Translations under genes and position numbers: made by a program | In this document: positions 1-56,970 of the stretch, one piece after another | Layout: every line of letters begins with the position of its first letter | Position numbering within the stretch: position 1 is the first letter of the stretch | Assembly (NCBI GenBank): GCA_002269645.1 | Contig: NIVC01002328.1 | Coordinates: 1 to 56,970 of the forward strand | Direction of reading: 5' to 3' | Source of the DNA: Macrostomum lignano | Lineage: Eukaryota | Length of the DNA: 56,970 nt | Notes under the pieces: model-generated | The model's input: the letters and a program-made list of their open reading frames with translations, nothing else | The model's database searches: none | What the model was told of the DNA's origin: nothing

Positions 1-10009: not shown

Positions 10010-12058
10010 TTATATTTGAGTAGGAGGTTTTTCCAAATAAGCAGTAGAGGGAAAAACATAACCAAACGACGTACTACCACATACAACTGCACCACGAATA
10101 AAATGTGCAGCATCCGCTCCACCAGTTCGAGCGCCAAAACCCATAAGGGTTCCAGATTTATCTAAAGTTCCCCAAGTTCCACTATCATATGTGAAAACGT
10201 TCTGTCCAATGAGGGTAAAAGAATCACCAGCAACATTGTATGACTGTAATCGGTACCAAACCCTTTGATTTAAAATATTAACTTCAAATAAATGCCAATC
10301 GCCGTTATCAATATTAGCATAGGCTACAGTTTGATCCGCATCACTACTAACATCGTTACGAACCGTAGATCCGTCTGATTTTTTATTACTCCAAACAACT
10401 CCAAACCTATCAGTCCACTCACTAGCAAACACTATCAGCCCGGCGTCGGTTGATAATCCAGTTCCAAATTCCGATGTTGGACGTTGGTGACAGTATGCAT
10501 AAAACCAAACCGCATCTGCACCATCTCCTGTAGCATTAGCAACTCGGAAAAAGAAAGACGCAGATATATTTTGAAAATGTGTGAAATTGAATTGTAAAGC
10601 ACCACTTACTCCAGAAGTTTCACGAGTAATTCTAGCGCCGTTTTGATAATCGATATAAGAAGCATCGCTAATTAAAGAACCGACTGGATATATATCTCCG
10701 GCGGTTGTTGGATTTTGATATCCAGACCAATTGCAAATTACTGGTTCGAACAAGGCCGCATCAATAGCAGGTATTCCATCCAATTTATTTTTATCGCTTC
10801 CAGACATTCTACCATTTGATGTTGGAGTAGCTAGCTGATCTACGTACGCTCGCGGAACTGCAGAAAGTATTTGAGTTGGCCAATTAAGATCTTGAATTTC
10901 AACACGGTGTTCAAATAATTGTATTTGACGAACCTCGATAGGTTGTGTACCGGTACCACCAGTTGGGAAGAATACGCTATAATATTTCCAAAAATTAGTC
11001 GTTAAATTAGATAGAGCAAATGATGTTGCTTGAACTGGTGATCCCGACGTAGTTAATGTCGTCCATGAATCGGTAGCAACATTTTTTGCGCGAACCGACC
11101 ACCCCGAGGGTATCTCAATTGTTTCACTGCCTGTAATTCTTAATTCAAATATTCTTCTATTATAACCTAAAAATTCAAATTGAATTTCCATATTGGTTGT
11201 GGTTCCGGTATTTGGTGACCATTGCGTCGCAAGGCTTCCATCTCCAACTCGAAAAGCTGTGTTGCCATTTTCAGATGCTGTAAGAACAACATCAGGATTT
11301 GAAGTATTTGATGTAAGCGGCGTGGTAAAAATATCGGCGTCAGTTGCATTAGCTCGCTCGTTTACTTGGCCTAGAGTTACCGAGTCTGCATTCTCTGTTC
11401 CAAATAATAAATTTGTTAATTTAAAATTATTCATATTAATATTACCACTACGAGTGGCAACTTGATTATCGACATAGTTCTTATCAACCACTGAATCACT
11501 AGTTGTAATTGAAACATTTATAATTCGGTTGTTGCTCATATCTAGGTTTCCGGTTGCGGTGGTTTGAACATAACGTGAATCAGAATCAGTTCGAGAATAA
11601 GAATCAGTTACATCTCTTTTTAAATTTAATCCATTATCAACTTCGGTTTTGGTATAAGAATCGGCTACGTTCCGTTTCAAATTTAATGAATTATCAACTT
11701 CGGTTTTGGTATAAGAATCGGCTACGTTCCGTTTCAAATTTAATGAATTATCAACCTCTGTTTTGGTATAGGAATCGGCTGTATTGCGTTTCAGATTTAG
11801 TGAATTATCAACTTCGGTTTTGGTATAGGAATCGGCTACGTTCCGTTTCAGATTTAGTGAATCATCGATTTGAGTTTTGGTATAGGAATCTGCAACGTTT
11901 CTTTTTAAATTTAATTTATTATCAATATCAGTTTTTTTATAACCTTCATCCTCATTAATATATCGATTATCTCCGAATGTAACACTGATGCCACCAGATG
12001 TGCCACCGCCACCACTACTTGTTGTTCCGTTCCATGAGGGTGTTCCAGAAAATAACAT
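10010..12058 (-). CDS. Fibre/spike receptor-binding protein (682 aa)
   Basis: Six 19-aa YTKTEVDNSLNLKRNVADS repeats; LDMSNNRIINV..KNYVD shaft motifs; discoidin-like domain; ATPTSNGRMSGSDKNKLDGI; C-terminal L-lectin/ConA-like domain. Confidence 0.75.
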   Translation of the reverse strand: MLFSGTPSWNGTTSSGGGGTSGGISVTFGDNRYINEDEGYKKTDIDNKLNLKRNVADSYTKTQIDDSLNLKRNVADSYTKTEVDNSLNLKRNTADSYTKTEVDNSLNLKRNVADSYTKTEVDNSLNLKRNVADSYTKTEVDNGLNLKRDVTDSYSRTDSDSRYVQTTATGNLDMSNNRIINVSITTSDSVVDKNYVDNQVATRSGNINMNNFKLTNLLFGTENADSVTLGQVNERANATDADIFTTPLTSNTSNPDVVLTASENGNTAFRVGDGSLATQWSPNTGTTTNMEIQFEFLGYNRRIFELRITGSETIEIPSGWSVRAKNVATDSWTTLTTSGSPVQATSFALSNLTTNFWKYYSVFFPTGGTGTQPIEVRQIQLFEHRVEIQDLNWPTQILSAVPRAYVDQLATPTSNGRMSGSDKNKLDGIPAIDAALFEPVICNWSGYQNPTTAGDIYPVGSLISDASYIDYQNGARITRETSGVSGALQFNFTHFQNISASFFFRVANATGDGADAVWFYAYCHQRPTSEFGTGLSTDAGLIVFASEWTDRFGVVWSNKKSDGSTVRNDVSSDADQTVAYANIDNGDWHLFEVNILNQRVWYRLQSYNVAGDSFTLIGQNVFTYDSGTWGTLDKSGTLMGFGARTGGADAAHFIRGAVVCGSTSFGYVFPSTAYLEKPPTQI

Positions 12059-12068
12059 TTTTTACTGT

Positions 12069-12686
12069 CTATTTTATAGAATCTAAAATACCCCTAAAGT
12101 CTTCGGGTCTTTCCTTCGAGTTATTAATTTTATATAAAAAATACAACGCCGCTTGCCCGCAATAACTTTTGTCAAAGGTTTGAAATTGTTCGTGATAATC
12201 TCCACATAAACGATTTTTAGTATGATTAAATTTATCTTTTATTTCCTGTAACGGAGGAAGCGCGTATGAATCAAAAAAATAAACAAGTTTTGGTTTTGAA
12301 TAAACTGCTGACCAATGAACACCGTTTTCTTTTGTTGTTTCAATATTAACAATGAAAGATCCATATCTTGGTAAGTCTTTTATCTCATCCCGCATAACAC
12401 ATCTAAATGGTTTTATTTTTAACTGCCGCGCCCAATTTGTTAATTCGATATTGCTTGTTGTGTCTGTTCCATATCGTTGTTTGAATATATGCCAATTCAT
12501 GGTCATTTTATGTTCCTGAAAAACTTTGGTTTTAGTTAGTTTAGTAGGTGTGGGTTTTAACAATTCCTTTCTTATTTTATCAGCTTGTAACTGCCTTAAT
12601 TTTGCTAGTTCTAGTTCGTAATTATCTTCAGCTTTTTTAACTTTTTCTGATTGTTTTTTTAGTAAATTATTATTATTATTACCCAT
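12069..12686 (-). CDS. Adenain-like cysteine maturation protease
   Basis: NGVHWSA (His), YFFDSYA (Asp), QTFDKSYCG (Gln/Cys). Confidence 0.92.
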   Translation of the reverse strand: MGNNNNNLLKKQSEKVKKAEDNYELELAKLRQLQADKIRKELLKPTPTKLTKTKVFQEHKMTMNWHIFKQRYGTDTTSNIELTNWARQLKIKPFRCVMRDEIKDLPRYGSFIVNIETTKENGVHWSAVYSKPKLVYFFDSYALPPLQEIKDKFNHTKNRLCGDYHEQFQTFDKSYCGQAALYFLYKINNSKERPEDFRGILDSIK

Positions 12687-12699
12687 TTTTACTATAGGA

Positions 12700-13485
12700 T
12701 TAAACCTGTTTTATACGTAAAATTACTGTTATTGATTGCCCACCAAAACTTATTAATCTATCGCTTTCATCTACAATCCTAATATAAATTGATTGAATAG
12801 TATATTGATTTAAAGGATAATATATTGGGGTTTGGGGTGCAACAATCATTTTCTCTCCAATTGGAACAGCAAGAAACGGGATTGAATAAATAATTCCACG
12901 TTGAACCAAAACCCCATTATCATCTGTTATATAACCGCCGTTTGATATGTCGGTTGTTATATTAATTGTATTAACACCGCCCTCAATGTTTCCCACGGTA
13001 TCACCGGTGCTTGATGCGGTAACTATTCGGGAATTAAATCCAAGTATTGTTCTGAGTGAATTTGCAATTGTAAAATCAACCTGATATCCGGTTCCTAGTG
13101 ATAGGGTGAATCGGCCAGAAGGTAAATCAACGCCAATAACAATCGCGCCCGCTACCCAATCACCATTAGTTGTTAATTCTCCTTCTATATAAGCATTCAA
13201 ATCGGTATAACTATAAGCTCCCGGATTAACGCTAAACGTTGTCCAATTGGCTCCGGAATCTTTAGAATATCTAAATTGATTATTTGTTGCATTAATTAAT
13301 TGAGGCATGTTAAAAACTGAAAACATTATTAAACCAATTTGATAACTTAGGCTTTGATTGAGTTGTAACGGATCGCGCAATATAATCCTTTGTTCGCTGG
13401 TTGTCATTATAAACTGTAGGGTTGTACTAAACTTTGAATTAGTTCGATCTACCAATTGTTTTATAGCGTCTAAATTTGCTGCCAT
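12700..13485 (-). CDS. Minor capsid protein (penton, single jelly roll)
   Basis: Start at TATAAAAATG 13485; N.T..NN.F.YS, PGAYS..DLN, IY.L....I.SI.IRIVDE..R.I.F pattern; position between ATPase and protease. Confidence 0.85.
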   Translation of the reverse strand: MAANLDAIKQLVDRTNSKFSTTLQFIMTTSEQRIILRDPLQLNQSLSYQIGLIMFSVFNMPQLINATNNQFRYSKDSGANWTTFSVNPGAYSYTDLNAYIEGELTTNGDWVAGAIVIGVDLPSGRFTLSLGTGYQVDFTIANSLRTILGFNSRIVTASSTGDTVGNIEGGVNTINITTDISNGGYITDDNGVLVQRGIIYSIPFLAVPIGEKMIVAPQTPIYYPLNQYTIQSIYIRIVDESDRLISFGGQSITVILRIKQV

Positions 13486-13550
13486 TTTTATAGTGGGGAA
13501 TAATAGCATCGGACTTCGTCCGCGAACCATAGGTTCGATCGGCACGCAGA

Positions 13551-14348
13551 CTACGTCTGATCCTCGTCCTCATTATCTTCTTTTATCAAATTTGTTAAGA
13601 TTCGATTTTTTCTTTCTAACCTAGGGTTGATATATATGTGTTTGTATTGACTATCATCCCAAATTTTTTTACACATACTTTTAAATGGTTTTGTATCCAA
13701 CCCAGGATTAAATCTCGCGTGTATATTTTGTAGATCATAGTTATCTAAATCAAACATTACACAACAGCTAGCATTCTTTTTTATAATCGATTCTAATTCT
13801 CTAAAGGATTGAGTAAGATAAAAAGCTCCAATTCCATCTCCTCTACCACTAACAAAAATTTCCTTTTGCAATTCTTGATCTCCATCATTAATACAATCAT
13901 CAAATATAATTAGTGTTTTATCATTTTTTGGGATTTTGTCGTAAGTTAATCGGTTTGATATTGTAATTGTTGGGGGGTTATTGTCCATATTTTCTGGATC
14001 GAACCTTTGGTTCGCGGACTCCGTCCGACCTTCTGCCATTTTTTTACATAAATCCTCAATGTCATTTAGGTTAAATCGCGGGTCATCATCGTCCTCATAT
14101 TGCTCATATGCTCTTAACATTCTAAACAAGATTTCTTTTTTTAATTTGTTTTTTAATCCATGTTTAAGAAATTCATAATATTTTATTCTAGGTTTATTAG
14201 TATAAATTATTAAATTATTATAGTCTAACATTCCATCGGTTGTTAGCAGATCATAAACAAAGTGGGTTTTTCCTTTGCCAGATCCGCCAATTACTAAACA
14301 AAGAAAAGGATCGTTTGGAAATATTTTATTATGTTTTGCTTTTACCAT
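13551..14348 (-). CDS. A32/FtsK-HerA genome packaging ATPase
   Basis: Walker A GGSGKGKT, Walker B LIIFDD, SGRGDGI..FYLTQS. Confidence 0.93.
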   Translation of the reverse strand: MVKAKHNKIFPNDPFLCLVIGGSGKGKTHFVYDLLTTDGMLDYNNLIIYTNKPRIKYYEFLKHGLKNKLKKEILFRMLRAYEQYEDDDDPRFNLNDIEDLCKKMAEGRTESANQRFDPENMDNNPPTITISNRLTYDKIPKNDKTLIIFDDCINDGDQELQKEIFVSGRGDGIGAFYLTQSFRELESIIKKNASCCVMFDLDNYDLQNIHARFNPGLDTKPFKSMCKKIWDDSQYKHIYINPRLERKNRILTNLIKEDNEDEDQT

Positions 14349-14367
14349 TTTTAAATATAAAATTTAA

Positions 14368-15831
14368 CTATTTTTTATCTACTGGTACCTTATTAGCAAC
14401 GGTACCATCTGCTAGAGCATATGCCATATATTCCTCTAGAAGCAATACGTGGGCGTCTAGTGCCTGATTGCCGGTTTTATTAATCTCTAACATATAATTC
14501 AAACCAAGGTTGGCTACATTTTCTTTCTGTGCGGTTAGATCAAAAACAACCACTGGATGAATGTTTAGAAACTCCGTGGGTGTGTACTGAGGAACAGCAT
14601 ACGCTTCATTTTTGACATAATCCTGATAATATTTTATAAAATCATTAACATCATTATTTGCTGTATTTAGATTTAGTACGGTTTTAACTGGATAATATTG
14701 ATCATCAACCTGCAGGCGGATATTCTGAACATTAAACTCGTTAATAGCTGTAACCTCGTTGTCTGTTGCGGTGGCTGCCTGAGCTGCAACGGCTCCTGAT
14801 TGAAGCCAATATAAATCTCCATTTGATCTTTTACTGTTTCTATTTGTTATTTTAAACCATACAAAAATATATCTAGCACGACGTTCTGAAGTAGTTAGCT
14901 GCCACTGGAAATAATCCTGGTTATTATTAATTGTTCGCATAAAGTGCCGCCGATTCAAATAAAAGATTTCCTGATCGCGCATTATCTGCTTATTTATGTA
15001 TTCTAATAGCGGTGCCGTTACCTCGAATTTTGGGACGACTAATTGAATTGATGCTATACGAATTGCGATATCGGTTGAAATCCTAGGCTGATATCCACCA
15101 GATATTTGCAACTGAATACCAAATTTTAATCCTTTCCATACCCGATTTGGTGAGAAGAACCCAAAGAGCGGAAAGATTGAAAAGTCTTGCTCATATGCCG
15201 TTGCCGTGGTTAATACCGCGACTGGGAATTTATTCTGACGATCTATAAAACCAGTGTTAATATCTTTTGTGTTAGTCATTGCAGTTACAACTGGAACGAT
15301 ATTGGTATTAAGATAAGCTATAAGAGCTGCGGTATCTGCGCCGGCTGCATTTTGTACATTAGGGAAAACTACTGCTTGTCCATTGCCCTTATCCGGCATC
15401 CAACCAACATTATCACCAACCTGTTTTGATAAATAAGTATAATTTAAATGTTTCAAAACTCCATTAATCTCAGCTGGGTTTGTTGATGTCTCAACAACGG
15501 CTCCATTAACTGTTAGTTGAGCTTGGGAAAAACATTTATAAAACCAATCATTTTCTATAATAATTCCAGAACGGTCTGCGATATCACCGGCTACAAGAGC
15601 GGTTCCATCGTTTCTGGTATACAACCATCTAACACGGAAAAAGGCATTTTTAAGATCTAATATGCTGTCGGTTGCCCCAATGTCAAAAGCTACAGTTCCA
15701 GTAGTAAAATTGTTTGAGTTATCACTTGTTGGTAGGGTAGCATTTAAATCTCTTGCCCTGATCTCATTAATATACTGTCGATGCTTTTTAAAATGAAATT
15801 TGTCACTCCATATAGTTTTTGTTTCGGCCAT
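14368..15831 (-). CDS. Double jelly-roll major capsid protein (487 aa)
   Basis: FSQAQLTVNG..VE, RYIFVWF, RLQVDDQYYP, VVFDLT motifs; size and synteny typical of Polinton MCP. Confidence 0.85.
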   Translation of the reverse strand: MAETKTIWSDKFHFKKHRQYINEIRARDLNATLPTSDNSNNFTTGTVAFDIGATDSILDLKNAFFRVRWLYTRNDGTALVAGDIADRSGIIIENDWFYKCFSQAQLTVNGAVVETSTNPAEINGVLKHLNYTYLSKQVGDNVGWMPDKGNGQAVVFPNVQNAAGADTAALIAYLNTNIVPVVTAMTNTKDINTGFIDRQNKFPVAVLTTATAYEQDFSIFPLFGFFSPNRVWKGLKFGIQLQISGGYQPRISTDIAIRIASIQLVVPKFEVTAPLLEYINKQIMRDQEIFYLNRRHFMRTINNNQDYFQWQLTTSERRARYIFVWFKITNRNSKRSNGDLYWLQSGAVAAQAATATDNEVTAINEFNVQNIRLQVDDQYYPVKTVLNLNTANNDVNDFIKYYQDYVKNEAYAVPQYTPTEFLNIHPVVVFDLTAQKENVANLGLNYMLEINKTGNQALDAHVLLLEEYMAYALADGTVANKVPVDKK

Positions 15832-15865
15832 TTTTTTAAGTTAAAAAAGTTTTTTATATTAAAAA

Positions 15866-16537
15866 ATGAGTCAATTTATGGACGTTGATGGAGAATTAGC
15901 GATTTATAGAGAGAAGCAAAAATATTCTGATTTTGTTAGAAATTTACAAAAAAGAAAGTTAGGAATACAACTAGCTGGTGATAGATTTGCTGCCCCTTTT
16001 GTTAATCCTATTACGGGCAAACTTAGTGAACTAGAAAAAACAGATAAAGATCTTCTTGAAAAAATTGCCAAGAATACCGAGCCAAAAGAGGATGAAATTT
16101 TAGATGAGCCGCCTACTTATGATGTTGATCAAGCCCTATTGAGAGTTGCTGAGATTAGACGTGCAGAACGGGATGGGGTTGTTGAATATCCGAGAGCTGC
16201 ACCACAAAGTATTGCTGTGACAGATTTAGGTAATGATGACTACCGAATTGGTGGGGTTGATAAAAATCGGAATGATCTATATAGAGAACTGGGCGGAGCA
16301 TATAATATTATTATGAACCCGAGGGTAAAGTTTAACCCTGATTTATATACTAGAGATGAATTAGTAAGTGCTAAAATTTTTTACGATGAGTTAGGAGTAA
16401 GAGCTGCTAAAAATACCAGCTTGTATAAAAGGATTGTTGATTCTATAAATAACAAACCGGCGGTTGGTGAAGGATTTAAAACTCCGCGAAAACTTGTTTT
16501 AGCTGCCGCGAAAGCTGCTGGACATACAGGTGTTTAA
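15866..16537 (+). CDS. Conserved Polinton protein ending GEGF...AAGHTGV (223 aa)
   Basis: Intact ORF; orthologue at 22905-23604. Confidence 0.65.
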   Translation: MSQFMDVDGELAIYREKQKYSDFVRNLQKRKLGIQLAGDRFAAPFVNPITGKLSELEKTDKDLLEKIAKNTEPKEDEILDEPPTYDVDQALLRVAEIRRAERDGVVEYPRAAPQSIAVTDLGNDDYRIGGVDKNRNDLYRELGGAYNIIMNPRVKFNPDLYTRDELVSAKIFYDELGVRAAKNTSLYKRIVDSINNKPAVGEGFKTPRKLVLAAAKAAGHTGV

Positions 16538-16557
16538 TTAAATTTATTTTTTATAAA

Positions 16558-17130
16558 ATGAATGAAACAAAAGTTTGTACTAAGTGTAAACAAGAAAAAC
16601 CAATGACTAAAGAATTTTTTTGTTGGAGAAATGATTCAAAAAATTTTAGAAATGAATGTAGATTATGTCATAATACTTCATCAACTATTTGGATGAAAAA
16701 CAATAAAGATAAATGGAATAAATATTGAAAGAATAAATATCACACCGATGAAAATTACAAAACTATTAATTTAATTAGAAATAGAATAAAAAGGTCATTA
16801 TCAACCTTTAATGATAATGATTATATCTCATATCTTGGTTGCACAAAAGAATTCTTTTTTGATTGGCTAAATTTTACAAGAAATTATTATGTGTCAAAAG
16901 ATTATAATGGTGCTTTACATATTGATCATTTCATTCCCGCTTCATCGTTTATTTACAAGGACGAAGATCAGATGAAAAAGTCTGAACATTGGACAAATAA
17001 AAGATACTTAACTAGTGTAGATAATTGCTATAAAAAAGTTAAGCAACCAACCATCGAAGAATTTGCAAAACAATTGGTGCTATCGTGTATTTTTAAGGCT
17101 ATTAAAAATGAGCAATCAATTAGTATTTGA
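16558..17130 (+). CDS. HNH endonuclease with N-terminal Zn finger (190 codons; in-frame TGA at 16726-16728)
   Basis: Manual translation: MNETKVCTKC...CRLC...YLGC...LHIDHFIPAS...HWTNKRYL...DN..K. Confidence 0.8.
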
Positions 17131-18685
17131 AGGAGGATTTTTAGATGTTCAAAAAGGATTAACAAGCTTACCACCAATATTTACTACTGGGAGGTATACG
17201 GGTGAGCTACACCTGCCATCAATGAACTTCACAGGTTATCCCGTGGCCTGAGTGGTAGAAGCAAAGCTACTGCTAGTCACTATTAGTGGCGATGTCTCCA
17301 AATTGCGTGAAACCCGTCATACAGCTTCAAGTACCACTTCAATTGAGAAATCTTTTGAAGGAACAGAGGTAACTCCTCTTCCCAATGGTAAAAAGCTTGA
17401 AGACATGGTGGCAATGCGCAGCCAAGCTCCTAAGTATTTTAAATATAAGGAGAAGGTTCAGAGAGCAGACGGAGATGGGCGGTAATTATCGCCGCTTAAG
17501 GTGTGCTCCAGCCTCATTCGAAAGATTGGGGGTAAACTACCCGGCACTCGTTTGGATTTAAGATTAAATCCTGACAATACTCCAAAAGCTGATTCAATTC
17601 CAATAAATGGGATTGATTGGTTAGCATACTATCACGACTTAGCATATAGAGATGCTGACAAGAACCCTCCCGAAGAAGCGTTAAGATTAAAACATGAAGC
17701 CAATCAAAAAATGATTCAAGGATTAGATAACTTACAAGGCTTATCAGTAGGCCAGAGATTAACTAGGTGGATGGTTAAAAAGATTCTACAATCTAAAGTT
17801 AAATTTGGTTTAGGAATTAATTACAACCAACATGGTAATAATTGTGTCGAATGTTTGTTATTAAGTGGTAGTGGGCTAAGTTATAATAAGGCTAAGGTTC
17901 TTCATAAAGAATACCGAAAACCTAAATTTTATAGAAAAATCATGAACTTCAAAAAGAATGAAATTTGGTATGCTGATTTAATGTCGATGCCAAATGATAA
18001 AGGATATAAATATATTTTAACAATATTAGATGGTTTTACTCGCTACGCGTGGGCTGTTCCTTTAAAATCCAAAAAGGGAGAGGTGGTTGCTAGTGCTTTT
18101 AGAAGCATTGGAGAAAAAAGTGAAAGGTTGTGTGTTGACGAAGGAAAAGAATTTTACAATCCTCACATGTATAAATTGTATCATTTTGAAAAAGGACAAG
18201 AAAGGAAAAAGGACGCGAATGGGGAGTATATTAATAAAATTTATTCTATTTATGGAGAGAGTAAAAACGCATTAATAGAAAGATTTAATAGAACTTTAGG
18301 TAAGAAATTATGGTTTCAGTTTAGTCTTAATGGTAACCAAAAGTGGGTAAAAATATTACCAGACGTAGTGAAAGATTATAACAATTCATATCATTCAGCT
18401 ATAAAGATGACTCCTCAACAAGCTTATAACAATCCTGAAAATGTTAGGGTTACTTTTGGAGAATTTGAAAAAAAGAAAACTAAAGGTTTTAAAGTTGGTG
18501 ATTCTGTTTATATCTATAAATGGAAAGATAAGTTTGAAAAGGGAAGAAAAGGATATTGGAAAATAAGTGAGAAATTTACTATCAGTAAAGTTTTAAATAC
18601 AAATCCCACCACCTATATCATTGCTGATAAGGATGGTGACGAAATATTGGGTTCATTTTATGAAAACCAGCTAATGCCAGCTTAA
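17108..18685 (+). CDS. Parvoviral-type PLA2 fused to RVE integrase; exons 17108-17236 and 17540-18685 (424 aa spliced)
   Basis: Splicing restores NFTG|PGTRL...YYHDLAY; integrase WYADL / CVDEGKEF / IERFNRTL (DDE) and YNNSYHSAIKMTP. Confidence 0.9.
17237..17539 (+). ncRNA. Group IC1 self-splicing intron (303 nt)
   Basis: P AAUUGCGUGAAA, Q AAUGCGCAGC, R GUUCAGAGAGCAG, S AAGGUGUGCUCC; P7 GAGCA/UGCUC; P1 CAGGU/GCCUG with U-G wobble; P3 UGUCUCC/GGAGAUG; P5abc with GAAA loop and A-rich bulge; L9 GAAA. Confidence 0.92.
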
Positions 18686-18695
18686 GTTCAATCCG

Positions 18696-18920
18696 TTACT
18701 TAAGGCAACAAGGTAGTAAATTTTTTATAACAAACAAAAACAATATTATTACTATTATTGTTACTAATATTATTATTGACATTTGTTCAACAGTTATCAA
18801 ACTTAAATTATCATTAAGGTCATTAATTGGTACATTTCCGATATAGGAATAATTTACCTTCATTTTTTTATATATATTTTTAACAATAAATGTTGTTTCT
18901 GTTATAGAGTAATAGTTCAT
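18696..18920 (-). CDS. Small single-TM protein (74 aa)
   Basis: Hydrophobic C-terminal helix; orthologue at 26220-26438. Confidence 0.6.
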   Translation of the reverse strand: MNYYSITETTFIVKNIYKKMKVNYSYIGNVPINDLNDNLSLITVEQMSIIILVTIIVIILFLFVIKNLLPCCLK

Positions 18921-18923
18921 TTT

Positions 18924-19238
18924 TTACATAAAAATTTCAATTTCGCTCTCTGAATCACTAGTTTCATATGAGCTATTTGTTGAGTTTGAATCATCTGAAC
19001 GAACCTCCCAATCATCTGAATTTAAATAATCTCCAAGTTGAAATATTAACTCACCCTCTTGTTCTAGATCATACAACCCATCCAACTCTAACGGATAAAG
19101 TTTTAGTTCATGCTTATCGTCATATTTTAGATAAACTTCATCAATTATTCCATTCAAAATATGCTGTTTTATTATCTCTGAATTTTTAGCAACAGTCTCA
19201 AAAGTATCACTAATTGAAAAGGTGTAAACGCGGTTCAT
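18924..19238 (-). CDS. Small acidic hypothetical protein (104 aa)
   Basis: ATG at the inner edge of the TIR; near-identical orthologue at 26395-26709. Confidence 0.65.
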   Translation of the reverse strand: MNRVYTFSISDTFETVAKNSEIIKQHILNGIIDEVYLKYDDKHELKLYPLELDGLYDLEQEGELIFQLGDYLNSDDWEVRSDDSNSTNSSYETSDSESEIEIFM

Positions 19239-19600
19239 TTTTAGTAACAGAAAAAGACCCTACGCGCCTGCGGCGCGGCCTGGGGTTATAAAGTAGTAGT
19301 AGGTAAAAGTACGCTTCTAGATCAGACCTATTGAAAATGATGATTGAAGGGCTATTAATGGGGGGACGCGAGGGGATTGTTATTGATGATTTGGGAGTGT
19401 TATTGGTGATTTGGGAGAGTTAGTGGTGATTTGTGTTGTTTTGTGGTGTTGGGGGTGTTGGTGGGAGGTAGTGTGTTTAAGGGGGGTAAAGGGTGTTTAG
19501 ATGTGTTTTTTTAGTACCCCCTCGTGTCCCCCCACTAGCCCTTCAAATCAGCATGTTAAATAGGGGTTCTGGGGCTAGAAGCGTACTTTTACCTACTACT
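19237..19600 (-). repeat. Right terminal inverted repeat of Polinton copy 1
   Basis: Reverse complement of 2067-2430; ends CCTACTACT. Confidence 0.95.
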
Positions 19601-19820
19601 AGCATCCCAACTCAAAGTCATTTTAAGTTATTGAAAAACTTTTTGTTTTTGTTAGTTTATACGTTGATTGTTTTAACAACTCCTTTCTCGTTTTTTCTGC
19701 TTGAAGTTGTTTTAATTTTTTTAATTCAGTTTCATATATTTTTTGGCTTTTTGAACACTATCCGATTGTTTTTTATCTTAGCTTCGATGTTATTACCCAT
19801 TTTAACCTGACTAAACCGGA

Positions 19821-20598
19821 TTAAACTTGTTTTATTCGTAAAATTACTGTTATTGATTGTCCACCGAAACTTATCAACCTTGTTGGTTTCGTCTACAATT
19901 CTAATATAAATCGATTGAATATTATATTGATTTAAATGGGTTTGGGGTGCAACAATCATTTTCTCTCCAATTAGAACAGCCAGAAATGGAATTGAATATA
20001 TTATTCCACGCTGAACCAAAAATCCATTGTCATCTGTTATATAACCACCGTTTGAGATATCAGTTGTAATATTTATTGTATTAACTCAACCCTCAATGTT
20101 TCCTACGGTATCGCCCGTGTTTGATGGGGTAACAATTCGGGAATTAAATCCTAATATGGTTCTAAGTGAATTTGCAATTGTAAAATCAACTTGGTATCCA
20201 GATCCTAGTGATAGAGTGAATCTGCCGGATGGTAAATAAACTCCTGTAACAATTGCGCCTGCTACCGAATCACCATTAGCTATTAATTCTCCTTCTATAT
20301 ACGCATTCAAATCGGTATAACTATATGCCCCCGGATTAACACTAAATGTCGTCCAATTTGCTCCAGAATCTTTAGAATATCTAAATTGATTATTTCTCTC
20401 AATAATTAACTGTGGCATATTAAAAACCGAAAATAAAATTAATCCAACTTGATAACTTAGAGTTTGATCGAGTTGTAACGGATCACGCAATTGAATCTGT
20501 TGTTCGCTTGTTGTCATTATAAACTGTAAGGTTGTGCTAAATTTCTAACTTGTTCTATCAACCAATTGTTTTATGGTGGTTAAGTTGTTTGATGCCAT
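19821..20598 (-). pseudogene. Penton, copy 2
   Basis: Fragments 20086-20517 and 19732-20019 match 12700-13485. Confidence 0.88.
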
Positions 20599-20608
20599 TT
20601 TTATATTG

Positions 20609-21369
20609 TTAAAATTCCGCGTCCTCATCCTCATTCTCATGTAATATATATGTTAAAATTCTATTGTTGCGTTCCAATCTTGAATTAATATATATGTGTT
20701 TGTATTGACTATCATCCCAAATTTTTTACACATACTTTTAAATTGTTTTGTTTCCCTTCCGGGATTAAATCTCCTATGTATATTCTGCAAACCATAATCA
20801 TCTAAATAAAAAATTATACAACAACTTGCATTCTTTTTTATAATTGAATCTAATTCCCTAAATGATTGAGTAAGATAAAATGCCCCAATTCCATCTCCTC
20901 TACCGCTAATAAAAATTTCTTTTTGCAATTCTTGATCACCATCATTAATACAATCATCAAATATTATTAGGGTTTTTATCATGTTTTGGAATTCGATCAT
21001 AAATTATTTTTTTTTGAATTGCTGGTGATTTTTCGCAGATGTTATTTGGATCTAGTGCCATTCTTCTAACCAAATCCTCTATGTCATCAAGTGAGAATTT
21101 TGGATTATCATCATCCTCGTATTGCTCATATGCTCTTAACATTCCAAATAAAGTATCTTTTTTATTTTTTGTTTTAATCCATGTTTAAGAAGTTCATAAT
21201 ATTTAATTTGTGGTTTATTTGTGTACACTATTAAATTGTTATAATCTAACATTCCTTCGGTTGTTAATAGGTCATAAACAAAATGTGTTTTGCCTTTACC
21301 CGATCATCCAATTACTAGACAAAGAAAAGGATCGTTTGGAAATATTGGATTGTGTTTTGCTTTAACCAT
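20609..21369 (-). pseudogene. Packaging ATPase, copy 2
   Basis: LIIFDDCINDGDQELQKEIF fragment; frameshifted. Confidence 0.88.
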
Positions 21370-21417
21370 TTTTAAGGAAACATTTACAATGGTGCGATGG
21401 TCGGAGACCTGCACCGC

Positions 21418-22889
21418 CTACAGCGGGGCGTCCTGAATAACAGTTCCATCGGCTCGTGCAATTGATAGATATTCCTCGAGAAATAATACGTGTGCATCAA
21501 CCACCTGATTTCCTGTTTTATTAATCTCTAACATATAATTCAAACCAGTGTTGGAGCGATTCTCTTTTTGTGCGGTTAGATCAAACACAACAACTGGGTG
21601 AATGTTTAGGAACTAGGTGGGAGTATATTGGGGAGTAGCGTATGCCTCATTTTTAACATAATCCTGATAATATTTGATTAAATCATTAACGTCGTTGTTA
21701 AGAATGTTTAGATTAAGGGGGTCTTTAACCGGATAATATTGGTCATCAACTTGGAGCCGAATGTTGTTCATATTAAAAGCTGTAATTGCTGCGGCTCCAG
21801 TATCAGTTGCATCGGCTGCTATGGCGGCTTAGATTGAATCCAATATAAATCACTGTTGGCTCTTTTAGCATTTGTATTAGTAATTTTAAACCAAACAAAT
21901 GCATATCTCACACGGCGTTTTGATGTGAGAATCTGCCATTGGAATGAATCCTGATTGTTATTAATTGTTCGCATAAAGTGGCGGCGATTCAAATAAAATA
22001 TTTCCTGATCCTTCATTAGCTGCTCATTGATATAAGATAGAAGTGGGGCTGTTACATCAATTGTTGGAACAACTAGCTGGATTAAAGCTATTCGGACGGC
22101 TAAATCGGTTGATGCTGCGGCTCCAAAAAGTATTCTACCCTGATACCCACCAGATATTTGCAACTGCACACTAAACCTAAGTCCCTTCCAAACGCGATTT
22201 GGTGAGAATAAACCAAATAGTGGGAAAATTGAAAAGTCCTGCTCATATGCGGTTGCAGTTGTTAAAACAGCTTCTGGGAATTTATTTTGTCTGTCAATGA
22301 ATCCGGTATTAATATTTTTTATATTACTTATTTGATTAAGAACTCCTTTAATAGCATCTAAATCAGCACTAATTACAGATACTGTGGCGGCTGCTATGTC
22401 TCTATTTGGGGAAAGGTGGCTGTTTGTCCATTACCCTTATCCGGCATCCATCCAACATTATCACCAACTTGTTTTGTTAAATAGGTATAATTTAAATGTT
22501 TCAAAACTCCATTAATCTCTGCTGGATTTGTAGATGTCTCAACCTCAGCTCCATTAATTTTTAGTTGGGCTTGGGAAAAACATTTATAAAACCAATCATT
22601 CTCGATGACACAATGCCAGCACGATTCGGTATATCTGCTGCGACGAGTGCGGTGCCATCATTTCTAGTATATAACCATCTAACTCTGAAAAACGCATGTC
22701 TCATATCCAATATGGTGTTGGTTGCGCCAACATCAGAAGTAACAGTTCCATTAGTAAAGTTGTTTGTATTGTCACTTGTTGGATTGGTATAATTTAAATC
22801 TGTTGCCCTAACCTCATTAATATATTGGCGTCATGGCGTGGTTTTTTGAAGTGGAACCTATCACTCCATCTAGTTTTTGTTTCGGCCAT
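21418..22889 (-). pseudogene. Major capsid protein, copy 2
   Basis: QEIFYLNRRHFMRTINNNQD match; frameshifted. Confidence 0.88.
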
Positions 22890-22904
22890 TTTTATAAGTT
22901 AAAA

Positions 22905-23604
22905 ATGAGTCAATTTATGGATATTGGTGGAGAAATGGCTCTTTATAAAGCTAATAAAAATATTGGATTTTGTTAGAGATTAAAAAAAAGAAAGTTGGGT
23001 TTCGAAATAGCTGGTGAGAAATTTGCTGCTCCTTTTGTTAATCCAATTGTTGGGAAAATTGGTGATCTAACACAAACTTTTGGAACTTTTGAAAAACTTT
23101 TGGAAAAGATTGCTGAGAATACAACTCCAAAAGAGAATGATGGTGTTGATATAGAGGATGAGCCGCCTGTTTATGAGGTGGATCAAGCAATATTGCGAGT
23201 TGCAGAGATTAGGAGGCAAGAAGTGGGCGATCGGGAAGATTTTCCGAGCGGTTCCGCAAAGTATTTCTGTGACAGAATTGCCTAATGATAATTTTCAAAT
23301 TGGCAGGACTGTAAAAAACAGGAATGAACTATATCGGGATTTAGGTGGGGCATTTAATATTGTTACAAATCCTAGAGTAAAGTTTAATCCTGATTTATAT
23401 GACAAAGATGAATTAGTAAGCGCAAAAAAAATTTATGGTGAATTGGGAGAAAGAGCTGTTAAAAACACTAGTTTGTATAAACGTATTGTTAAATCAATAG
23501 AGGCGAAAAGATCCGTTGGATTTAAAACTCCGCGAAAACTTGTTTTGGCTGCTGCTAAAGCTGCTGGACACACTGGTATTAATTATTTTTTTTTAAATGG
23601 ATGA
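22905..23604 (+). pseudogene. Orthologue of 15866-16537
   Basis: FKTPRKLVLAAAKAAGHTG shared. Confidence 0.85.
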
Positions 23605-24683
23605 TACGATAAAGTCCTGTCTTTGTAAACCCATTGATTATAAAACTGGATGTGATAGAATATTGAATAAAATATTTCAAGATGAATTAATAATTGCAAA
23701 TCGTATTAAAACGATTCAGATGCATCTTGGATCTCTTTATGAAGGCTACCGGACATTTGCCCTCCGGCATTTGCCCTCCGGACATTTGCCCTCCGGCATT
23801 TCCCCTCCGGACATTTGCCCTCGAGGACATTTGCCCTCGGGGACATTTGCCCTCCGGACATTTGCCCTCCGGACATTTGCCCTCCGGACATTTCCCCTCT
23901 GGAAAAGTACAGGTAAGGCTGGGGATAGGGTAGGGCGCGGGTATATATTGCTTACTAGAAAAGGATGAGTTGTTGGCTGGAGAAGAACCTGATGGATGCA
24001 AGAGGCGGGAGGATGAGGTTGGTGCTGGAGGAACGACGGGTGGGTACAGGAGGAGGTGAGGTGAGTAATGTGCGAGGGGGTAAATTTGCAGAGGGCAAAT
24101 GTGCGGAGGGGAAATGTCCGGAGGGCAAATGTCCGGAGGGCAAATGTCCGGAGGGCAAATGTCCCCGAGGGCAAATGTCCCCGAGGGGAAATGTCCGGAG
24201 GGCAAATGTCCGGAGGGGAAATGTCCCGGAGGGCAAATGTCCGGAGGGCAAACGCCGCCGAGGGGAAGTGCCGGAGGGCAAGTGCCGGAGGGGAAGTGCC
24301 GGAGGGCAAATGTCCGGAAGCGCTTTATGAATTATTAGCTATTAAACATTTTGGTTTTGAAAAAGTAAAGAAAATTGATTTAGTACATAATGATCGTAAA
24401 GTTGCGTTAGAGTCGAAATCTTCTGATAATACCGATAGTTCTTCAAGCCGATTTAGAAATATTCAAAAGTTGTTGGAGTTTAAAAATATTAATCCTGAAT
24501 TTGATTTGTATTATTTTTGCATTAATAACACTAAAAACCCAATACAAAAAGAATTTGATAATGCTGTTACCTTTAACTGGGGAATTTGCTTTAATTTTTT
24601 TGTATGGTGATAAATATTTGGAAATTATTAAATTGATAGAAGATTGTTTTTTAAGCATTAAAAATGAACTAAATTGTGTATGA
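23597..24683 (+). pseudogene. PD-(D/E)xK restriction-like endonuclease (Eco47II-like), interrupted by a MITE and a frameshift near 24570
   Basis: After removing the MITE: IQMHLGSLYELLAIKHFGFEKVKKIDLVHNDRKVALESKSSDNTDSSSSRFRNIQKL...LTGEFALIFLYG; family assignment is from motif recall (ExKxxxNTxxSSS). Confidence 0.62.
23744..24322. mobile_element. Foldback/MULE-type MITE (579 bp) with 9-bp TSD
   Basis: TSD CTTTATGAA at 23735-23743 and 24323-24331; inverted arms made of 15-bp GGACATTTGCCCTCC tandem units. Confidence 0.9.
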
Positions 24684-26244
24684 AGGTGGATTGTTGGATA
24701 TTCAGAAAGGATTAACAAGCTTACCACCAATATTTACTTGTGGGAAATATACAAATGAATCGCATATTCCGGCTATTCGTTTGCAGGTTACTCGTGGCCT
24801 GAGTGGTAGAAGCAAAGCTACTGCTAGTCACTATTTGTGGCGACACCTTCAAATTGCGTGAAAGCCGTCATACAGCTTCAAGTACCACTTCAATTGAGAA
24901 ATCTTTTAAAGGAACAGAGGTAACTCTCTTCCCACTGGTAAAAAGCTTGAAGACAAGGTGGCAATGCGCAGCCAAGCTCCTAAGTTGATAATTCAGTATG
25001 GAGAAGGTTCAGAGAGCAGACGGAAGTGGATGGTAATTTAGCTACTTAAGGTGTGCTCCAGCCTCTATCGAAAGACAGAGCGTAAACTGCCGGGGACTCG
25101 GTTAGATTTGAGATTAAATCCTGATGACACACCAAAAGCTGATTCAATTCCCATCAACGGTATTGATTGGTTAGCATATTATCATGACTTAGCATACAGA
25201 AATGCCGACAAGAATTCTCCTGAGGAAGCATTAAGATTAAAGCATGAAGCTGATCGAAAGATGATTGAGGGATTAGATAATTTACAGGGATTATCGGTAA
25301 GCCAAAGATTAACTCAATGGGTGGTTAAAAAGATTCTGCAATCTAAAGTTAAATTTGGTTTAGGAATTAATTACAATCAACATGGAAATAATTGTGTTGA
25401 CTGTCTGTTATTACTCATCTGTGGATTAAGTTCTGATGAGGCAAAAACACTTCATAAAGAATACCGAAAACCGAAATTTTACCGAAAAATCATGAACTTC
25501 AAAAAGAATGAAATTTGGTATGCTAACTTAATGTCGATGCCGAATGACAGAGGATATAAGTATATTTTAACTATATTAGATGGTTTTACTCGATATGCGC
25601 GTGGGCTATTCCATTGAAATCCAAAAAAGGTGAAGTTGTTGCTGCTGCTTTTAGAAGTATTGGGGAGAAAAGCGAGCGTTTATGTGTTGATGAAGGAAAA
25701 GAATTTTACAATCCTCATATGTATAAATTATATCATTTTGAGAAAGGAAAAGAAAGGAAAAAGGACGCAAGCGGTGAGTATATCAATAAGATTTATTCTA
25801 TTTATGGCGAAAGCAAAAACGCGTTAATAGAGAGATTTAATAGAACTTTGGGGAAGAAATTGTGGTTTCAGTTCAGTCTTAACGGTAACCAAATGTGGGT
25901 AAAAAATATTACCAGATGTAGTAAAAGATTATAATAATTCATATCATTCGGCGATAAATATGACTCCACAACAAGCTTATAACAATCCTGAAAATGTTAA
26001 AGTTACTTTTAGGGAAGTTGAAAAAAATAAAAAGAAATTTTTTAAAGTTGGTGATCAAGTATATATTTATAAATGGAAAGATAAATTTGAAAAAGGTCGA
26101 AAAGGCAACTGGAAGATTAGTGAGAAATTCATTGTAAGTAAAGTTTTAAATACAAATCCTACAACTTATATCATTGCCGATAAAGATGGTCAAGAAATAT
26201 TAGGATCATTTTATGAGAATCAATTACTTAAGGCAACAAGGTAA
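24664..26244 (+). pseudogene. PLA2-integrase, copy 2 (intron-containing, degraded)
   Basis: Matches 17108-18685; premature TAA at codon 3 and several frameshifts. Confidence 0.88.
24789..25089 (+). ncRNA. Group IC1 intron, copy 2 (301 nt)
   Basis: Same insertion site (GCA GGT|CCG GGG); P/Q/R/S conserved; 11-nt receptor CCUAAG...UAUGG; terminal omega-G at 25089. Confidence 0.92.
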
Positions 26245-26709
26245 TAAATTTTTATAACAAACAAAAACAATATTATTACTATTATTGTTACTAAAATAAT
26301 TATTGACATTTGTTCAACTGTTATCAAGCTTACATTTTCATTAAGTTCATTAACTGTTACATTACCAATGTAGGAATAATTTAACTTCATTTTTTTACAT
26401 AAAAATTTCACTTCGATTGTCTGAATCACTAGTTTCATATGAACTATTTGTTGACTCAGAATCGATTGATCGCATCTCCCAATCGTCTGAATTTAAATAA
26501 TCTTCAAGTTGAAATATTAACTCACACTCTTGTTCAAAATCGTATAAACCATCCAACTCTAGCGGATAAAGTTTTAGTTCCTGCCCATCGTCGTATTTTA
26601 AATAAACTTCATCTATTATTCCATTCAATATATGCTGTTTTATTATCTCTGAATTCTTAGCAACAGTTTCAAAAGTATCGCTTACAGAAAAGGTGTAAAC
26701 TCGGTTCAT
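26220..26709 (-). CDS. Copy 2 orthologues of the small TM and acidic terminal genes
   Basis: ORFs 26220-26438 and 26395-26709 match 18696-19238. Confidence 0.7.
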
Positions 26710-27110
26710 TTTTTGTAACAGAAAAAAGCCTTTTGTGCCCCAAGCGCCTGCGGCGCGGGCGGGGGTTAGAAAGAGTTGTGGGTGTTGGAAGTGTTGGAAG
26801 AGTTAGTAAGTGTTGGTTGTGTAGTAGTAGGTAAAAGTACGCGTATAGGACTGTGCACCTATTAAACATACGATTTGAAGGTCTTGTGGGGGGTACTAGG
26901 GGGTTAGATTCAGATTGTGTTTTTGGTTTTTTTCGATTGTTGGGGATGATTGGAAATGTTTATTTGTGTTTATTGTTTTTTTTTCAATTGTTGGGGAGAT
27001 TAGATGTGTTTATTTGTGTTTTTTAAGTTTCCCCCTAGTACCTCCCACCAGACCTTCAAATCGTATGTTTAATAGGTGCTCTCAGGGATAGACTCGTACT
27101 TTTACCTACT
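26708..27110 (-). repeat. Right TIR of Polinton copy 2 (self-palindromic 26823-27110)
   Basis: AGTAGTAGGTAAAAGTACG ... GTACTTTTACCTACT with long inverted arms. Confidence 0.85.
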
Positions 27111-27285
27111 CTGGGGATTCTGTATGACCCAGACTAGGGATTCTGGATGACCCAGACTGGGGATTCTATATGACCCACACTGGGGATTCTGTATGACCCG
27201 AACAGGGGATTCTGTACGACCCAGACTGGGGATTCTGTATGAACCGATCAGGGGATTCTGTATGACCCGGACTGGGGATTCTATG
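27111..27285. repeat. Minisatellite, ~23-bp unit (CTGGGGATTCTGTATGACCCAGA)
   Basis: About 7 tandem units. Confidence 0.9.
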
Positions 27286-27974
27286 ATGGTATTCAGTAGA
27301 GTGTAGCTATGCATGCCAGGGTCTAACCTGGAGTTCGACACTACAATGTACATGAAGCACGTAGAGTTAAGCGATCAAAATCGAAAGACAAAAATATCAT
27401 ATTTCGTACTGACACACCATATAGTAAGCTGGTTTGTTCATATAAAACACGCGTATATTGACCGAATTTTACAAAGAGTACACGAAGTCCCTTGATGCGC
27501 AGCATCAGGGGTGTATCATACATTATAAAGATATATCATTTATTATAAGCTAATAAATCTTGTAATACGAAATAAAAAAACATAAGGAATGCATTGGCAT
27601 GTTTTAAGAATATTGGACATTGTAAGCACAGATGGACGGATAAATAAGTAAATCGGGCAACTGTAGACTGGCAGGACTACCACAATTATTAATTATATTT
27701 TTTTTCACTACCTGGGTGCATTGGAATAAAATTACAGTGTTAGCATAAATAAAAATACAGACAGTTTCTCTATTACTGGCTACTTACAGTATTAACAAAG
27801 CGTTTTTATTCTTTAAAAATGATTAATTTAATCGTCTATTTTAAAAGATTATCTAAACTGAAATAGATTTATTAAAATCTCCATCCCTAATCTCACGCTT
27901 GACTTAATATTATCCTTCGAAACTGCTTACATCTACTCTTTTCTGTCAGTTAGATAGCAATTATACATTAGTAA

Positions 27975-28095
27975 GATCTCAAATGAGTCAGTCAGTCAGA
28001 TCTCAATGAGATGTCAGTGAGATCTCAATGAGAGATTAGTGAGATCTCAATGAGATGTCAGTCAGATCTCAATGAGATGTCAATCAGATCTCAAT
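27975..28095. repeat. Short tandem repeat (GATCTCAATGAGATGTCAGTCA-like)
   Basis: About 5 imperfect units. Confidence 0.8.
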
Positions 28096-28185
28096 CCTAA
28101 AGTGTCATAAAAACTGCATGTATAATAAATTTTTTCATTGAATATATTCTAAAGTAAATTTATCAGTCGCGGTCACGCCCCAGCA

Positions 28186-30810
28186 TCACAGATGCCGCAG
28201 CTCATTCTCCAGGCCGTACATCATCGCTTTGAGCTGTTTAAGCTCGTCGCCCAGCTGCTTAGACCGGCCGGAGGTGGCCCGCACCTCCTTCAACAGGGCC
28301 ATGTCGACGCCGTCGGCACCAACATCGGCGGCCCCGCCGCCGGCTGGACGCAACAGTCGGGCGCCGTTTGTTACGCTGTCGCCCAGTCCGATGGTCAGCT
28401 TGTACAGCTGACGCTCGACGCCGCGCAGCTTCTGTCTGAGCTGTTGAATGTCGGTTTTGAAGCCTTCGACTTCTAGATTGCGCCGACGTTCCAGCTCGGC
28501 GTAGCGCTGGTTCATCAGCTGCAGGCGGCCGCCGATTTTGCTGGCCCGGTCTTTGTAGAGATCGGCGGCCGACTCGCGCTCCTCCCGCAGCCTGCACAGC
28601 TGGTCCTCGGCCTGCACCACCTGCGGTTGGCGGCAGCGGGGTCTGGGGTGTCAGGGAGACCCTCCAACACAATGGTCTGGGGTGTCAGGGGGATCCTCCA
28701 ACACAATGGTCTGGGGTGTCAGGGAGACCCTCCAACACAATGGTCTGGGGTGTCAGGGGGATCCTCCAACACAATGGTCTGGGGTGTCCCCAGACCATAC
28801 ATATCGGCCAGCTCACCTGCTCCCTATACATATCGGCCAGCTCACCTGCTCCCTATACATATCGGCCAGCTCACCTGCTCCCTATACATATCGGCCAGCT
28901 CACCTGCTCCCTATACATATCGGCCAGCTCACCTGCTCCCTATACATATCGGCCAGCTCACCTGCTCCCTATACATATCGGCCAGCTCAGTCTGCTGCTG
29001 CAGCTGATACTCCAAAGTTTTGACCTGCTGTCTCAGTTCGTCAACCACAGCCGACTGCTCAGCTTTGGCCCAGCTGGCCTCAGCCTGTCCGGAGACCAGC
29101 TGCCGCAGGCGCTCCCGCTCAGATGGGGTATTCTGATACCTGGGCCGGCGAGTCTCAATCTCCTGAAGTAGGCGGGCCTTCTCCTGTATCCAGGTCTTCT
29201 CTGCCTGCTTGTGCACTTTGCGCTGCTCCAATAAATCTTTAGTACTGTCTTGCAGCATCTCCTGGGCCCGTTTGAGCTTGTCGGCAAGCTCTTTGATCTT
29301 GTCCTGATCCCGATCCCGGCTGGAATCCGCTTCCATTGCGCGAATACGCCGGTCCTCCATTAGTGCGTTAACCTGCGGGATTGTGTGGGAGTTTAACATG
29401 AGCTTACCAATGACCGGTGCTCACGTGACTACAGAAATTGGTCATGATCGATGCTAATATGACTAGAAATGAGACACGACATGACATTATTTGAAAGCGG
29501 TGCAATGATCACAATTCTGTAATGACATTATTCTAATGACTAGAAAGGGGTGTAATGACCATTATTCTAATGACTAAAAAGGGGTGTAATGAATAAAAAC
29601 ATACAAAAAAGAGAATAGGAACGGACACATAACTAGATCAGAGCCTACAGTAATACAGATAAAAGAAGCAGACCCCACTCACTCACCTGCTCCTTAGACA
29701 GTTTAGCCTGCTCCTCCAGCTGGCTCTGCAGCGAGTGCAGCTGCAGCCGGAGCGAGTCGCACTCCCTCAGCACAGCTTCGTGCTCCAACGCTGGCACAGT
29801 TTTGCGCAACGCTTCAGGCAACGCCTGAGCAGCGCGTAGCAACTGCGGATTAGCCGACTTAGCGGCCTGTTGCACCTGGCCGGGCAGTTTCTGGGGCACA
29901 ACGGCCACGTCTGGCGGCTCCTTGAGGAAATAAGTGACTTCGCTGTCGCTAACGCCGGAAATTTGCAACAGATGGGCCATCTTCTTTCTATCTTGCAGCT
30001 CTTTGATCTTCAATCGGTCATTCTCGGCGTATAGGCGAAGTACTTGGTCGCGCTCCTTGAGGGGGAAATAAGGCAAGTTTTGTTTTATACTACTGAGTGG
30101 AGTAATCAGTAGTAACTATAGAATTGAGTTTTTCAAATTAAATTGTGCCCAAATATGATTATTGAATGCCGAAAGTACAAAGCATTTTTAGATGCATGAA
30201 AGTTGCATCCTCCAGACGGACTCCCTTGAGCAGGCACAAAAGCGCGTGGATACGTATGCAGTCAAACGCACAGACACACACTCACACAGGAGTGTACAGC
30301 GGCCCTAACTTTCGGTCATGTGAGAAGCTTATAGTTATCGTGAAAGTGATTAACGCCATTGCCTCTTACCTGGAATAGGTACACCTGCAGATCAGACAGG
30401 GCCTTCTGCAGTTCGGCAATCTCGTCCTCGCGCTGGCGCAGCTCCCACTGCAGCCGGTGCTGGTCGCCGCAGGCGGCACTAAATTCCTGCAGCCGATGCT
30501 CCAGCTGCTGATGATCGGCATCGAGGTCTTGAACTTTCCGCCTGTAGTAATCCAGCAGCTCCTTGGACGGCTGCATCAGGGCCAGACGGGCACCGAGATC
30601 GTCGCGCGGCGTCGGAGACTGACGGCCGTGACTAGCTGACGCTGTCGGCGCCGGTTGCGTTGGCGCCGACGAAGTTGGAGCGGTTTGTGCGCCGCTGCTA
30701 CTGGCGCCACGCTTTGATGTCGCCGCAGGAGTTTGGCGCGTTGACGGCTTCACCGACCGCCTGTTTGGCGCCTGCGCCTGCTGTTTCTGCTTGGTCTGTT
30801 CAGGCAGCAA
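28186..30810 (-). CDS. CCDC77: Coiled-coil domain-containing protein 77; exons approx. 30810-30370, 30055-29687, 29372-28962, 28620-28186 (start codon not fixed)
   Basis: PSKELLDYYRRK, QREDEIAELQKALSDLQVYLFQ|ERDQVLRLYAENDRLKIKEL, LERRRNLEVEGFKTDI, YGLENELRHL match CCDC77; GT-AG junctions join in frame. Confidence 0.92.
28641..28790. repeat. Intronic minisatellite, 35-bp unit
   Basis: GGTCTGGGGTGTCAGGGxGAxCCTCCAACACAAT, about 4 copies. Confidence 0.92.
28797..28989. repeat. 29-bp tandem repeat containing the CCDC77 splice donor
   Basis: TATACATATCGGCCAGCTCACCTGCTCCC, about 6.5 copies. Confidence 0.93.
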
Positions 30811-31041
30811 TTGTCATTATATAAGACACTTTAGCATACATGCTTAACACCCAGTAAGTCTGGCCAAGGAAAGTCGAAATAACGCCGACCCGAAACAATA
30901 CAAACGTAGTACTAATTAGATGACAAGGCATTTAGCCTTAATAATACATCTATAGTTACTCCTGTCATTTACCCAAAATTACGTGAATTTGGTTTAGGGT
31001 TTCTTTCATAGGTAAGTCGCATTTTTTGGTCAAAAAGTAAG

Positions 31042-32010
31042 TTGCAGTTGTCACTACAGGCAGTTGTCATGCAGGCAATTGTCACTGCAGGCAGTTTTCA
31101 TGCAGGCAGTTGTCACTGCAGGCAGTTTTCATGCAGGCAGTTGTCACTGCAGGCAGTTGTCATGCAGGCAATTGTCATGCAAGCAGTTGTCATGCAGGCA
31201 GTTGTTGTGCAGGCAATTGTCACTGCAGGCAGTTTTCATGCAGGCAGTTGTCACTGCAGGCAGTTTTCATGCAGGCAGTTGTCACTACAGGCAGTTGTCA
31301 TGCAGGCAATTGTCACTGCAGGCAGTTGTCACTGCAGGCAGTTTTCATGCAGGCAGTTGTCACTGCAGGCAGTTTTCATGCAGGCAGTTGTCATGCAGGC
31401 AGTTGTCACTGCAGGCAGTTTTCATGCAGGCAGTTGTCACTGCAGGCAGTTTTCATGCAGGCAGTTGTCATGCAGGCAGTTGTCACTGCAGGCAGTTGTC
31501 ATGCAGGCAGTTGTCATGCAGGCAGTTGTCATGCAGGCAGTTGTCACTGCAGGCAGTTGTCATGCAGGCAATTGTCATGCAAGCAGTTGTCATGCAGGCA
31601 GTTGTTGTGCAGGCAATTGTCACTGCAGGCAGTTTTCATGCAGGCAGTTGTCACTGCAGGCAGTTGTCACTGCAGGCAGTTTTCATGCAGGCAGTTGTCA
31701 TGCAGGCAGTTGTCACTGCAGGCAGTTGTCATGCAGGCAGTTGTCATGCAGGCAGTTGTCATGCAGGCAGTTGTCACTGCAGGCAGTTGTCATGCAGGCA
31801 ATTGTCATGCAAGCAGTTGTCATGCAGGCAGTTGTTGTGCAGGCAGTTGTCACTGCAGGCAGTTTTCATGCAGGCAGTTGTCACTACAGGCAGTTGTCAT
31901 GCAGGCAGTTGTCATGCAGGCAGTTGTCACTGCAGGCAGTTGTCATGCAAGCAGTTGTCATGCAAGCAGTTGTTGCGCAAGCAGTTGTTGTGCAGGCAAT
32001 TGTGCATAAG
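31042..32010. repeat. Minisatellite, 15-bp unit (GCAGGCAGTTGTCA[T/CT])
   Basis: About 65 units. Confidence 0.95.
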
Positions 32011-32839
32011 TAATTGTTGTAAGAACTGTATCTAAAATTTCAGCCATAGACACTCATGGGTGATTATGTGATGGCTCTTTCATTTTAATGATTAATGACT
32101 CTTTCATGGAGGCATTCCTAGATGCAATGCCTTATGGGTGTTTCCTCCACTATGCTTAGGCAATGTTAGCAAAGATGAAAAAAATTGGGCTATATATAGA
32201 GATATTTGCCACAACGTGACTTGACTATCTAAGGTAAAGAAATAAGAGCTCAATGAAATTGTCTTTAAGTTTATACTAAACAAAGTTAGAAGTTTTACAT
32301 TGAAACAAATTACTTGGGGAAATTTTAGGTCTAGCATTAGGGAAAAAAATCTTACTTTTATAATGTTAGAACAAATTTTGAGACTAATATTATATAGTAT
32401 TACAATTAAAAATGATGCAGCTACTTGTTTAAAATATTAATGATTTATTAATAGGCCCTAAAAAGATTAGGCATATATCTAATAATAATGATAATTAATT
32501 GGTTTTTTTCTATATTTTATTTTAAATTTTAGAACTAAATTAGCTAATTTAAGTTTAGATTATCTTTATTAATTTTTATTTAAAGTTTTATAATAGCCAC
32601 AATTTAGCTTTGACTTTGTTTGAGTTTTGAGCATATTGATAAATAATATCTAAAAAATGCAAAGACTAGCTAGGGCCTAAGAGCTATACCCTGTTGACTA
32701 TTCTTATAATCTTATATTTATAGGGGCCTAAAGCAATAATATTGGCCCTGGCCTAGGCCTAAGCTGCCTAACTAACATATCTGCAAGAGCCAAGCAGCAT
32801 GTTTAAATATTATATAGATTTAAATTTATAGTTTTTATA

Positions 32840-33938
32840 TGTAAAGGGCCTCTCCCGATTTCTTTATCAATTAGTCACCGGTTAGCCAAATTAAACTCAC
32901 GCAAAAACTAAGAAATATATTTTGTTTTACTACTCGTATTTTCAAAAATATTTCACGCAAATTAATTTTTGTTTTAAATCATCGTAAAAATTAGTATAAA
33001 TAGAAGCGTTTTCGGTGGAGGGAGAACCAACCTCGCGCATTGCAGTTCAATAATAAAACAGTTGATAGCTAATAATAAGAGTTCCAAGAAAATCTAATTG
33101 AAGAGGTGTTTTCTGTGTTAATTCCTTTTAAGAAGTAAGAGTGAAATAGACTGAAGCGTATACAGTATATACTATTGAGAAGCAGCAGTATTGAGTAGTA
33201 AGAGAATATGAAGTAGATCTGAAGTCATACGTGTAAGAATAACCGGAGGCTGTGACCCTCTGATCTCGGTAACACCCAAGGACTTGCAAAGTACATGAAA
33301 TACATATACCAGTATAGCCAATAGACCACTCAGGCCAGAATAATAATAAACGCTACCAGAACAATAGTAAATGCTACTGGAATAACAGGAGAACGAGAAC
33401 AATTGTAAGGGCTAAATAATATTCTAAGAACAATATACTCAGATAAATACTCAGACTAAATACTCAGATAAATACTCAGACTAAATACTCAGATAAATAC
33501 TCAGACTAAATACTCAGATAAATACTCAGACTAAATACTCAGATAAATACTCAGATAAATACTCAGACTAAATACTCAGATAAATACTCAGACTAAATAC
33601 TCAGATAAATACTCAGACTAAATACTCAGATAAATACTCAGACTAAATACTCAGATAAATACTCAGACTAAATACTCAGATAAATACTCAGACTAAATAC
33701 TCAGATCAATTCTAAGAAACATTTCTCGGATTATTCTAAGATTGATAAACTCATAATTTATTAATAGGATAATCCTGGTGGCAGCTACCAACTTAAAAGA
33801 TTAGTGTAGGAAGTTTAGCCCTCTGACAATCCTGGTGGCAGCTAGTAAGGCTAAACAAAAGAATAATTAGGAGCCCTGGGACAGCTTTTGGTAACAACAG
33901 TGGGATATTATTAAGAAGGAAGAATCACCCCTGTTACA
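32840..33938 (+). repeat. 5' LTR (1099 bp) with expanded AAATACTCAGA[T/CT] array at ~33433-33706
   Basis: Near-identical to the 3' LTR except for array length. Confidence 0.92.
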
Positions 33939-34026
33939 GCTTTTGGTGGCAGCGGTGGGATCAGAGAAATGGCGAAGAACTCCGGCAATTTAAGATCAGT
34001 AAGAAATTTTAAGATTAAGAAAAGAG

Positions 34027-34888
34027 ATGGCTAATGCCAATGATGCAATCGCTATGTTAGCTGAAGAACTACGAAACAGATTAGAATTAGGGCCGCAAAG
34101 GCATGTGAAAATCCAGAAATTCACGCCTGGCCAAGATATTAGGATTTGGCTGACTGCATTTGACCAGCGCTGTGAAGCTGAGGGAATTGAAGAAGATCAC
34201 CGGAAGCAAGAGCTTCTCGCGAACCTCGACCTGGCTACTGCGTTTGCAGCAGTTCAGCGTCTGAACCTCCCAGATGATCTGGAGTACGAAGAGTTTAAGG
34301 AGAGACTTATAGAGCGCTTTGGTAGAATCGGAAGTTCAGCAGAGTTTAGAGAAGAATTTAGAGGCCGAATGCAAGGCAGGAATGAGTTGGTAGAATCGTA
34401 CACCGACTGTTTAATTGAGCTAGCTTCGCGAGCCTTCCCGAACATGACTGTGGAACAGCGGGAAGAGGAGATCGTGGAACAATTCATCAAGGGTGTCAGA
34501 ATTCCACCGGAAACTAATCTACAGGAAGCCAGAAGGATGTTGAGGAGAATGGAAGCAGCCTGGAACATGTCACGCAGGAATTCAGGCATGAGAGTGGCTA
34601 GGAACGAGGAAGAGCAAGAACAGAAGAGGGCTGAACAGGAAAGGCTGGAAGAGATCATTAAAAAGCAGAAGTTTGAGATCGAACAGCAGATGTGTTCCGC
34701 CACAGTATGGAGCGCAGGCGCGACAGCAAATGTTCGCGCGGCAGCAGCACCCGAACCAGGGTCAGCCGAGACAACATCCGCAGACTTGCTATAGCTGCGG
34801 GAAGATTGGCCACTTTGCAAAGCAGTGCAGGAGTGCCAAGCAGAACGTTCCGCAGATGTCGAATCATCAGAATAATCAGGGAAACTGA
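34027..34888 (+). pseudogene. Gypsy gag with CCHC zinc knuckle (frameshifted)
   Basis: KIQKFTPGQDIRIWL...; CYSCGKIGHFAKQC in the next frame. Confidence 0.85.
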
Positions 34889-34992
34889 GAAGCGAGGGCC
34901 GAATTACGAGGCCACGTCCCTCCAGCGAAATCCAGAGCAAAATTCAGGCCTCTGAATTCGTAAATAATGCGTACAAAGTTAGCAATCAGTAC

Positions 34993-35700
34993 ATGTATAG
35001 GCCATGCGAGGATTATAATAAGTTCAGAAAACCAAACAAAAAACATGCGAATGCACATACAGTACCGAATGTAAATACTACGCGTGCACCTATTTGCTCA
35101 CCTAAGAAAAGTACTCCAAGCCCGAGAGAAGAGTACGTCAAGATGAATGAAAGTATAGATGAAGAAGTTATTACTAGCGCAGAGAAGAAAGGAAGAGAAG
35201 CAGTTATCGATGGAAAGATTCGTAAGCAGAACATCCGTTTCTTACTAGACACAGGAGCCGGTCACAACTTCTTAAGTAAGAGTAATTGGAGAAGAGTATG
35301 CAGAGAACAGGAGATCAGGCCATCTGATCGGAGAGTAACCGCTTTCGATGGAGCAAGAGTACAGATCGAAGGAGAAGTGTCAGTGACAGTAATGTTCGGA
35401 GAGATAGAGATTGAGACCGACTTCCTGCTGTGCAATCACGAATGCGATGATATTTTAGGAATGGAGTTCTTCATGAACTTCTTCATTTTGCGAGAGTATG
35501 AGCTTTGATAAAGGAATGATGATTTTAAAAACAGGAGAATGTATCCCAATGCAGTTTACTAAGTTGCCGGTACGAGTTTGCCGAGTATACTGCCATGACA
35601 AAGTAGTTGTGCCAGCTAATAGTGCTTTAAGAATACCAGTCAAATTAGCCAAAAGGGCGGAAGTAACTACGGTACGCCGATGATGATCGAGACGGCTAAA
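34993..35700 (+). pseudogene. Gypsy aspartic protease region
   Basis: FLLDTGAGHNF and DILGMEF. Confidence 0.85.
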
Positions 35701-35761
35701 GGACATATTCCAGTAAACGAAGACTCACTGGATATAGTCTAGTAGAGTATGGTCTAGTAAC

Positions 35762-36730
35762 GTGCCTAGTAGAGAAAGACCATTCCGATTGGGATCTGTA
35801 ATTCCCGCAGCTTTGGTAGCTGTGCGTACCAGTGTGAACCAGACTACCGGGTTCACCCCGCACTACCTGCTATTCGGTAGAGAAGCAGACCTAAGGATAG
35901 ACAGCATTATCCGAAAACCTAGGCTATACTATGACTATCCAAGCTACGTGCTGAGTCATGCCGAAAGACTTGAAGAAGCGCAGAAAATCGTGCAGAAAAA
36001 GTTAGAAAAAGTGAGAGACCGACGAGAAGGAGACAATGCTGAGAATAAACCACCGAAGCATGTACCGGTTGGATGCCTCGCATTGATCAATAATCCGCAG
36101 TTACATAGCGAGGAAAGTCACAAGTTCCATCGCAAGAAAAGAGCAGCATTCAGGGTACTTGCGCAAATTTCTGAAACAGTCTTCCGAGTGCAAAGAGAGA
36201 TAGACGGAGTGAGAAGTGGCGAGAAGATGCTCGTGCATCGGAACAATCTCACCCCAGTGCCTAACTCAGAAATAGACTTACTGGACGAACAGAACAAAGA
36301 AGCAGAACCAAAAGAAAAGCCAACTAACAAGCAGAAAAAGAAGGAACTGAAAATTCAGAGAGGGCCAAAGCAACAGCGACAGCCAAATCGGACAGGAAAA
36401 CAGATGGAGCCAGCCAAAGTATTAAGCGAAAGTTCCGAAGACGAAAGAATCCAGTGGAGAACCAGAACAATCGATCCGAATGAAGATGAGATTGAGCAGA
36501 ATGAGATAGAAGAACCAAACGAAGAAGAATCTGAGCAAGAAGATGAGTCAATAGGTAGTGAGAAAACTGAGCCAGCCGAAACAGATGACGCATTAGAATT
36601 AGATAGGAGAGAAAGAAATGAAGACGAAAGGATTGAGCATAGGCCGCATTATAATCTGAGACCAAGAAGTGAGAGAGTTGTCACCTCAGGATTCGCCCCC
36701 CGCAGGCGATACGCCCATTATCTAAAATGA
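35762..36730 (+). pseudogene. Gypsy integrase C-terminal remnant plus acidic tail
   Basis: AVRTSVNQTTGFTPHYLLFGRE; ends HYNLRPR. Confidence 0.85.
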
Positions 36731-36954
36731 TAAAAATTTCATCATGCCAATTATTAAATTGTAAATAGATTTGCTTAAAAATCAAAATTGCTCTATGAAT
36801 CTGTTGTAAAATAAAATTGACAAAATATAAAAAGTTTAAAAAAATTAAAAACACAAAAACATTGCGTATTACTAGTAGTAGAAAGGAGAGAATGGTGTGA
36901 AGAAATCTGAAGTCAGTAAAAATCCTAGCAACGCTTAGCAACGGTGCGCCGCTC

Positions 36955-37090
36955 TGAGCCAATGAGCCCGCGAAGCGAACGCTAGAAAGCCACTATGGTA
37001 GACGGACACGTGACCCCATTAAACCCCTCGAAAGCGAAAGCGCGAACACAACGATGCGGTCCAGTTTTTCGGCTGGCCGCATATAAATAC
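36955..37090 (+). promoter_or_regulatory. Putative internal Pol II promoter (CCAAT + TATA) for the Gypsy extra ORF
   Basis: GAGCCAATGA at ~36957 and ATATAAATA at 37081, ~85 nt before the ATG at 37174. Confidence 0.4.
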
Positions 37091-37173
37091 GAAACCCCAT
37101 AGAGCTCTCAGAACCCTATACTTCACAGTAATTAGCTCTCTATTAGAACGTAAGGAATTTCATTGTAAAAATT

Positions 37174-38155
37174 ATGAGCAATTACGTAGATAATATCTTA
37201 GAAGAATTGCTGGGCGGAGCACTGTCGGATAGCGACTTATCAGGAGACGAAGCTCCAAGACAGCCAGCCCCAGCTCCAAGACCGCCGACTCCGCCGCCAG
37301 CTCCAAGACCGCCGACTCCGCCAGCCCCGAGCGCGTCAAGTCCGCGAGAAAGACCGTCAGCATCAGCGGAGATTGAGGCACCATTGCGTTGTTCTACACG
37401 ACCGAAACTGCCAGGAGACTCCAGTAAGCGGCCGAGGCCACCGTCGCCAACGTTGAGCCAGCGACTGCAGGTGAATGGCCCGACACCGCCAAAGCGGGCT
37501 GCCATCCTGCAGGCCGCTGCCGCTGCCCCTGTGCGAGTCTACGCGGCACCCTCGATCGAGTCAAGGATCGGCAGCCGGCAGCGCTGCACCCGAGCGTCGG
37601 ACGGTTCAGCTTCAGCCTCCAGCAAATGCTCCACCGTCAGGACGACGTCAGCAGGCTGCCGCCGCTGCTACGCCTCGCCAGCAGGCTGCCGCCGCTGCTG
37701 AGCCTCGCCAGCAGGCTGCCGCCGCTGCTGCGCCTCGCCAGCAGGCTGCCGCGGCTGCCCCTCGTCAGCAGGCCACCGCTGCACCACGACCGCCATGACC
37801 AGAGCTCGCCGGAAGCTACCAGGAGGTGGCTCAGCGACTCCTTGAGACAGGCGAACCGGTCGAGAGGGTTCGCTTCGGCCTGATGCAGTACTTGCAGCGC
37901 ATCGGCCACCTGCGTCTGGATCAAGCTCTGCCACAACGTTCGCAGGCTTGGGCCGCCATCAAAGCACTGCGCGAACTCTGCTCATCGACTGAGGCAGTGG
38001 CGCTTCTCCAGCACATTGCTGAAGATCTCCAGCGCGTTATGAGGGCTGACTCGCAGGTAACTCAGCGACGCCTACTAAACATTAAGTTTCATTGGATTTT
38101 TGGCCTCCTAGGATGGCCCTATTTTCGCAATCTCCCGAACCCTTGCAAGTTCTAA
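37174..38155 (+). CDS. Gypsy additional ORF (Pro/Ser-rich N-terminus, helical C-terminus; frameshifted)
   Basis: ORF pieces 37174-37701, 37626-37883 and 37826-38155 between pol and the PPT. Confidence 0.5.
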
Positions 38156-38506
38156 GCAGGCTTTTTCATTATGTTACTGACGTGCTTTTAGTCATCTCTG
38201 TTGTATTTTTCTATGTCATTCTCTAATAGTTTACTAGTTTTCTTTCTGCTTTATTCACTTAGTGTCTATACATGATTTAGTGTTTTATTCTTTGCCTACT
38301 TATTTTTTGTGCCGTACATAGTGCTTTATTTTTCTATTACATAGCTTTGTGCCTAGTATTCATGTATTGTGATGACTCCATAGTTCAATTCTTTATTCAC
38401 TGTTTAGTTGTTTTATTGCACCTTTTCTTGCATCAGATCAAACATTTTCACTCGCTTACTAATAGTAGTAACCTTGTTTAATTTTTTTTATTTAGGGGAG
38501 GCAGGT

Positions 38507-39406
38507 TGTAAAGGGCCCCTCCCGATTTCTTTATCAAATAGTCACCGGTTAGCCAAATTAAACTCATGCCAAAACTAAGAAATATATTTTGTTTTACTAC
38601 TCGTATTTTCAAAAATATTTCACGCAAATTAATTTTTGTTTTAAATCATTGTAAAAATTAGTAGGCCCTATAAATAGAAGCGTTTTCGGTGGAGGGAGAA
38701 CCAACCTCGCGCATTGCAGTTCAATAATAAAACAGTTGATAGCTAATAATAAGAGTTCCGAGAAAATCTAATTGAAGAGGTGTTTTCTGTGTTAATTCCT
38801 TTTAAGAAGTAAGAGTGAAATAGACTGAAGCGTATACAGTATATACTATTGAGAAGCAGCAGTATTGAGTAGTAAGAGAATACGAAGTAGATCTGAAGTC
38901 ATACGTGTAAGAATAACCGGAGGCTATGACCCTCTGATCTTGGTAATGCCCAAGGACTTGCAAAGTACATGAAATACATATACCAGTATAGCCAATAGAC
39001 CACTCAGGCCAGAATAATAATAAACGCTACCAGAACAATAGTAAACGCTACTGGAATAACAGGAGAATGAGAACAATTGTAAGGGCTAAATAATATTCTA
39101 AAAACAATATACTCAGATAAATACTCAGACTAAATACTCAGATAAATACTCAGACTAAATACTCAGATCAATTCTAAGAAACATTTCTCGGATTATTCTA
39201 AGATTGATAAATTCATAATTTATTAATAGGATAATCCTGGTGGCAGCTACCAACTTAAAAGATTAGTGTAGGAAGTTTAGCCCTCTGACAATCCTAGTGG
39301 CAGCTAGTAAGGCTAAACAAAATAATAATTAGGAGCCCTGGGACAGCTTTTGGTAACAACAGTGGGATATTATTAGGCCTAAGAAGGAAGAATCACCCCT
39401 GTTACA
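38507..39406 (+). repeat. 3' LTR (900 bp)
   Basis: Matches the 5' LTR. Confidence 0.92.
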
Positions 39407-39909
39407 TATACTTTATCTTTATATTTATTAATTATAGCATGCTTGATAATATATATTTTTTTATTAACAATTTAGTAAAATAGTAGGCCCTAAATTGGCC
39501 TAATATAAAGGAACCAGAAGATTTGGAGGAAATGAAAGATTAATCCTGCAGTTAAAAGCAAAACAAAAAAATAAACTATACAGTCCACCTTAAGCTTAGT
39601 CCTAGAGTCGAGATCCAAGCCTAAGCCTAAAAGCCTAGTATACTGTATACACTATACACATAGATAGGTCTAGCCTAGGTAGGCAGGCAGCTAGGGGGCC
39701 TCGCCGGCTCGCCCTCGCGTTGGCCGTTGGGCCTACTATGTCATGTGGCTAAATCTGTAGACAACCTGTGGGCTGTGGTTTACTTAATAGACTGCAGGGG
39801 TAAAAAGCTCAGTAAAATGTATCCCATAAACAGTCTATTTTCTTAACAGTTAACCGAATTTTATACTGAGACATGTACTGTTAGGAGAGTTATGGCCTGA
39901 TATATGGTA

Positions 39910-39934
39910 GGGTAAAACATCATCAACCGGACAA
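39910..39934 (+). repeat. DNA-transposon-like TIR (GGGTAAAACATCATCAACCGGACAA), TA-flanked
   Basis: Perfect reverse complement at 56057-56081. Confidence 0.7.
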
Positions 39935-41089
39935 GAAAGTCATGTTTTAAAAAATAAAACTGAATTTGTGAATTATATTTCGCAGATATAAAAGCCCAAG
40001 AAAAACAAAGTTGTAGAAAACTTTCTCAGCTTTAAAAAAAGTTTTGACTTAAGTATTTTGGTTCAGAAAAAAATAAATTATTGCCGTTTTTAATCCAAAA
40101 CCGGACAATGATGTACGTGTATCTTCAAACTGGACGGTGCATTCGATGTCCGGTTTTAAAGTTTTAATTGTACTAGTAGCTTCTATTTTGAGGCATAATA
40201 CTTACAACTTATGTTGCTAGAAAGATAAATTACTATACTATATTTGTGTGCAGTTTCATCTAATTTGACTTAGAAAAAGAGCCTATTTTAGTTCTTCAAA
40301 GTAGGTTACCCAAAATTTTGTCCAAAGTTCGTTTTTTCTACTGCATAGGATACACTATGCTTTTAGCCAAACAAGCATGCTAAATCGGGGAGGTAAACAA
40401 TATAAATGATGTACATACCTCTGCATTGTTGGTTTTGAATGAATTTTGGCCTTGATTTTGTAATAGGAGGTACAGTTAGGCTATGAATCTACATCCCTCC
40501 ACTGCATGTCTGCTTACAAAGTACTGTTTAACATGTGGCAGCATTTTTATTGTAAGTAGTTTTTTGCTTGAAACCTACAAAAATGTTCCTATAGAGCGTT
40601 ACTTTCCGATGAGTGGCAACAAACCCATCTGGTTTCTTTCTGTCGTTAAAAAATTTAAAAATATGATTTTCATAGTGCAAAATGTCGAGAAAAAAATAAA
40701 AACAGTTTCTGTTTGTGCGTAAAACTCTTCATATGCTACTGCTAACTGAAGAAGTAGTCTAACTAGCACATAAAACTCGCTGATTAATTTCAGATATCAT
40801 CACAAATCGCGAGAACGGCCCTACTTAAAAATTTGTTTGCCCTAGTAAGATCAAATGAAGTACATATGGGAGAAAAGATCGGTAAAACAGCATTTTGCTG
40901 ATGAGACTTAAAAAAAGTTAATTAATAATTTAACGGTGTAATCATTCGTTGAGTTGCTTATGTTACGAGTATAAGACTATGCAGACTCGGAACAAGGATA
41001 CTCGGGGAAAGAGAAACGTCTGGTAGGGCGCGCAGCCAGGATTTTTATTCAAGGTCGCGTGTACAGGCGCTGATAGATTGCCGAAACAG

Positions 41090-43210
41090 CAACAAAGGAC
41101 GAAGAGAGGGGAGACGGGCGGAGAGAGAGAGGAGACTGGCAAGAGGAGGCAGGCGGAGAGGAGACCGGCGGAGAGAGAGGAGGCCAGCGGAGACAGAGGA
41201 GACCAGCGAAGAGAGAGAGGAGGCCAGCGGAAAGAGAGAGGAGACCAGCGAAGAGAGAGGGGAGACCAGCGAAGAGAGAGGAGACCAGCGAAGAGAGAGG
41301 GGAGACCAGCGAAGAGAGAGGAGACCGGAGAAGAAAGAGGACACCAGCGGAGAGAGAGGAGACCAGCGGAGAGAGGGGAGACCAGCGGAGAGAGGGGAGA
41401 CCAGCGGAGAGAGGGGAGACCAGCGGAGAGAGATGAGACTGAAGGAGAAAGAGGAGACCAGTGGAGAGAGAGGAGACCGGCGGAGAGGAGACCAGCGAAG
41501 AGAGAGGGGAGACCAGCGGAGAGAGAGGAGGCCAGCGGAGAGAGAGGAGACCAGCGGAGAGAGAGGAGGCCAGCGGAGAGAGAGGAGACCAGCGGAGAGA
41601 GGGGAGACCAGCGGAGAGAGGGGAGACCAGTGGAGAGAGAGGGGAGACCAGCGAAGAGAGAGGAGACCGGAGAAGAAAGAGGACACCAGCGGAGAGAGAG
41701 GAGACCAGCGAAGAGAGAGGGGAGACCAGCGAAGAGAGAGGAGACCGGAGAAGAAAGAGGACACCAGCGGAGAGAGAGGAGACCAGCGGAGAGAGGGGAG
41801 ACCAGCGGAGAGAGAGGAGACCAGCGGAGAGAGAGGAGACCGGAGAAGAAAGAGGAGACCAGTGGAGAGAGAGGAGACCGGCGGAGAGGAGACCAGCGAA
41901 GAGAGAGGGGAGACCAGCGGAGAGAGAGGAGGCCAGCGGAGAGAGAGGAGGCCAGCGGAGAGAGAGGAGACCAGCGGAGAGAGACGAGACCAGCGGAGAG
42001 AGGGGAGACCAGCGGAGAGAGATGAGACTGAAGGAGAAAGAGGAGACCAGCGGAGAGAGGGGAGACCAGCGGAGAGAGATGAGACTGAAGGAGAAAGAGG
42101 AGACCAGCGGAGAGAGAGGAGACCAGCGGAGAGAGGGGAGACCAGCGGAGAGAGAGGAGACCGGAGAAGAAAGAGGAGACCAGTGGAGAGAGAGGAGACC
42201 GGCGGAGAGGAGACCAGCGAAGAGAGAGGGGAGACCAGCGGAGAGAGAGGAGGCCAGCGGAGAGAGAGGAGGCCAGCGGAGAGAGAGGAGGCCAGCGGAG
42301 AGAGACGAGACCAGCGGAGAGAGGGGAGACCAGCGGAGAGAGATGAGACTGAAGGAGAAAGAGGAGACCAGCGGAGAGAGGGGAGACCAGCGGAGAGAGA
42401 TGAGACTGAAGGAGAAAGAGGAGACCAGCGGAGAGAGGGGAGACCAGCGGAGAGAGATGAGACTGAAGGAGAAAGAGGAGACCAGCGGAGAGAGAGGAGA
42501 CCAGCGGAGAGAGGGGAGACCAGCGGAGAGAGAGGAGACCGGCGGAGAGAAGACCGGAGGAGAGAGAGGAGACCGGCGGAGAGGAGACCAGCGAAGAGAG
42601 AGGGGAGACCAGCGGAGAGAGAGGAGGCCAGCGGAGAGAGAGGAGGCCAGCGGAGAGAGAGGAGGCCAGCGGAGAGAGAGGAGACCAGCGGAGAGAGAGG
42701 AGACCAGCGGAGAGAGAGGAGACCAGCGGAGAGAGATGAGACTGAAGGAGAAAGAGGAGACCAGCGGAGAGAGGGGAGACCAGCGGAGAGAGATGAGACT
42801 GAAGGAGAAAGAGGAGACCGGCGGAGAGAAGACCGGAGGAGAGAAGACCGGAGGAGAGAGAGGAGACCAGCGGAGAGAGAGGAGACCAGCGGAGAGAAGG
42901 GAGACCAGCGGAGAAAGAGGAGACCGGAGGAGAAAGAGGACACCATCGGAGAGAGAGGAGACTAGCGGAGAGAGAGGAGACCAGCGGAGAGAGAGGAGAC
43001 CAGCGGAGAGGAGACGCGGAGAAGAGACGAGCGAAGAGGAGACCGGCGGAGATGAGACGCGGAGAAGAGACCGGCGGAGATGAGACGCGGAAAGGAGACC
43101 GGTGGAGAGGAGACCGGCGGAGATGAGACGCGGAGAGGAGGCCGGCGGAGAGGAGACGCAGAGAAGAGACGAGCGGAGAGGAGACAAGCGGAGAGGAGAC
43201 CAGCGGAGAG
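41090..43210. repeat. Purine-rich compound minisatellite (GGAGACCAGCGGAGAGAGA-like)
   Basis: Over 2 kb of variant units; long ORFs in all frames are artefacts. Confidence 0.95.
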
Positions 43211-45351
43211 TAAACAGCGTAGAGGAGATGGGGACTGGGGAGAAGAGATGGAGAAGAGACTGTGTTTTTTATGCTGGCTAGTGATTGGGCCTACGTTTAT
43301 AAATACGAGGAATAGCATTAAGGTGTATTATATAGCCTAGCTGAGTATTTCAAACATGCAAAAAATGGACCTAGTCATTTCCGAATATACAGACGCTTAC
43401 CTTTTGGGGGTCCCGTGCCATGCGGACCACTGCAGTGCTTTTAGTGTGGAAATTTCGAGGAGTTTTAGTTCTTTTCGTCAGCAGGTTTGTTGAATAACTA
43501 CTGGCTAGGCTAGCCTATCCTTTAAACCTTTGATATAGCTTATTGATATATTCTATTATATTATCTTGATCTAGCTTTAAATGTAGTTAGGACTCCGCAA
43601 GATATTCATTCAACTTGAGGTTGAGCAAAAACGTGAGAACGAATAGGAATGAACTATCCAGTAGAAATCGGTCGATTCAAAACTGGTCTTCACTGATTGG
43701 ATGCGCACTTGGAATGGCTCTTTGATTGTCATAGTGAGGGAGTTGGGGTGGGGATGGGATTTTCGATTGATTTGGGCCGATTCGAAAAGGCCCGAAGGCA
43801 GTTTGTCCCTCCGGTTTTGCTTAAGTGACCTCCTCAACTGGCAGAAGCCGATGGCTCCTATGAGAATGGGAGTCTAGTCCAGAGACTGAAACTCAAGTTT
43901 GGCCGTTGCTCATGTAGGAGAGAAGGAATAGAGAGGACGGCACGTGAGCAGGAGCGTGAGCAGGAGGGGGAGAGCGGTGAGCAGAGGCAGGAAGAGGGGG
44001 AAATTTTTCTTGCTCTCCCGTCTCTCACGTCTTTATCCTCTTAATCACGCTCTTGACTTTTTTCGAGGTACCACGCAGCAGCCCATGGTTCAGGCTCCAA
44101 ACGCGCTGAGCAGAAGAGGGGGAGTAGTGAGCAGAAGAGCCCTAGTAAGCAGAGGGTGTTAGCTCTTGCTTCCCATCTCGCAGACAGCTTGCGTTTCTCC
44201 CTCTGCCTGCCTATCTTCCCTTTCCTGCATGCATGTCTCCTTGCTCGACCTTATGCCAATCAACCCTATCTCCCCGCAAACTGATTTTTTATACATCTCT
44301 AAAATGTATTGCATGCAACTGGTTGATCATTGACGCCTTTTAAATATGTATTTTAAGTGGAAAATTCTTTTTTTGCTTAAAACCCGGTTGCTAGGTATTT
44401 ATTTACTTCGTCCTGATCAGGTCGATGATGAGAGGGGTAAGGACAAGTGAGAAAGAGCGATAACCAGAATGGCCTACAAGAGGCGGTGCCTCAATGATGC
44501 AAGCCTGCATTGGATGCATTGGATGCTTTTCTGTATTTACACAAGCGTTGCTGTGGGGACTGATATACTCGCACAAAAAAGAGCGTGCAGAGTTCAACTT
44601 TGACTTTTTTGACAAGTTCAATCGGGGTAAAGTGAGGTGTGAAGAAAGACGATTTTTATCCCGCGAAAAGCATAACCACAGCGAGGTTGAGTGCATGATG
44701 TGAGACGTGGGAATCCGACGGTTTTCTGCTCCGTAAGGAGGTGCAAAACGCTGAACCATATTGTCAACAAAAATTGATTCTACCCTGTTGTTTATATAAT
44801 GGTTATCGATAACCGCCTGCCAATTCAGTGAGCCAAAAGCTATACAATAGTCATTGCGCAATCAATGTGCGAATCGCGCATACAGATAGCCCCTTACAGC
44901 TAAGCTCAAACTTTAATTCACACCAGGAAATCAACCGTTTTCGCAAGCATGCAAAGAGGGCAGCGATTTGGTCAATTATATCCCGCTCAGATGGCACTGA
45001 GCCATTCGCCCATTCCAACTTCTAGAAACTCAGCAGGGTGTAGGGGCGGTAGGGCTATATATTACGGTGTGCAATTAAAGCAAGCTTCTCGATTGGGGAC
45101 TCTGCGCATTGCAGAGCTTAGCATGCAGGATTAAAATTCTGTTTGTACGATTACATGTCCTGTCCAGTGGCGGATCAAGACATTTGCTTAATTCGGGAAG
45201 AATGAGGCTAAGAATTGGGGGGGGGGCGCCACAAAGAGGCGCTATTTTGGGGAACCCTTTTGGGGCCCACTTTGGGAGGCGCCTTGTGCGCGAGCGCCAT
45301 AGAAGGAACTTTATAGAAGCGCCATAGAGGCGCCCTATAGTACTCATTTTG

Positions 45352-46160
45352 ACGCCCTGCGGCTCTTTTTGGCGCCCTGCAGCTTATTTTGGCGCCCTGC
45401 GGCTCTTTTTAGCGCCCTGTGGCTCTTTTTAGCGCCCTGCAGCCTATTTTGGCGCCCTGCGGCTCTTTTTAGCGCCCTGCGGCTCTTTTTGGCGCCCTGC
45501 AGCTTATTTTGGCGCCCTGCGGCTCTTTTTAGCGCCCTGCGGCTCTTTTTAGCGCCCTGCGGCTCTTTTTAGCGCCCTGCAGCCTATTTTGGCGCCCTGC
45601 GGCTCTTTTTAGCGCCCTGCAGCTTATTTCGGCGCCCTGCGGCTCTTTTTAGCGCCCTGCAGCTTATTTCGGCGCCTGCGGCTCTTTTTAGCGCCCTGCA
45701 GCTTTTTTTGGCGCCTGCGGCTCTTTTTAGCACCCTGCAGCTTATTTTGGCGCCTGCGGCTCTTTTTAGCGCCCTGCAGCTTATTTCGGCGCCCTGCAGC
45801 TTATTTTAGCGCCCTGCGGCTCTTTTTAGCGCCCTGCAGCTTATTTCGGCGCCTGCGGCTCTTTTTAGCGCCCTGCAGCTTATTTCGGCGCCCTGCGGCT
45901 CTTTTTAGCGCCCTGCAGCTTATTTCGGCGCCTGCGGCTCTTTTTAGCGCCCTGCGGCTCTTTTTAGCGCCCTGCGGCTCTTTTTAGCGCCCTGCAGCTT
46001 ATTTCGGCGCCTGCGGCTCTTTTTAGCGCCCTGCGGCTCTTTTTAGCGCCCTGCGGCTCTTTTTAGCGCCCTGCAGCTTATTTCGGCGCCTGCGGCTCTT
46101 TTTAGCGCCCTGCAGCTTATTTCGGCGCCTGCGGCTCCTTTTAGCGCCCTGCAGCTTATT
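45352..46160. repeat. Minisatellite, ~20-bp unit (GCGCCCTGCGGCTCTTTTTA)
   Basis: About 40 units. Confidence 0.95.
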
Positions 46161-46244
46161 TTGGTGCTCTCAGATATCTTCATGTTTTTTGTTTCGTACG
46201 ATCACTAAATTTTTTAAATTAAATTTCATCCTTCAAAACTGTCC

Positions 46245-46340
46245 CCCCTCCTCTCCTGCCCCTTGTCTCCTCTCCTGCCCCTTGTCTCCTCTCCTGCCCC
46301 TTGTCTCCTCTCCTGCCCCTTGTCTCCTCTCCTGCCCCTT
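46245..46340. repeat. Short tandem repeat (TGCCCCTTGTCTCCTCTCC)
   Basis: About 5 units. Confidence 0.85.
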
Positions 46341-47091
46341 GTCTCCCCTCTCCTCCCCGCCTGATAAATGATATTACTGATATATAGGCCCTACTTTCCT
46401 TTCTGTGCACTGCATTTAACTCGATATCAACGAAAGAATCTCTTTTCAAAAGAGATTCTGCTCATAAACTTATTTAATTGGAACTGTTAATTAAAGGCAA
46501 GCAACAGCTGAATTAGACGAGAAAAAGCATTTCTTTACTTTTATTTGGTTTTATATTTACTAATTTATTACATTACAAAACACATTGATCGAATTGATTA
46601 AAACACGAGCGATGCAATAACGATCAAAGCGGAGACTAGGACCTATACAACTATAGCTCTTATAGTGTATAGAGTATGCGAGTGCGTGAGGTGTTAACCC
46701 CTAATTTCTTTCGAATCAATAAAAATTAAGTTAGCAATACTCTACTGCTCGTACAATATTTAACCCAATTATGCGAAAAGCAACGGAAGTTGACATAATT
46801 TAATGATTCAGAAATGATAGGACAGTGATAAATGCGAGCAGCAATACAGAAAACATTAAAACGAACTATAAATACACGAGTTATTATTATAAAAGACCAG
46901 ATCAGTTACTAATGTAGTAGGCAAAGCATGAAACGATCCAAAAATTGACTGAGCATCATATACAGTAATTGCAAATCGATGTAAAATGTGCAAATTTTAA
47001 GCACTTAAGACGAAGAGGGGAGCGGAGAGAAAAGTCGAGCGAAAAGTAAGGCTAGCGGACTGATTAGGCCTAGCCAAAAGTCAACTACAAG

Positions 47092-48203
47092 CTAGTCAGT
47101 TTTTATCTTATTTCTCGCTGCCATGAGCTCAGTGAGCGTCCATTGCCATCCGTGTGCTCGTCCTGCTGCGGCAGCCGGTTCTGGCAATCGGGCCAGCTCA
47201 CTCACGTGAACGGAGAATAAATCTTCCTCGACCGGGAAGACAAACGGCCGCCGTCTCCCCCGTGCGATCCATTCCGAGACGGACATGGCGCAGGCCGAAA
47301 CTACGGCTTGTTCGCTGTCGAGTTGCTCGATGCGGGATGGAAAAAATTTCCAGGTGGCTTTGTTGCGCAATTCGGCCTTCACGGCGACAAGGGCCCAGTC
47401 CCCTGCGCAAAGAGGCACTGGGGTCGAATTCTCTAGCAGAGCACTTGGATTTGGCAAAAGCGGTTGATAATGCAGCTCAGGAATGTGGGCGATCTTGAGT
47501 GGCGATTTCATCTGCTTTGCACTGGCAGCTGTAATTTTGACCGGCGCTGGCTTATCGGGTTGATAAATATGAATGGCTCGGCCTAGCGAATTGGCAGTGC
47601 CGATTATTGCGACGTGATCGGCGTACGTGCCCGAGCGGCGCATTCTGCTGATGTAGTTCTCGAAGTCATTGCCTTCGATGAAATCGGTCAAGACCGTTCC
47701 GCAGATTACTGGATTTTCAACCAGGTAGTCACAAGACTGCTGACGAAGCTGCATATGATCGGCGTCAGAACCTTCGTTCTGCAGCAACTGAGCGATTGAC
47801 TCAAAAAAGCAGTCGCCAAAGGATTTTGTTTGGCCGAGGATGCAATCCAAGGAACTTGCTTTTGCCTTCAATTTAGCGGTGTATGCACTTTGAGAGACCT
47901 GCTTTGCAGATTCACCGGCTTTCATTCGCTCAGCAATTTTTTTCTGCTGGGTTGCCCATTTGGTATTTTTTTTCTGCGCGTTGAGCTGACGTTTCGCTAC
48001 ACGCATCTTCTTGGCATCAGCCAGTGCTCGCCGGTTGTTGGCCTTGTTGCGTAAAAAGGACAGCGTTGACAGGCTTGTGAGGTTGGAGTCCGGCAGGTCC
48101 TGGCAAGTCGATTTGCCTCTTTTCGAACTTGAGGCCTCCTCTGCTGCCTTCCTCTTTCTGTTCACAGGTAGAACGAAAGAAGAAACTGCAGCCGCCGCCG
48201 CAG
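47092..48203 (-). CDS. OTU-domain protein exon (OTU protease + Tudor/SH3-like domain), probably the last exon of the transposase gene
   Basis: FGDCFFESI...LRQQSCDYL...YISRMRRSGTYADHV...ELHYQPL; phase-1 acceptor TCTCAG at 48204 fits the donor at 48662. Confidence 0.75.
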
Positions 48204-48662
48204 CTGAGATAGATTCGACAGGACAGAACGAATCTGTTGAATTAGGAAGAGCAAACATCTAGCTCTAATTAAGATTTGCTTACTCCAATACGAATATCAT
48301 TGCCCGAAAAAATCTGCGACAGTCTTTAAGGCTGTTTGAAGCTGTCTTTAGGCATAATACGTACGAGTGAGTCAATTACATAAATAAAGCAGGAGTGCAC
48401 TCAATGACCCACGAGTCCCAGCCGCGGACAGCTCTGAGGGAAAAGATCTTTGCTAAAATTCTAGTCTTGTAATAAAAGTAAGCAGATTATTTCAGGGGGA
48501 ATCTGCTCGCAGTTCCCTTCTCATGACAGAATGTTAAGTCGGATTATGAGCCTTTAAATACACGCGATTAGACAAAGCTACGAGCGTAAGAAGCTCTACC
48601 AATAAAAACCCGTCTATGTCCGAAGCAAAGCCAGGCAGAAGAAATTTAATAAAAATTCTTAC

Positions 48663-50613
48663 CTGAGGGTGGCTCAGAATCCACATCTGAATCACACATT
48701 GCGATTGTGGCCTCAGTGAAACAGTCAGACGCCGGGCTGCTGCCGGGAGGCGCCGGGCTGCTGCCGGGAGGCGCCGGGCTGCTGTCGCGAGGCGGCGGGC
48801 TGCTGTCGCGAGGCGGCGGGCTGCTGCCGGGAGGCGCCGGGCTGCTGCCGGGAGGCGCCGGGCTGCTGTCGCGAGGCGGCGGGCTGCTGTCGCGAGGCGG
48901 CGGGCTGCTGCCGGGAGGCGCCGGGCTGCTGTCGCGAGGCGGCGGGCTGCTGCCGGGAGGCGTCGGGCTGCTGTCGCGAGGCGGCGGGCTGCTGCCGGGA
49001 GGCGCCGGGCTGCTGTCGCGAGGCGGCGGGCTGCTGTCGCGAGGCGGCGGGCTGCTGTCGCGAGGCGGCGGGCTGCTGCCGGGAGGCGCCGGGCTGCTGT
49101 CGCGAGGCGGCGGGCTGCTGCCGGGAGGCGCCAGGCTGCTGTCGCGAGGCGGCGGGCTGCTGTCGCGAGGCGGCGGGCTGCTGCCGGGAGGCGCCGGGCT
49201 GCTGTCGCGAGGCGGCGGGCTGCTGCCGGGAGGCGCCGGGCTGCTGTCGCGAGGCGGCGGGCTGCTGCCGGGAGGCGCCGGGCTGCTGCTGGGAGGCGCC
49301 GGGCTGCTGTCGCGAGGCGGCGGGCTGCTGCCGGGAGGCGCCGGGCTGCTGTCGCGAGGCGGCGGGCTGCTGCCGAGAGGCGCCGGGCTGCTGTCGCGAG
49401 GCGGCGGGCTGCTGCCGGGAGACGGCGAAGACGGCAGGCTTCCCAGAAGGCTCTCCACTGTGTCACCAGAGCTTGCGATGTGGTTATCACATGGCCTGTC
49501 CGCCCTTACGTTGCCTGACAGCAGCCAGAAAAGTTGCTGAAGCCTTCGATCTTCTGCAGAGACAGGCGGCTGAGTTTGCAGCTGAAACAGCTTTTCTGTG
49601 CCGAAAACTCGCTCAAAGCACTGCTCCACTGATCCACTAACAGTCTGACAAGTTTTTTCTGCTTTAGGAGTCGTTTTCAGCTGCTCCTCGTTGCCAGATG
49701 ATAGCTCGTTGTTCGGCGTGACACCACCGCTTTTTGATATGTCGACTCTCTTTAGTAACTTGTCGTATGGTGGTGCGTCCGGATTTCTTGGAAATATTCC
49801 GCTCTTTCGGAAACCAGCCGCAATGTTGCACGCGTTTGCCTTTCGTTGAAGCACGTCGCGAAATAAGTGCACAAACTGCTGCCGACTGATGCTGCCGCCG
49901 AATGCAGCCTGCTGTGATCTGTCAGCAAGAAGTTCTCGCCACCCGCACTTGACTGGGCGAAAAACGGCAAGGTCGAGCGGCTGCATAACGTGCGTCGCGT
50001 TTGGAACTAGCCCATAGAGAACCACCTTCTGTTCACGCAGATATTCCAGCAGCTCAACAGATAGTCGAGATTCGTGAAGATCCGTAAACAGAACCACCGG
50101 GCGGCGCACTTTCTCTTCATCAAGAAATGGAACAAACGTCTCGCGGATGAAAGTCTCGAATCCAGAGGTAGTCATCCAGCCGTTCGGCGAAAAACTGTAG
50201 TGGCAGTCCGGCGGCAAGTGGTCTGTTCGCTGCTGAATTTTTCCAGGAAAAACGAATCGAGGCGGCAGAAGCTTTCCTGCGCATTGAACAGCGACTAGAA
50301 CGGTTGTAAACTTTCGATCACTGCCATGTACCTTTTGAACGACATTAAGCATTCCTTTCGGTGCTAAAACGGCTTGCGACTTTATTCCCTGAGGAACAGC
50401 GATTTCGTCACAGTTAAAAATTCTCTCAGGATCCTGCAGCGCTCCGTCAAGTAGCTCATCCATCTCAAACGCAGCGAGCGCCTCAAACCAGTTGCGGATT
50501 CTGACCTCTGTGACGACTGTCCGACCAGGATTCACAGCCTGAGGAATACGCAACGCAAGCTCTGGATGTCTTTTAAGAAAGCTGTCAACCCAGCCTCGCG
50601 TCACAGTGTCAGC
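48663..50613 (-). CDS. pogo/Tigger (CENP-B family) DDE_1 transposase exon with a Ser/Pro 7-aa repeat tail
   Basis: GWVDSFLKRHP, IFNCDE, NGWMTT..F, LFTDLHESR, PNATHVMQPLDLAVF. Confidence 0.9.
48728..49420. repeat. Coding 21-bp minisatellite (PPGSSPA/PPRDSSP)
   Basis: About 33 in-frame units. Confidence 0.93.
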
Positions 50614-50714
50614 CTGGGAATAGGAAAATGAATAATAACTCAAAAGGACAAATACAATGCAATACTAAAATTATTAAAATTATTGCAATACTAAATACTA
50701 AATGCAATACGAGA

Positions 50715-51412
50715 GGAACCGGAGGGGAACCGGAGGGGAACCGGAGGGGAACCGGAGGGGAACCGGAGGAGAACCGGAGGGGAACCGGAGGGGAACCGGA
50801 GGGGAACCGGAGGGGAACCGGAGGGGAACCGGAGGGGAACCGGAGGGGAACCGGAGGGGAACCGGAGGGGAACCGGAGGGGAACCGGAGGGGAACCGGAG
50901 GGGAACCGGAGGGGAACCGGAGGGGAACCGGAGGGGAACCGGAGGGGAACCGGAGGGGAACCGGAGGGGAACCGGAGGGGAACCGGAGGGGAACCGGAGG
51001 GGAACCGGAGGGGAACCGGAGGGGAACCGGAGGGGAACCGGAGGGGAACCGGAGGGGAACCGGAGGGGAACCGGAGGGGAACCGGAGGGGAACCGGAGGG
51101 GAACCGGAGGGGAACCGGAGGGGAACTGGGTCAGGCAGCGGGAAAACTAGGCAAGGCAGCGGGAGAACTGGGTCAGGCAGCGGGAGAACTGGGTCAGGCA
51201 GCGGGAAAACTAGGCAAGGCAGCGGGAGAACTGGGTCAGGCAGCGGGAGAACTGGGTCAGGCAGCGGGAGAACTGGGTCAGGCAGCGGGAGAACTGGGTC
51301 AGGCAGCGGGAGAACTGGGTCAGGCAGCGGGAGAACTGGGTCAGGCAGCGGGAGAACTGGGTCAGGCAGCGGGAGAACTGGGTCAGGCAGCGGGAGAACT
51401 GGGTCAGACAGC
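50715..51412. repeat. Intronic minisatellites: 11-bp GGAGGGGAACC and 21-bp GGGTCAGGCAGCGGGAGAACT
   Basis: Two adjacent arrays. Confidence 0.95.
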
Positions 51413-51503
51413 GGTCCTATTATTGCTGTCCTATTACCGTAAGGGTAAAAGCAGATTTGAGATCTCGCTCTTTTCAATAAAATTTATTTATAAATATTCT
51501 TGC

Positions 51504-51866
51504 CTGGACATGGCGCAAGCCGCTCCTGCCTTCCTTGCTGGCGAAATTGCAGACAGCATCCGACGCCATTTGCAGCAGCAACTTTCTCGAAACTGGAAGC
51601 TGCTGCACGGCCGCCTGCTGTATGGCGTCAGAAAAAAGGCGTTCTTCTGCCTCTGTAAAGTAGCGCTTACAGTCATTTCTTTTTCTTGGCTTTTCGCCAT
51701 TCATTAATTTTCGAACGCGATCAAACAGTGTCGATCTTGAAACGCCGAAAGAATCGGCAACATTGCGGTAGTCACCGTCTAACCCACTCCGAATACGTTG
51801 CAGCACACTTTGAACTGCGGATTCCAAATCCGGCTTTTTGCCTTTTGATTGCTGTGGTTTTGCCAT
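51504..51866 (-). CDS. Transposase exon 1: psq-type HTH and start of the CENP-B HTH
   Basis: YRNVADSFGVSRSTLFDRV, FTEAEERLF; GC donor (CAG|GCAAGA) joins in frame to 50613. Confidence 0.8.
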
Positions 51867-52364
51867 TGTTGGCAAGCTGTTAATTAGGCCTAGTTAATTT
51901 GAATATACGCTTTAGTTGGTATTTCTTATTATCAGAACCAAAAGAGTTGATTATGGGTTATGAAAATGGCGATGGCAAGCTGTTTTTTTCCACAACAGGT
52001 TAAAAATGGGATTGGGAGTTCATCCAAACTCGTGGATAGGTCGCAAGTATAATGTGCGACCCAGTGCTAGCCAATAGTAAGACGCTGGTGCTTGTCATTG
52101 GCAGTAGGGCCTTATTGTTCCCTTTTCGTCCCTTGAGATCATCCGTCTCGAAATTCTGAGAGAAGGAAAAGACTAAACTATTTTGCGAATCTGATAGGCC
52201 CTATTGAGTCTAGAAGAAATCATGGGGATAAAGTCAGTTGAAACCGGATGAGGCGGGGAAACTGGGAGAAACGGGTCAAGACAAAGATAATGAGTCAAAA
52301 TACAGAAACAGACGAACAGAGATGGAGCCGAGAAATTATTTCAATGAGTGTAGTTTTAACATTT

Positions 52365-53225
52365 GAGCACAGAATGAGCACACAGAATGAGCACACAGAA
52401 TGCGCACAGAGTGTGCACACAGAATGAGCACACAGAATGAGCACACAGAATGCGCACAGAGTGTGCACACAGAATGAGCGCACAGAATGAGCACACAGAA
52501 TGAGCGCACAGAATGAGCACACAGAATGAGCGCACAGAATGAGCGCACAGAATGAGCACACAGAATGAGCGCACAGAATGAGCGCACAGAATGAGCACAC
52601 AGAATGAGCGCACAGAATGAGCACACAGAATGAGCACACAGAATGCGCACAGAGTGTGCACACAGAATGAGCACACAGAATGAGCACACAGAATGAGCGC
52701 ACAGAATGAGCACACAGAATGAGCGCACAGAATGAGCACACAGAATGAGCACACAGAATGCGCACAGAGTGTGCACACAGAATGAGCACACAGAATGAGC
52801 GCACAGAATGAGCGCACAGAATGAGCACATAGAATGAGCACACAGAATGAGCGCACAGAATGAGCGCACAGAATGAGCACACAGAATGAGCGCACAGAAT
52901 GAGCACACAGAATGAGCACACAGAATGCGCACAGAGTGTGCACACAGAATGAGCACACAGAATGAGCACACAGAATGAGCACACAGAATGAGCACACAGA
53001 ATGAGCACACAGAATGAGCGCACAGAATGAGCACACAGAATGAGCACACAGAATGCGCACAGAGTGTGCACACAGAATGAGCACACAGAATGAGCACACA
53101 GAATGAGCACACAGAATGAGCACACAGAATGAGCACACAGAATGAGCACACAGAATGAGCACACAGAATGAGCGCACAGAATGAGCACACAGAATGAGCA
53201 CACAGAATGAGCACACAGGATGAGC
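52365..53225. repeat. Minisatellite, 13-bp unit (GAGCACACAGAAT)
   Basis: About 65 units. Confidence 0.95.
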
Positions 53226-56056
53226 ATACAGGATGAGTGCCAAGTGGGGAAGTGGCGCCAAAAAAGCTGAGCAGCACACAAACATTGGCACCCCAGAGTG
53301 GAAATGGGTTCCACAATGCAAGGTCTATTTTATACTGGAAAACTTTTCAGTACGGAATTTTATGGCTGACTTGATATGCATTTGCAGAAAAACTTTTACT
53401 TGAATATTTACATGTATATGTACATACACAACAAACCCGTTGTTTTGTGGTCAATACACTTTAGTGCATGTGTTGTTGCTATATGCTGCCTTTTCTTTGG
53501 GATATCATTAATAGAGTTGTTTGTTTTATTATTTATAATCCAAAATTCAGAAAGTAAAGAGTGAATAATTTGCCTAATGCAAAATATAGAAAAACCCATC
53601 CTGAATGACAGGGTAAGCTTATAATTCTCATATACTAGAGAGACAGAGGTAGACAGTGTCATATAGACAGAGTCAATTCAGCCTATGATTGCATAATTCT
53701 CACAAATTTTGCCCATTTTCACACTTTCACAAACAGCCATCCCATCTCTATCTCATGAATGCAACATGTCGGCAAGCAAAGCATTAGTCGCCATTTAGGG
53801 GTCAGCCGCCAGTAATGTGCGAATTCAACTGAAACTGGAAAATTGAGTTGGCCTCTATATTACTTGTCTCAATGCTTTGATTCATCCACCGGATTCCACC
53901 CTAGCTGGATGAGATCCAACAGGGGTGGCGGTATAATCATGGATGAATGGCATGCATGGTATATATAGAATGCGTCAATAAAACGGCTTCACGCGTATAC
54001 TGGTGGTTTCAATTTTGCCTTACTGCAATCAATACTAGCTATTACTAATGACTATTCAATAGCTATTAAATAGCTAGACTAGTGGCTGCCTAAATGCCTT
54101 CGATTTTTACAGAGGCGCGAGCTATATTTTACAGATCCTCAATTTATCTAAAAACCATTTGCGCAACCGCTGTGGGGTGGCCGTCCACTTTCCGCAGTAG
54201 CTTATAGACACCTGAAAAAATTGTGATGAGCAAATTTGAGGAAAATTCTGGAAACAGCCCACCGCTCAGCCTTGCTCCTTTGGATCCGCCACCCTTGAGT
54301 TCGGTGTATTGTTTGGAAGAAGCAGAGCAGGTGCGAAGCCAGGGGCTGGGCAAGTGGAGATTCTTTTGAAGGGGTAAAGCTCTCCCAAAGCGCCCTACAA
54401 CCCAGCTAGTGACCTTAAAGCTGCCTTGCCCCGACCGCGCCCTACCAAAGCGCCCTCATAGCGCCACATCGTACCGAATCGTCCCCCCCCCCAATAAGCG
54501 CTCCCGAAGCTAGCCCAGAACACAAGACACCCGCTTTTTAGAGCACACGCTTTAGCGCCCTTTTGGCGTCTTTTTAGCGTCCCTTAGAAGCGCGACTTCC
54601 CAGCGCGCAACCCAATAAATATCTCGACTTTACCTATGGGAGTACAGTAGTTAATTATAAGCAAACAATTATAGATTCTTGCATGTGAGATATCAAACAG
54701 AAAGTAAATGTGTTTTTCTTAGATTAACTTGCTTGTATAAAATTCTTTTCGTTGTGATTGGTTTCAGTTTCTTTGCGCCTTTTTGTGAAGCTTTCATTGA
54801 GCTTATTCGGTCGTAAGTTATAAAAACCGCTAGAAGTAGACTCCTTATACTCCTAGTGGTTCTTGAAATACGATGGAGCTTATTGGCAATCTATACCAAT
54901 AAGATTCTTTTGGTACGTAGGTGCGCCCTGCACCATGCTTGGGGCGCCACGCTGGGGGTGATAAAGGGCATGGAATGCCACATTTACATGCTTACTAGAA
55001 GGCACTGGCGCTGCTTTGTAACGGCGAACATTTTAGTGGCGCCGAGGGGGGCGCTGTTTGGGGTGGCAAGCTCGCGGACACCCATCATGTTTGTTTAATT
55101 ATTCTGTTTTGGCTTTAGCCCGCACCAAACTATTCAAGCACCATTAGGCTTTTCAAAGCCATTTACCACATCTACCTGCTGAATACATGTACATCTCTGG
55201 CGCCGAATGCAGATAGAGTTACTGGCCGCAGTACTAAAGTTAGCGCGGTAATGTAGCTAGTTAAAATAAGCTATGCCTATTTATTCCGTAGAGTTAGCGC
55301 AGTCACACAATGGAGTCCGCCACTTTTTGACACTGAATTGTCCGAAAATAGTTGATATTTCGTCAACCTTTGCTTTACTACTGTAAGTAGAGAATAAAAT
55401 ATTTGACTGTTATTTTTACCGGAGATTTACAAATCAAAGTCTGAAAATCCGGTGTTCAAAGCTCAAATACGTAAAACAAAATGGTTATTGTTTTTTTGAC
55501 AACAACTTATAAAATTGCTTTGATTTGTAATTTAGGTGAAAGCAAAACATATATTCTGTTTATTTTACTAGCTAAAAACTTTTTATTGCCTGCATTTTTT
55601 ACCCGTCCGGTTGATGATTCTTTGTCCGGTTGATGGTGCACGAATCTGTAAACCGAACCGAATGGACAGAATTGCATCATCAACCGGACAGGGCTAAATG
55701 TGAAAGTTACCAGCAAATTTAAGTCACATATTTAATGTCAATCAATAGATCATTTTATGCTGAATAAAATGAGACATTGGGTATAAAAAACGGAGCCGCG
55801 ATTGTAAAGTTATAAACATTTTTTCAGTAGCCGCTGAAAAACAAAAATCTTCGCAAAACGTAAATTTCACAATTTTTTCATCAGATAAACACAAATATCT
55901 TTTTTTCTACAGAAAACTATCAAACGATGGATGTGTCGTTTTGCAGATAGTTACAAGTTCTTTCAAACGAGTGGTTAAGTTAAGCTTTTAAGTTTGTTAT
56001 TGTCAAGTATGGTAGTAAAATAGAAGCTGATGAACTTGTCCGGTTTTGAAGATTCA

Positions 56057-56081
56057 TTGTCCGGTTGATGATGTTTTACCC
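56057..56081 (-). repeat. Matching TIR of 39910-39934, followed by TA
   Basis: TTGTCCGGTTGATGATGTTTTACCC|TA; more CCGGAC/GTCCGG subterminal motifs at 55606-55695 and 56036. Confidence 0.7.
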
Positions 56082-56970
56082 TAGTGGTACCCCTGTACCT
56101 GTACCGATAGGTTTTTTTAGATTTGAATATAGTAAGTCAGCAAGTATGAAATTCTACTTCTAGCCAACAATTTATTATTATAGCATTTTTTAAATAACAG
56201 CGTTGCAAACACTTAAAAATAAAATTCTAATGTTTGTTGTTTCACTGAACTAAAGTAATAACCTCGAATTTTAAAAAAGAAGAAATACCCAGTGAAAAAT
56301 GATTTATGGATTCCACGTGGTTCCACGTGGCCATGTGGAATTTAAATGTTTCTTTAATTTTTGCAAATTAATGACTTAAAGATGACATAATGGTATGCAA
56401 AGTATTTTTTATGCATTATTTTTTTTATTTTTACTGTCCTAATGTTGATGTGGATTTTACAAGGAATTCAAGAGAAATAAGCGTATATTGATTCAACATG
56501 GAATCCACTTCGATAAAAAAACTGTGATACACCACATTCAGACGTTTTTATGAAATTACTATAATAAATTATTATATTTATATGCTTTTAAGTAAAAATT
56601 AATATCTTAAAGCTAAATTATAATCAGAAAATAAGATACTGTTTGTTAAAATAGACAAAATAGAAGTGAACAATAAAAAACGTTTCGTGCTTTTTAAAAT
56701 GAAATTAATTTTATTTTAAATTCGTCAATGTCTTGGTTCAAGGCCTTGAAACATAAATTGCCTTGTTTATGGCTATTTAAGCACCTTAAAAATTTTAGTA
56801 GACCTAGCCTATAGGCAATAACTTATAAGGCCATGGCCTCCATGGGATTAGAAATTAGATAAATCAGTATTTTATCATAGATAGGCCTAATACTTTTGGT
56901 AAAGTCCATGATAAATTTATTTAGGCTTATCCAATTCTAGGAATCCATGGCGCATGTCCATAGATTGGCT

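Follow-up and report, generated by a model that had tools for sequence, protein, structure and literature searches.

An exchangeable nuclease slot beside a group I intron-bearing PLA2 gene, and loss of the GGNCC word, in Polintons of Macrostomum lignano

Why should a nuclease gene stand directly before an intron-bearing gene in an animal mobile element, and why should two copies of the element hold different nucleases in the same place? The question is raised by a contig of Macrostomum lignano, which we analysed over its whole stretch of 56,970 nt (the window). It contains one Polinton/Maverick (copy 1, approximately 2067-19601) and part of a second (copy 2). An initial annotation had proposed that the gene before PLA2 occupies a swappable slot, and that two different nucleases had been recruited there to mobilise or enforce an intron in PLA2 that has no ORF. 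We find that the slot is a nuclease locus, both optional and exchangeable, in a family of endogenous Polintons. The evidence for a partnership between nuclease and intron points to the PD-(D/E)xK nuclease of copy 2 and to a short, restriction-like site over a long homing site. The features concerned are listed in Table 1.

Table 1. Positions of the slot, the PLA2 gene and associated features in the window
Feature	Positions	Strand	Remarks
Left terminal inverted repeat, copy 1	2067..2435	+	Inverted match of 375 nt, 91%
Right terminal inverted repeat, copy 1	19233..19601	-	Partner of left repeat
Upstream flanking gene, 223 aa	15866..16537	+	Homologue lies before the slot in 130 of the 137 loci classified
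Slot gene, copy 1, Zn-finger HNH/endonuclease VII-like nuclease	16558..17130	+	Broken by one TGA, 16726-16728
PLA2 exon 1, copy 1	17108..17236	+	Last codon Gly (GGT)
ORF-less group I intron, copy 1, 303 nt	17237..17539	+	Splits Gly-Pro codons; last base A, not G
PLA2 exon 2, copy 1	17540..18685	+	In frame with rve integrase (E 2e-7); PF08398 match weak (E 0.027)
Slot gene, copy 2, Eco47II/EcoO109I-like PD-(D/E)xK nuclease	23597..24683	+	Broken by insertion and frameshift
MITE-like inverted-repeat element, 579 nt	23744..24322	.	Inside copy-2 slot gene; 9-bp target duplication
PLA2 exon 1, copy 2, 125 nt, out of frame	24664..24788	+	ATG at 24664
Group I intron, copy 2	24789..25089	+	Same site as copy 1; last base G; RF00028 53.5 bits

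Copy 1 carries terminal inverted repeats, an A32 ATPase and an rve integrase (Pfam scan of 23 frames), and a protein-primed polymerase B, the last lying in three ORF pieces and assigned by likeness to ORFs that pass PF03175. By their size and motifs, the frames at 14368-15831 and 12069-12686 are candidates for the major capsid protein and the protease, respectively; Pfam gave no match for either candidate. Pfam and NCBIfam scans found no family for the upstream flanking gene. Homology of copy 2 to copy 1 spans 19604-26783 and begins mid-element, abutting the right end of copy 1 (19601-19604); copy 1 has no 6-bp target-site duplication, its flanks being different and copy 2 adjoining its right end. 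Two other frames of copy 1 deserve mention: the polymerase frame at 5001-7007 contains an Endonuclease_7 domain (PF02945, E 5e-8, residues 119-170), and a 682-aa frame at 10010-12058 has 19-residue repeats near its N-terminus and is fibre-like.

The copy-1 slot frame runs for 190 codons with a single TGA (codon 57, read through as X), and its protein has an N-terminal CxxC...CxxC and a DH...N...N core. At the same place in copy 2 lies the unrelated PD-(D/E)xK gene (BLASTP between naturally open siblings of the two, E = 82). The insertion and frameshift that break the copy-2 gene had escaped the initial annotation. A sibling 99% like copy 2 (L023) is without the 579-nt insertion; in the window itself, both slot genes are dead copies. 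Both overlap the PLA2 start, as had been observed earlier, one ending in IKNEQSISI and a stop (overlap of 23 nt) and the other in IKNELNCV and a stop (overlap of 20 nt). The common IKNE is the PLA2 start region in another reading frame and not a sign of homology.

We gathered loci of this family (family 1) from the 764-Mb assembly by three genome searches (the best 40, 40, and 150 candidates scored) and four fetches; two of the searches were seeded by slot type, and all counts are lower bounds. After removal of three duplicates there are at least 139 loci, of which 137 were classified. HNH is the tenant of the slot in 100 of the 139 and PD-(D/E)xK (hereafter PD) in 37; neither a third tenant nor an empty slot was seen among them. 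By tenant and intron type (A or B, see below), the loci comprise 80 HNH with intron A, 17 HNH with intron B, three HNH without an intron, 30 PD with intron A, seven PD with intron B, and two that have no exon 1. A free-standing nuclease gene adjoins an intron-bearing gene in 137 of the 139, and the intron is nearly fixed (134 of the 137 classified loci gathered). Wnt genes in the assembly mark the host as an animal. Their matches come in pairs, and the assembly therefore seemingly includes haplotype duplicates; since the copies are related and some are probably such duplicates, the counts are not independent. Frames are open in 67 of 100 HNH genes (at least 180 aa) and 26 of 37 PD genes. Mean pairwise dN/dS is 0.56 for HNH (0.42 in its catalytic half; 45 sequences) and 0.26 for PD (15 sequences), so both tenants look like nucleases under purifying selection.

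The tenants have changed places repeatedly. Slot type needs to change 20 times on the upstream-gene tree, 15 times on that of exon 2 and 15 times on the intron tree, compared with means of 29, 31, and 25 after shuffling; starred branches force eight, nine, and four of the changes. The upstream flank is identical in 25 HNH-PD pairs, no flank column separates HNH from PD loci, and no flank marker follows the slot type. From the label changes, the identical flanks and the missing column we conclude that the slot is exchanged by recombination, and census and flank trees thus bear out the swappable slot of the initial annotation. The slot and intron trees are mosaic, and the slot borders hold no intron remnants. 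The intronless HNH elements L112 and L113 have a different upstream gene, of 168 aa, with only the C-terminal end in common.

Is slot content tied to the intron? A survey across the family, as had been suggested, gave no sign of such a tie: Slot type shows no link to intron presence (P = 0.56, Fisher's test; three intronless loci, low power) or to intron type (P = 0.81). Intron-free alleles make up none of the 37 PD loci and three of the 100 HNH loci, which is not a significant difference (P = 0.56). All three intronless alleles among the 137 classified loci have HNH, two of them with an open frame, which lends no support to the proposed role of HNH as enforcer of the intron. What stands of the proposal that both nucleases were recruited for the intron is that both families sit in related group I introns elsewhere.

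For HNH, an open sibling of the copy-1 gene matches phrog_1035 (E 5e-8). H125 and N148 are invariant among 48 sequences, and D124, N157, and four cysteines (C8, C11, C35, and C38) are conserved in ≥90%. The predicted model (pLDDT 94) has 41 matches among viral structures at E ≤ 0.001, many of them named HNH, and it matches an intron-encoded endonuclease of Bodo saltans virus (E 2.9e-8); its matches in the PDB are weak. The N-terminal helices vary among copies, which may reflect shifting specificity. At the protein level a relative (P0021, 37% identity) runs into the core of the same intron type (E 6e-15). An HNH-family domain ends 115-163 nt before the intron core motif in four of 80 viral loci (including L240, L278, and L310), and Rfam confirms the intron in three of those four; judged by a motif, the gene that hosts these introns is probably the giant-virus major capsid gene. 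In the giant-virus contigs L310 (6228-11909) and L278, as many as seven matches to group I introns fall within 16 kb, several of them near HNH-family ORFs.

The PD tenant (167 aa) has a predicted PD-(D/E)xK fold with a catalytic D/ExK. It resembles in this Eco47II (PF09553), EcoO109I, and AvaII, restriction enzymes with GGNCC-core sites (GGWCC for AvaII), although these are 225-272 aa long and the tenant falls below the Pfam cut-off: P0003 scores 20.6 bits against PF09553, whose gathering score is 25.9, and one of four PD homologues scanned passes (P0007, 30.2 bits). Identity is 13%-17%, specificity being read from family resemblance, and the top Foldseek match is DdmD, which is not a GGNCC cutter. 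We infer that the tenant is a small enzyme of restriction type, with GGNCC, or part of that set (for example, GGWCC), as its target. Unlike its bacterial counterparts, it is intron-borne or sits in a swappable slot, and no methyltransferase family was found in the element (23 frames scanned with Pfam and 11 with NCBIfam, several ORFs being without assignment). Since no methylase was found among the frames scanned, the tenant is not part of a standard restriction-modification system.

In five of nine PD homologues, the C-terminus continues into a translation of the core of this type of intron (best E between 1e-16 and 6e-8). In a second Polinton family of the same genome (family 2), an intron interrupts PLA2 at the same position and itself contains the PD gene, in all 22 distinct intron-plus loci (14 with an open frame); a further 22 loci are intronless. 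A metagenome contig (L196) has a PD gene inside a same-site intron in a third type of element. By homology, then, the two slot tenants stem from intron-associated nuclease families.

The intron matches RF00028 in copy 1 at 63.1 bits and also exceeds the gathering score (50) in copy 2, in L144, and in L196. Its borders in copy 1 are set by the natural intronless alleles L077, L112, and L113. Family-1 introns are ∼300-335 nt long and ORF-less, save one with a host insertion, while those of family 2 carry an ORF. Both families have PLA2 and the rve integrase joined in one frame (17108-18685; L143:3584-4942), so that the intron interrupts the integrase message too; in L143, a natural intronless family-2 allele, the two form a single continuous ORF. 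Among the 110 type-A loci gathered, exon 1 ends in GGT in 108, and T (U) precedes the 5′ splice site in all. The terminal base is A in 81, G in 28, and unclear in one, and the A endings are found with HNH and with PD; in family 2, the terminal base is G in all 22 introns. Group I introns usually end in G, and splicing of the A-ending introns may be impaired. A coral mitochondrial intron without a terminal G is nevertheless reported to ligate its exons in vivo (PMC6545197).

A second intron type (B) follows the same GGT in 24 of the 137 loci gathered (L024-L028, L089-L097, and others). Over 158 nt of the 5′ half, type B is 79% like type A; Rfam gave no match to it, and Pro-Gly is not simply restored at the 3′ border. 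In the family-2 locus L145:2829-3704, PLA2 exon 1 and the intron start lie directly before a second, intronless PLA2 gene; the frame beside them is presumably a D5-like helicase.

The intron splits the Gly-Pro codons of the PLA2 G-P-G loop (GGT/CCN), and Gly-Pro codons always read GGNCC. Intronless family-1 junctions accordingly have GGTCC (L112 and L113) or GGCCC (L077). Copy 1 has no GGNCC in 16.8 kb, against 19.4 ± 4.6 expected from dinucleotide shuffles, 15.4 from codon shuffles of 18 frames (minimum of 4 in 1000), and 5.9 with the proteins held fixed (none of 500 as low). Neither the W form nor the S form occurs (expected, 10.4 and 5.0, respectively), and Gly-Pro is the sole absent dipeptide of 269 common ones (0 vs. 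9.2). In 12 related family-1 elements (∼156 kb) there is one GGNCC against ∼79 expected, in an intronless HNH element, with the three intronless junctions, missed by the mask, coming on top; one of the intronless HNH elements has a GGTCC in addition to its junction. After GGNCC, depletion is strongest for CCNGG (0.48). HNH-slot elements are as depleted as PD-slot elements.

Family 2 has four GGNCC in ∼50 kb, two of which are the intronless junction. In 51 viral control loci the median ratio is 0.89, with one locus at zero. Eight stretches of other polymerase-B elements of the same genome, which are more GC-rich, have 56 against 102 (0.55), none at zero; against this 0.55 baseline, P is 2e-4 for the zero of copy 1 and 0.011 for family 2. 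The host flank has 51 GGNCC in 29.6 kb. A family-2 element with an open PD frame (C219) keeps a GGGCC, and the junction still reads GGCCC in 19 of the 22 alleles of this family that are intronless, which fits a preference for GGWCC and equally a weaker link. In three intronless family-2 alleles (L160-L162), Gly-Gln replaces Gly-Pro at the intron site, removing GGNCC. CCNGG is halved and CANTG reduced in family 1 (window 2430-19240), possibly the trace of another nuclease; CCNGG is not reduced in family 2.

These observations suggest a scheme in which the family would have purged GGNCC from its own DNA, down to avoiding Gly-Pro in its proteins. The last Gly-Pro, in the PLA2 loop, is split in the DNA by the intron and would be restored only in spliced RNA. 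Relatives without the intron would be cleaved by the PD enzyme at the intron site, which would drive the intron in the manner of collaborative homing, and the enzyme may also cut rival viruses or host DNA; GGNCC is abundant in the latter, so expression of the enzyme must be confined or destructive, and an enzyme that cuts so often ought to be toxic in the nucleus of an animal. That PD cuts GGNCC/GGWCC, that the family is immune by purging and intron masking, and that intronless relatives cut at the intron site are converted or excluded seems to us fairly probable. HNH would be the rival of PD, a free-standing nuclease of homing type that recognises a different and probably longer target, has no need of the intron and displaces PD through recombination between family members; that it has another target and competes for the slot is the more weakly founded part. 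The chances appear about even for the wider proposition that animal Polintons run a methylase-free form of restriction, with a bacterial-type GGNCC cutter made safe by loss of sites and of Gly-Pro, a self-splicing intron as immunity factor for the site that cannot be recoded, PD both intron-borne and free-standing in one genome, and HNH as a rival for the slot.

The initial annotation favoured classical collaborative homing by both tenants, which would recognise long sites spanning the intronless PLA2 junction and so mobilise the ORF-less intron. The layout does match that of F-CphI beside the psbA intron (PMC6083498), the near fixation of the intron in the loci gathered (134/137) agrees with it, and HNH relatives lie inside introns (P0021; L240, L278, L310; the Bodo saltans virus match). 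We nevertheless hold it unlikely, given that HNH is found in all three intronless alleles, twice as an open frame, that no flank marker travels with the slot, and that a long site would not account for the genome-wide loss of a 5-bp word.

That loss might instead be due to an outside enzyme, from a co-infecting giant virus or the restriction system of a symbiont, which selected for the loss of GGNCC and for the intron; PD would then have been captured from the same source and tolerated, since the sites had already gone. Eco47II-like clusters occur in Nucleocytoviricota, giant viruses are described as carrying restriction-modification systems (PMC7253447, PMC7019647), other elements of the genome are mildly depleted, and HNH elements are depleted equally to PD elements. 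The last point is, however, accounted for by frequent slot exchange, and both the location of PD inside the site-splitting intron itself, in family 2 and in L196, and its purifying selection in the slot (dN/dS 0.26) tell against an outside source, which we judge improbable. Finally, intron and nucleases might be independent parasites, each nuclease homing only into slot alleles that lack it (intronless homing), with the GGNCC gap as a compositional quirk. Slot type indeed shows no link to intron presence or type, slot borders are free of intron remnants, and introns favour conserved codons anyway. It would then be a coincidence that the sole absent word is at once the core site of the nearest families of PD and the site split by the intron, and that two further types of element carry PD within an intron at that site; this makes independence very unlikely. 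The reading that we prefer remains a PD enzyme to which the family is immune by site loss and intron.

Slot and intron would work by analogy with collaborative homing and with intron-nuclease interference between viruses, and we do not assign the locus to either. The former is exemplified by F-CphI and the psbA intron of cyanophage S-PM2 (PMC6083498, PMC3984707). The present case differs in that the element is an animal Polinton with two unrelated alternating tenants, that free-standing and intron-borne states of one nuclease occur in one genome, and that the inferred target is a 5-bp word purged genome-wide. As to interference, the intron nuclease of Bodo saltans virus is proposed (PMC5871332), and an intron-linked nuclease of phage PhiPA3 was reported to be shown (PMC11620839), to damage competing viruses; those nucleases are intron-encoded and hit a specific gene, whereas those of the window are free-standing and one is restriction-like. 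Chloroviruses and marseilleviruses are described as eukaryotic DNA viruses with short-site nucleases (PMC7019647, PMC7253447), and the restriction enzymes of chloroviruses are believed to break down the chromatin of the host (PMC7019647). In those systems self-protection is by methylation, whereas here it is apparently by site loss and the intron.

Adintoviruses, or Mavericks with PLA2X (PMC8502044), share with copy 1 the terminal inverted repeats, polymerase B, rve integrase, A32 ATPase, and PLA2, but here PLA2 is fused to the integrase; in the main text of that paper neither "endonuclease" nor "homing" occurs, and no intron of PLA2 is mentioned. Reports on PLVs describe ORF-less group I introns with free-standing HNH/GIY-YIG genes (HEGs) in cryptophytes and protists (PMC12220804), and PLA2 and HEG-linked helicases in Lepidoptera (PMC11296320). 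In the literature that our search covered (main texts, with few subscription journals), we saw no description of animal Polintons with an intron in PLA2, with a slot for nucleases, or with avoidance of GGNCC. According to a review of 2013, rDNA was at that time the only known location of group I introns in the nucleus (PMC3679873), and we found none in protein genes of animal nuclear genomes in the literature searched. If our reading is true, an element in the nuclear genome of an animal has a group I intron with a definite function under selection, namely to make its carrier immune to the carrier's own nuclease, and a restriction enzyme is on its way to becoming a gene that mobilises introns. 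The "free-standing" and the "intron-borne" stage of that pathway would be found side by side in one genome, which makes the model testable with natural alleles. Site purging and constant slot exchange would further imply that these Polintons multiply and recombine like viruses in competition, a point relevant to the question of an infectious phase in Mavericks.

A double-hairpin element of ∼30 nt is inserted at several places, 28 times in introns, 19 times at slot borders, and 11 times elsewhere (for example, window 13521; L008:2356, L037:542, L041:2829), and may explain the intron lengths of 303 and 333 nt and the slot lengths of 575, 605, and 635 nt.

Follow-up and report, generated by a model that had tools for sequence, protein, structure and literature searches.

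The 303-nt insert at positions 17237-17539 (forward strand) of the DNA analysed here, a stretch of 56,970 nt from Macrostomum lignano that we refer to as the window, is almost certainly a group I intron in animal nuclear DNA. It is an ORF-less intron of what we call type A, has an IC1-like periphery, terminates in an A at 17539, and is located in a Polinton, within its PLA2-integrase gene. We consider it likely that a mobile group I intron of the giant-virus type has homed into the last GGNCC site of its element and protects it. Beyond the preliminary description of this DNA, the analysis brought to light the terminal A, an Eco47II-like nuclease in related copies, and the absence of GGNCC from both Polintons of the window.

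Results

Identification of the intron and its host gene

When the region was scanned alone, it matched the full-length RF00028 model with 63.1 bits (E 7e-16; cut-off 50), and hence the assignment to group I introns proposed previously is confirmed by a covariance model. Two larger Rfam scans, one covering the whole window and the other 9.5 kb, returned no RF00028 match at 17237-17539; these misses look like filter losses. The same cut-off was passed by 11 of 18 other type-A or type-C loci and by the type-B locus L072. A second type-A copy within the window (24789..25089, + strand), which is 301 nt long, ends in G and is located in a decayed Polinton, scored 53.5 bits.

The intron contains in-frame stops, and its GC content is 46% as compared with 33% for the whole Polinton. 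As stated in the preliminary description, removal of the 303 nt restores the sequence NFTG-PGTRL in frame. Exon 1 (17108..17236, +; 43 codons) ends with NFTG at the glycine of the Gly-Pro of the PLA2 motif, and exon 2 (17540..18685, +) starts with PGTRL, is open over 381 codons and encodes the remainder of the PLA2-like domain and the rve integrase. In-frame read-through at the intron position was also found in natural intron-less alleles at seven of 20 fetched loci (L064-66, L069-71, L073). A spliceosomal intron was rejected as a candidate since the donor-like sites at 17202 and 17235, when combined with the last YAG at 17511, shift the frame.

The intron-less L064 protein is a 424-aa fusion of a PLA2-like domain (PF08398, 31.6 bits, cut-off 23.9) and an rve integrase. 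A comparison of the PLA2 domain with PDB sequences gave nothing significant, and no relative of the PLA2 part was found in IMG/VR. The first in-frame ATG of exon 2 (17711) is located upstream of the complete rve domain, and there is no ATG between the last in-frame stop of the intron and codon 58 of exon 2. The 57 exon-2 codons that precede this ATG exhibit a pN/pS of 0.07 (41 of 44 loci kept), with no difference between A-ending and G-ending copies. Synonymous divergence of the exons amounts to 0.3 versus an intron divergence of 0.04, and near-identical introns reside in diverged exon alleles, as expected after a homing sweep. Because exon diversity is far older than intron diversity, the constraint reflected by pN/pS may predate the intron. 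Exon 1 is open and in frame in most copies, even in those with insertions of 30 or 60 nt. Such palindromic in-frame insertions of 30 (or 60) nt were seen at the start of exon 1 and within P5abc (L004-L007, L019, L046-L050, L076), and they may be comparable to mobile palindromic coding repeats, which they resemble.

Intron types and their distribution

Exact-pattern searches of the genome yielded 114 type-A cores, 24 type-C cores and three intron-less family-A junctions, which means that intron-bearing alleles of family A (114 plus 24) outnumber intron-less ones. No intron-less allele with the exon-1 type of the 17237-17539 copy was found. In a separate genome search with RF00028, 28 places were scored, all of them above the cut-off. 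Ten of these places were fetched and belong, together with L072, to a second Polinton family (57% at the amino acid level) with a type-B intron. Among these 11 inspected copies, L089 is truncated at its 5' end. Type-B introns comprise 836-895 nt (nine delimited copies), possess a P7 of the canonical type, end in G, and contain a 156-aa ORF in the loop of P2.1. Because this loop measures only 3 nt in type A, the latter looks like an ORF-deleted form.

A terminal A is present in 21 of the top 30 type-A introns and in 28 of 44 distinct loci (two loci were dropped by the parser), while a terminal G was found in the remaining 16 type-A loci, in copy 2, in type B and in L211. Genome-wide, exact patterns matched 70 A-ending and 23 G-ending copies, with the two patterns being unequally degenerate.

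Type C (L062:1126-1480 and L067; 24 genome matches) occupies the same site and shares P2, P2.1 and P5abc with type A (80-83% over nt 10-167). Its P3/P4/P6/P7 core, which we take to be IE-like, differs from that of type A and was missed by the RF00028 scan; the relationship between the two types looks like a core swap. The 3' splice site of type C is ambiguous, and both in-frame choices alter the PLA2 motif. The type-C core was not found in IMG/VR. At G000:C249:319695-320905 it is located approximately 900 nt away from exon 2, which suggests that the intron at this locus has received a large insertion in its 3' part.

L211, an environmental JGI contig (1297 nt), encodes a Polinton-like PLA2-integrase with an intron at the same site that carries the same nuclease in P2.1, a different core and a terminal G. 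Close homologues of this nuclease were found among ENA/JGI proteins (at least 11), and several of them read on into the same ribozyme. The intron/nuclease system thus extends beyond a single species.

The P6-P7 core motif of the flatworm intron is present in 120 or more stretches of IMG/VR, a large number of which are labelled GVMAG, and is shared with giant-virus introns. Among 80 fetched stretches the P7 reads GACUA in 76 and GAGCA in one; a targeted scan revealed the type-A P7 (GAGCA/UGCUC) in two IMG/VR contigs, in one of them within a giant-virus RPB1 gene. In a core tree of 67 distinct sequences from 81 stretches, rDNA introns excluded, types A and B group together (87/98) among giant-virus introns, and p-AU for A, B and L211 is 0.4. 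We do not claim a donor since the backbone of the tree is weak and long branches are present.

Structure of the predicted ribozyme

All helices named in the preliminary description of a Tetrahymena-like core were recovered in 17237-17539, where the set comprises P1, P2, P2.1, P3, P4 (UGCGUG/UGCGCA), P5abc with its GAAA loop and A-rich bulge, P6, P7, P8, P9.0, and P9 with a GAAA loop. P1 (17232..17250, +) is formed by exon CAGGU and the internal guide at 17246-17250, with a U-G pair at the 5' splice site, and P10 is formed with exon 2. The pair between exon and internal guide covaries in type C (A-U to G-C). P7 (17461..17509, +) consists of 17461-17467 paired with 17504-17509, and the 3' strand of P3 as well as P8 lie in between. 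It was correctly described as GAGCA/UGCUC with a retained G-binding pair, which is G17463-C17508. In Tetrahymena numbering, G262-C312 of the flatworm intron replaces the C-G pair of Tetrahymena, a difference that counts against IC1. J8/7 (17498-17503) reads UAAGGUG and displays an A-to-G change at a position which in Tetrahymena is joined in a base triple to the P7 pair that is flipped here; the change in J8/7 and the flipped pair may represent a three-way covariation. The same combination of J8/7 and P7 is also present in the giant-virus loci L098 and L244.

Helices and pattern matches define the 3' part of the intron (17510..17539, +), which comprises P9.0 (17510-11 paired with 17537-38), P9 with its GAAA loop, and a terminal A in place of the conserved omega-G. 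That 17539 is the omega position follows from P9.0 and P10, which fix it there.

To the original classification as IC1 we subscribe in part. P2, P2.1 and P5abc fit, and IC1 is the likely subgroup for type A. However, P9 is followed by just 8 nt, and consequently the P9.1/P9.2 extensions, which are typical of IC1, are absent; moreover, the nearest relatives found, in a comparison made without rDNA introns, are giant-virus introns. We assume that P2, P2.1, a full P5abc and the GAAA/receptor architecture are shared with Tetrahymena-type IC1 rDNA introns. The flatworm intron differs from these by its location in an mRNA, the lack of P9.1/P9.2, the altered P7 and J8/7, and the lack of a His-Cys HEG. 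With regard to the tetraloop receptor, the preliminary description needs a correction: its 3' half reads UAAGG here, whereas copy 2 and type B have the canonical UAUGG.

For comparison among copies, 95 base pairs (P1-P9, P2.1, P5abc, P9.0) were drawn by hand on 17237-17539, which is therefore paired by construction. Among the ungapped cells of the 32 other distinct type-A introns, 2918 out of 3028 (96%) are paired, as opposed to 36-43% with slid partners. Specifically, 2754 cells are unchanged, 94 are changed on one side and 70 on both sides, 110 are broken, and 12 are gaps. Broken cells are found mostly at three positions (the loop end of P2.1, one P5 pair, and the top of P5a). P1, P7 and P6/P6a show no variation in any of the 32 introns, and P2 underwent a compensatory switch of four pairs in 16 of them. 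In the P7 of type B and L211, two pairs are compensated in 10 of 10 introns and a third pair in nine; the G-binding pair is broken in two of the 10. Altogether, four fully paired forms of P7 exist at this site (GAGCA/UGCUC, GACUU/AAGUC, GACUG/CAGUC and GACUA/UAGUC). The minimum-free-energy fold of the intron has a z-score of -2.58 and, as expected, lacks the P3/P7 pseudoknot.

Genomic context

The 17.5-kb Polinton (2067..19600) is bounded by terminal inverted repeats starting AGTAGTAG. Its Polinton/Maverick hallmarks are, besides these repeats and the rve integrase, a pPolB region (4161-7744, +) with interruptions near 4838 and 7007, an A32 ATPase (13551-14348, -), and a double-jelly-roll major capsid protein (14368-15831, -). 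The latter has an Atlas score of 0.98, but its recognition value of 1880 is under the 2300 mark of the tool. A probable protease is encoded at 12069-12686 (-); this label and that of pPolB were assigned from sequence motifs. Both the polymerase and the HNH gene of the element are interrupted. Within the pPolB region (5001-7007) there is an Endonuclease_7 domain of the HNH type (PF02945, E 5e-8), which is reminiscent of pPolB2 with HNH in nematode Polintons (10.1101/2023.08.22.554363). A target-site duplication was not found for 2067-19600; the flanks differ, and the right end abuts the second, decayed Polinton that contains the intron copy 24789-25089. The nuclease gene of this second element is split by a GC-rich element (23745-24320; approximately 0.6 kb) in which 15-nt repeats form inverted arrays.

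The same contig harbours a host CCDC77 gene (28189..30810, -) with four exons at 92-100% identity, the last one matching a UniRef protein labelled Macrostomum lignano with 100% identity, and with GT donors at two of three intron starts. The presence of this gene indicates that the contig is flatworm nuclear DNA. Thus, gene, element and neighbour support the earlier view of a protein-gene intron carried by a Polinton in an animal nuclear genome.

Depletion of GGNCC

In the PLA2 motif, type-A and type-B introns are inserted between the codons for Gly and Pro (GGN|CCN), and the insertion site is therefore necessarily GGNCC. This sequence is absent from the entire Polinton (17,534 nt; shuffle mean 22.6, minimum 9) and from 7,510 nt of the second one (shuffle mean 13.6), and none of 200 shuffles was as low in either case. 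Taken together, no site was found in the two elements where about 36 are expected. Fourteen ORFs (4,478 aa) contain no Gly-Pro dipeptide versus about nine expected, and they have fewer GGNCC sites than 998 of 1000 synonymous shuffles. The intron-less loci L064, L065 and L066 each possess exactly one GGNCC, i.e., the insertion site, and the L064 junction is also the sole GGNCC in the family-A sequence aligned to the element (226 kb, redundant). In family-B loci (14 kb), four sites were counted versus 11-18 expected, and three of the four are the insertion site in intron-less alleles. By contrast, the host flank keeps GGNCC (51 sites in 30 kb). Giant-virus intron loci (60 kb) are not depleted (80 vs 85.5), and a milder depletion (18 vs 33) was noted in 10 pooled giant-virus loci with distant Eco47II-like genes. 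Elsewhere in the motif counts for 2067-27110, CCNGG is under-represented, though not absent (10 vs 21; 4 vs 13), and GCNGC is over-represented (40 vs 15).

Associated nucleases

An Eco47II-like nuclease ORF resides inside P2.1 of type B and L211. The type-B ORF matches PF09553 (Eco47II) with E 1.3e-5 and 25.3 bits, just under the cut-off of 25.9. Its structural model (pLDDT 91.7) has EcoO109I as top fold match (E 1.4e-4), with DdmD, Ecl18kI and AvaII also near the top. A free-standing gene for an Eco47II-like PD-(D/E)xK nuclease, split by the inserted repeat, is located upstream of copy 2 (23597..24610, +); its pieces show 59% and 61% identity to the intron-encoded ORF of L072. In the genome, 108 matches to this nuclease were obtained, a number that refers to pieces rather than copies. 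Among 31 giant-virus loci with distant Eco47II-like genes, none matched the intron-core pattern, and BLAST searches against phages gave just weak matches (16-26% coverage).

A nuclease gene is located directly upstream in all 44 distinct type-A loci (PD-(D/E)xK in 11, HNH in 32, an unlabelled HNH-like gene in one). The gene preceding 17237-17539 (16558..17133, +) codes for a free-standing HNH-like endonuclease, although in this copy a stop at 16726-16728 disrupts it. The HNH label was assigned by us from the motif and is presumptive; a Pfam search with the gene gave no match. The homologue of this gene in L064 is intact and shows 30% identity over 112 aa (E 5e-12) with an ORF contained in the giant-virus group I intron L136.

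A homologue of Eco47II recognises GGNCC (PMC12376442). By analogy with such restriction-enzyme relatives we infer that the Eco47II-like nuclease cuts GGNCC, and a partnership of nuclease and intron directed at GGNCC is highly probable. Host DNA would be endangered as well by a nuclease with a 5-bp site; silencing outside the replicative phase or sensitivity to methylation might protect the host, both of which are guesses.

Evidence on splicing

Contigs with depths of 5-15 cross both intron junctions in unspliced form (X10 record 12, 17126-17574; X1 record 1; X5 records 26 and 28). A spliced joint was not detected in four runs, of which three are guessed to be RNA and one is probably DNA, and in which contigs drop rare forms, depth is low and more than 100 loci are pooled. 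No RNA run is listed as containing the stretch. The hexacoral ND5-717 intron, likewise an animal group I intron without omega-G, splices inefficiently, with ligated exons being formed in vivo while more than 70% remains unspliced (PMC6545197). Slow splicing of A-ending copies is thus compatible with the unspliced contigs. ND5-717 differs from the flatworm intron in that it is mitochondrial, fixed and obligatory, whereas the latter is nuclear-integrated, optional and polymorphic. In view of the terminal A and the lack of a spliced joint, the designation as self-splicing in the preliminary description is best taken as a prediction. We expect with considerable confidence that members of the intron family are spliced at some stage in the life of the element; as to whether the A-ending copy 17237-17539 itself yields some ligated exons, we regard the chances as evenly balanced.

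Discussion

In our model, flatworm Polintons carry the intron in their PLA2-integrase gene, and it belongs to a family common in giant viruses. The element would have purged GGNCC, avoiding even Gly-Pro dipeptides, except where the PLA2 motif forces the site. By breaking this last site the intron would render its element immune to the nuclease, while intron-less elements would be cut and then either converted by homing or excluded during co-replication. A nuclease with a short site may thus have become a homing or exclusion nuclease by the element's removal of all other targets. The ORF-less intron 17237-17539 would rely on a nuclease acting in trans or on that of the adjacent cassette, in a kind of collaborative homing. 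The ribozyme is predicted to excise itself from the mRNA in the usual G-dependent manner, in two steps, which would still allow PLA2-integrase to be made, and A-ending copies such as the present one are probably slow in the second step. Site protection implies that the Gly-Pro of PLA2 matters and hence that the intron must be spliced. In its most far-reaching form the proposal reads as follows: an active self-splicing intron in animal nuclear mRNA, present in more than 100 copies, was spread by a 5-bp cutter made specific by site purge, with the intron as immunity determinant, ribozyme cores swapping on one peripheral scaffold, and the terminal-A majority being functional. We put this combination forward tentatively, at slightly less than an even chance.

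Part of this model would fail if the A-ending lineage were a relic that no longer splices, with integrase being made from the internal ATG at 17711, the intron persisting only because it destroys the nuclease site, and PLA2 being either not required or provided by copies that end in G or lack the intron. The terminal A, the consistently unspliced contigs and the position of that ATG upstream of the whole rve domain are in line with this possibility. It is nevertheless unlikely because none of the 32 type-A introns compared shows a change in the core helices, the reading frame of exon 1 is preserved despite insertions of 30 or 60 nt, and pN/pS of the PLA2 part is equal in A-ending and G-ending copies; furthermore, a recoded Gly-Pro or a deletion would be a cheaper way to remove the site. 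Somewhat less improbable, at about one chance in four, is that the nuclease serves exclusion rather than homing, that is, as a weapon against competing Polintons or a helper or host giant virus, and that the intron is mainly an immunity patch spread by linkage. An element-wide purge suits a restriction-like weapon with a short site, the nuclease is often free-standing, and a role in competition was proposed for the introns of BsV (PMC5871332). Yet the ORF lies inside the intron in type B and L211, and near-identical introns in diverged exon alleles argue for homing; besides, the two roles are compatible with each other.

That the HNH gene instead of the Eco47II-like gene mobilises type-A introns appears improbable. 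This gene does occupy the upstream position in 33 of 44 type-A loci, 17237-17539 among them, and a relative sits inside a giant-virus intron; however, it also precedes intron-less L064, none was seen inside any intron at the PLA2 site, and the loss of GGNCC would be left unexplained. Finally, contamination or misassembly with DNA from a protist, an alga or a giant virus, a non-animal or contaminant contig having been considered in the preliminary description, has a negligible probability. The intron family is indeed typical of giant viruses, but CCDC77 is present on the same contig and the 114 core matches are spread over many contigs, some exceeding 0.9 Mb. Moreover, the stretch was found in 20 runs from seven studies of one organism, in nine of them with at least half of the words (one of these runs may be the source).

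Several known systems share traits with the flatworm intron. Giant-virus mRNA introns such as those in polr2a/b of Bodo saltans virus (PMC5871332) and in a125l of chlorovirus PBCV-1, a group IB intron (PMC7019647), are likewise inserted at conserved motifs and occur in HEG-bearing and ORF-less forms. The flatworm intron differs from them by its host, an animal-integrated Polinton, by the common terminal A, and by a nuclease that is Eco47II-like instead of HNH, GIY-YIG or LAGLIDADG and whose ORF is placed in P2.1. An ORF-less intron next to a free-standing nuclease is known from psbA of phage S-PM2 with F-CphI, the example of collaborative homing (described by Bonocora and Shub in 2009 and by Zeng in 2009, both as cited in PMC11296320). 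Here a free-standing nuclease likewise occurs, and its intron-encoded state exists too. In contrast to the phage case, the element is eukaryotic, and the predicted 5-bp target would be unique through element-wide avoidance. With respect to fold and family the flatworm nuclease matches the type II enzymes Eco47II, AvaII and EcoO109I. The PD-(D/E)xK homing endonuclease I-Ssp6803I reads a long site. A methyltransferase was not recognised among the genes of the Polinton 2067-19600. No homing or intron nuclease of the Eco47II type was found in the literature searched.

Nuclear group I introns have been stated to occur only in rDNA of microbial eukaryotes (PMC3679873), and in a 2025 database of 42,459 introns animals are represented only by placozoans, corals and sponges, mostly with mitochondrial introns (PMC11835236). 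As regards the novelty claimed in the preliminary description, no report of group I introns in animal nuclear genomes or animal Polintons was found in the papers searched, with the reservation that tables and supplements of PMC11835236 and PMC12220804 could hold animal entries. However, group I introns of protist Polinton-like viruses are already published, with RF00028 matches in Paulinella (53), Desmodesmus (2) and Rhodomonas (44) (PMC12220804). These are also carried by a genome-integrated Polinton-like element, but their hosts are protists, they are associated with a short ORF upstream of MCP, and the text consulted describes no nuclease partnership.

Our study places group I introns in protein genes on the chromosomes of a bilaterian laboratory model. 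Why animal nuclei are devoid of such introns, and whether they splice there, can now be addressed directly. Because homing needs co-replicating elements and the introns resemble those of giant viruses, the finding also bears on a viral phase of animal Polintons or their contact with giant viruses. The natural A/G polymorphism at omega offers a ready comparison for the chemistry of the second splicing step. Free-standing, intron-encoded and lost states of the nuclease all coexist in one genome, and the GGNCC pattern suggests that a restriction enzyme can turn into a homing nuclease via avoidance of its target rather than via longer recognition.

Follow-up and report, generated by a model that had tools for sequence, protein, structure and literature searches.

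Maverick/Polinton elements integrated in the genome of Macrostomum lignano carry a gene for a nuclease that, judged from sequence comparisons, probably serves as the homing endonuclease of a Polinton group I intron. We give a probability of about 0.6 to the reading in which it is a methylase-less, Eco47II/EcoO109I-like type IIP enzyme that most likely cuts GGNCC. For the fuller account, in which a type IIP enzyme with a 5-bp site lost its methylase and became an intron homing endonuclease because the virus had purged that site except at a Gly-Pro hidden by the intron, we consider the odds to be even. Intron homing and viral restriction are both known kinds of system here; their pairing via site avoidance seems to be new. 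Long targets are usually considered a requirement for homing endonucleases, as is a methylase for restriction enzymes, and this element seems to dispense with both, its short site being made unique within its own small genome. If this is correct, restriction, site avoidance and intron homing would be joined in one testable unit, the retention of a group I intron would bring a concrete benefit, and Polintons would be bringing group I introns to the nuclear genome of an animal.

A decayed nuclease gene in a pair of Polintons

The window analysed here, the whole stretch of 56,970 nt, contains two Maverick/Polinton copies, element 1 and element 2, that are 75–81% alike where they can be aligned. 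Element 1 (2067–19600, no strand assigned) has terminal inverted repeats and encodes a pPolB, a protease, capsids, an A32 ATPase and a PLA2-integrase, whose rve integrase has a PLA2-like part at its N terminus. Its classification as a Maverick/Polinton rests on the terminal inverted repeats, on Pfam matches to rve and Pox_A32, and on a pPolB family recognized via sister copies; the capsid and protease names are ones that we assume from motif and layout. PLA2 genes are also carried by adintoviruses (PMC8502044). The pPolB (5001–7007) contains an endonuclease VII-like insert (PF02945, E 5e-8) that recalls the HNH insert reported in the pPolBs of nematodes and oomycetes (10.1101/2023.08.22.554363).

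Element 2 (19604–27110, likewise without strand) is the right half of a second copy. Its start abuts the right end of element 1 at 19600–19604, within its own protease region, which suggests nested insertion or recombination at this junction. Between 27090 and 53350 the window is dense in tandem arrays with 11–29-bp units, and the long frames there are repeat artefacts. The 764-Mb assembly contains numerous Wnt genes, which marks the host as an animal. Several genes lie on two to four contigs of the assembly, so haplotypes are duplicated in it, copy counts are inflated and copies are not independent of one another. A search of the whole assembly for Pox_A32 gave no match and is thus unusable for an element census.

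The nuclease gene of element 2 starts at 23597 and its last stop lies at 24681–24683. A MITE-like insertion of 579 bp (23744–24322, no strand assigned) separates its 5′ piece (23597–23743, + strand) from a second part (24323–24683, + strand) that holds the catalytic core, in which the ID..ExK and NTD-SSS motifs are both found, and a C-terminal piece past a frameshift near 24570–24580. The insertion has terminal inverted repeats and 15-bp subrepeats and is flanked by 9-bp direct repeats (23735–23743 and 24323–24331), a target duplication length that we take to indicate a Mutator-like insertion. The middle piece of the gene has 84 matches across the assembly, with uninterrupted frames of 166–177 aa at nine of the 12 matching loci examined, and a sister copy without the insertion has the same frameshift as the window copy. 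Because natural uninterrupted copies and this insertion-free sister occur in the same assembly, the pieces within 23597–24683 belong to one gene, as the preliminary description had supposed when it joined them across the insertion and recommended a look for intact copies elsewhere in the genome. The copy in the window has decayed into a pseudogene. At one motif position it departs from a residue shared by all 16 aligned homologues, and a Pfam scan of its three pieces taken separately gave no match. All family analyses used natural uninterrupted copies.

An Eco47II-like protein with no companion methylase

RE_Eco47II (PF09553) is the sole Pfam match of all three intact copies (E 4e-5 to 4e-4), with scores of 20.6–23.8 bits that lie below the family's gathering cut-off of 25.9 bits. 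Close homologues (P0004, P0013 and P0015) exceed this cut-off, and 36 of 40 scanned homologues match RE_Eco47II. The nuclease is Eco47II-like and divergent, outside formal PF09553 membership. The closest clusters in a language-model Atlas are an unnamed viral cluster, an Eco47II cluster and an EcoO109I cluster (0.93–0.94). Searches of PDB sequences with the nuclease returned nothing relevant, NCBIfam had no match for it or for the HNH-like protein described below, and tblastn against plasmids and phages gave no match.

The predicted structure of the 167-aa nuclease (pLDDT 89.4) has EcoO109I as its best fold match among 48,161 chains (Z 9.8, rmsd 3.6, 166 aligned; the next match has 6.6). EcoO109I covers the 167-aa model end to end, and an extra DNA-binding domain is absent. 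Foldseek on the model gave E 2.4e-4 and also found AvaII and the DdmD nuclease domain. Across 16 homologues the E and K of ExK are invariant and the D is nearly invariant. As modelled, the nuclease belongs to the PD-(D/E)XK superfamily, with a predicted restriction-type α/β core that holds the D and ExK positions. The earlier assignment to the Eco47II family thus stands as a statement of kinship, through the only Pfam match and the best fold, and has to be softened as a statement of membership.

Within each of the two Polinton families introduced below, pairwise dN/dS is mostly 0.13–0.3, with higher values (0.35–0.57) for L025 and L020, which are partial or divergent frames. That the gene is a non-cutting relic, be it a DNA-binding protein, an intron maturase or a hitch-hiker, with the site loss described below left over from past selection, is very improbable. 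Many copies, that of the window among them, are broken, and at most loci of the window's own Polinton family the intron is present without the nuclease, as such a relic would allow; but catalytic-type D and ExK positions are retained across homologues, dN/dS is far below 1, and no GGNCC has been regained in any of the nuclease-bearing element DNA counted.

Eco47II recognizes GGNCC, EcoO109I RGGNCCY and AvaII GGWCC. Sau96I is a homologue of Eco47II (PMC3045609) and serves as a GGNCC enzyme (PMC9465063). From this kinship and from the site avoidance set out below we infer that the Polinton nuclease would cleave GGNCC.

No partner methylase had been visible in the two elements of the window, with the caveat that the left half of element 2 is missing, and wider searches uphold this. 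The C5 methylase family PF00145 has 12 matches in the whole assembly and none on nuclease-bearing contigs; two giant-virus-type methylase probes gave no match in 100 stretches plus the window; and a Pfam scan of 19 element-1 frames found no adenine methylase. Another nuclease-bearing copy, GGNCC-free in both halves, is also without a C5 methylase match, which resolves the caveat. The cognate methyltransferase of a type II restriction-modification system is therefore lacking, for the C5 type across the assembly's nuclease-bearing contigs and for the adenine type among the element-1 frames.

Relatives elsewhere do have methylases. At six of ten metagenomic loci, distant homologues adjoin a C5-methylase-like frame, one of them confirmed as dcm, and one nuclease homologue forms a fusion with a methylase. 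Giant-virus-like nucleases beside C5 methylases belong to the sister group. Scans of viral contigs found none and then one giant-virus locus with the nuclease, and none and then one locus with the PLA2-integrase. GGNCC counts in methylase-bearing giant-virus contigs are inconsistent (67 versus 37.5; 36 versus 130.6) and were excluded from inference about specificity. A 19-kb giant-virus-like contig with a nuclease–methylase pair (L034) shows strong avoidance of CCNGG (4 versus 73) and GCNGC (5 versus 19) and none of GGNCC.

GGNCC avoidance and the Gly-Pro intron

Downstream of the nuclease, the PLA2-like/integrase gene of element 2 is interrupted by a group I intron (24789–25089, + strand, 301 nt, ending in G). 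The degraded exon 1 (24664–24788, +) overlaps the last nuclease codons and ends in a Gly codon, and exon 2 (25090–26244, +) is frameshifted. Element 1 has a group I intron at the same Gly|Pro position (17237–17539, +, 303 nt, ending in A). Both introns score above the gathering score of 50 for Rfam RF00028, with 53.5 bits in element 2 and 63.1 bits in element 1, and scores of 72.7–88.9 bits are reached in five of five stretches of a second Polinton family (family B; that of the window is family A) and in the JGI metagenomic contig L033. The intron splits the Gly and Pro codons of a conserved G-P-G in the PLA2-like domain, and its boundary is fixed by intron-less alleles with continuous Gly-Pro codons. 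As Gly is GGN and Pro is CCN, this codon pair always spells GGNCC.

A predicted P1 helix with a U-G wobble, formed by the exon end and the intron start, folds in element 1 and L033 (z −1.75 and −1.98); the input fragment from element 2 was too short for this fold. A terminal G is found in the element 2 intron, in all 12 family B introns and in L033, and a terminal A replaces it in 10 of 15 distinct family A introns, which counts against our preferred reading. These counts come from a survey of 41 rows, from which 11 false second matches and two repeated loci were removed and whose pattern itself required GGT and CC ends. The A-ending introns (window position 17539; L003, L004, L010, L012, L030, L031 and L057–L059) belong to copies whose exon-2 frames are long and open; such introns may be functional with an A at the end, or the splice site may have shifted. 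In the four of 22 runs compared, all contigs of uncertain kind, the intron showed no splice joint, and we place no weight on this. Some family A copies have a divergent intron core at the same position (L060:6426–6745 and L028:4357–4690), 79–83% alike over part of the intron only.

The nuclease gene occupies two positions relative to this intron. In family A it is free-standing, immediately upstream of exon 1, and in family B it lies within the intron, its frame continuing into the intron core; the gene is thus beside a self-splicing-type intron in the one family and inside it in the other. Contig L033 likewise encodes a nuclease inside an intron at the same Gly|Pro position, with a protein 54% identical, and eight metagenomic database homologues have intron-core-like tails (read by eye), among them a near-identical counterpart of the L033 protein. 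In a quick tree, family A falls among intron-encoded relatives (support 82–83) and the methylase-linked enzymes form part of the other main branch, which weakly suggests that the free-standing layout may derive from the intron-encoded one.

The slot upstream of exon 1 in family A has an alternative occupant, a CxxC/HNH-like gene, present with an internal stop in element 1 (16558–17130, +). Its HNH identity is a lead only (score 0.89). The gene also occurs at L044:5960–6529, and the Atlas clusters closest to it consist of unnamed viral proteins. By coordinates, the slot holds the HNH-like gene at 98 of 137 exon-2 loci (95 with intron spacing, three without the intron) and the nuclease at 37, all with intron spacing; two loci have neither gene. 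In family B the nuclease is present at 30 of 58 loci, 15 of which were inspected in sequence. The spacing is compatible with an intron at every nuclease locus, 37 in family A and 30 in family B, bar one inspected deletion copy that retains the intron ends. The first and last few codons are common to the nuclease and the HNH-like gene in family A, as if the two had been swapped as a cassette, and the HNH-like gene may be a competing free-standing homing endonuclease, perhaps one directed at alleles with the nuclease. It was rejected as the partner of the intron, being present in all three intron-less family A alleles.

The preliminary description had cast the nuclease as a virus-encoded weapon against DNA of the host, of competitors and of intron-less relatives. 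A solo restriction weapon that cuts host and competitor GGNCC, in the manner proposed for chlorovirus and marseillevirus restriction enzymes, with the intron shielding the Gly-Pro site and homing rare or incidental, is compatible with our preferred reading and, taken by itself, unlikely. Its appeal lies in the sister-group nucleases beside C5 methylases and the one fusion, in the abundance of GGNCC in host DNA (57 sites over 32 kb of flank), and in reports that viral restriction enzymes degrade host DNA or exclude competitors (PMC7019647, PMC7253447). It leaves unexplained, however, why family B and L033 encode the nuclease within the intron, and why the gene is exchanged with the HNH-like gene in the same family A slot, with shared first and last codons. 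This intron-encoded layout of family B and the metagenomic contig shifts the best reading from a general restriction weapon to a homing endonuclease; the link to intron-less relatives in the earlier proposal holds.

That link can be followed at the junction itself. Three intron-less family A alleles (two with GGTCC, one with GGCCC) and 18 inspected family B alleles (GGCCC) have none with the nuclease. The presumed GGNCC target is thus intact in all 21 inspected intact-junction alleles, with the nuclease in 0 of 21, and is split by the intron elsewhere. In family A alone the association is not significant (intron-less at 0 of 37 nuclease loci versus 3 of 98 HNH-like loci). The junction site is mostly GGCCC rather than the GGTCC originally named. 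It is the sole GGNCC in the element-aligned DNA of two intron-less family A copies and one of two sites in the third, and intron-less family B copies usually have one additional GGNCC upstream. Three further family B loci that lack the intron encode Gly-Gln-Gly, have no GGNCC and were considered as escape alleles; their shared flanks (97.6–99.8%) mark them as one duplicated insertion, and they were not counted.

The two elements of the window are free of GGNCC. Element 1 (17.5 kb) has 0 sites against 15.8 (order-2 Markov) or 10.7 (order-3) expected; the order-2 model over-predicts, host flank giving 51 observed against 84 expected, and scaled by this ratio element 1 still expects about 9–10. 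For element 2 the count is 0 against 6.2 (order-2) or 2.5 (order-3). GGWCC and GGSCC are the only 5-mers absent from both elements combined. The two elements are therefore site-free as first described, although avoidance extends to GGNCC as a whole and is not confined to GGTCC. At the protein level, the 4,793 codons of element 1 contain no Gly-Pro, where 9.2 would be expected. Its packaging ATPase (13551–14348) has the Walker A motif G-G-S-G-K-G-K-T, without the Gly-Pro that occurs in many such motifs, which is consistent with site avoidance shaping proteins.

The same absence extends across both families, which have different gene orders and about 23% capsid identity. GGNCC is missing from the element-aligned DNA of 16 of 16 nuclease stretches in family A and from 13 of 13 nuclease copies in family B (4.5–15.7 expected each), 29 in total. 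CCNGG reaches or exceeds its expected count in most family B nuclease copies but is also low in family A, at about 0.3–0.6 of expected. In one nuclease-bearing family A copy (L132:2385–6064) an unrelated polymerase-like region replaces the usual one, and this copy has GGNCC only at its edge. Long frames keep GGNCC in 20 of 20 stretches around other pPolB genes (4–16 sites, observed/expected about 0.3–1.6, GC 45–58%), most of these control families being GC-richer than the families studied and themselves mildly depleted. A third PLA2-integrase family without intron or nuclease has 28 sites against 27.9 expected at 44% GC, and an IMG/VR relative has 10 in 12.7 kb at 38% GC. Alleles without the nuclease are likewise poor in sites, with none in five of five family A stretches that have the HNH-like gene and the intron, and with one or two in intron-less copies of both families, so avoidance is family-wide.

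Avoidance on this scale argues for a short recognition site. The sites of homing endonucleases span 14–40 bp (PMC3315327), and the known enzymes require long targets so as not to be toxic to the host (PMC3943268), which counts against our preferred reading. In one alternative, the nuclease is a long-site homing endonuclease on a restriction fold, resembling I-Ssp6803I, and GGNCC loss is imposed from outside, for instance by a giant virus that infects the same cell and has an Eco47II-like restriction-modification pair. This would spare the host and account for site-poor alleles without the nuclease; homing endonucleases of the PD-(D/E)xK type exist (PMC3943268), and related nucleases do occur with a methylase on giant-virus-like contigs. 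We nonetheless consider it distinctly improbable, because other Polinton families in the same host keep GGNCC, family B copies with the nuclease have no site and those without it retain an extra upstream one, the flanks of the junction vary among intron-less alleles, and EcoO109I spans the whole 167-aa model with no additional DNA-binding domain.

For the homing reading we propose the following course. A giant-virus-type restriction enzyme would have shed its methylase and moved into a group I intron inserted at its own target, with self-protection coming from site avoidance instead of methylation. A genome of about 18 kb could purge a 5-bp site everywhere but at a required Gly-Pro; there the intron would remove the last site from the DNA and splicing would restore the Gly-Pro codons, so that the carrier could encode Gly-Pro without a GGNCC site. 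An intron-less relative in the same cell would be cut at the insertion site and nowhere, or almost nowhere, else, and its repair from an intron-bearing copy would spread intron and nuclease together. Site-rich host DNA would also be cut unless expression were confined to a lytic phase or a compartment. If true, this would imply a lytic, host-DNA-cutting phase and would be relevant to the question of whether the Polintons of animals are genuine lytic viruses.

Comparison with known systems

To our knowledge, group I introns in animal nuclear DNA are undocumented outside organelles, and a literature search on them found no paper. Nor did we find a report of the nuclease–intron pairing in the mostly openly available literature searched. 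The related papers (10.1101/2023.08.22.554363, PMC11296320, 10.64898/2026.10.13.758929, PMC12220804, PMC3045609, PMC8502044, PMC11131425, PMC2441816, PMC9465063, PMC7019647, PMC7253447, PMC3943268 and PMC3315327) jointly cover protist Polinton-like introns, suspected restriction-modification there, paired viral restriction enzymes and collaborative homing, and in their available portions none has this combination.

The nuclease resembles Eco47II/Sau96I (PF09553), EcoO109I (PDB 1WTD/1WTE) and AvaII (6S48) through its sole Pfam match and its whole-chain best fold. Compared with these, it is shorter (about 167 aa), scores below the cut-off, lacks a methylase, is tied to an intron and lies in an element integrated in an animal genome; a GGNCC cutter of 167 aa could be a compact reagent. 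With the restriction-modification pairs of giant viruses it shares the presence of a restriction-type nuclease in a virus of eukaryotes. The restriction enzymes of chloroviruses and marseilleviruses are always described beside a methylase in the available text of the sources (PMC7019647, PMC7253447), whereas the Polinton enzyme has site avoidance and an intron in the methylase's place.

I-Ssp6803I offers a likeness of another kind, a PD-(D/E)xK restriction fold encoded in a group I intron that interrupts its presumed target. It belongs to a bacterial tRNA intron and has a long target of about 23 bp, and we know of no genome-wide site avoidance in that system. It is not among the listed fold matches of our model.

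Polinton-like viruses of protists share the RF00028 introns; in the available portion of that report, the introns are limited to a small number of protist groups and lie in a short gene that precedes the capsid gene, and no endonuclease is assigned to them (PMC12220804). Collaborative homing by free-standing phage endonucleases has in common a nuclease gene that lies beside an intron and targets the intron-less allele (PMC11296320). In contrast to the phage systems, the intron-encoded and free-standing layouts stand here side by side in one host genome, and the weakly suggested path from intron-encoded to free-standing would be the reverse of the one proposed in the available portion of that work (PMC11296320).

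What the first reader, a model, noticed from the sequence alone, without database searches (positions are those of the whole stretch)
24789..25089. Second intron copy provides natural covariation support
Seen: same site, with core motifs conserved while stems vary compensatorily. P3 is UGUCUCC/GGAGAUG versus CACCUUC/GGAAGUG (one mismatch); P9 and P6b differ but keep GAAA and CCUAAG...UAUGG. The IGS GCCUG is invariant although exon codons differ. Inference: the intron predates the split of the two lineages and was kept functional regardless of which nuclease was adjacent.
Basis: seen in the sequence. Interest (0 to 1): 0.7.

Follow-up and report, generated by a model that had tools for sequence, protein, structure and literature searches.

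The report
Group I intron in viral integrase
The flagged 301 bases are a second, partly decayed copy of a self-splicing group I intron in the phospholipase-integrase gene of a virus-like element integrated twice in this genome; the fold is real, but it is shown mainly by relatives from elsewhere, not by this pair of copies.

Summary
Window 24789-25089 is a group I intron (Rfam RF00028, 53.5 bits). Its sister copy is at 17237-17539 (63.1 bits). Both lie between the Gly and Pro codons of the FTG|PGT calcium-loop motif of a phospholipase A2-integrase fusion gene, in two adjacent copies of an endogenous polinton-like virus.

Intronless homologs read straight through this site, while the Rfam hit ends 9 nt early. 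P3, L9 GAAA and the IGS are as described. Copy 1, however, has UAAGG rather than UAUGG in the receptor.

Covariation from the two copies alone is thin: 73 of 93 pairs never vary, 4 change on both sides, and about 8 are broken in copy 2. A third same-site copy from a metagenome and related giant-virus RNA-polymerase introns make the support strong (20-26 double-sided pairs against 2-7 in slid controls).

The intron is about 3 times more conserved than synonymous sites, so it was under long-term constraint. "Kept functional" is only partly supported:
- Copy 2 sits in a decayed element and carries derived helix-breaking changes.
- Copy 1 ends in A instead of the terminal G.

Two unrelated nuclease genes sit just upstream of the two copies. 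One of them lies inside the intron in the metagenome copy. Group I introns in such elements were already reported in 2025.

The parts
24789..25089 (+). Group I intron, copy 2 (301 nt). This is the finding itself.
   Evidence: Rfam RF00028, 53.5 bits, over 24765-25080. The 3' end is set at 25089 by intronless homologs and by P10. The last base is G.
24797..24801 (+). Internal guide sequence GCCUG of copy 2. It pairs with exon CAGGU (24784-24788) to form P1, with a U.G wobble at the splice site.
   Evidence: Intron-bearing alleles all have T at position -1; intronless alleles have C or G.
24844..24850 (+). P3 5' strand CACCUUC. It pairs with GGAAGUG (25022-25028) with one C.A mismatch.
   Evidence: L010 has the intact version, CACCUUC/GGAGGUG, so the mismatch is derived in copy 2.
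24876..24952 (+). P5abc-type extension: P5a, P5b with a GAAA loop (within 24895-24903), P5c and an A-rich bulge.
   Evidence: Helices 4-7 each show 4-7 pairs with double-sided changes across six sequences. In copy 2, P5b has a derived C.A mismatch and P5c a 1-nt deletion.
24979..25001 (+). 11-nt tetraloop receptor CCUAAG...UAUGG flanking the P6b hairpin UUGAUAAUUCAG.
   Evidence: The P6b sequence differs in every relative but always forms a hairpin.
25014..25058 (+). P7 pseudoknot strands GAGCA (25014-25018) and UGCUC (25054-25058), enclosing P3' and a weakened P8 (25029-25045).
   Evidence: P7 is invariant in all sequences. P8 folds at -0.8 kcal/mol in copy 2 against -8.4 in copy 1.
25063..25089 (+). 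P9 hairpin with a GAAA loop (25063-25080), followed by the 9-nt tail CGUAAACUG ending in the terminal G.
   Evidence: The Rfam model stops at 25080.
24664..24788 (+). Exon 1 of the PLA2-integrase gene, copy 2. It is decayed: TAA at codon 3 and a 1-nt deletion near the 3' end.
25090..26244 (+). Exon 2 of the PLA2-integrase gene, copy 2, broken into three reading-frame pieces.
   Evidence: ORFs 25051-25617, 25614-25934 and 25960-26244. Indels are listed.
23597..24683 (+). Free-standing Eco47II-like nuclease gene remnant upstream of copy 2. It is split by inverted 15-nt tandem arrays and a frameshift near 24580.
   Evidence: 67% identical over 88 aa (E 1e-31) to the ORF inside the L010 intron. 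The N-terminus matches at 43%. Weak Pfam RE_Eco47II hit for the L010 ORF. Repeats are and reading frames.
17237..17539 (+). Group I intron, copy 1 (303 nt). All helices are intact, but the last base is A.
   Evidence: Rfam 63.1 bits. Structure. The 3' end is set by homology.
17108..17236 (+). Exon 1 of the PLA2-integrase gene, copy 1 (43 codons, ending ...NFTG).
17540..18685 (+). Exon 2 of the PLA2-integrase gene, copy 1 (PGTRLDL... through the rve core and C-terminal domain). The reading frame is intact.
   Evidence: The protein spliced at 17236|17540 scores PF08398 at 24.7 bits (cut-off 23.9) plus rve.
16558..17130 (+). Free-standing HNH/endonuclease VII-like gene upstream of copy 1, with an in-frame TGA at 16726-16728.
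   Evidence: phrog_1035 'endonuclease VII' E 1.3e-9 and phrog_2255 'HNH endonuclease'. Sequence.

Best explanation
The feature is a roughly 300-nt group I self-splicing intron. It has P1-P2-P2.1, a P5abc extension, an L5b GAAA loop with an 11-nt receptor in P6, the P3/P7 pseudoknot, and P9 with a GAAA loop. It is inserted between the Gly and Pro codons of the calcium-loop motif (F-T-G|P-G-T) of a phospholipase A2-retroviral-type integrase fusion gene. The gene belongs to a polinton-like virus that is present as two adjacent endogenous copies (about 2067-19601 and about 19604-26800).

Splicing would use the IGS GCCUG paired to exon CAGGU, with a U.G wobble at the 5' splice site. It would use a terminal G 9 nt beyond P9, helped by P10 pairing with the first bases of exon 2. 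Removing the intron rebuilds the phospholipase motif.

The intron was under purifying selection while the two viral lineages diverged. After integration, copy 2 (the finding) began to decay and copy 1 lost its terminal G.

In both copies an endonuclease gene of a different family sits just upstream of exon 1. I infer that these acted as free-standing homing endonucleases that moved the intron together with themselves. This step is inferred, not shown.
For: Intron identity:
- Rfam scores are above the gathering threshold for both copies and for the third same-site copy, L010.
- Intronless homologs are colinear across the site and give no Rfam hit.
- The homology-based junction lifts PF08398 above its cut-off, 24.7 against 18.1 bits.

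Fold:
- With three same-site copies, 92% of cells are paired and 20 of 93 pairs change on both sides, against 2-5 in slid controls and 0 of 500 shuffles.
- With six family members, 92.9% of cells are paired and 26 of 58 pairs change on both sides, against 3-7 in slid controls.
- P6b, P8 and P9 form hairpins from unrelated sequences in every relative.

Constraint:
- The intron is 89.3% identical, against 69.7% at third codon positions and 94% at first and second positions of exon 2.

Decay of copy 2:
- Polarised changes are and energies.

Nuclease context:
- The intronless allele L013 has no nuclease gene between the same two neighbouring genes.
Against: - No splicing was observed. There are no transcript data.
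- Copy 1 ends in A. By established knowledge of group I introns, this should block exon ligation. The only in-frame G (17530) would insert GKL into the calcium loop.
- The reference structure was drawn on copy 1, which biases comparisons of 'intactness' in its favour.
- The outgroup polarisation rests on a single sequence (L010).
- P8 and P6b registers in copy 2 are uncertain.
- Cleavage specificity of either nuclease is unknown. The HNH-like gene carries a stop codon and the Eco47II-like assignment is below the Pfam cut-off.
- The host organism is not identified.
Confidence: 0.85

Rival explanations
1. One reading: both window copies are functional ribozymes, kept intact by selection since before the two lineages split, whichever nuclease lies alongside.
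For: The site and IGS are the same in both copies. The intron evolves about three times more slowly than synonymous sites. Copy 1 helices are all paired. There are four double-sided changes between the two copies.
Against: The copy 2 lineage has at least five derived pair-breaking changes, deletions in P5c and P8, and a much weaker fold. It sits in a gene with a premature stop and frameshifts. Copy 1 has lost the terminal G. The pairwise covariation signal is marginal (21 of 500 shuffles).
Confidence: 0.2
2. The two copies acquired the intron independently, or re-acquired it, by homing into the same conserved site. Different nucleases drove each event, so the similarity reflects recent transfer rather than common descent plus selection.
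For: The distribution among close integrase relatives is patchy. P0001 (70% identity) is intronless. P0003/L012 (68%) has a different intron variant at the same site. L010 (58%) has an intron closer to the window's. The intron is more similar than the flanking synonymous sites. Different nuclease genes are adjacent.
Against: There is no co-conversion tract. The 45 nt upstream of the intron are the most divergent stretch (54.5%), and the first 300 nt of exon 2 (85.7%) are no more similar than the rest. The 32 intron differences are concentrated in a few stems rather than spread as in a recent copy.
Confidence: 0.2
3. The substitutions between the two copies are simply neutral decay of two dead endogenous copies and are random with respect to pairing. 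The apparent compensation is chance.
For: For the copy 2 lineage most paired-site changes do break pairs, and many are G-to-A or C-to-T. The pairwise test is weak.
Against: Copy 1 lineage changes in P3 (five substitutions) all preserve pairing. Adding relatives gives 20-26 double-sided pairs against 2-7 in controls. Exon 2 shows a clear coding signature, 94% against 69.7%, so most of the divergence predates inactivation.
Confidence: 0.1

Closest known systems
Group I introns reported in endogenous polinton-like viruses of Rhodomonas lacustris (cluster C3/GKS1, n=44) and Paulinella micropora (n=53), PMC12220804 (Microbiome 2025)
   Same: They are RF00028 hits of about 300-380 bp inside endogenous polinton-like viruses that carry an rve integrase. 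The paper describes the host gene as a short (~50 aa) unannotated protein near the capsid gene. Here the exon 1 reading frame runs 48 codons to the first stop inside the intron.
   Different: The paper reports only the Rfam hits. Here the 'short protein' is shown to be exon 1 of the PLA2-integrase gene. The exact splice junction, the fold with covariation, the adjacent nucleases and the decay state are also worked out. I could not confirm that the window comes from one of those species.
Group I introns with GIY-YIG or HNH homing endonucleases in giant-virus RNA polymerase genes (e.g. Bodo saltans virus, PMC5871332)
   Same: L002, L004, L009 (a giant-virus MAG), L003 and L005 carry introns in the RPB1 NADFDGDEMN motif. 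These share the window intron's core almost base for base (CGCAGCCAAGCUCCUAA, GGAGAAGGUUCAGAGAGCAGACGG, AAGGUGUGCUCC), as well as P5abc and the receptor.
   Different: The host gene and insertion site differ. Those introns carry a GIY-YIG ORF inside the intron. The P3, P5, P8 and P9 sequences differ, with compensation.
Tetrahymena-type (IC1-like) group I introns
   Same: The shared features are P2/P2.1, a P5abc three-way extension with an A-rich bulge, an L5b GAAA loop docking on a CCUAAG...UAUGG receptor in P6a/b, and an L9 GAAA loop. This comparison rests on established knowledge of the IC1 architecture, not on a tool result.
   Different: There are no P9.1/P9.2 extensions, the tail after P9 is only 9 nt, and the intron sits in a protein-coding viral gene rather than in rDNA. 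Formal subgroup assignment was not tested.
[quoted passage not shown] 2009, as cited in PMC11296320)
   Same: The intron has no ORF of its own, and an endonuclease gene sits about 100-180 bp upstream of the insertion site. The same nuclease family is found inside the intron in a relative (L010). An allele lacking both intron and nuclease exists (L013).
   Different: Nothing is known about cleavage sites. The elements are eukaryotic virus-like elements, not phages. Both nuclease genes in the window are damaged.

Membership tests
Group I intron (Rfam RF00028) | Covariance-model score at or above the family's gathering threshold (50 bits) | tested here: met
   Copy 2 scores 53.5 bits and copy 1 scores 63.1 bits. 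The same-site relative L010 scores 65.3 bits.
Group I intron (Rfam RF00028) | Conserved core helices P3-P8, including the P3/P7 pseudoknot, supported by covariation | tested here: met
   92-93% of cells are paired and 20-26 pairs change on both sides, against 2-7 in slid controls. P7 itself is invariant, so it is neither supported nor contradicted by covariation.
Group I intron (Rfam RF00028) | 5' splice site after a U that forms a U.G wobble with the internal guide sequence in P1 | tested here: met
   Exon CAGGU pairs with IGS GCCUG in w1, w2 and L010 (helix 1). Intronless alleles have C or G at position -1.
Group I intron (Rfam RF00028) | Terminal G as the last intron nucleotide | tested here: inconclusive
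   Copy 2 (25089), L010, L011 and L012 end in G. Copy 1 (17539) ends in A. The feature is met for the flagged copy but not for its sister.
Group I intron (Rfam RF00028) | Interrupts a gene whose intronless homologs are colinear across the site | tested here: met
   P0001/L013 and P0004/L017 read FTG-PGT and FAG-PGT without the insert. PF08398 is restored above its cut-off by the junction.
Group I intron (Rfam RF00028) | Guanosine-dependent self-splicing activity | not testable with these tools
   This needs an in vitro splicing assay or cDNA.
P5abc-bearing (IC1-like) subgroup | P5abc extension, L5b GNRA loop and 11-nt receptor in P6 | tested here: met
   P5a, P5a', P5b and P5c covary (helices 4-7). 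GAAA loops are present. The receptor is canonical in copy 2 and a UAAGG variant in copy 1. No formal subgroup classifier was available.
Classical mobile group I intron (intron-encoded homing endonuclease) | An endonuclease ORF inside a peripheral loop of the intron | tested here: not met
   The window copies are 301 and 303 nt with no nuclease ORF. The 77-aa ORF at 17252-17485 is only the ribozyme core read in the frame that L010's ORF tail uses. L010 does have a 233-aa ORF in the P2.1 loop.
Intron plus free-standing homing endonuclease (collaborative homing) | A nuclease gene adjacent to the intron-bearing gene that cleaves the allele lacking intron and nuclease | not testable with these tools
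   Adjacency is met (16558-17130 and 23597-24683), and an empty allele exists (L013). Cleavage specificity is untested.
Polinton-like virus (endogenous) | Capsid and packaging ATPase module, an integrase and terminal inverted repeats | tested here: inconclusive
   Pox_A32-type ATPase, rve integrase and a 375-bp inverted repeat, 2067-2435 against 19233-19600. The 487-aa putative capsid protein had no significant family hit, and no target-site duplication was seen.

The most novel reading that the evidence does not exclude
The window and its relatives may capture successive stages in the making of a mobile group I intron in eukaryotic virus-like elements. L013 lacks both intron and nuclease. The window copies have an ORF-less intron with a free-standing nuclease just upstream, of two unrelated families. 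L010 has the same Eco47II-like nuclease inside the P2.1 loop. The ribozyme itself belongs to a lineage shared with giant-virus RNA polymerase introns, which suggests exchange between giant viruses and the small viruses that parasitise them.
Probability: 0.3. Interest if true: 0.6.

Novelty: new member of a known kind. Interest (0 to 1): 0.38.

Why it matters
- It corrects an annotation. The 'short unannotated protein' said to host these introns, and the database proteins that start MCSS... inside the intron (P0002, P0025), are pieces of one phospholipase-integrase gene.
- The intron splits the calcium-binding loop of the phospholipase domain, so integrase expression depends on splicing.
- The set of alleles found here (empty, intron plus free-standing nuclease, nuclease inside the intron) gives a testable natural series for how introns and homing endonucleases join up, in eukaryotic viruses rather than phages.
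- The near-identical catalytic core in giant-virus polymerase introns hints at traffic of selfish RNA elements between giant viruses and their hyperparasites.
- As a structural finding it is ordinary. It confirms the standard group I fold.

Tried and rejected
Alignments were therefore made with MAFFT, and P6b, P8 and P9 were left out of the six-sequence count because MAFFT did not align them structurally.
- Viral-contig scans with AATGCGCAGCCAAGCTCCTAAG and AAGGTGTGCTCCAGCCTC found nothing.
- The gapped IGS pattern hit only a GC-rich phage by chance (L014). L008 is also a chance match.
- A protein-guided scan of viral contigs gave only two distant, apparently intronless integrase loci (L015, L016).
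- The Rfam 3' end (25080/17530) was rejected as the splice site. It would insert three residues (RKL or GKL) into the YxGxG loop, it lowers the PF08398 score, and it gives no P10 pairing.
- The PDB sequence search and NCBIfam gave nothing useful for the nucleases. Pfam gave no hit for the HNH-like ORF, even at E 10.
- TGA as a sense codon in the HNH-like ORF was considered and set aside, because the same ORF ends in TGA.
- The apparent A-U to U-A 'compensation' in P9 is better read as two independent repairs of an ancestral U.U mismatch seen in L010.

Full report
WHAT IS THERE

A permissive Rfam scan of the window finds two group I intron matches and nothing else of note: 17227-17530 at 63.1 bits and 24765-25080 at 53.5 bits. 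The default scan kept only the second. The flagged interval, 24789-25089, is the second match.

A self-comparison of the window shows two adjacent copies of an AT-rich element. Region 12489-16568 matches 19604-23607 at 75% identity, and 17090-19304 matches 24648-26783 at 81%. A 375-bp inverted repeat (2067-2435 against 19233-19600) bounds the first copy. The element encodes:
- an A32-type packaging ATPase,
- a 487-aa putative capsid protein with no family hit,
- an rve integrase.

I read it as an endogenous polinton-like virus in a repeat-rich, GC-richer host genome.

THE HOST GENE AND THE EXACT JUNCTION

A database search with the joined exons returned about 120 homologs. Many carry the Pfam domains Phospholip_A2_4 (PF08398) plus rve. 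The uninterrupted homologs P0001 (70% identity) and P0004 read ...YNFTGPGTRLEL... and ...YSFAGPGTNLD.... The window copies have ...NFTG before the intron and PGTRLDL after it.

The Rfam model stops 9 nt short because it ends just after P9. Four results support this junction:
- With it, the spliced copy 1 protein scores 24.7 bits on PF08398 (cut-off 23.9). With the Rfam end it scores 18.1 bits.
- The first exon 2 bases can pair with the bases 5' of the IGS (P10) at this junction, with a C-G to A-U switch between copy 1 and L010. They cannot at the Rfam end (from the sequences).
- Related giant-virus introns also have tails after P9.
- The intronless alleles L013 and L017 have GGC and GGG as the Gly codon, whereas all three intron-bearing alleles have GGT. 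This supplies the U for the U.G wobble of P1.

THE FOLD

On copy 1, I could write a complete group I structure with all helices paired apart from three internal mismatches, the two U.U pairs in P5b and one U.U in P9. It comprises:
- P1 (exon CAGGU with IGS GCCUG), P2 and P2.1,
- P3, P4 and P5,
- a P5abc-type three-way extension with an A-rich bulge and a GAAA L5b loop,
- P6/P6a with an 11-nt receptor, and P6b,
- P7 (GAGCA/UGCUC, a pseudoknot with P3) and P8,
- P9 with a GAAA loop and a 9-nt tail.

THE TWO COPIES COMPARED

The two introns differ at about 35 positions, 26 of them paired and 9 unpaired. Of 93 pairs:
- 73 never vary.
- 4 change on both sides and stay paired (one in P3, two in P6b, one in P9).
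- 6-7 change on one side through wobble.
- About 8 are broken or lost in copy 2 (P2.1, P3, P5, P5b, P5c, P8).

In the formal count, 4 double-sided pairs compare with 0-2 in slid controls, and 21 of 500 shuffles reach that value. Two sequences alone therefore give only marginal covariation support.

- Copy 1 has UAAGG, not UAUGG, in the receptor.
- The invariant IGS is unremarkable, because the five exon bases it pairs with are also invariant.

MORE COPIES

Two database proteins that begin MCSSLFRKIEGELPGT... (P0002, P0025) are gene calls that start inside the same intron.
- P0002's contig, L010, carries a third full copy at the same codon boundary: 694-1528, 835 nt, Rfam 65.3 bits. It has a 233-aa ORF in the P2.1 loop.
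- L011, the contig of P0025, holds the 3' half of another copy.
- L012 holds the last 53 nt of a different variant at the same site, with a canonical UAGUC P7 strand and no P9.

A scan for the core 18-20-mer also recovered introns in giant-virus RPB1 genes, at the NADFDGDEMN motif and with GIY-YIG ORFs: L002, L004, L009, L003 and L005. These share the same P4-P6-P7 core, P5abc and receptor.

Counts on these alignments:
- Copy 1, copy 2 and L010 with its ORF removed: 92% of cells paired, and 20 of 93 pairs changed on both sides, against 2-5 in slid controls and 0 of 500 shuffles.
- Six sequences over P3-P7: 92.9% paired, and 26 of 58 pairs changed on both sides, against 3-7 in slid controls.
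- P6b, P8 and P9 form hairpins from unrelated sequences in every member.

The structure is therefore well supported, but by the wider family rather than by the window pair.

WAS IT KEPT FUNCTIONAL?

Two things point to long-term constraint.
- The intron is 89.3% identical between copies. Exon 2 is 94% identical at first and second codon positions and only 69.7% at third positions. Most of the divergence therefore happened under selection, and the intron evolved about three times more slowly than synonymous sites.
- There is no co-conversion tract. The last 45 nt of exon 1 are only 54.5% identical.

The present loci are not both sound, however. With L010 as outgroup:
- The copy 1 lineage's five P3 substitutions all preserve pairing.
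- The copy 2 lineage has single pair-breaking changes in P2.1, P3, P5, P5b and P8, plus deletions in P5c and P8.
- The consensus fold is worth -73 kcal/mol in copy 1 and -37 in copy 2. The MFE z-scores are -2.6 and -0.7. The structure was drawn on copy 1, which biases this comparison in its favour.
- Copy 2's gene has TAA at codon 3, a 1-nt deletion in exon 1 and frameshifts in exon 2.
- Copy 1 has all helices intact but ends in A where all four relatives have G. From established knowledge of group I chemistry, this should block exon ligation. The only in-frame G (17530) would insert GKL into the calcium loop.

THE NUCLEASES

Between the conserved 223-aa gene and exon 1, the two copies carry unrelated inserts.
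- Copy 1 has an HNH/endonuclease VII-like ORF at 16558-17130 (phrog_1035, E 1.3e-9), with an in-frame TGA.
- Copy 2 has the remains of an Eco47II-like gene at 23597-24683. It is 67% identical over 88 aa to the ORF that sits inside the L010 intron. The Pfam hit for this family is weak. The gene is split by inverted arrays of a 15-nt repeat and a frameshift.
- In the intronless allele L013, the 223-aa gene homolog abuts the integrase gene directly, with neither nuclease nor intron.

This arrangement resembles 'collaborative homing' of phage introns with free-standing endonucleases, and the proposed route by which such nucleases end up inside introns (cited in PMC11296320). That is an inference from gene arrangement only.

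WHAT IS ALREADY KNOWN

PMC12220804 (2025) reports RF00028 hits in endogenous polinton-like viruses of Rhodomonas lacustris (44) and Paulinella micropora (53). It describes the R. lacustris introns as lying in a gene for a short (~50 aa) unannotated protein. That description fits exon 1 here, so the existence of such introns is not new. Introns with homing endonucleases in giant-virus polymerase genes are also known (PMC5871332).

What this analysis adds:
- the identity of the host gene and the exact insertion site,
- the fold with its covariation support,
- the decay state of each copy,
- the nuclease series,
- the close kinship with giant-virus RPB1 introns.

VERDICT

It is a new member of a known kind and of moderate interest. 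The interest lies mainly in the nuclease-intron arrangement and the link to giant-virus introns, not in the covariation itself.

Noticed in passing
window 17539 (compare 25089; L010 1528): The last base of intron copy 1 is A. Copy 2 and three relatives have the terminal G. The rest of copy 1 is structurally intact.
   Followed up: partly
window 23749-23903 and 24091-24318: There are two arrays of a 15-nt GC-rich repeat (CCGGACATTTGCCCT, about 10 and 15 copies) in opposite orientation. They form a foldback-like insert that splits the Eco47II-like nuclease gene of element copy 2.
   Followed up: partly
window 16558-17130: The HNH/endonuclease VII-like ORF has an in-frame TGA at 16726-16728 and ends in TGA, overlapping the start of exon 1 by 23 nt. 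It is probably a pseudogene.
   Followed up: partly
window 17192-17236 vs 24744-24788: The last 45 nt of exon 1, between the nuclease gene and the intron site, are only 54.5% identical between copies. This is far below the intron (89%) and even below third codon positions (70%). It could reflect decay or divergence of a nuclease target. It remains unexplained.
   Followed up: no
L010 776-1477: The intron ORF in the metagenome copy starts in the P2.1 loop and runs on through P3-P8. Its last ~75 residues are encoded by the ribozyme core. The same frame is open in window copy 1 (the 77-aa ORF at 17252-17485).
   Followed up: partly
L012 1-53: A contig whose integrase is 68% identical to the window's carries a different intron variant at the same site. 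It has an L010-like P8, a canonical AAGAUAUAGUCC P7 strand and no P9 hairpin. The contig is truncated.
   Followed up: no
L006 130-4472 (IMGVR_UViG_3300046779_002345): This viral contig has four separate RF00028 hits within 4.5 kb, at 95, 87, 52 and 32 bits.
   Followed up: no
P0002, P0025 (protein database): These gene calls begin MCSSLFRKIEGELPGT..., which is inside the intron 3' part. The window ORFs at 17501-18685 and 25051-25617 do the same. This is a systematic misannotation of the integrase N-terminus.
   Followed up: yes
window 2067-2435 and 19233-19601; 19604 onward: The element copy 1 terminal inverted repeats begin AGTAGTAGGTAAAAG. The flanking hexamers differ (TGCGTA and AGCATC), so no target-site duplication is seen. 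The second, 5'-truncated copy starts 3 nt after the right repeat.
   Followed up: partly
window 4974-7007: A 677-aa ORF in element copy 1 has an Endonuclease_7 domain (PF02945, E 4.7e-8).
   Followed up: no
window 28000-53300: The flank is GC-rich with many long tandem-repeat arrays (31044-32003, 41100-43250, 45330-46170, 48727-49427, 50711-51414, 52364-53240). It also has an OTU-protease ORF (47092-48258) and a 96% repeat pair (32840-33938 against 38507-39406).
   Followed up: no
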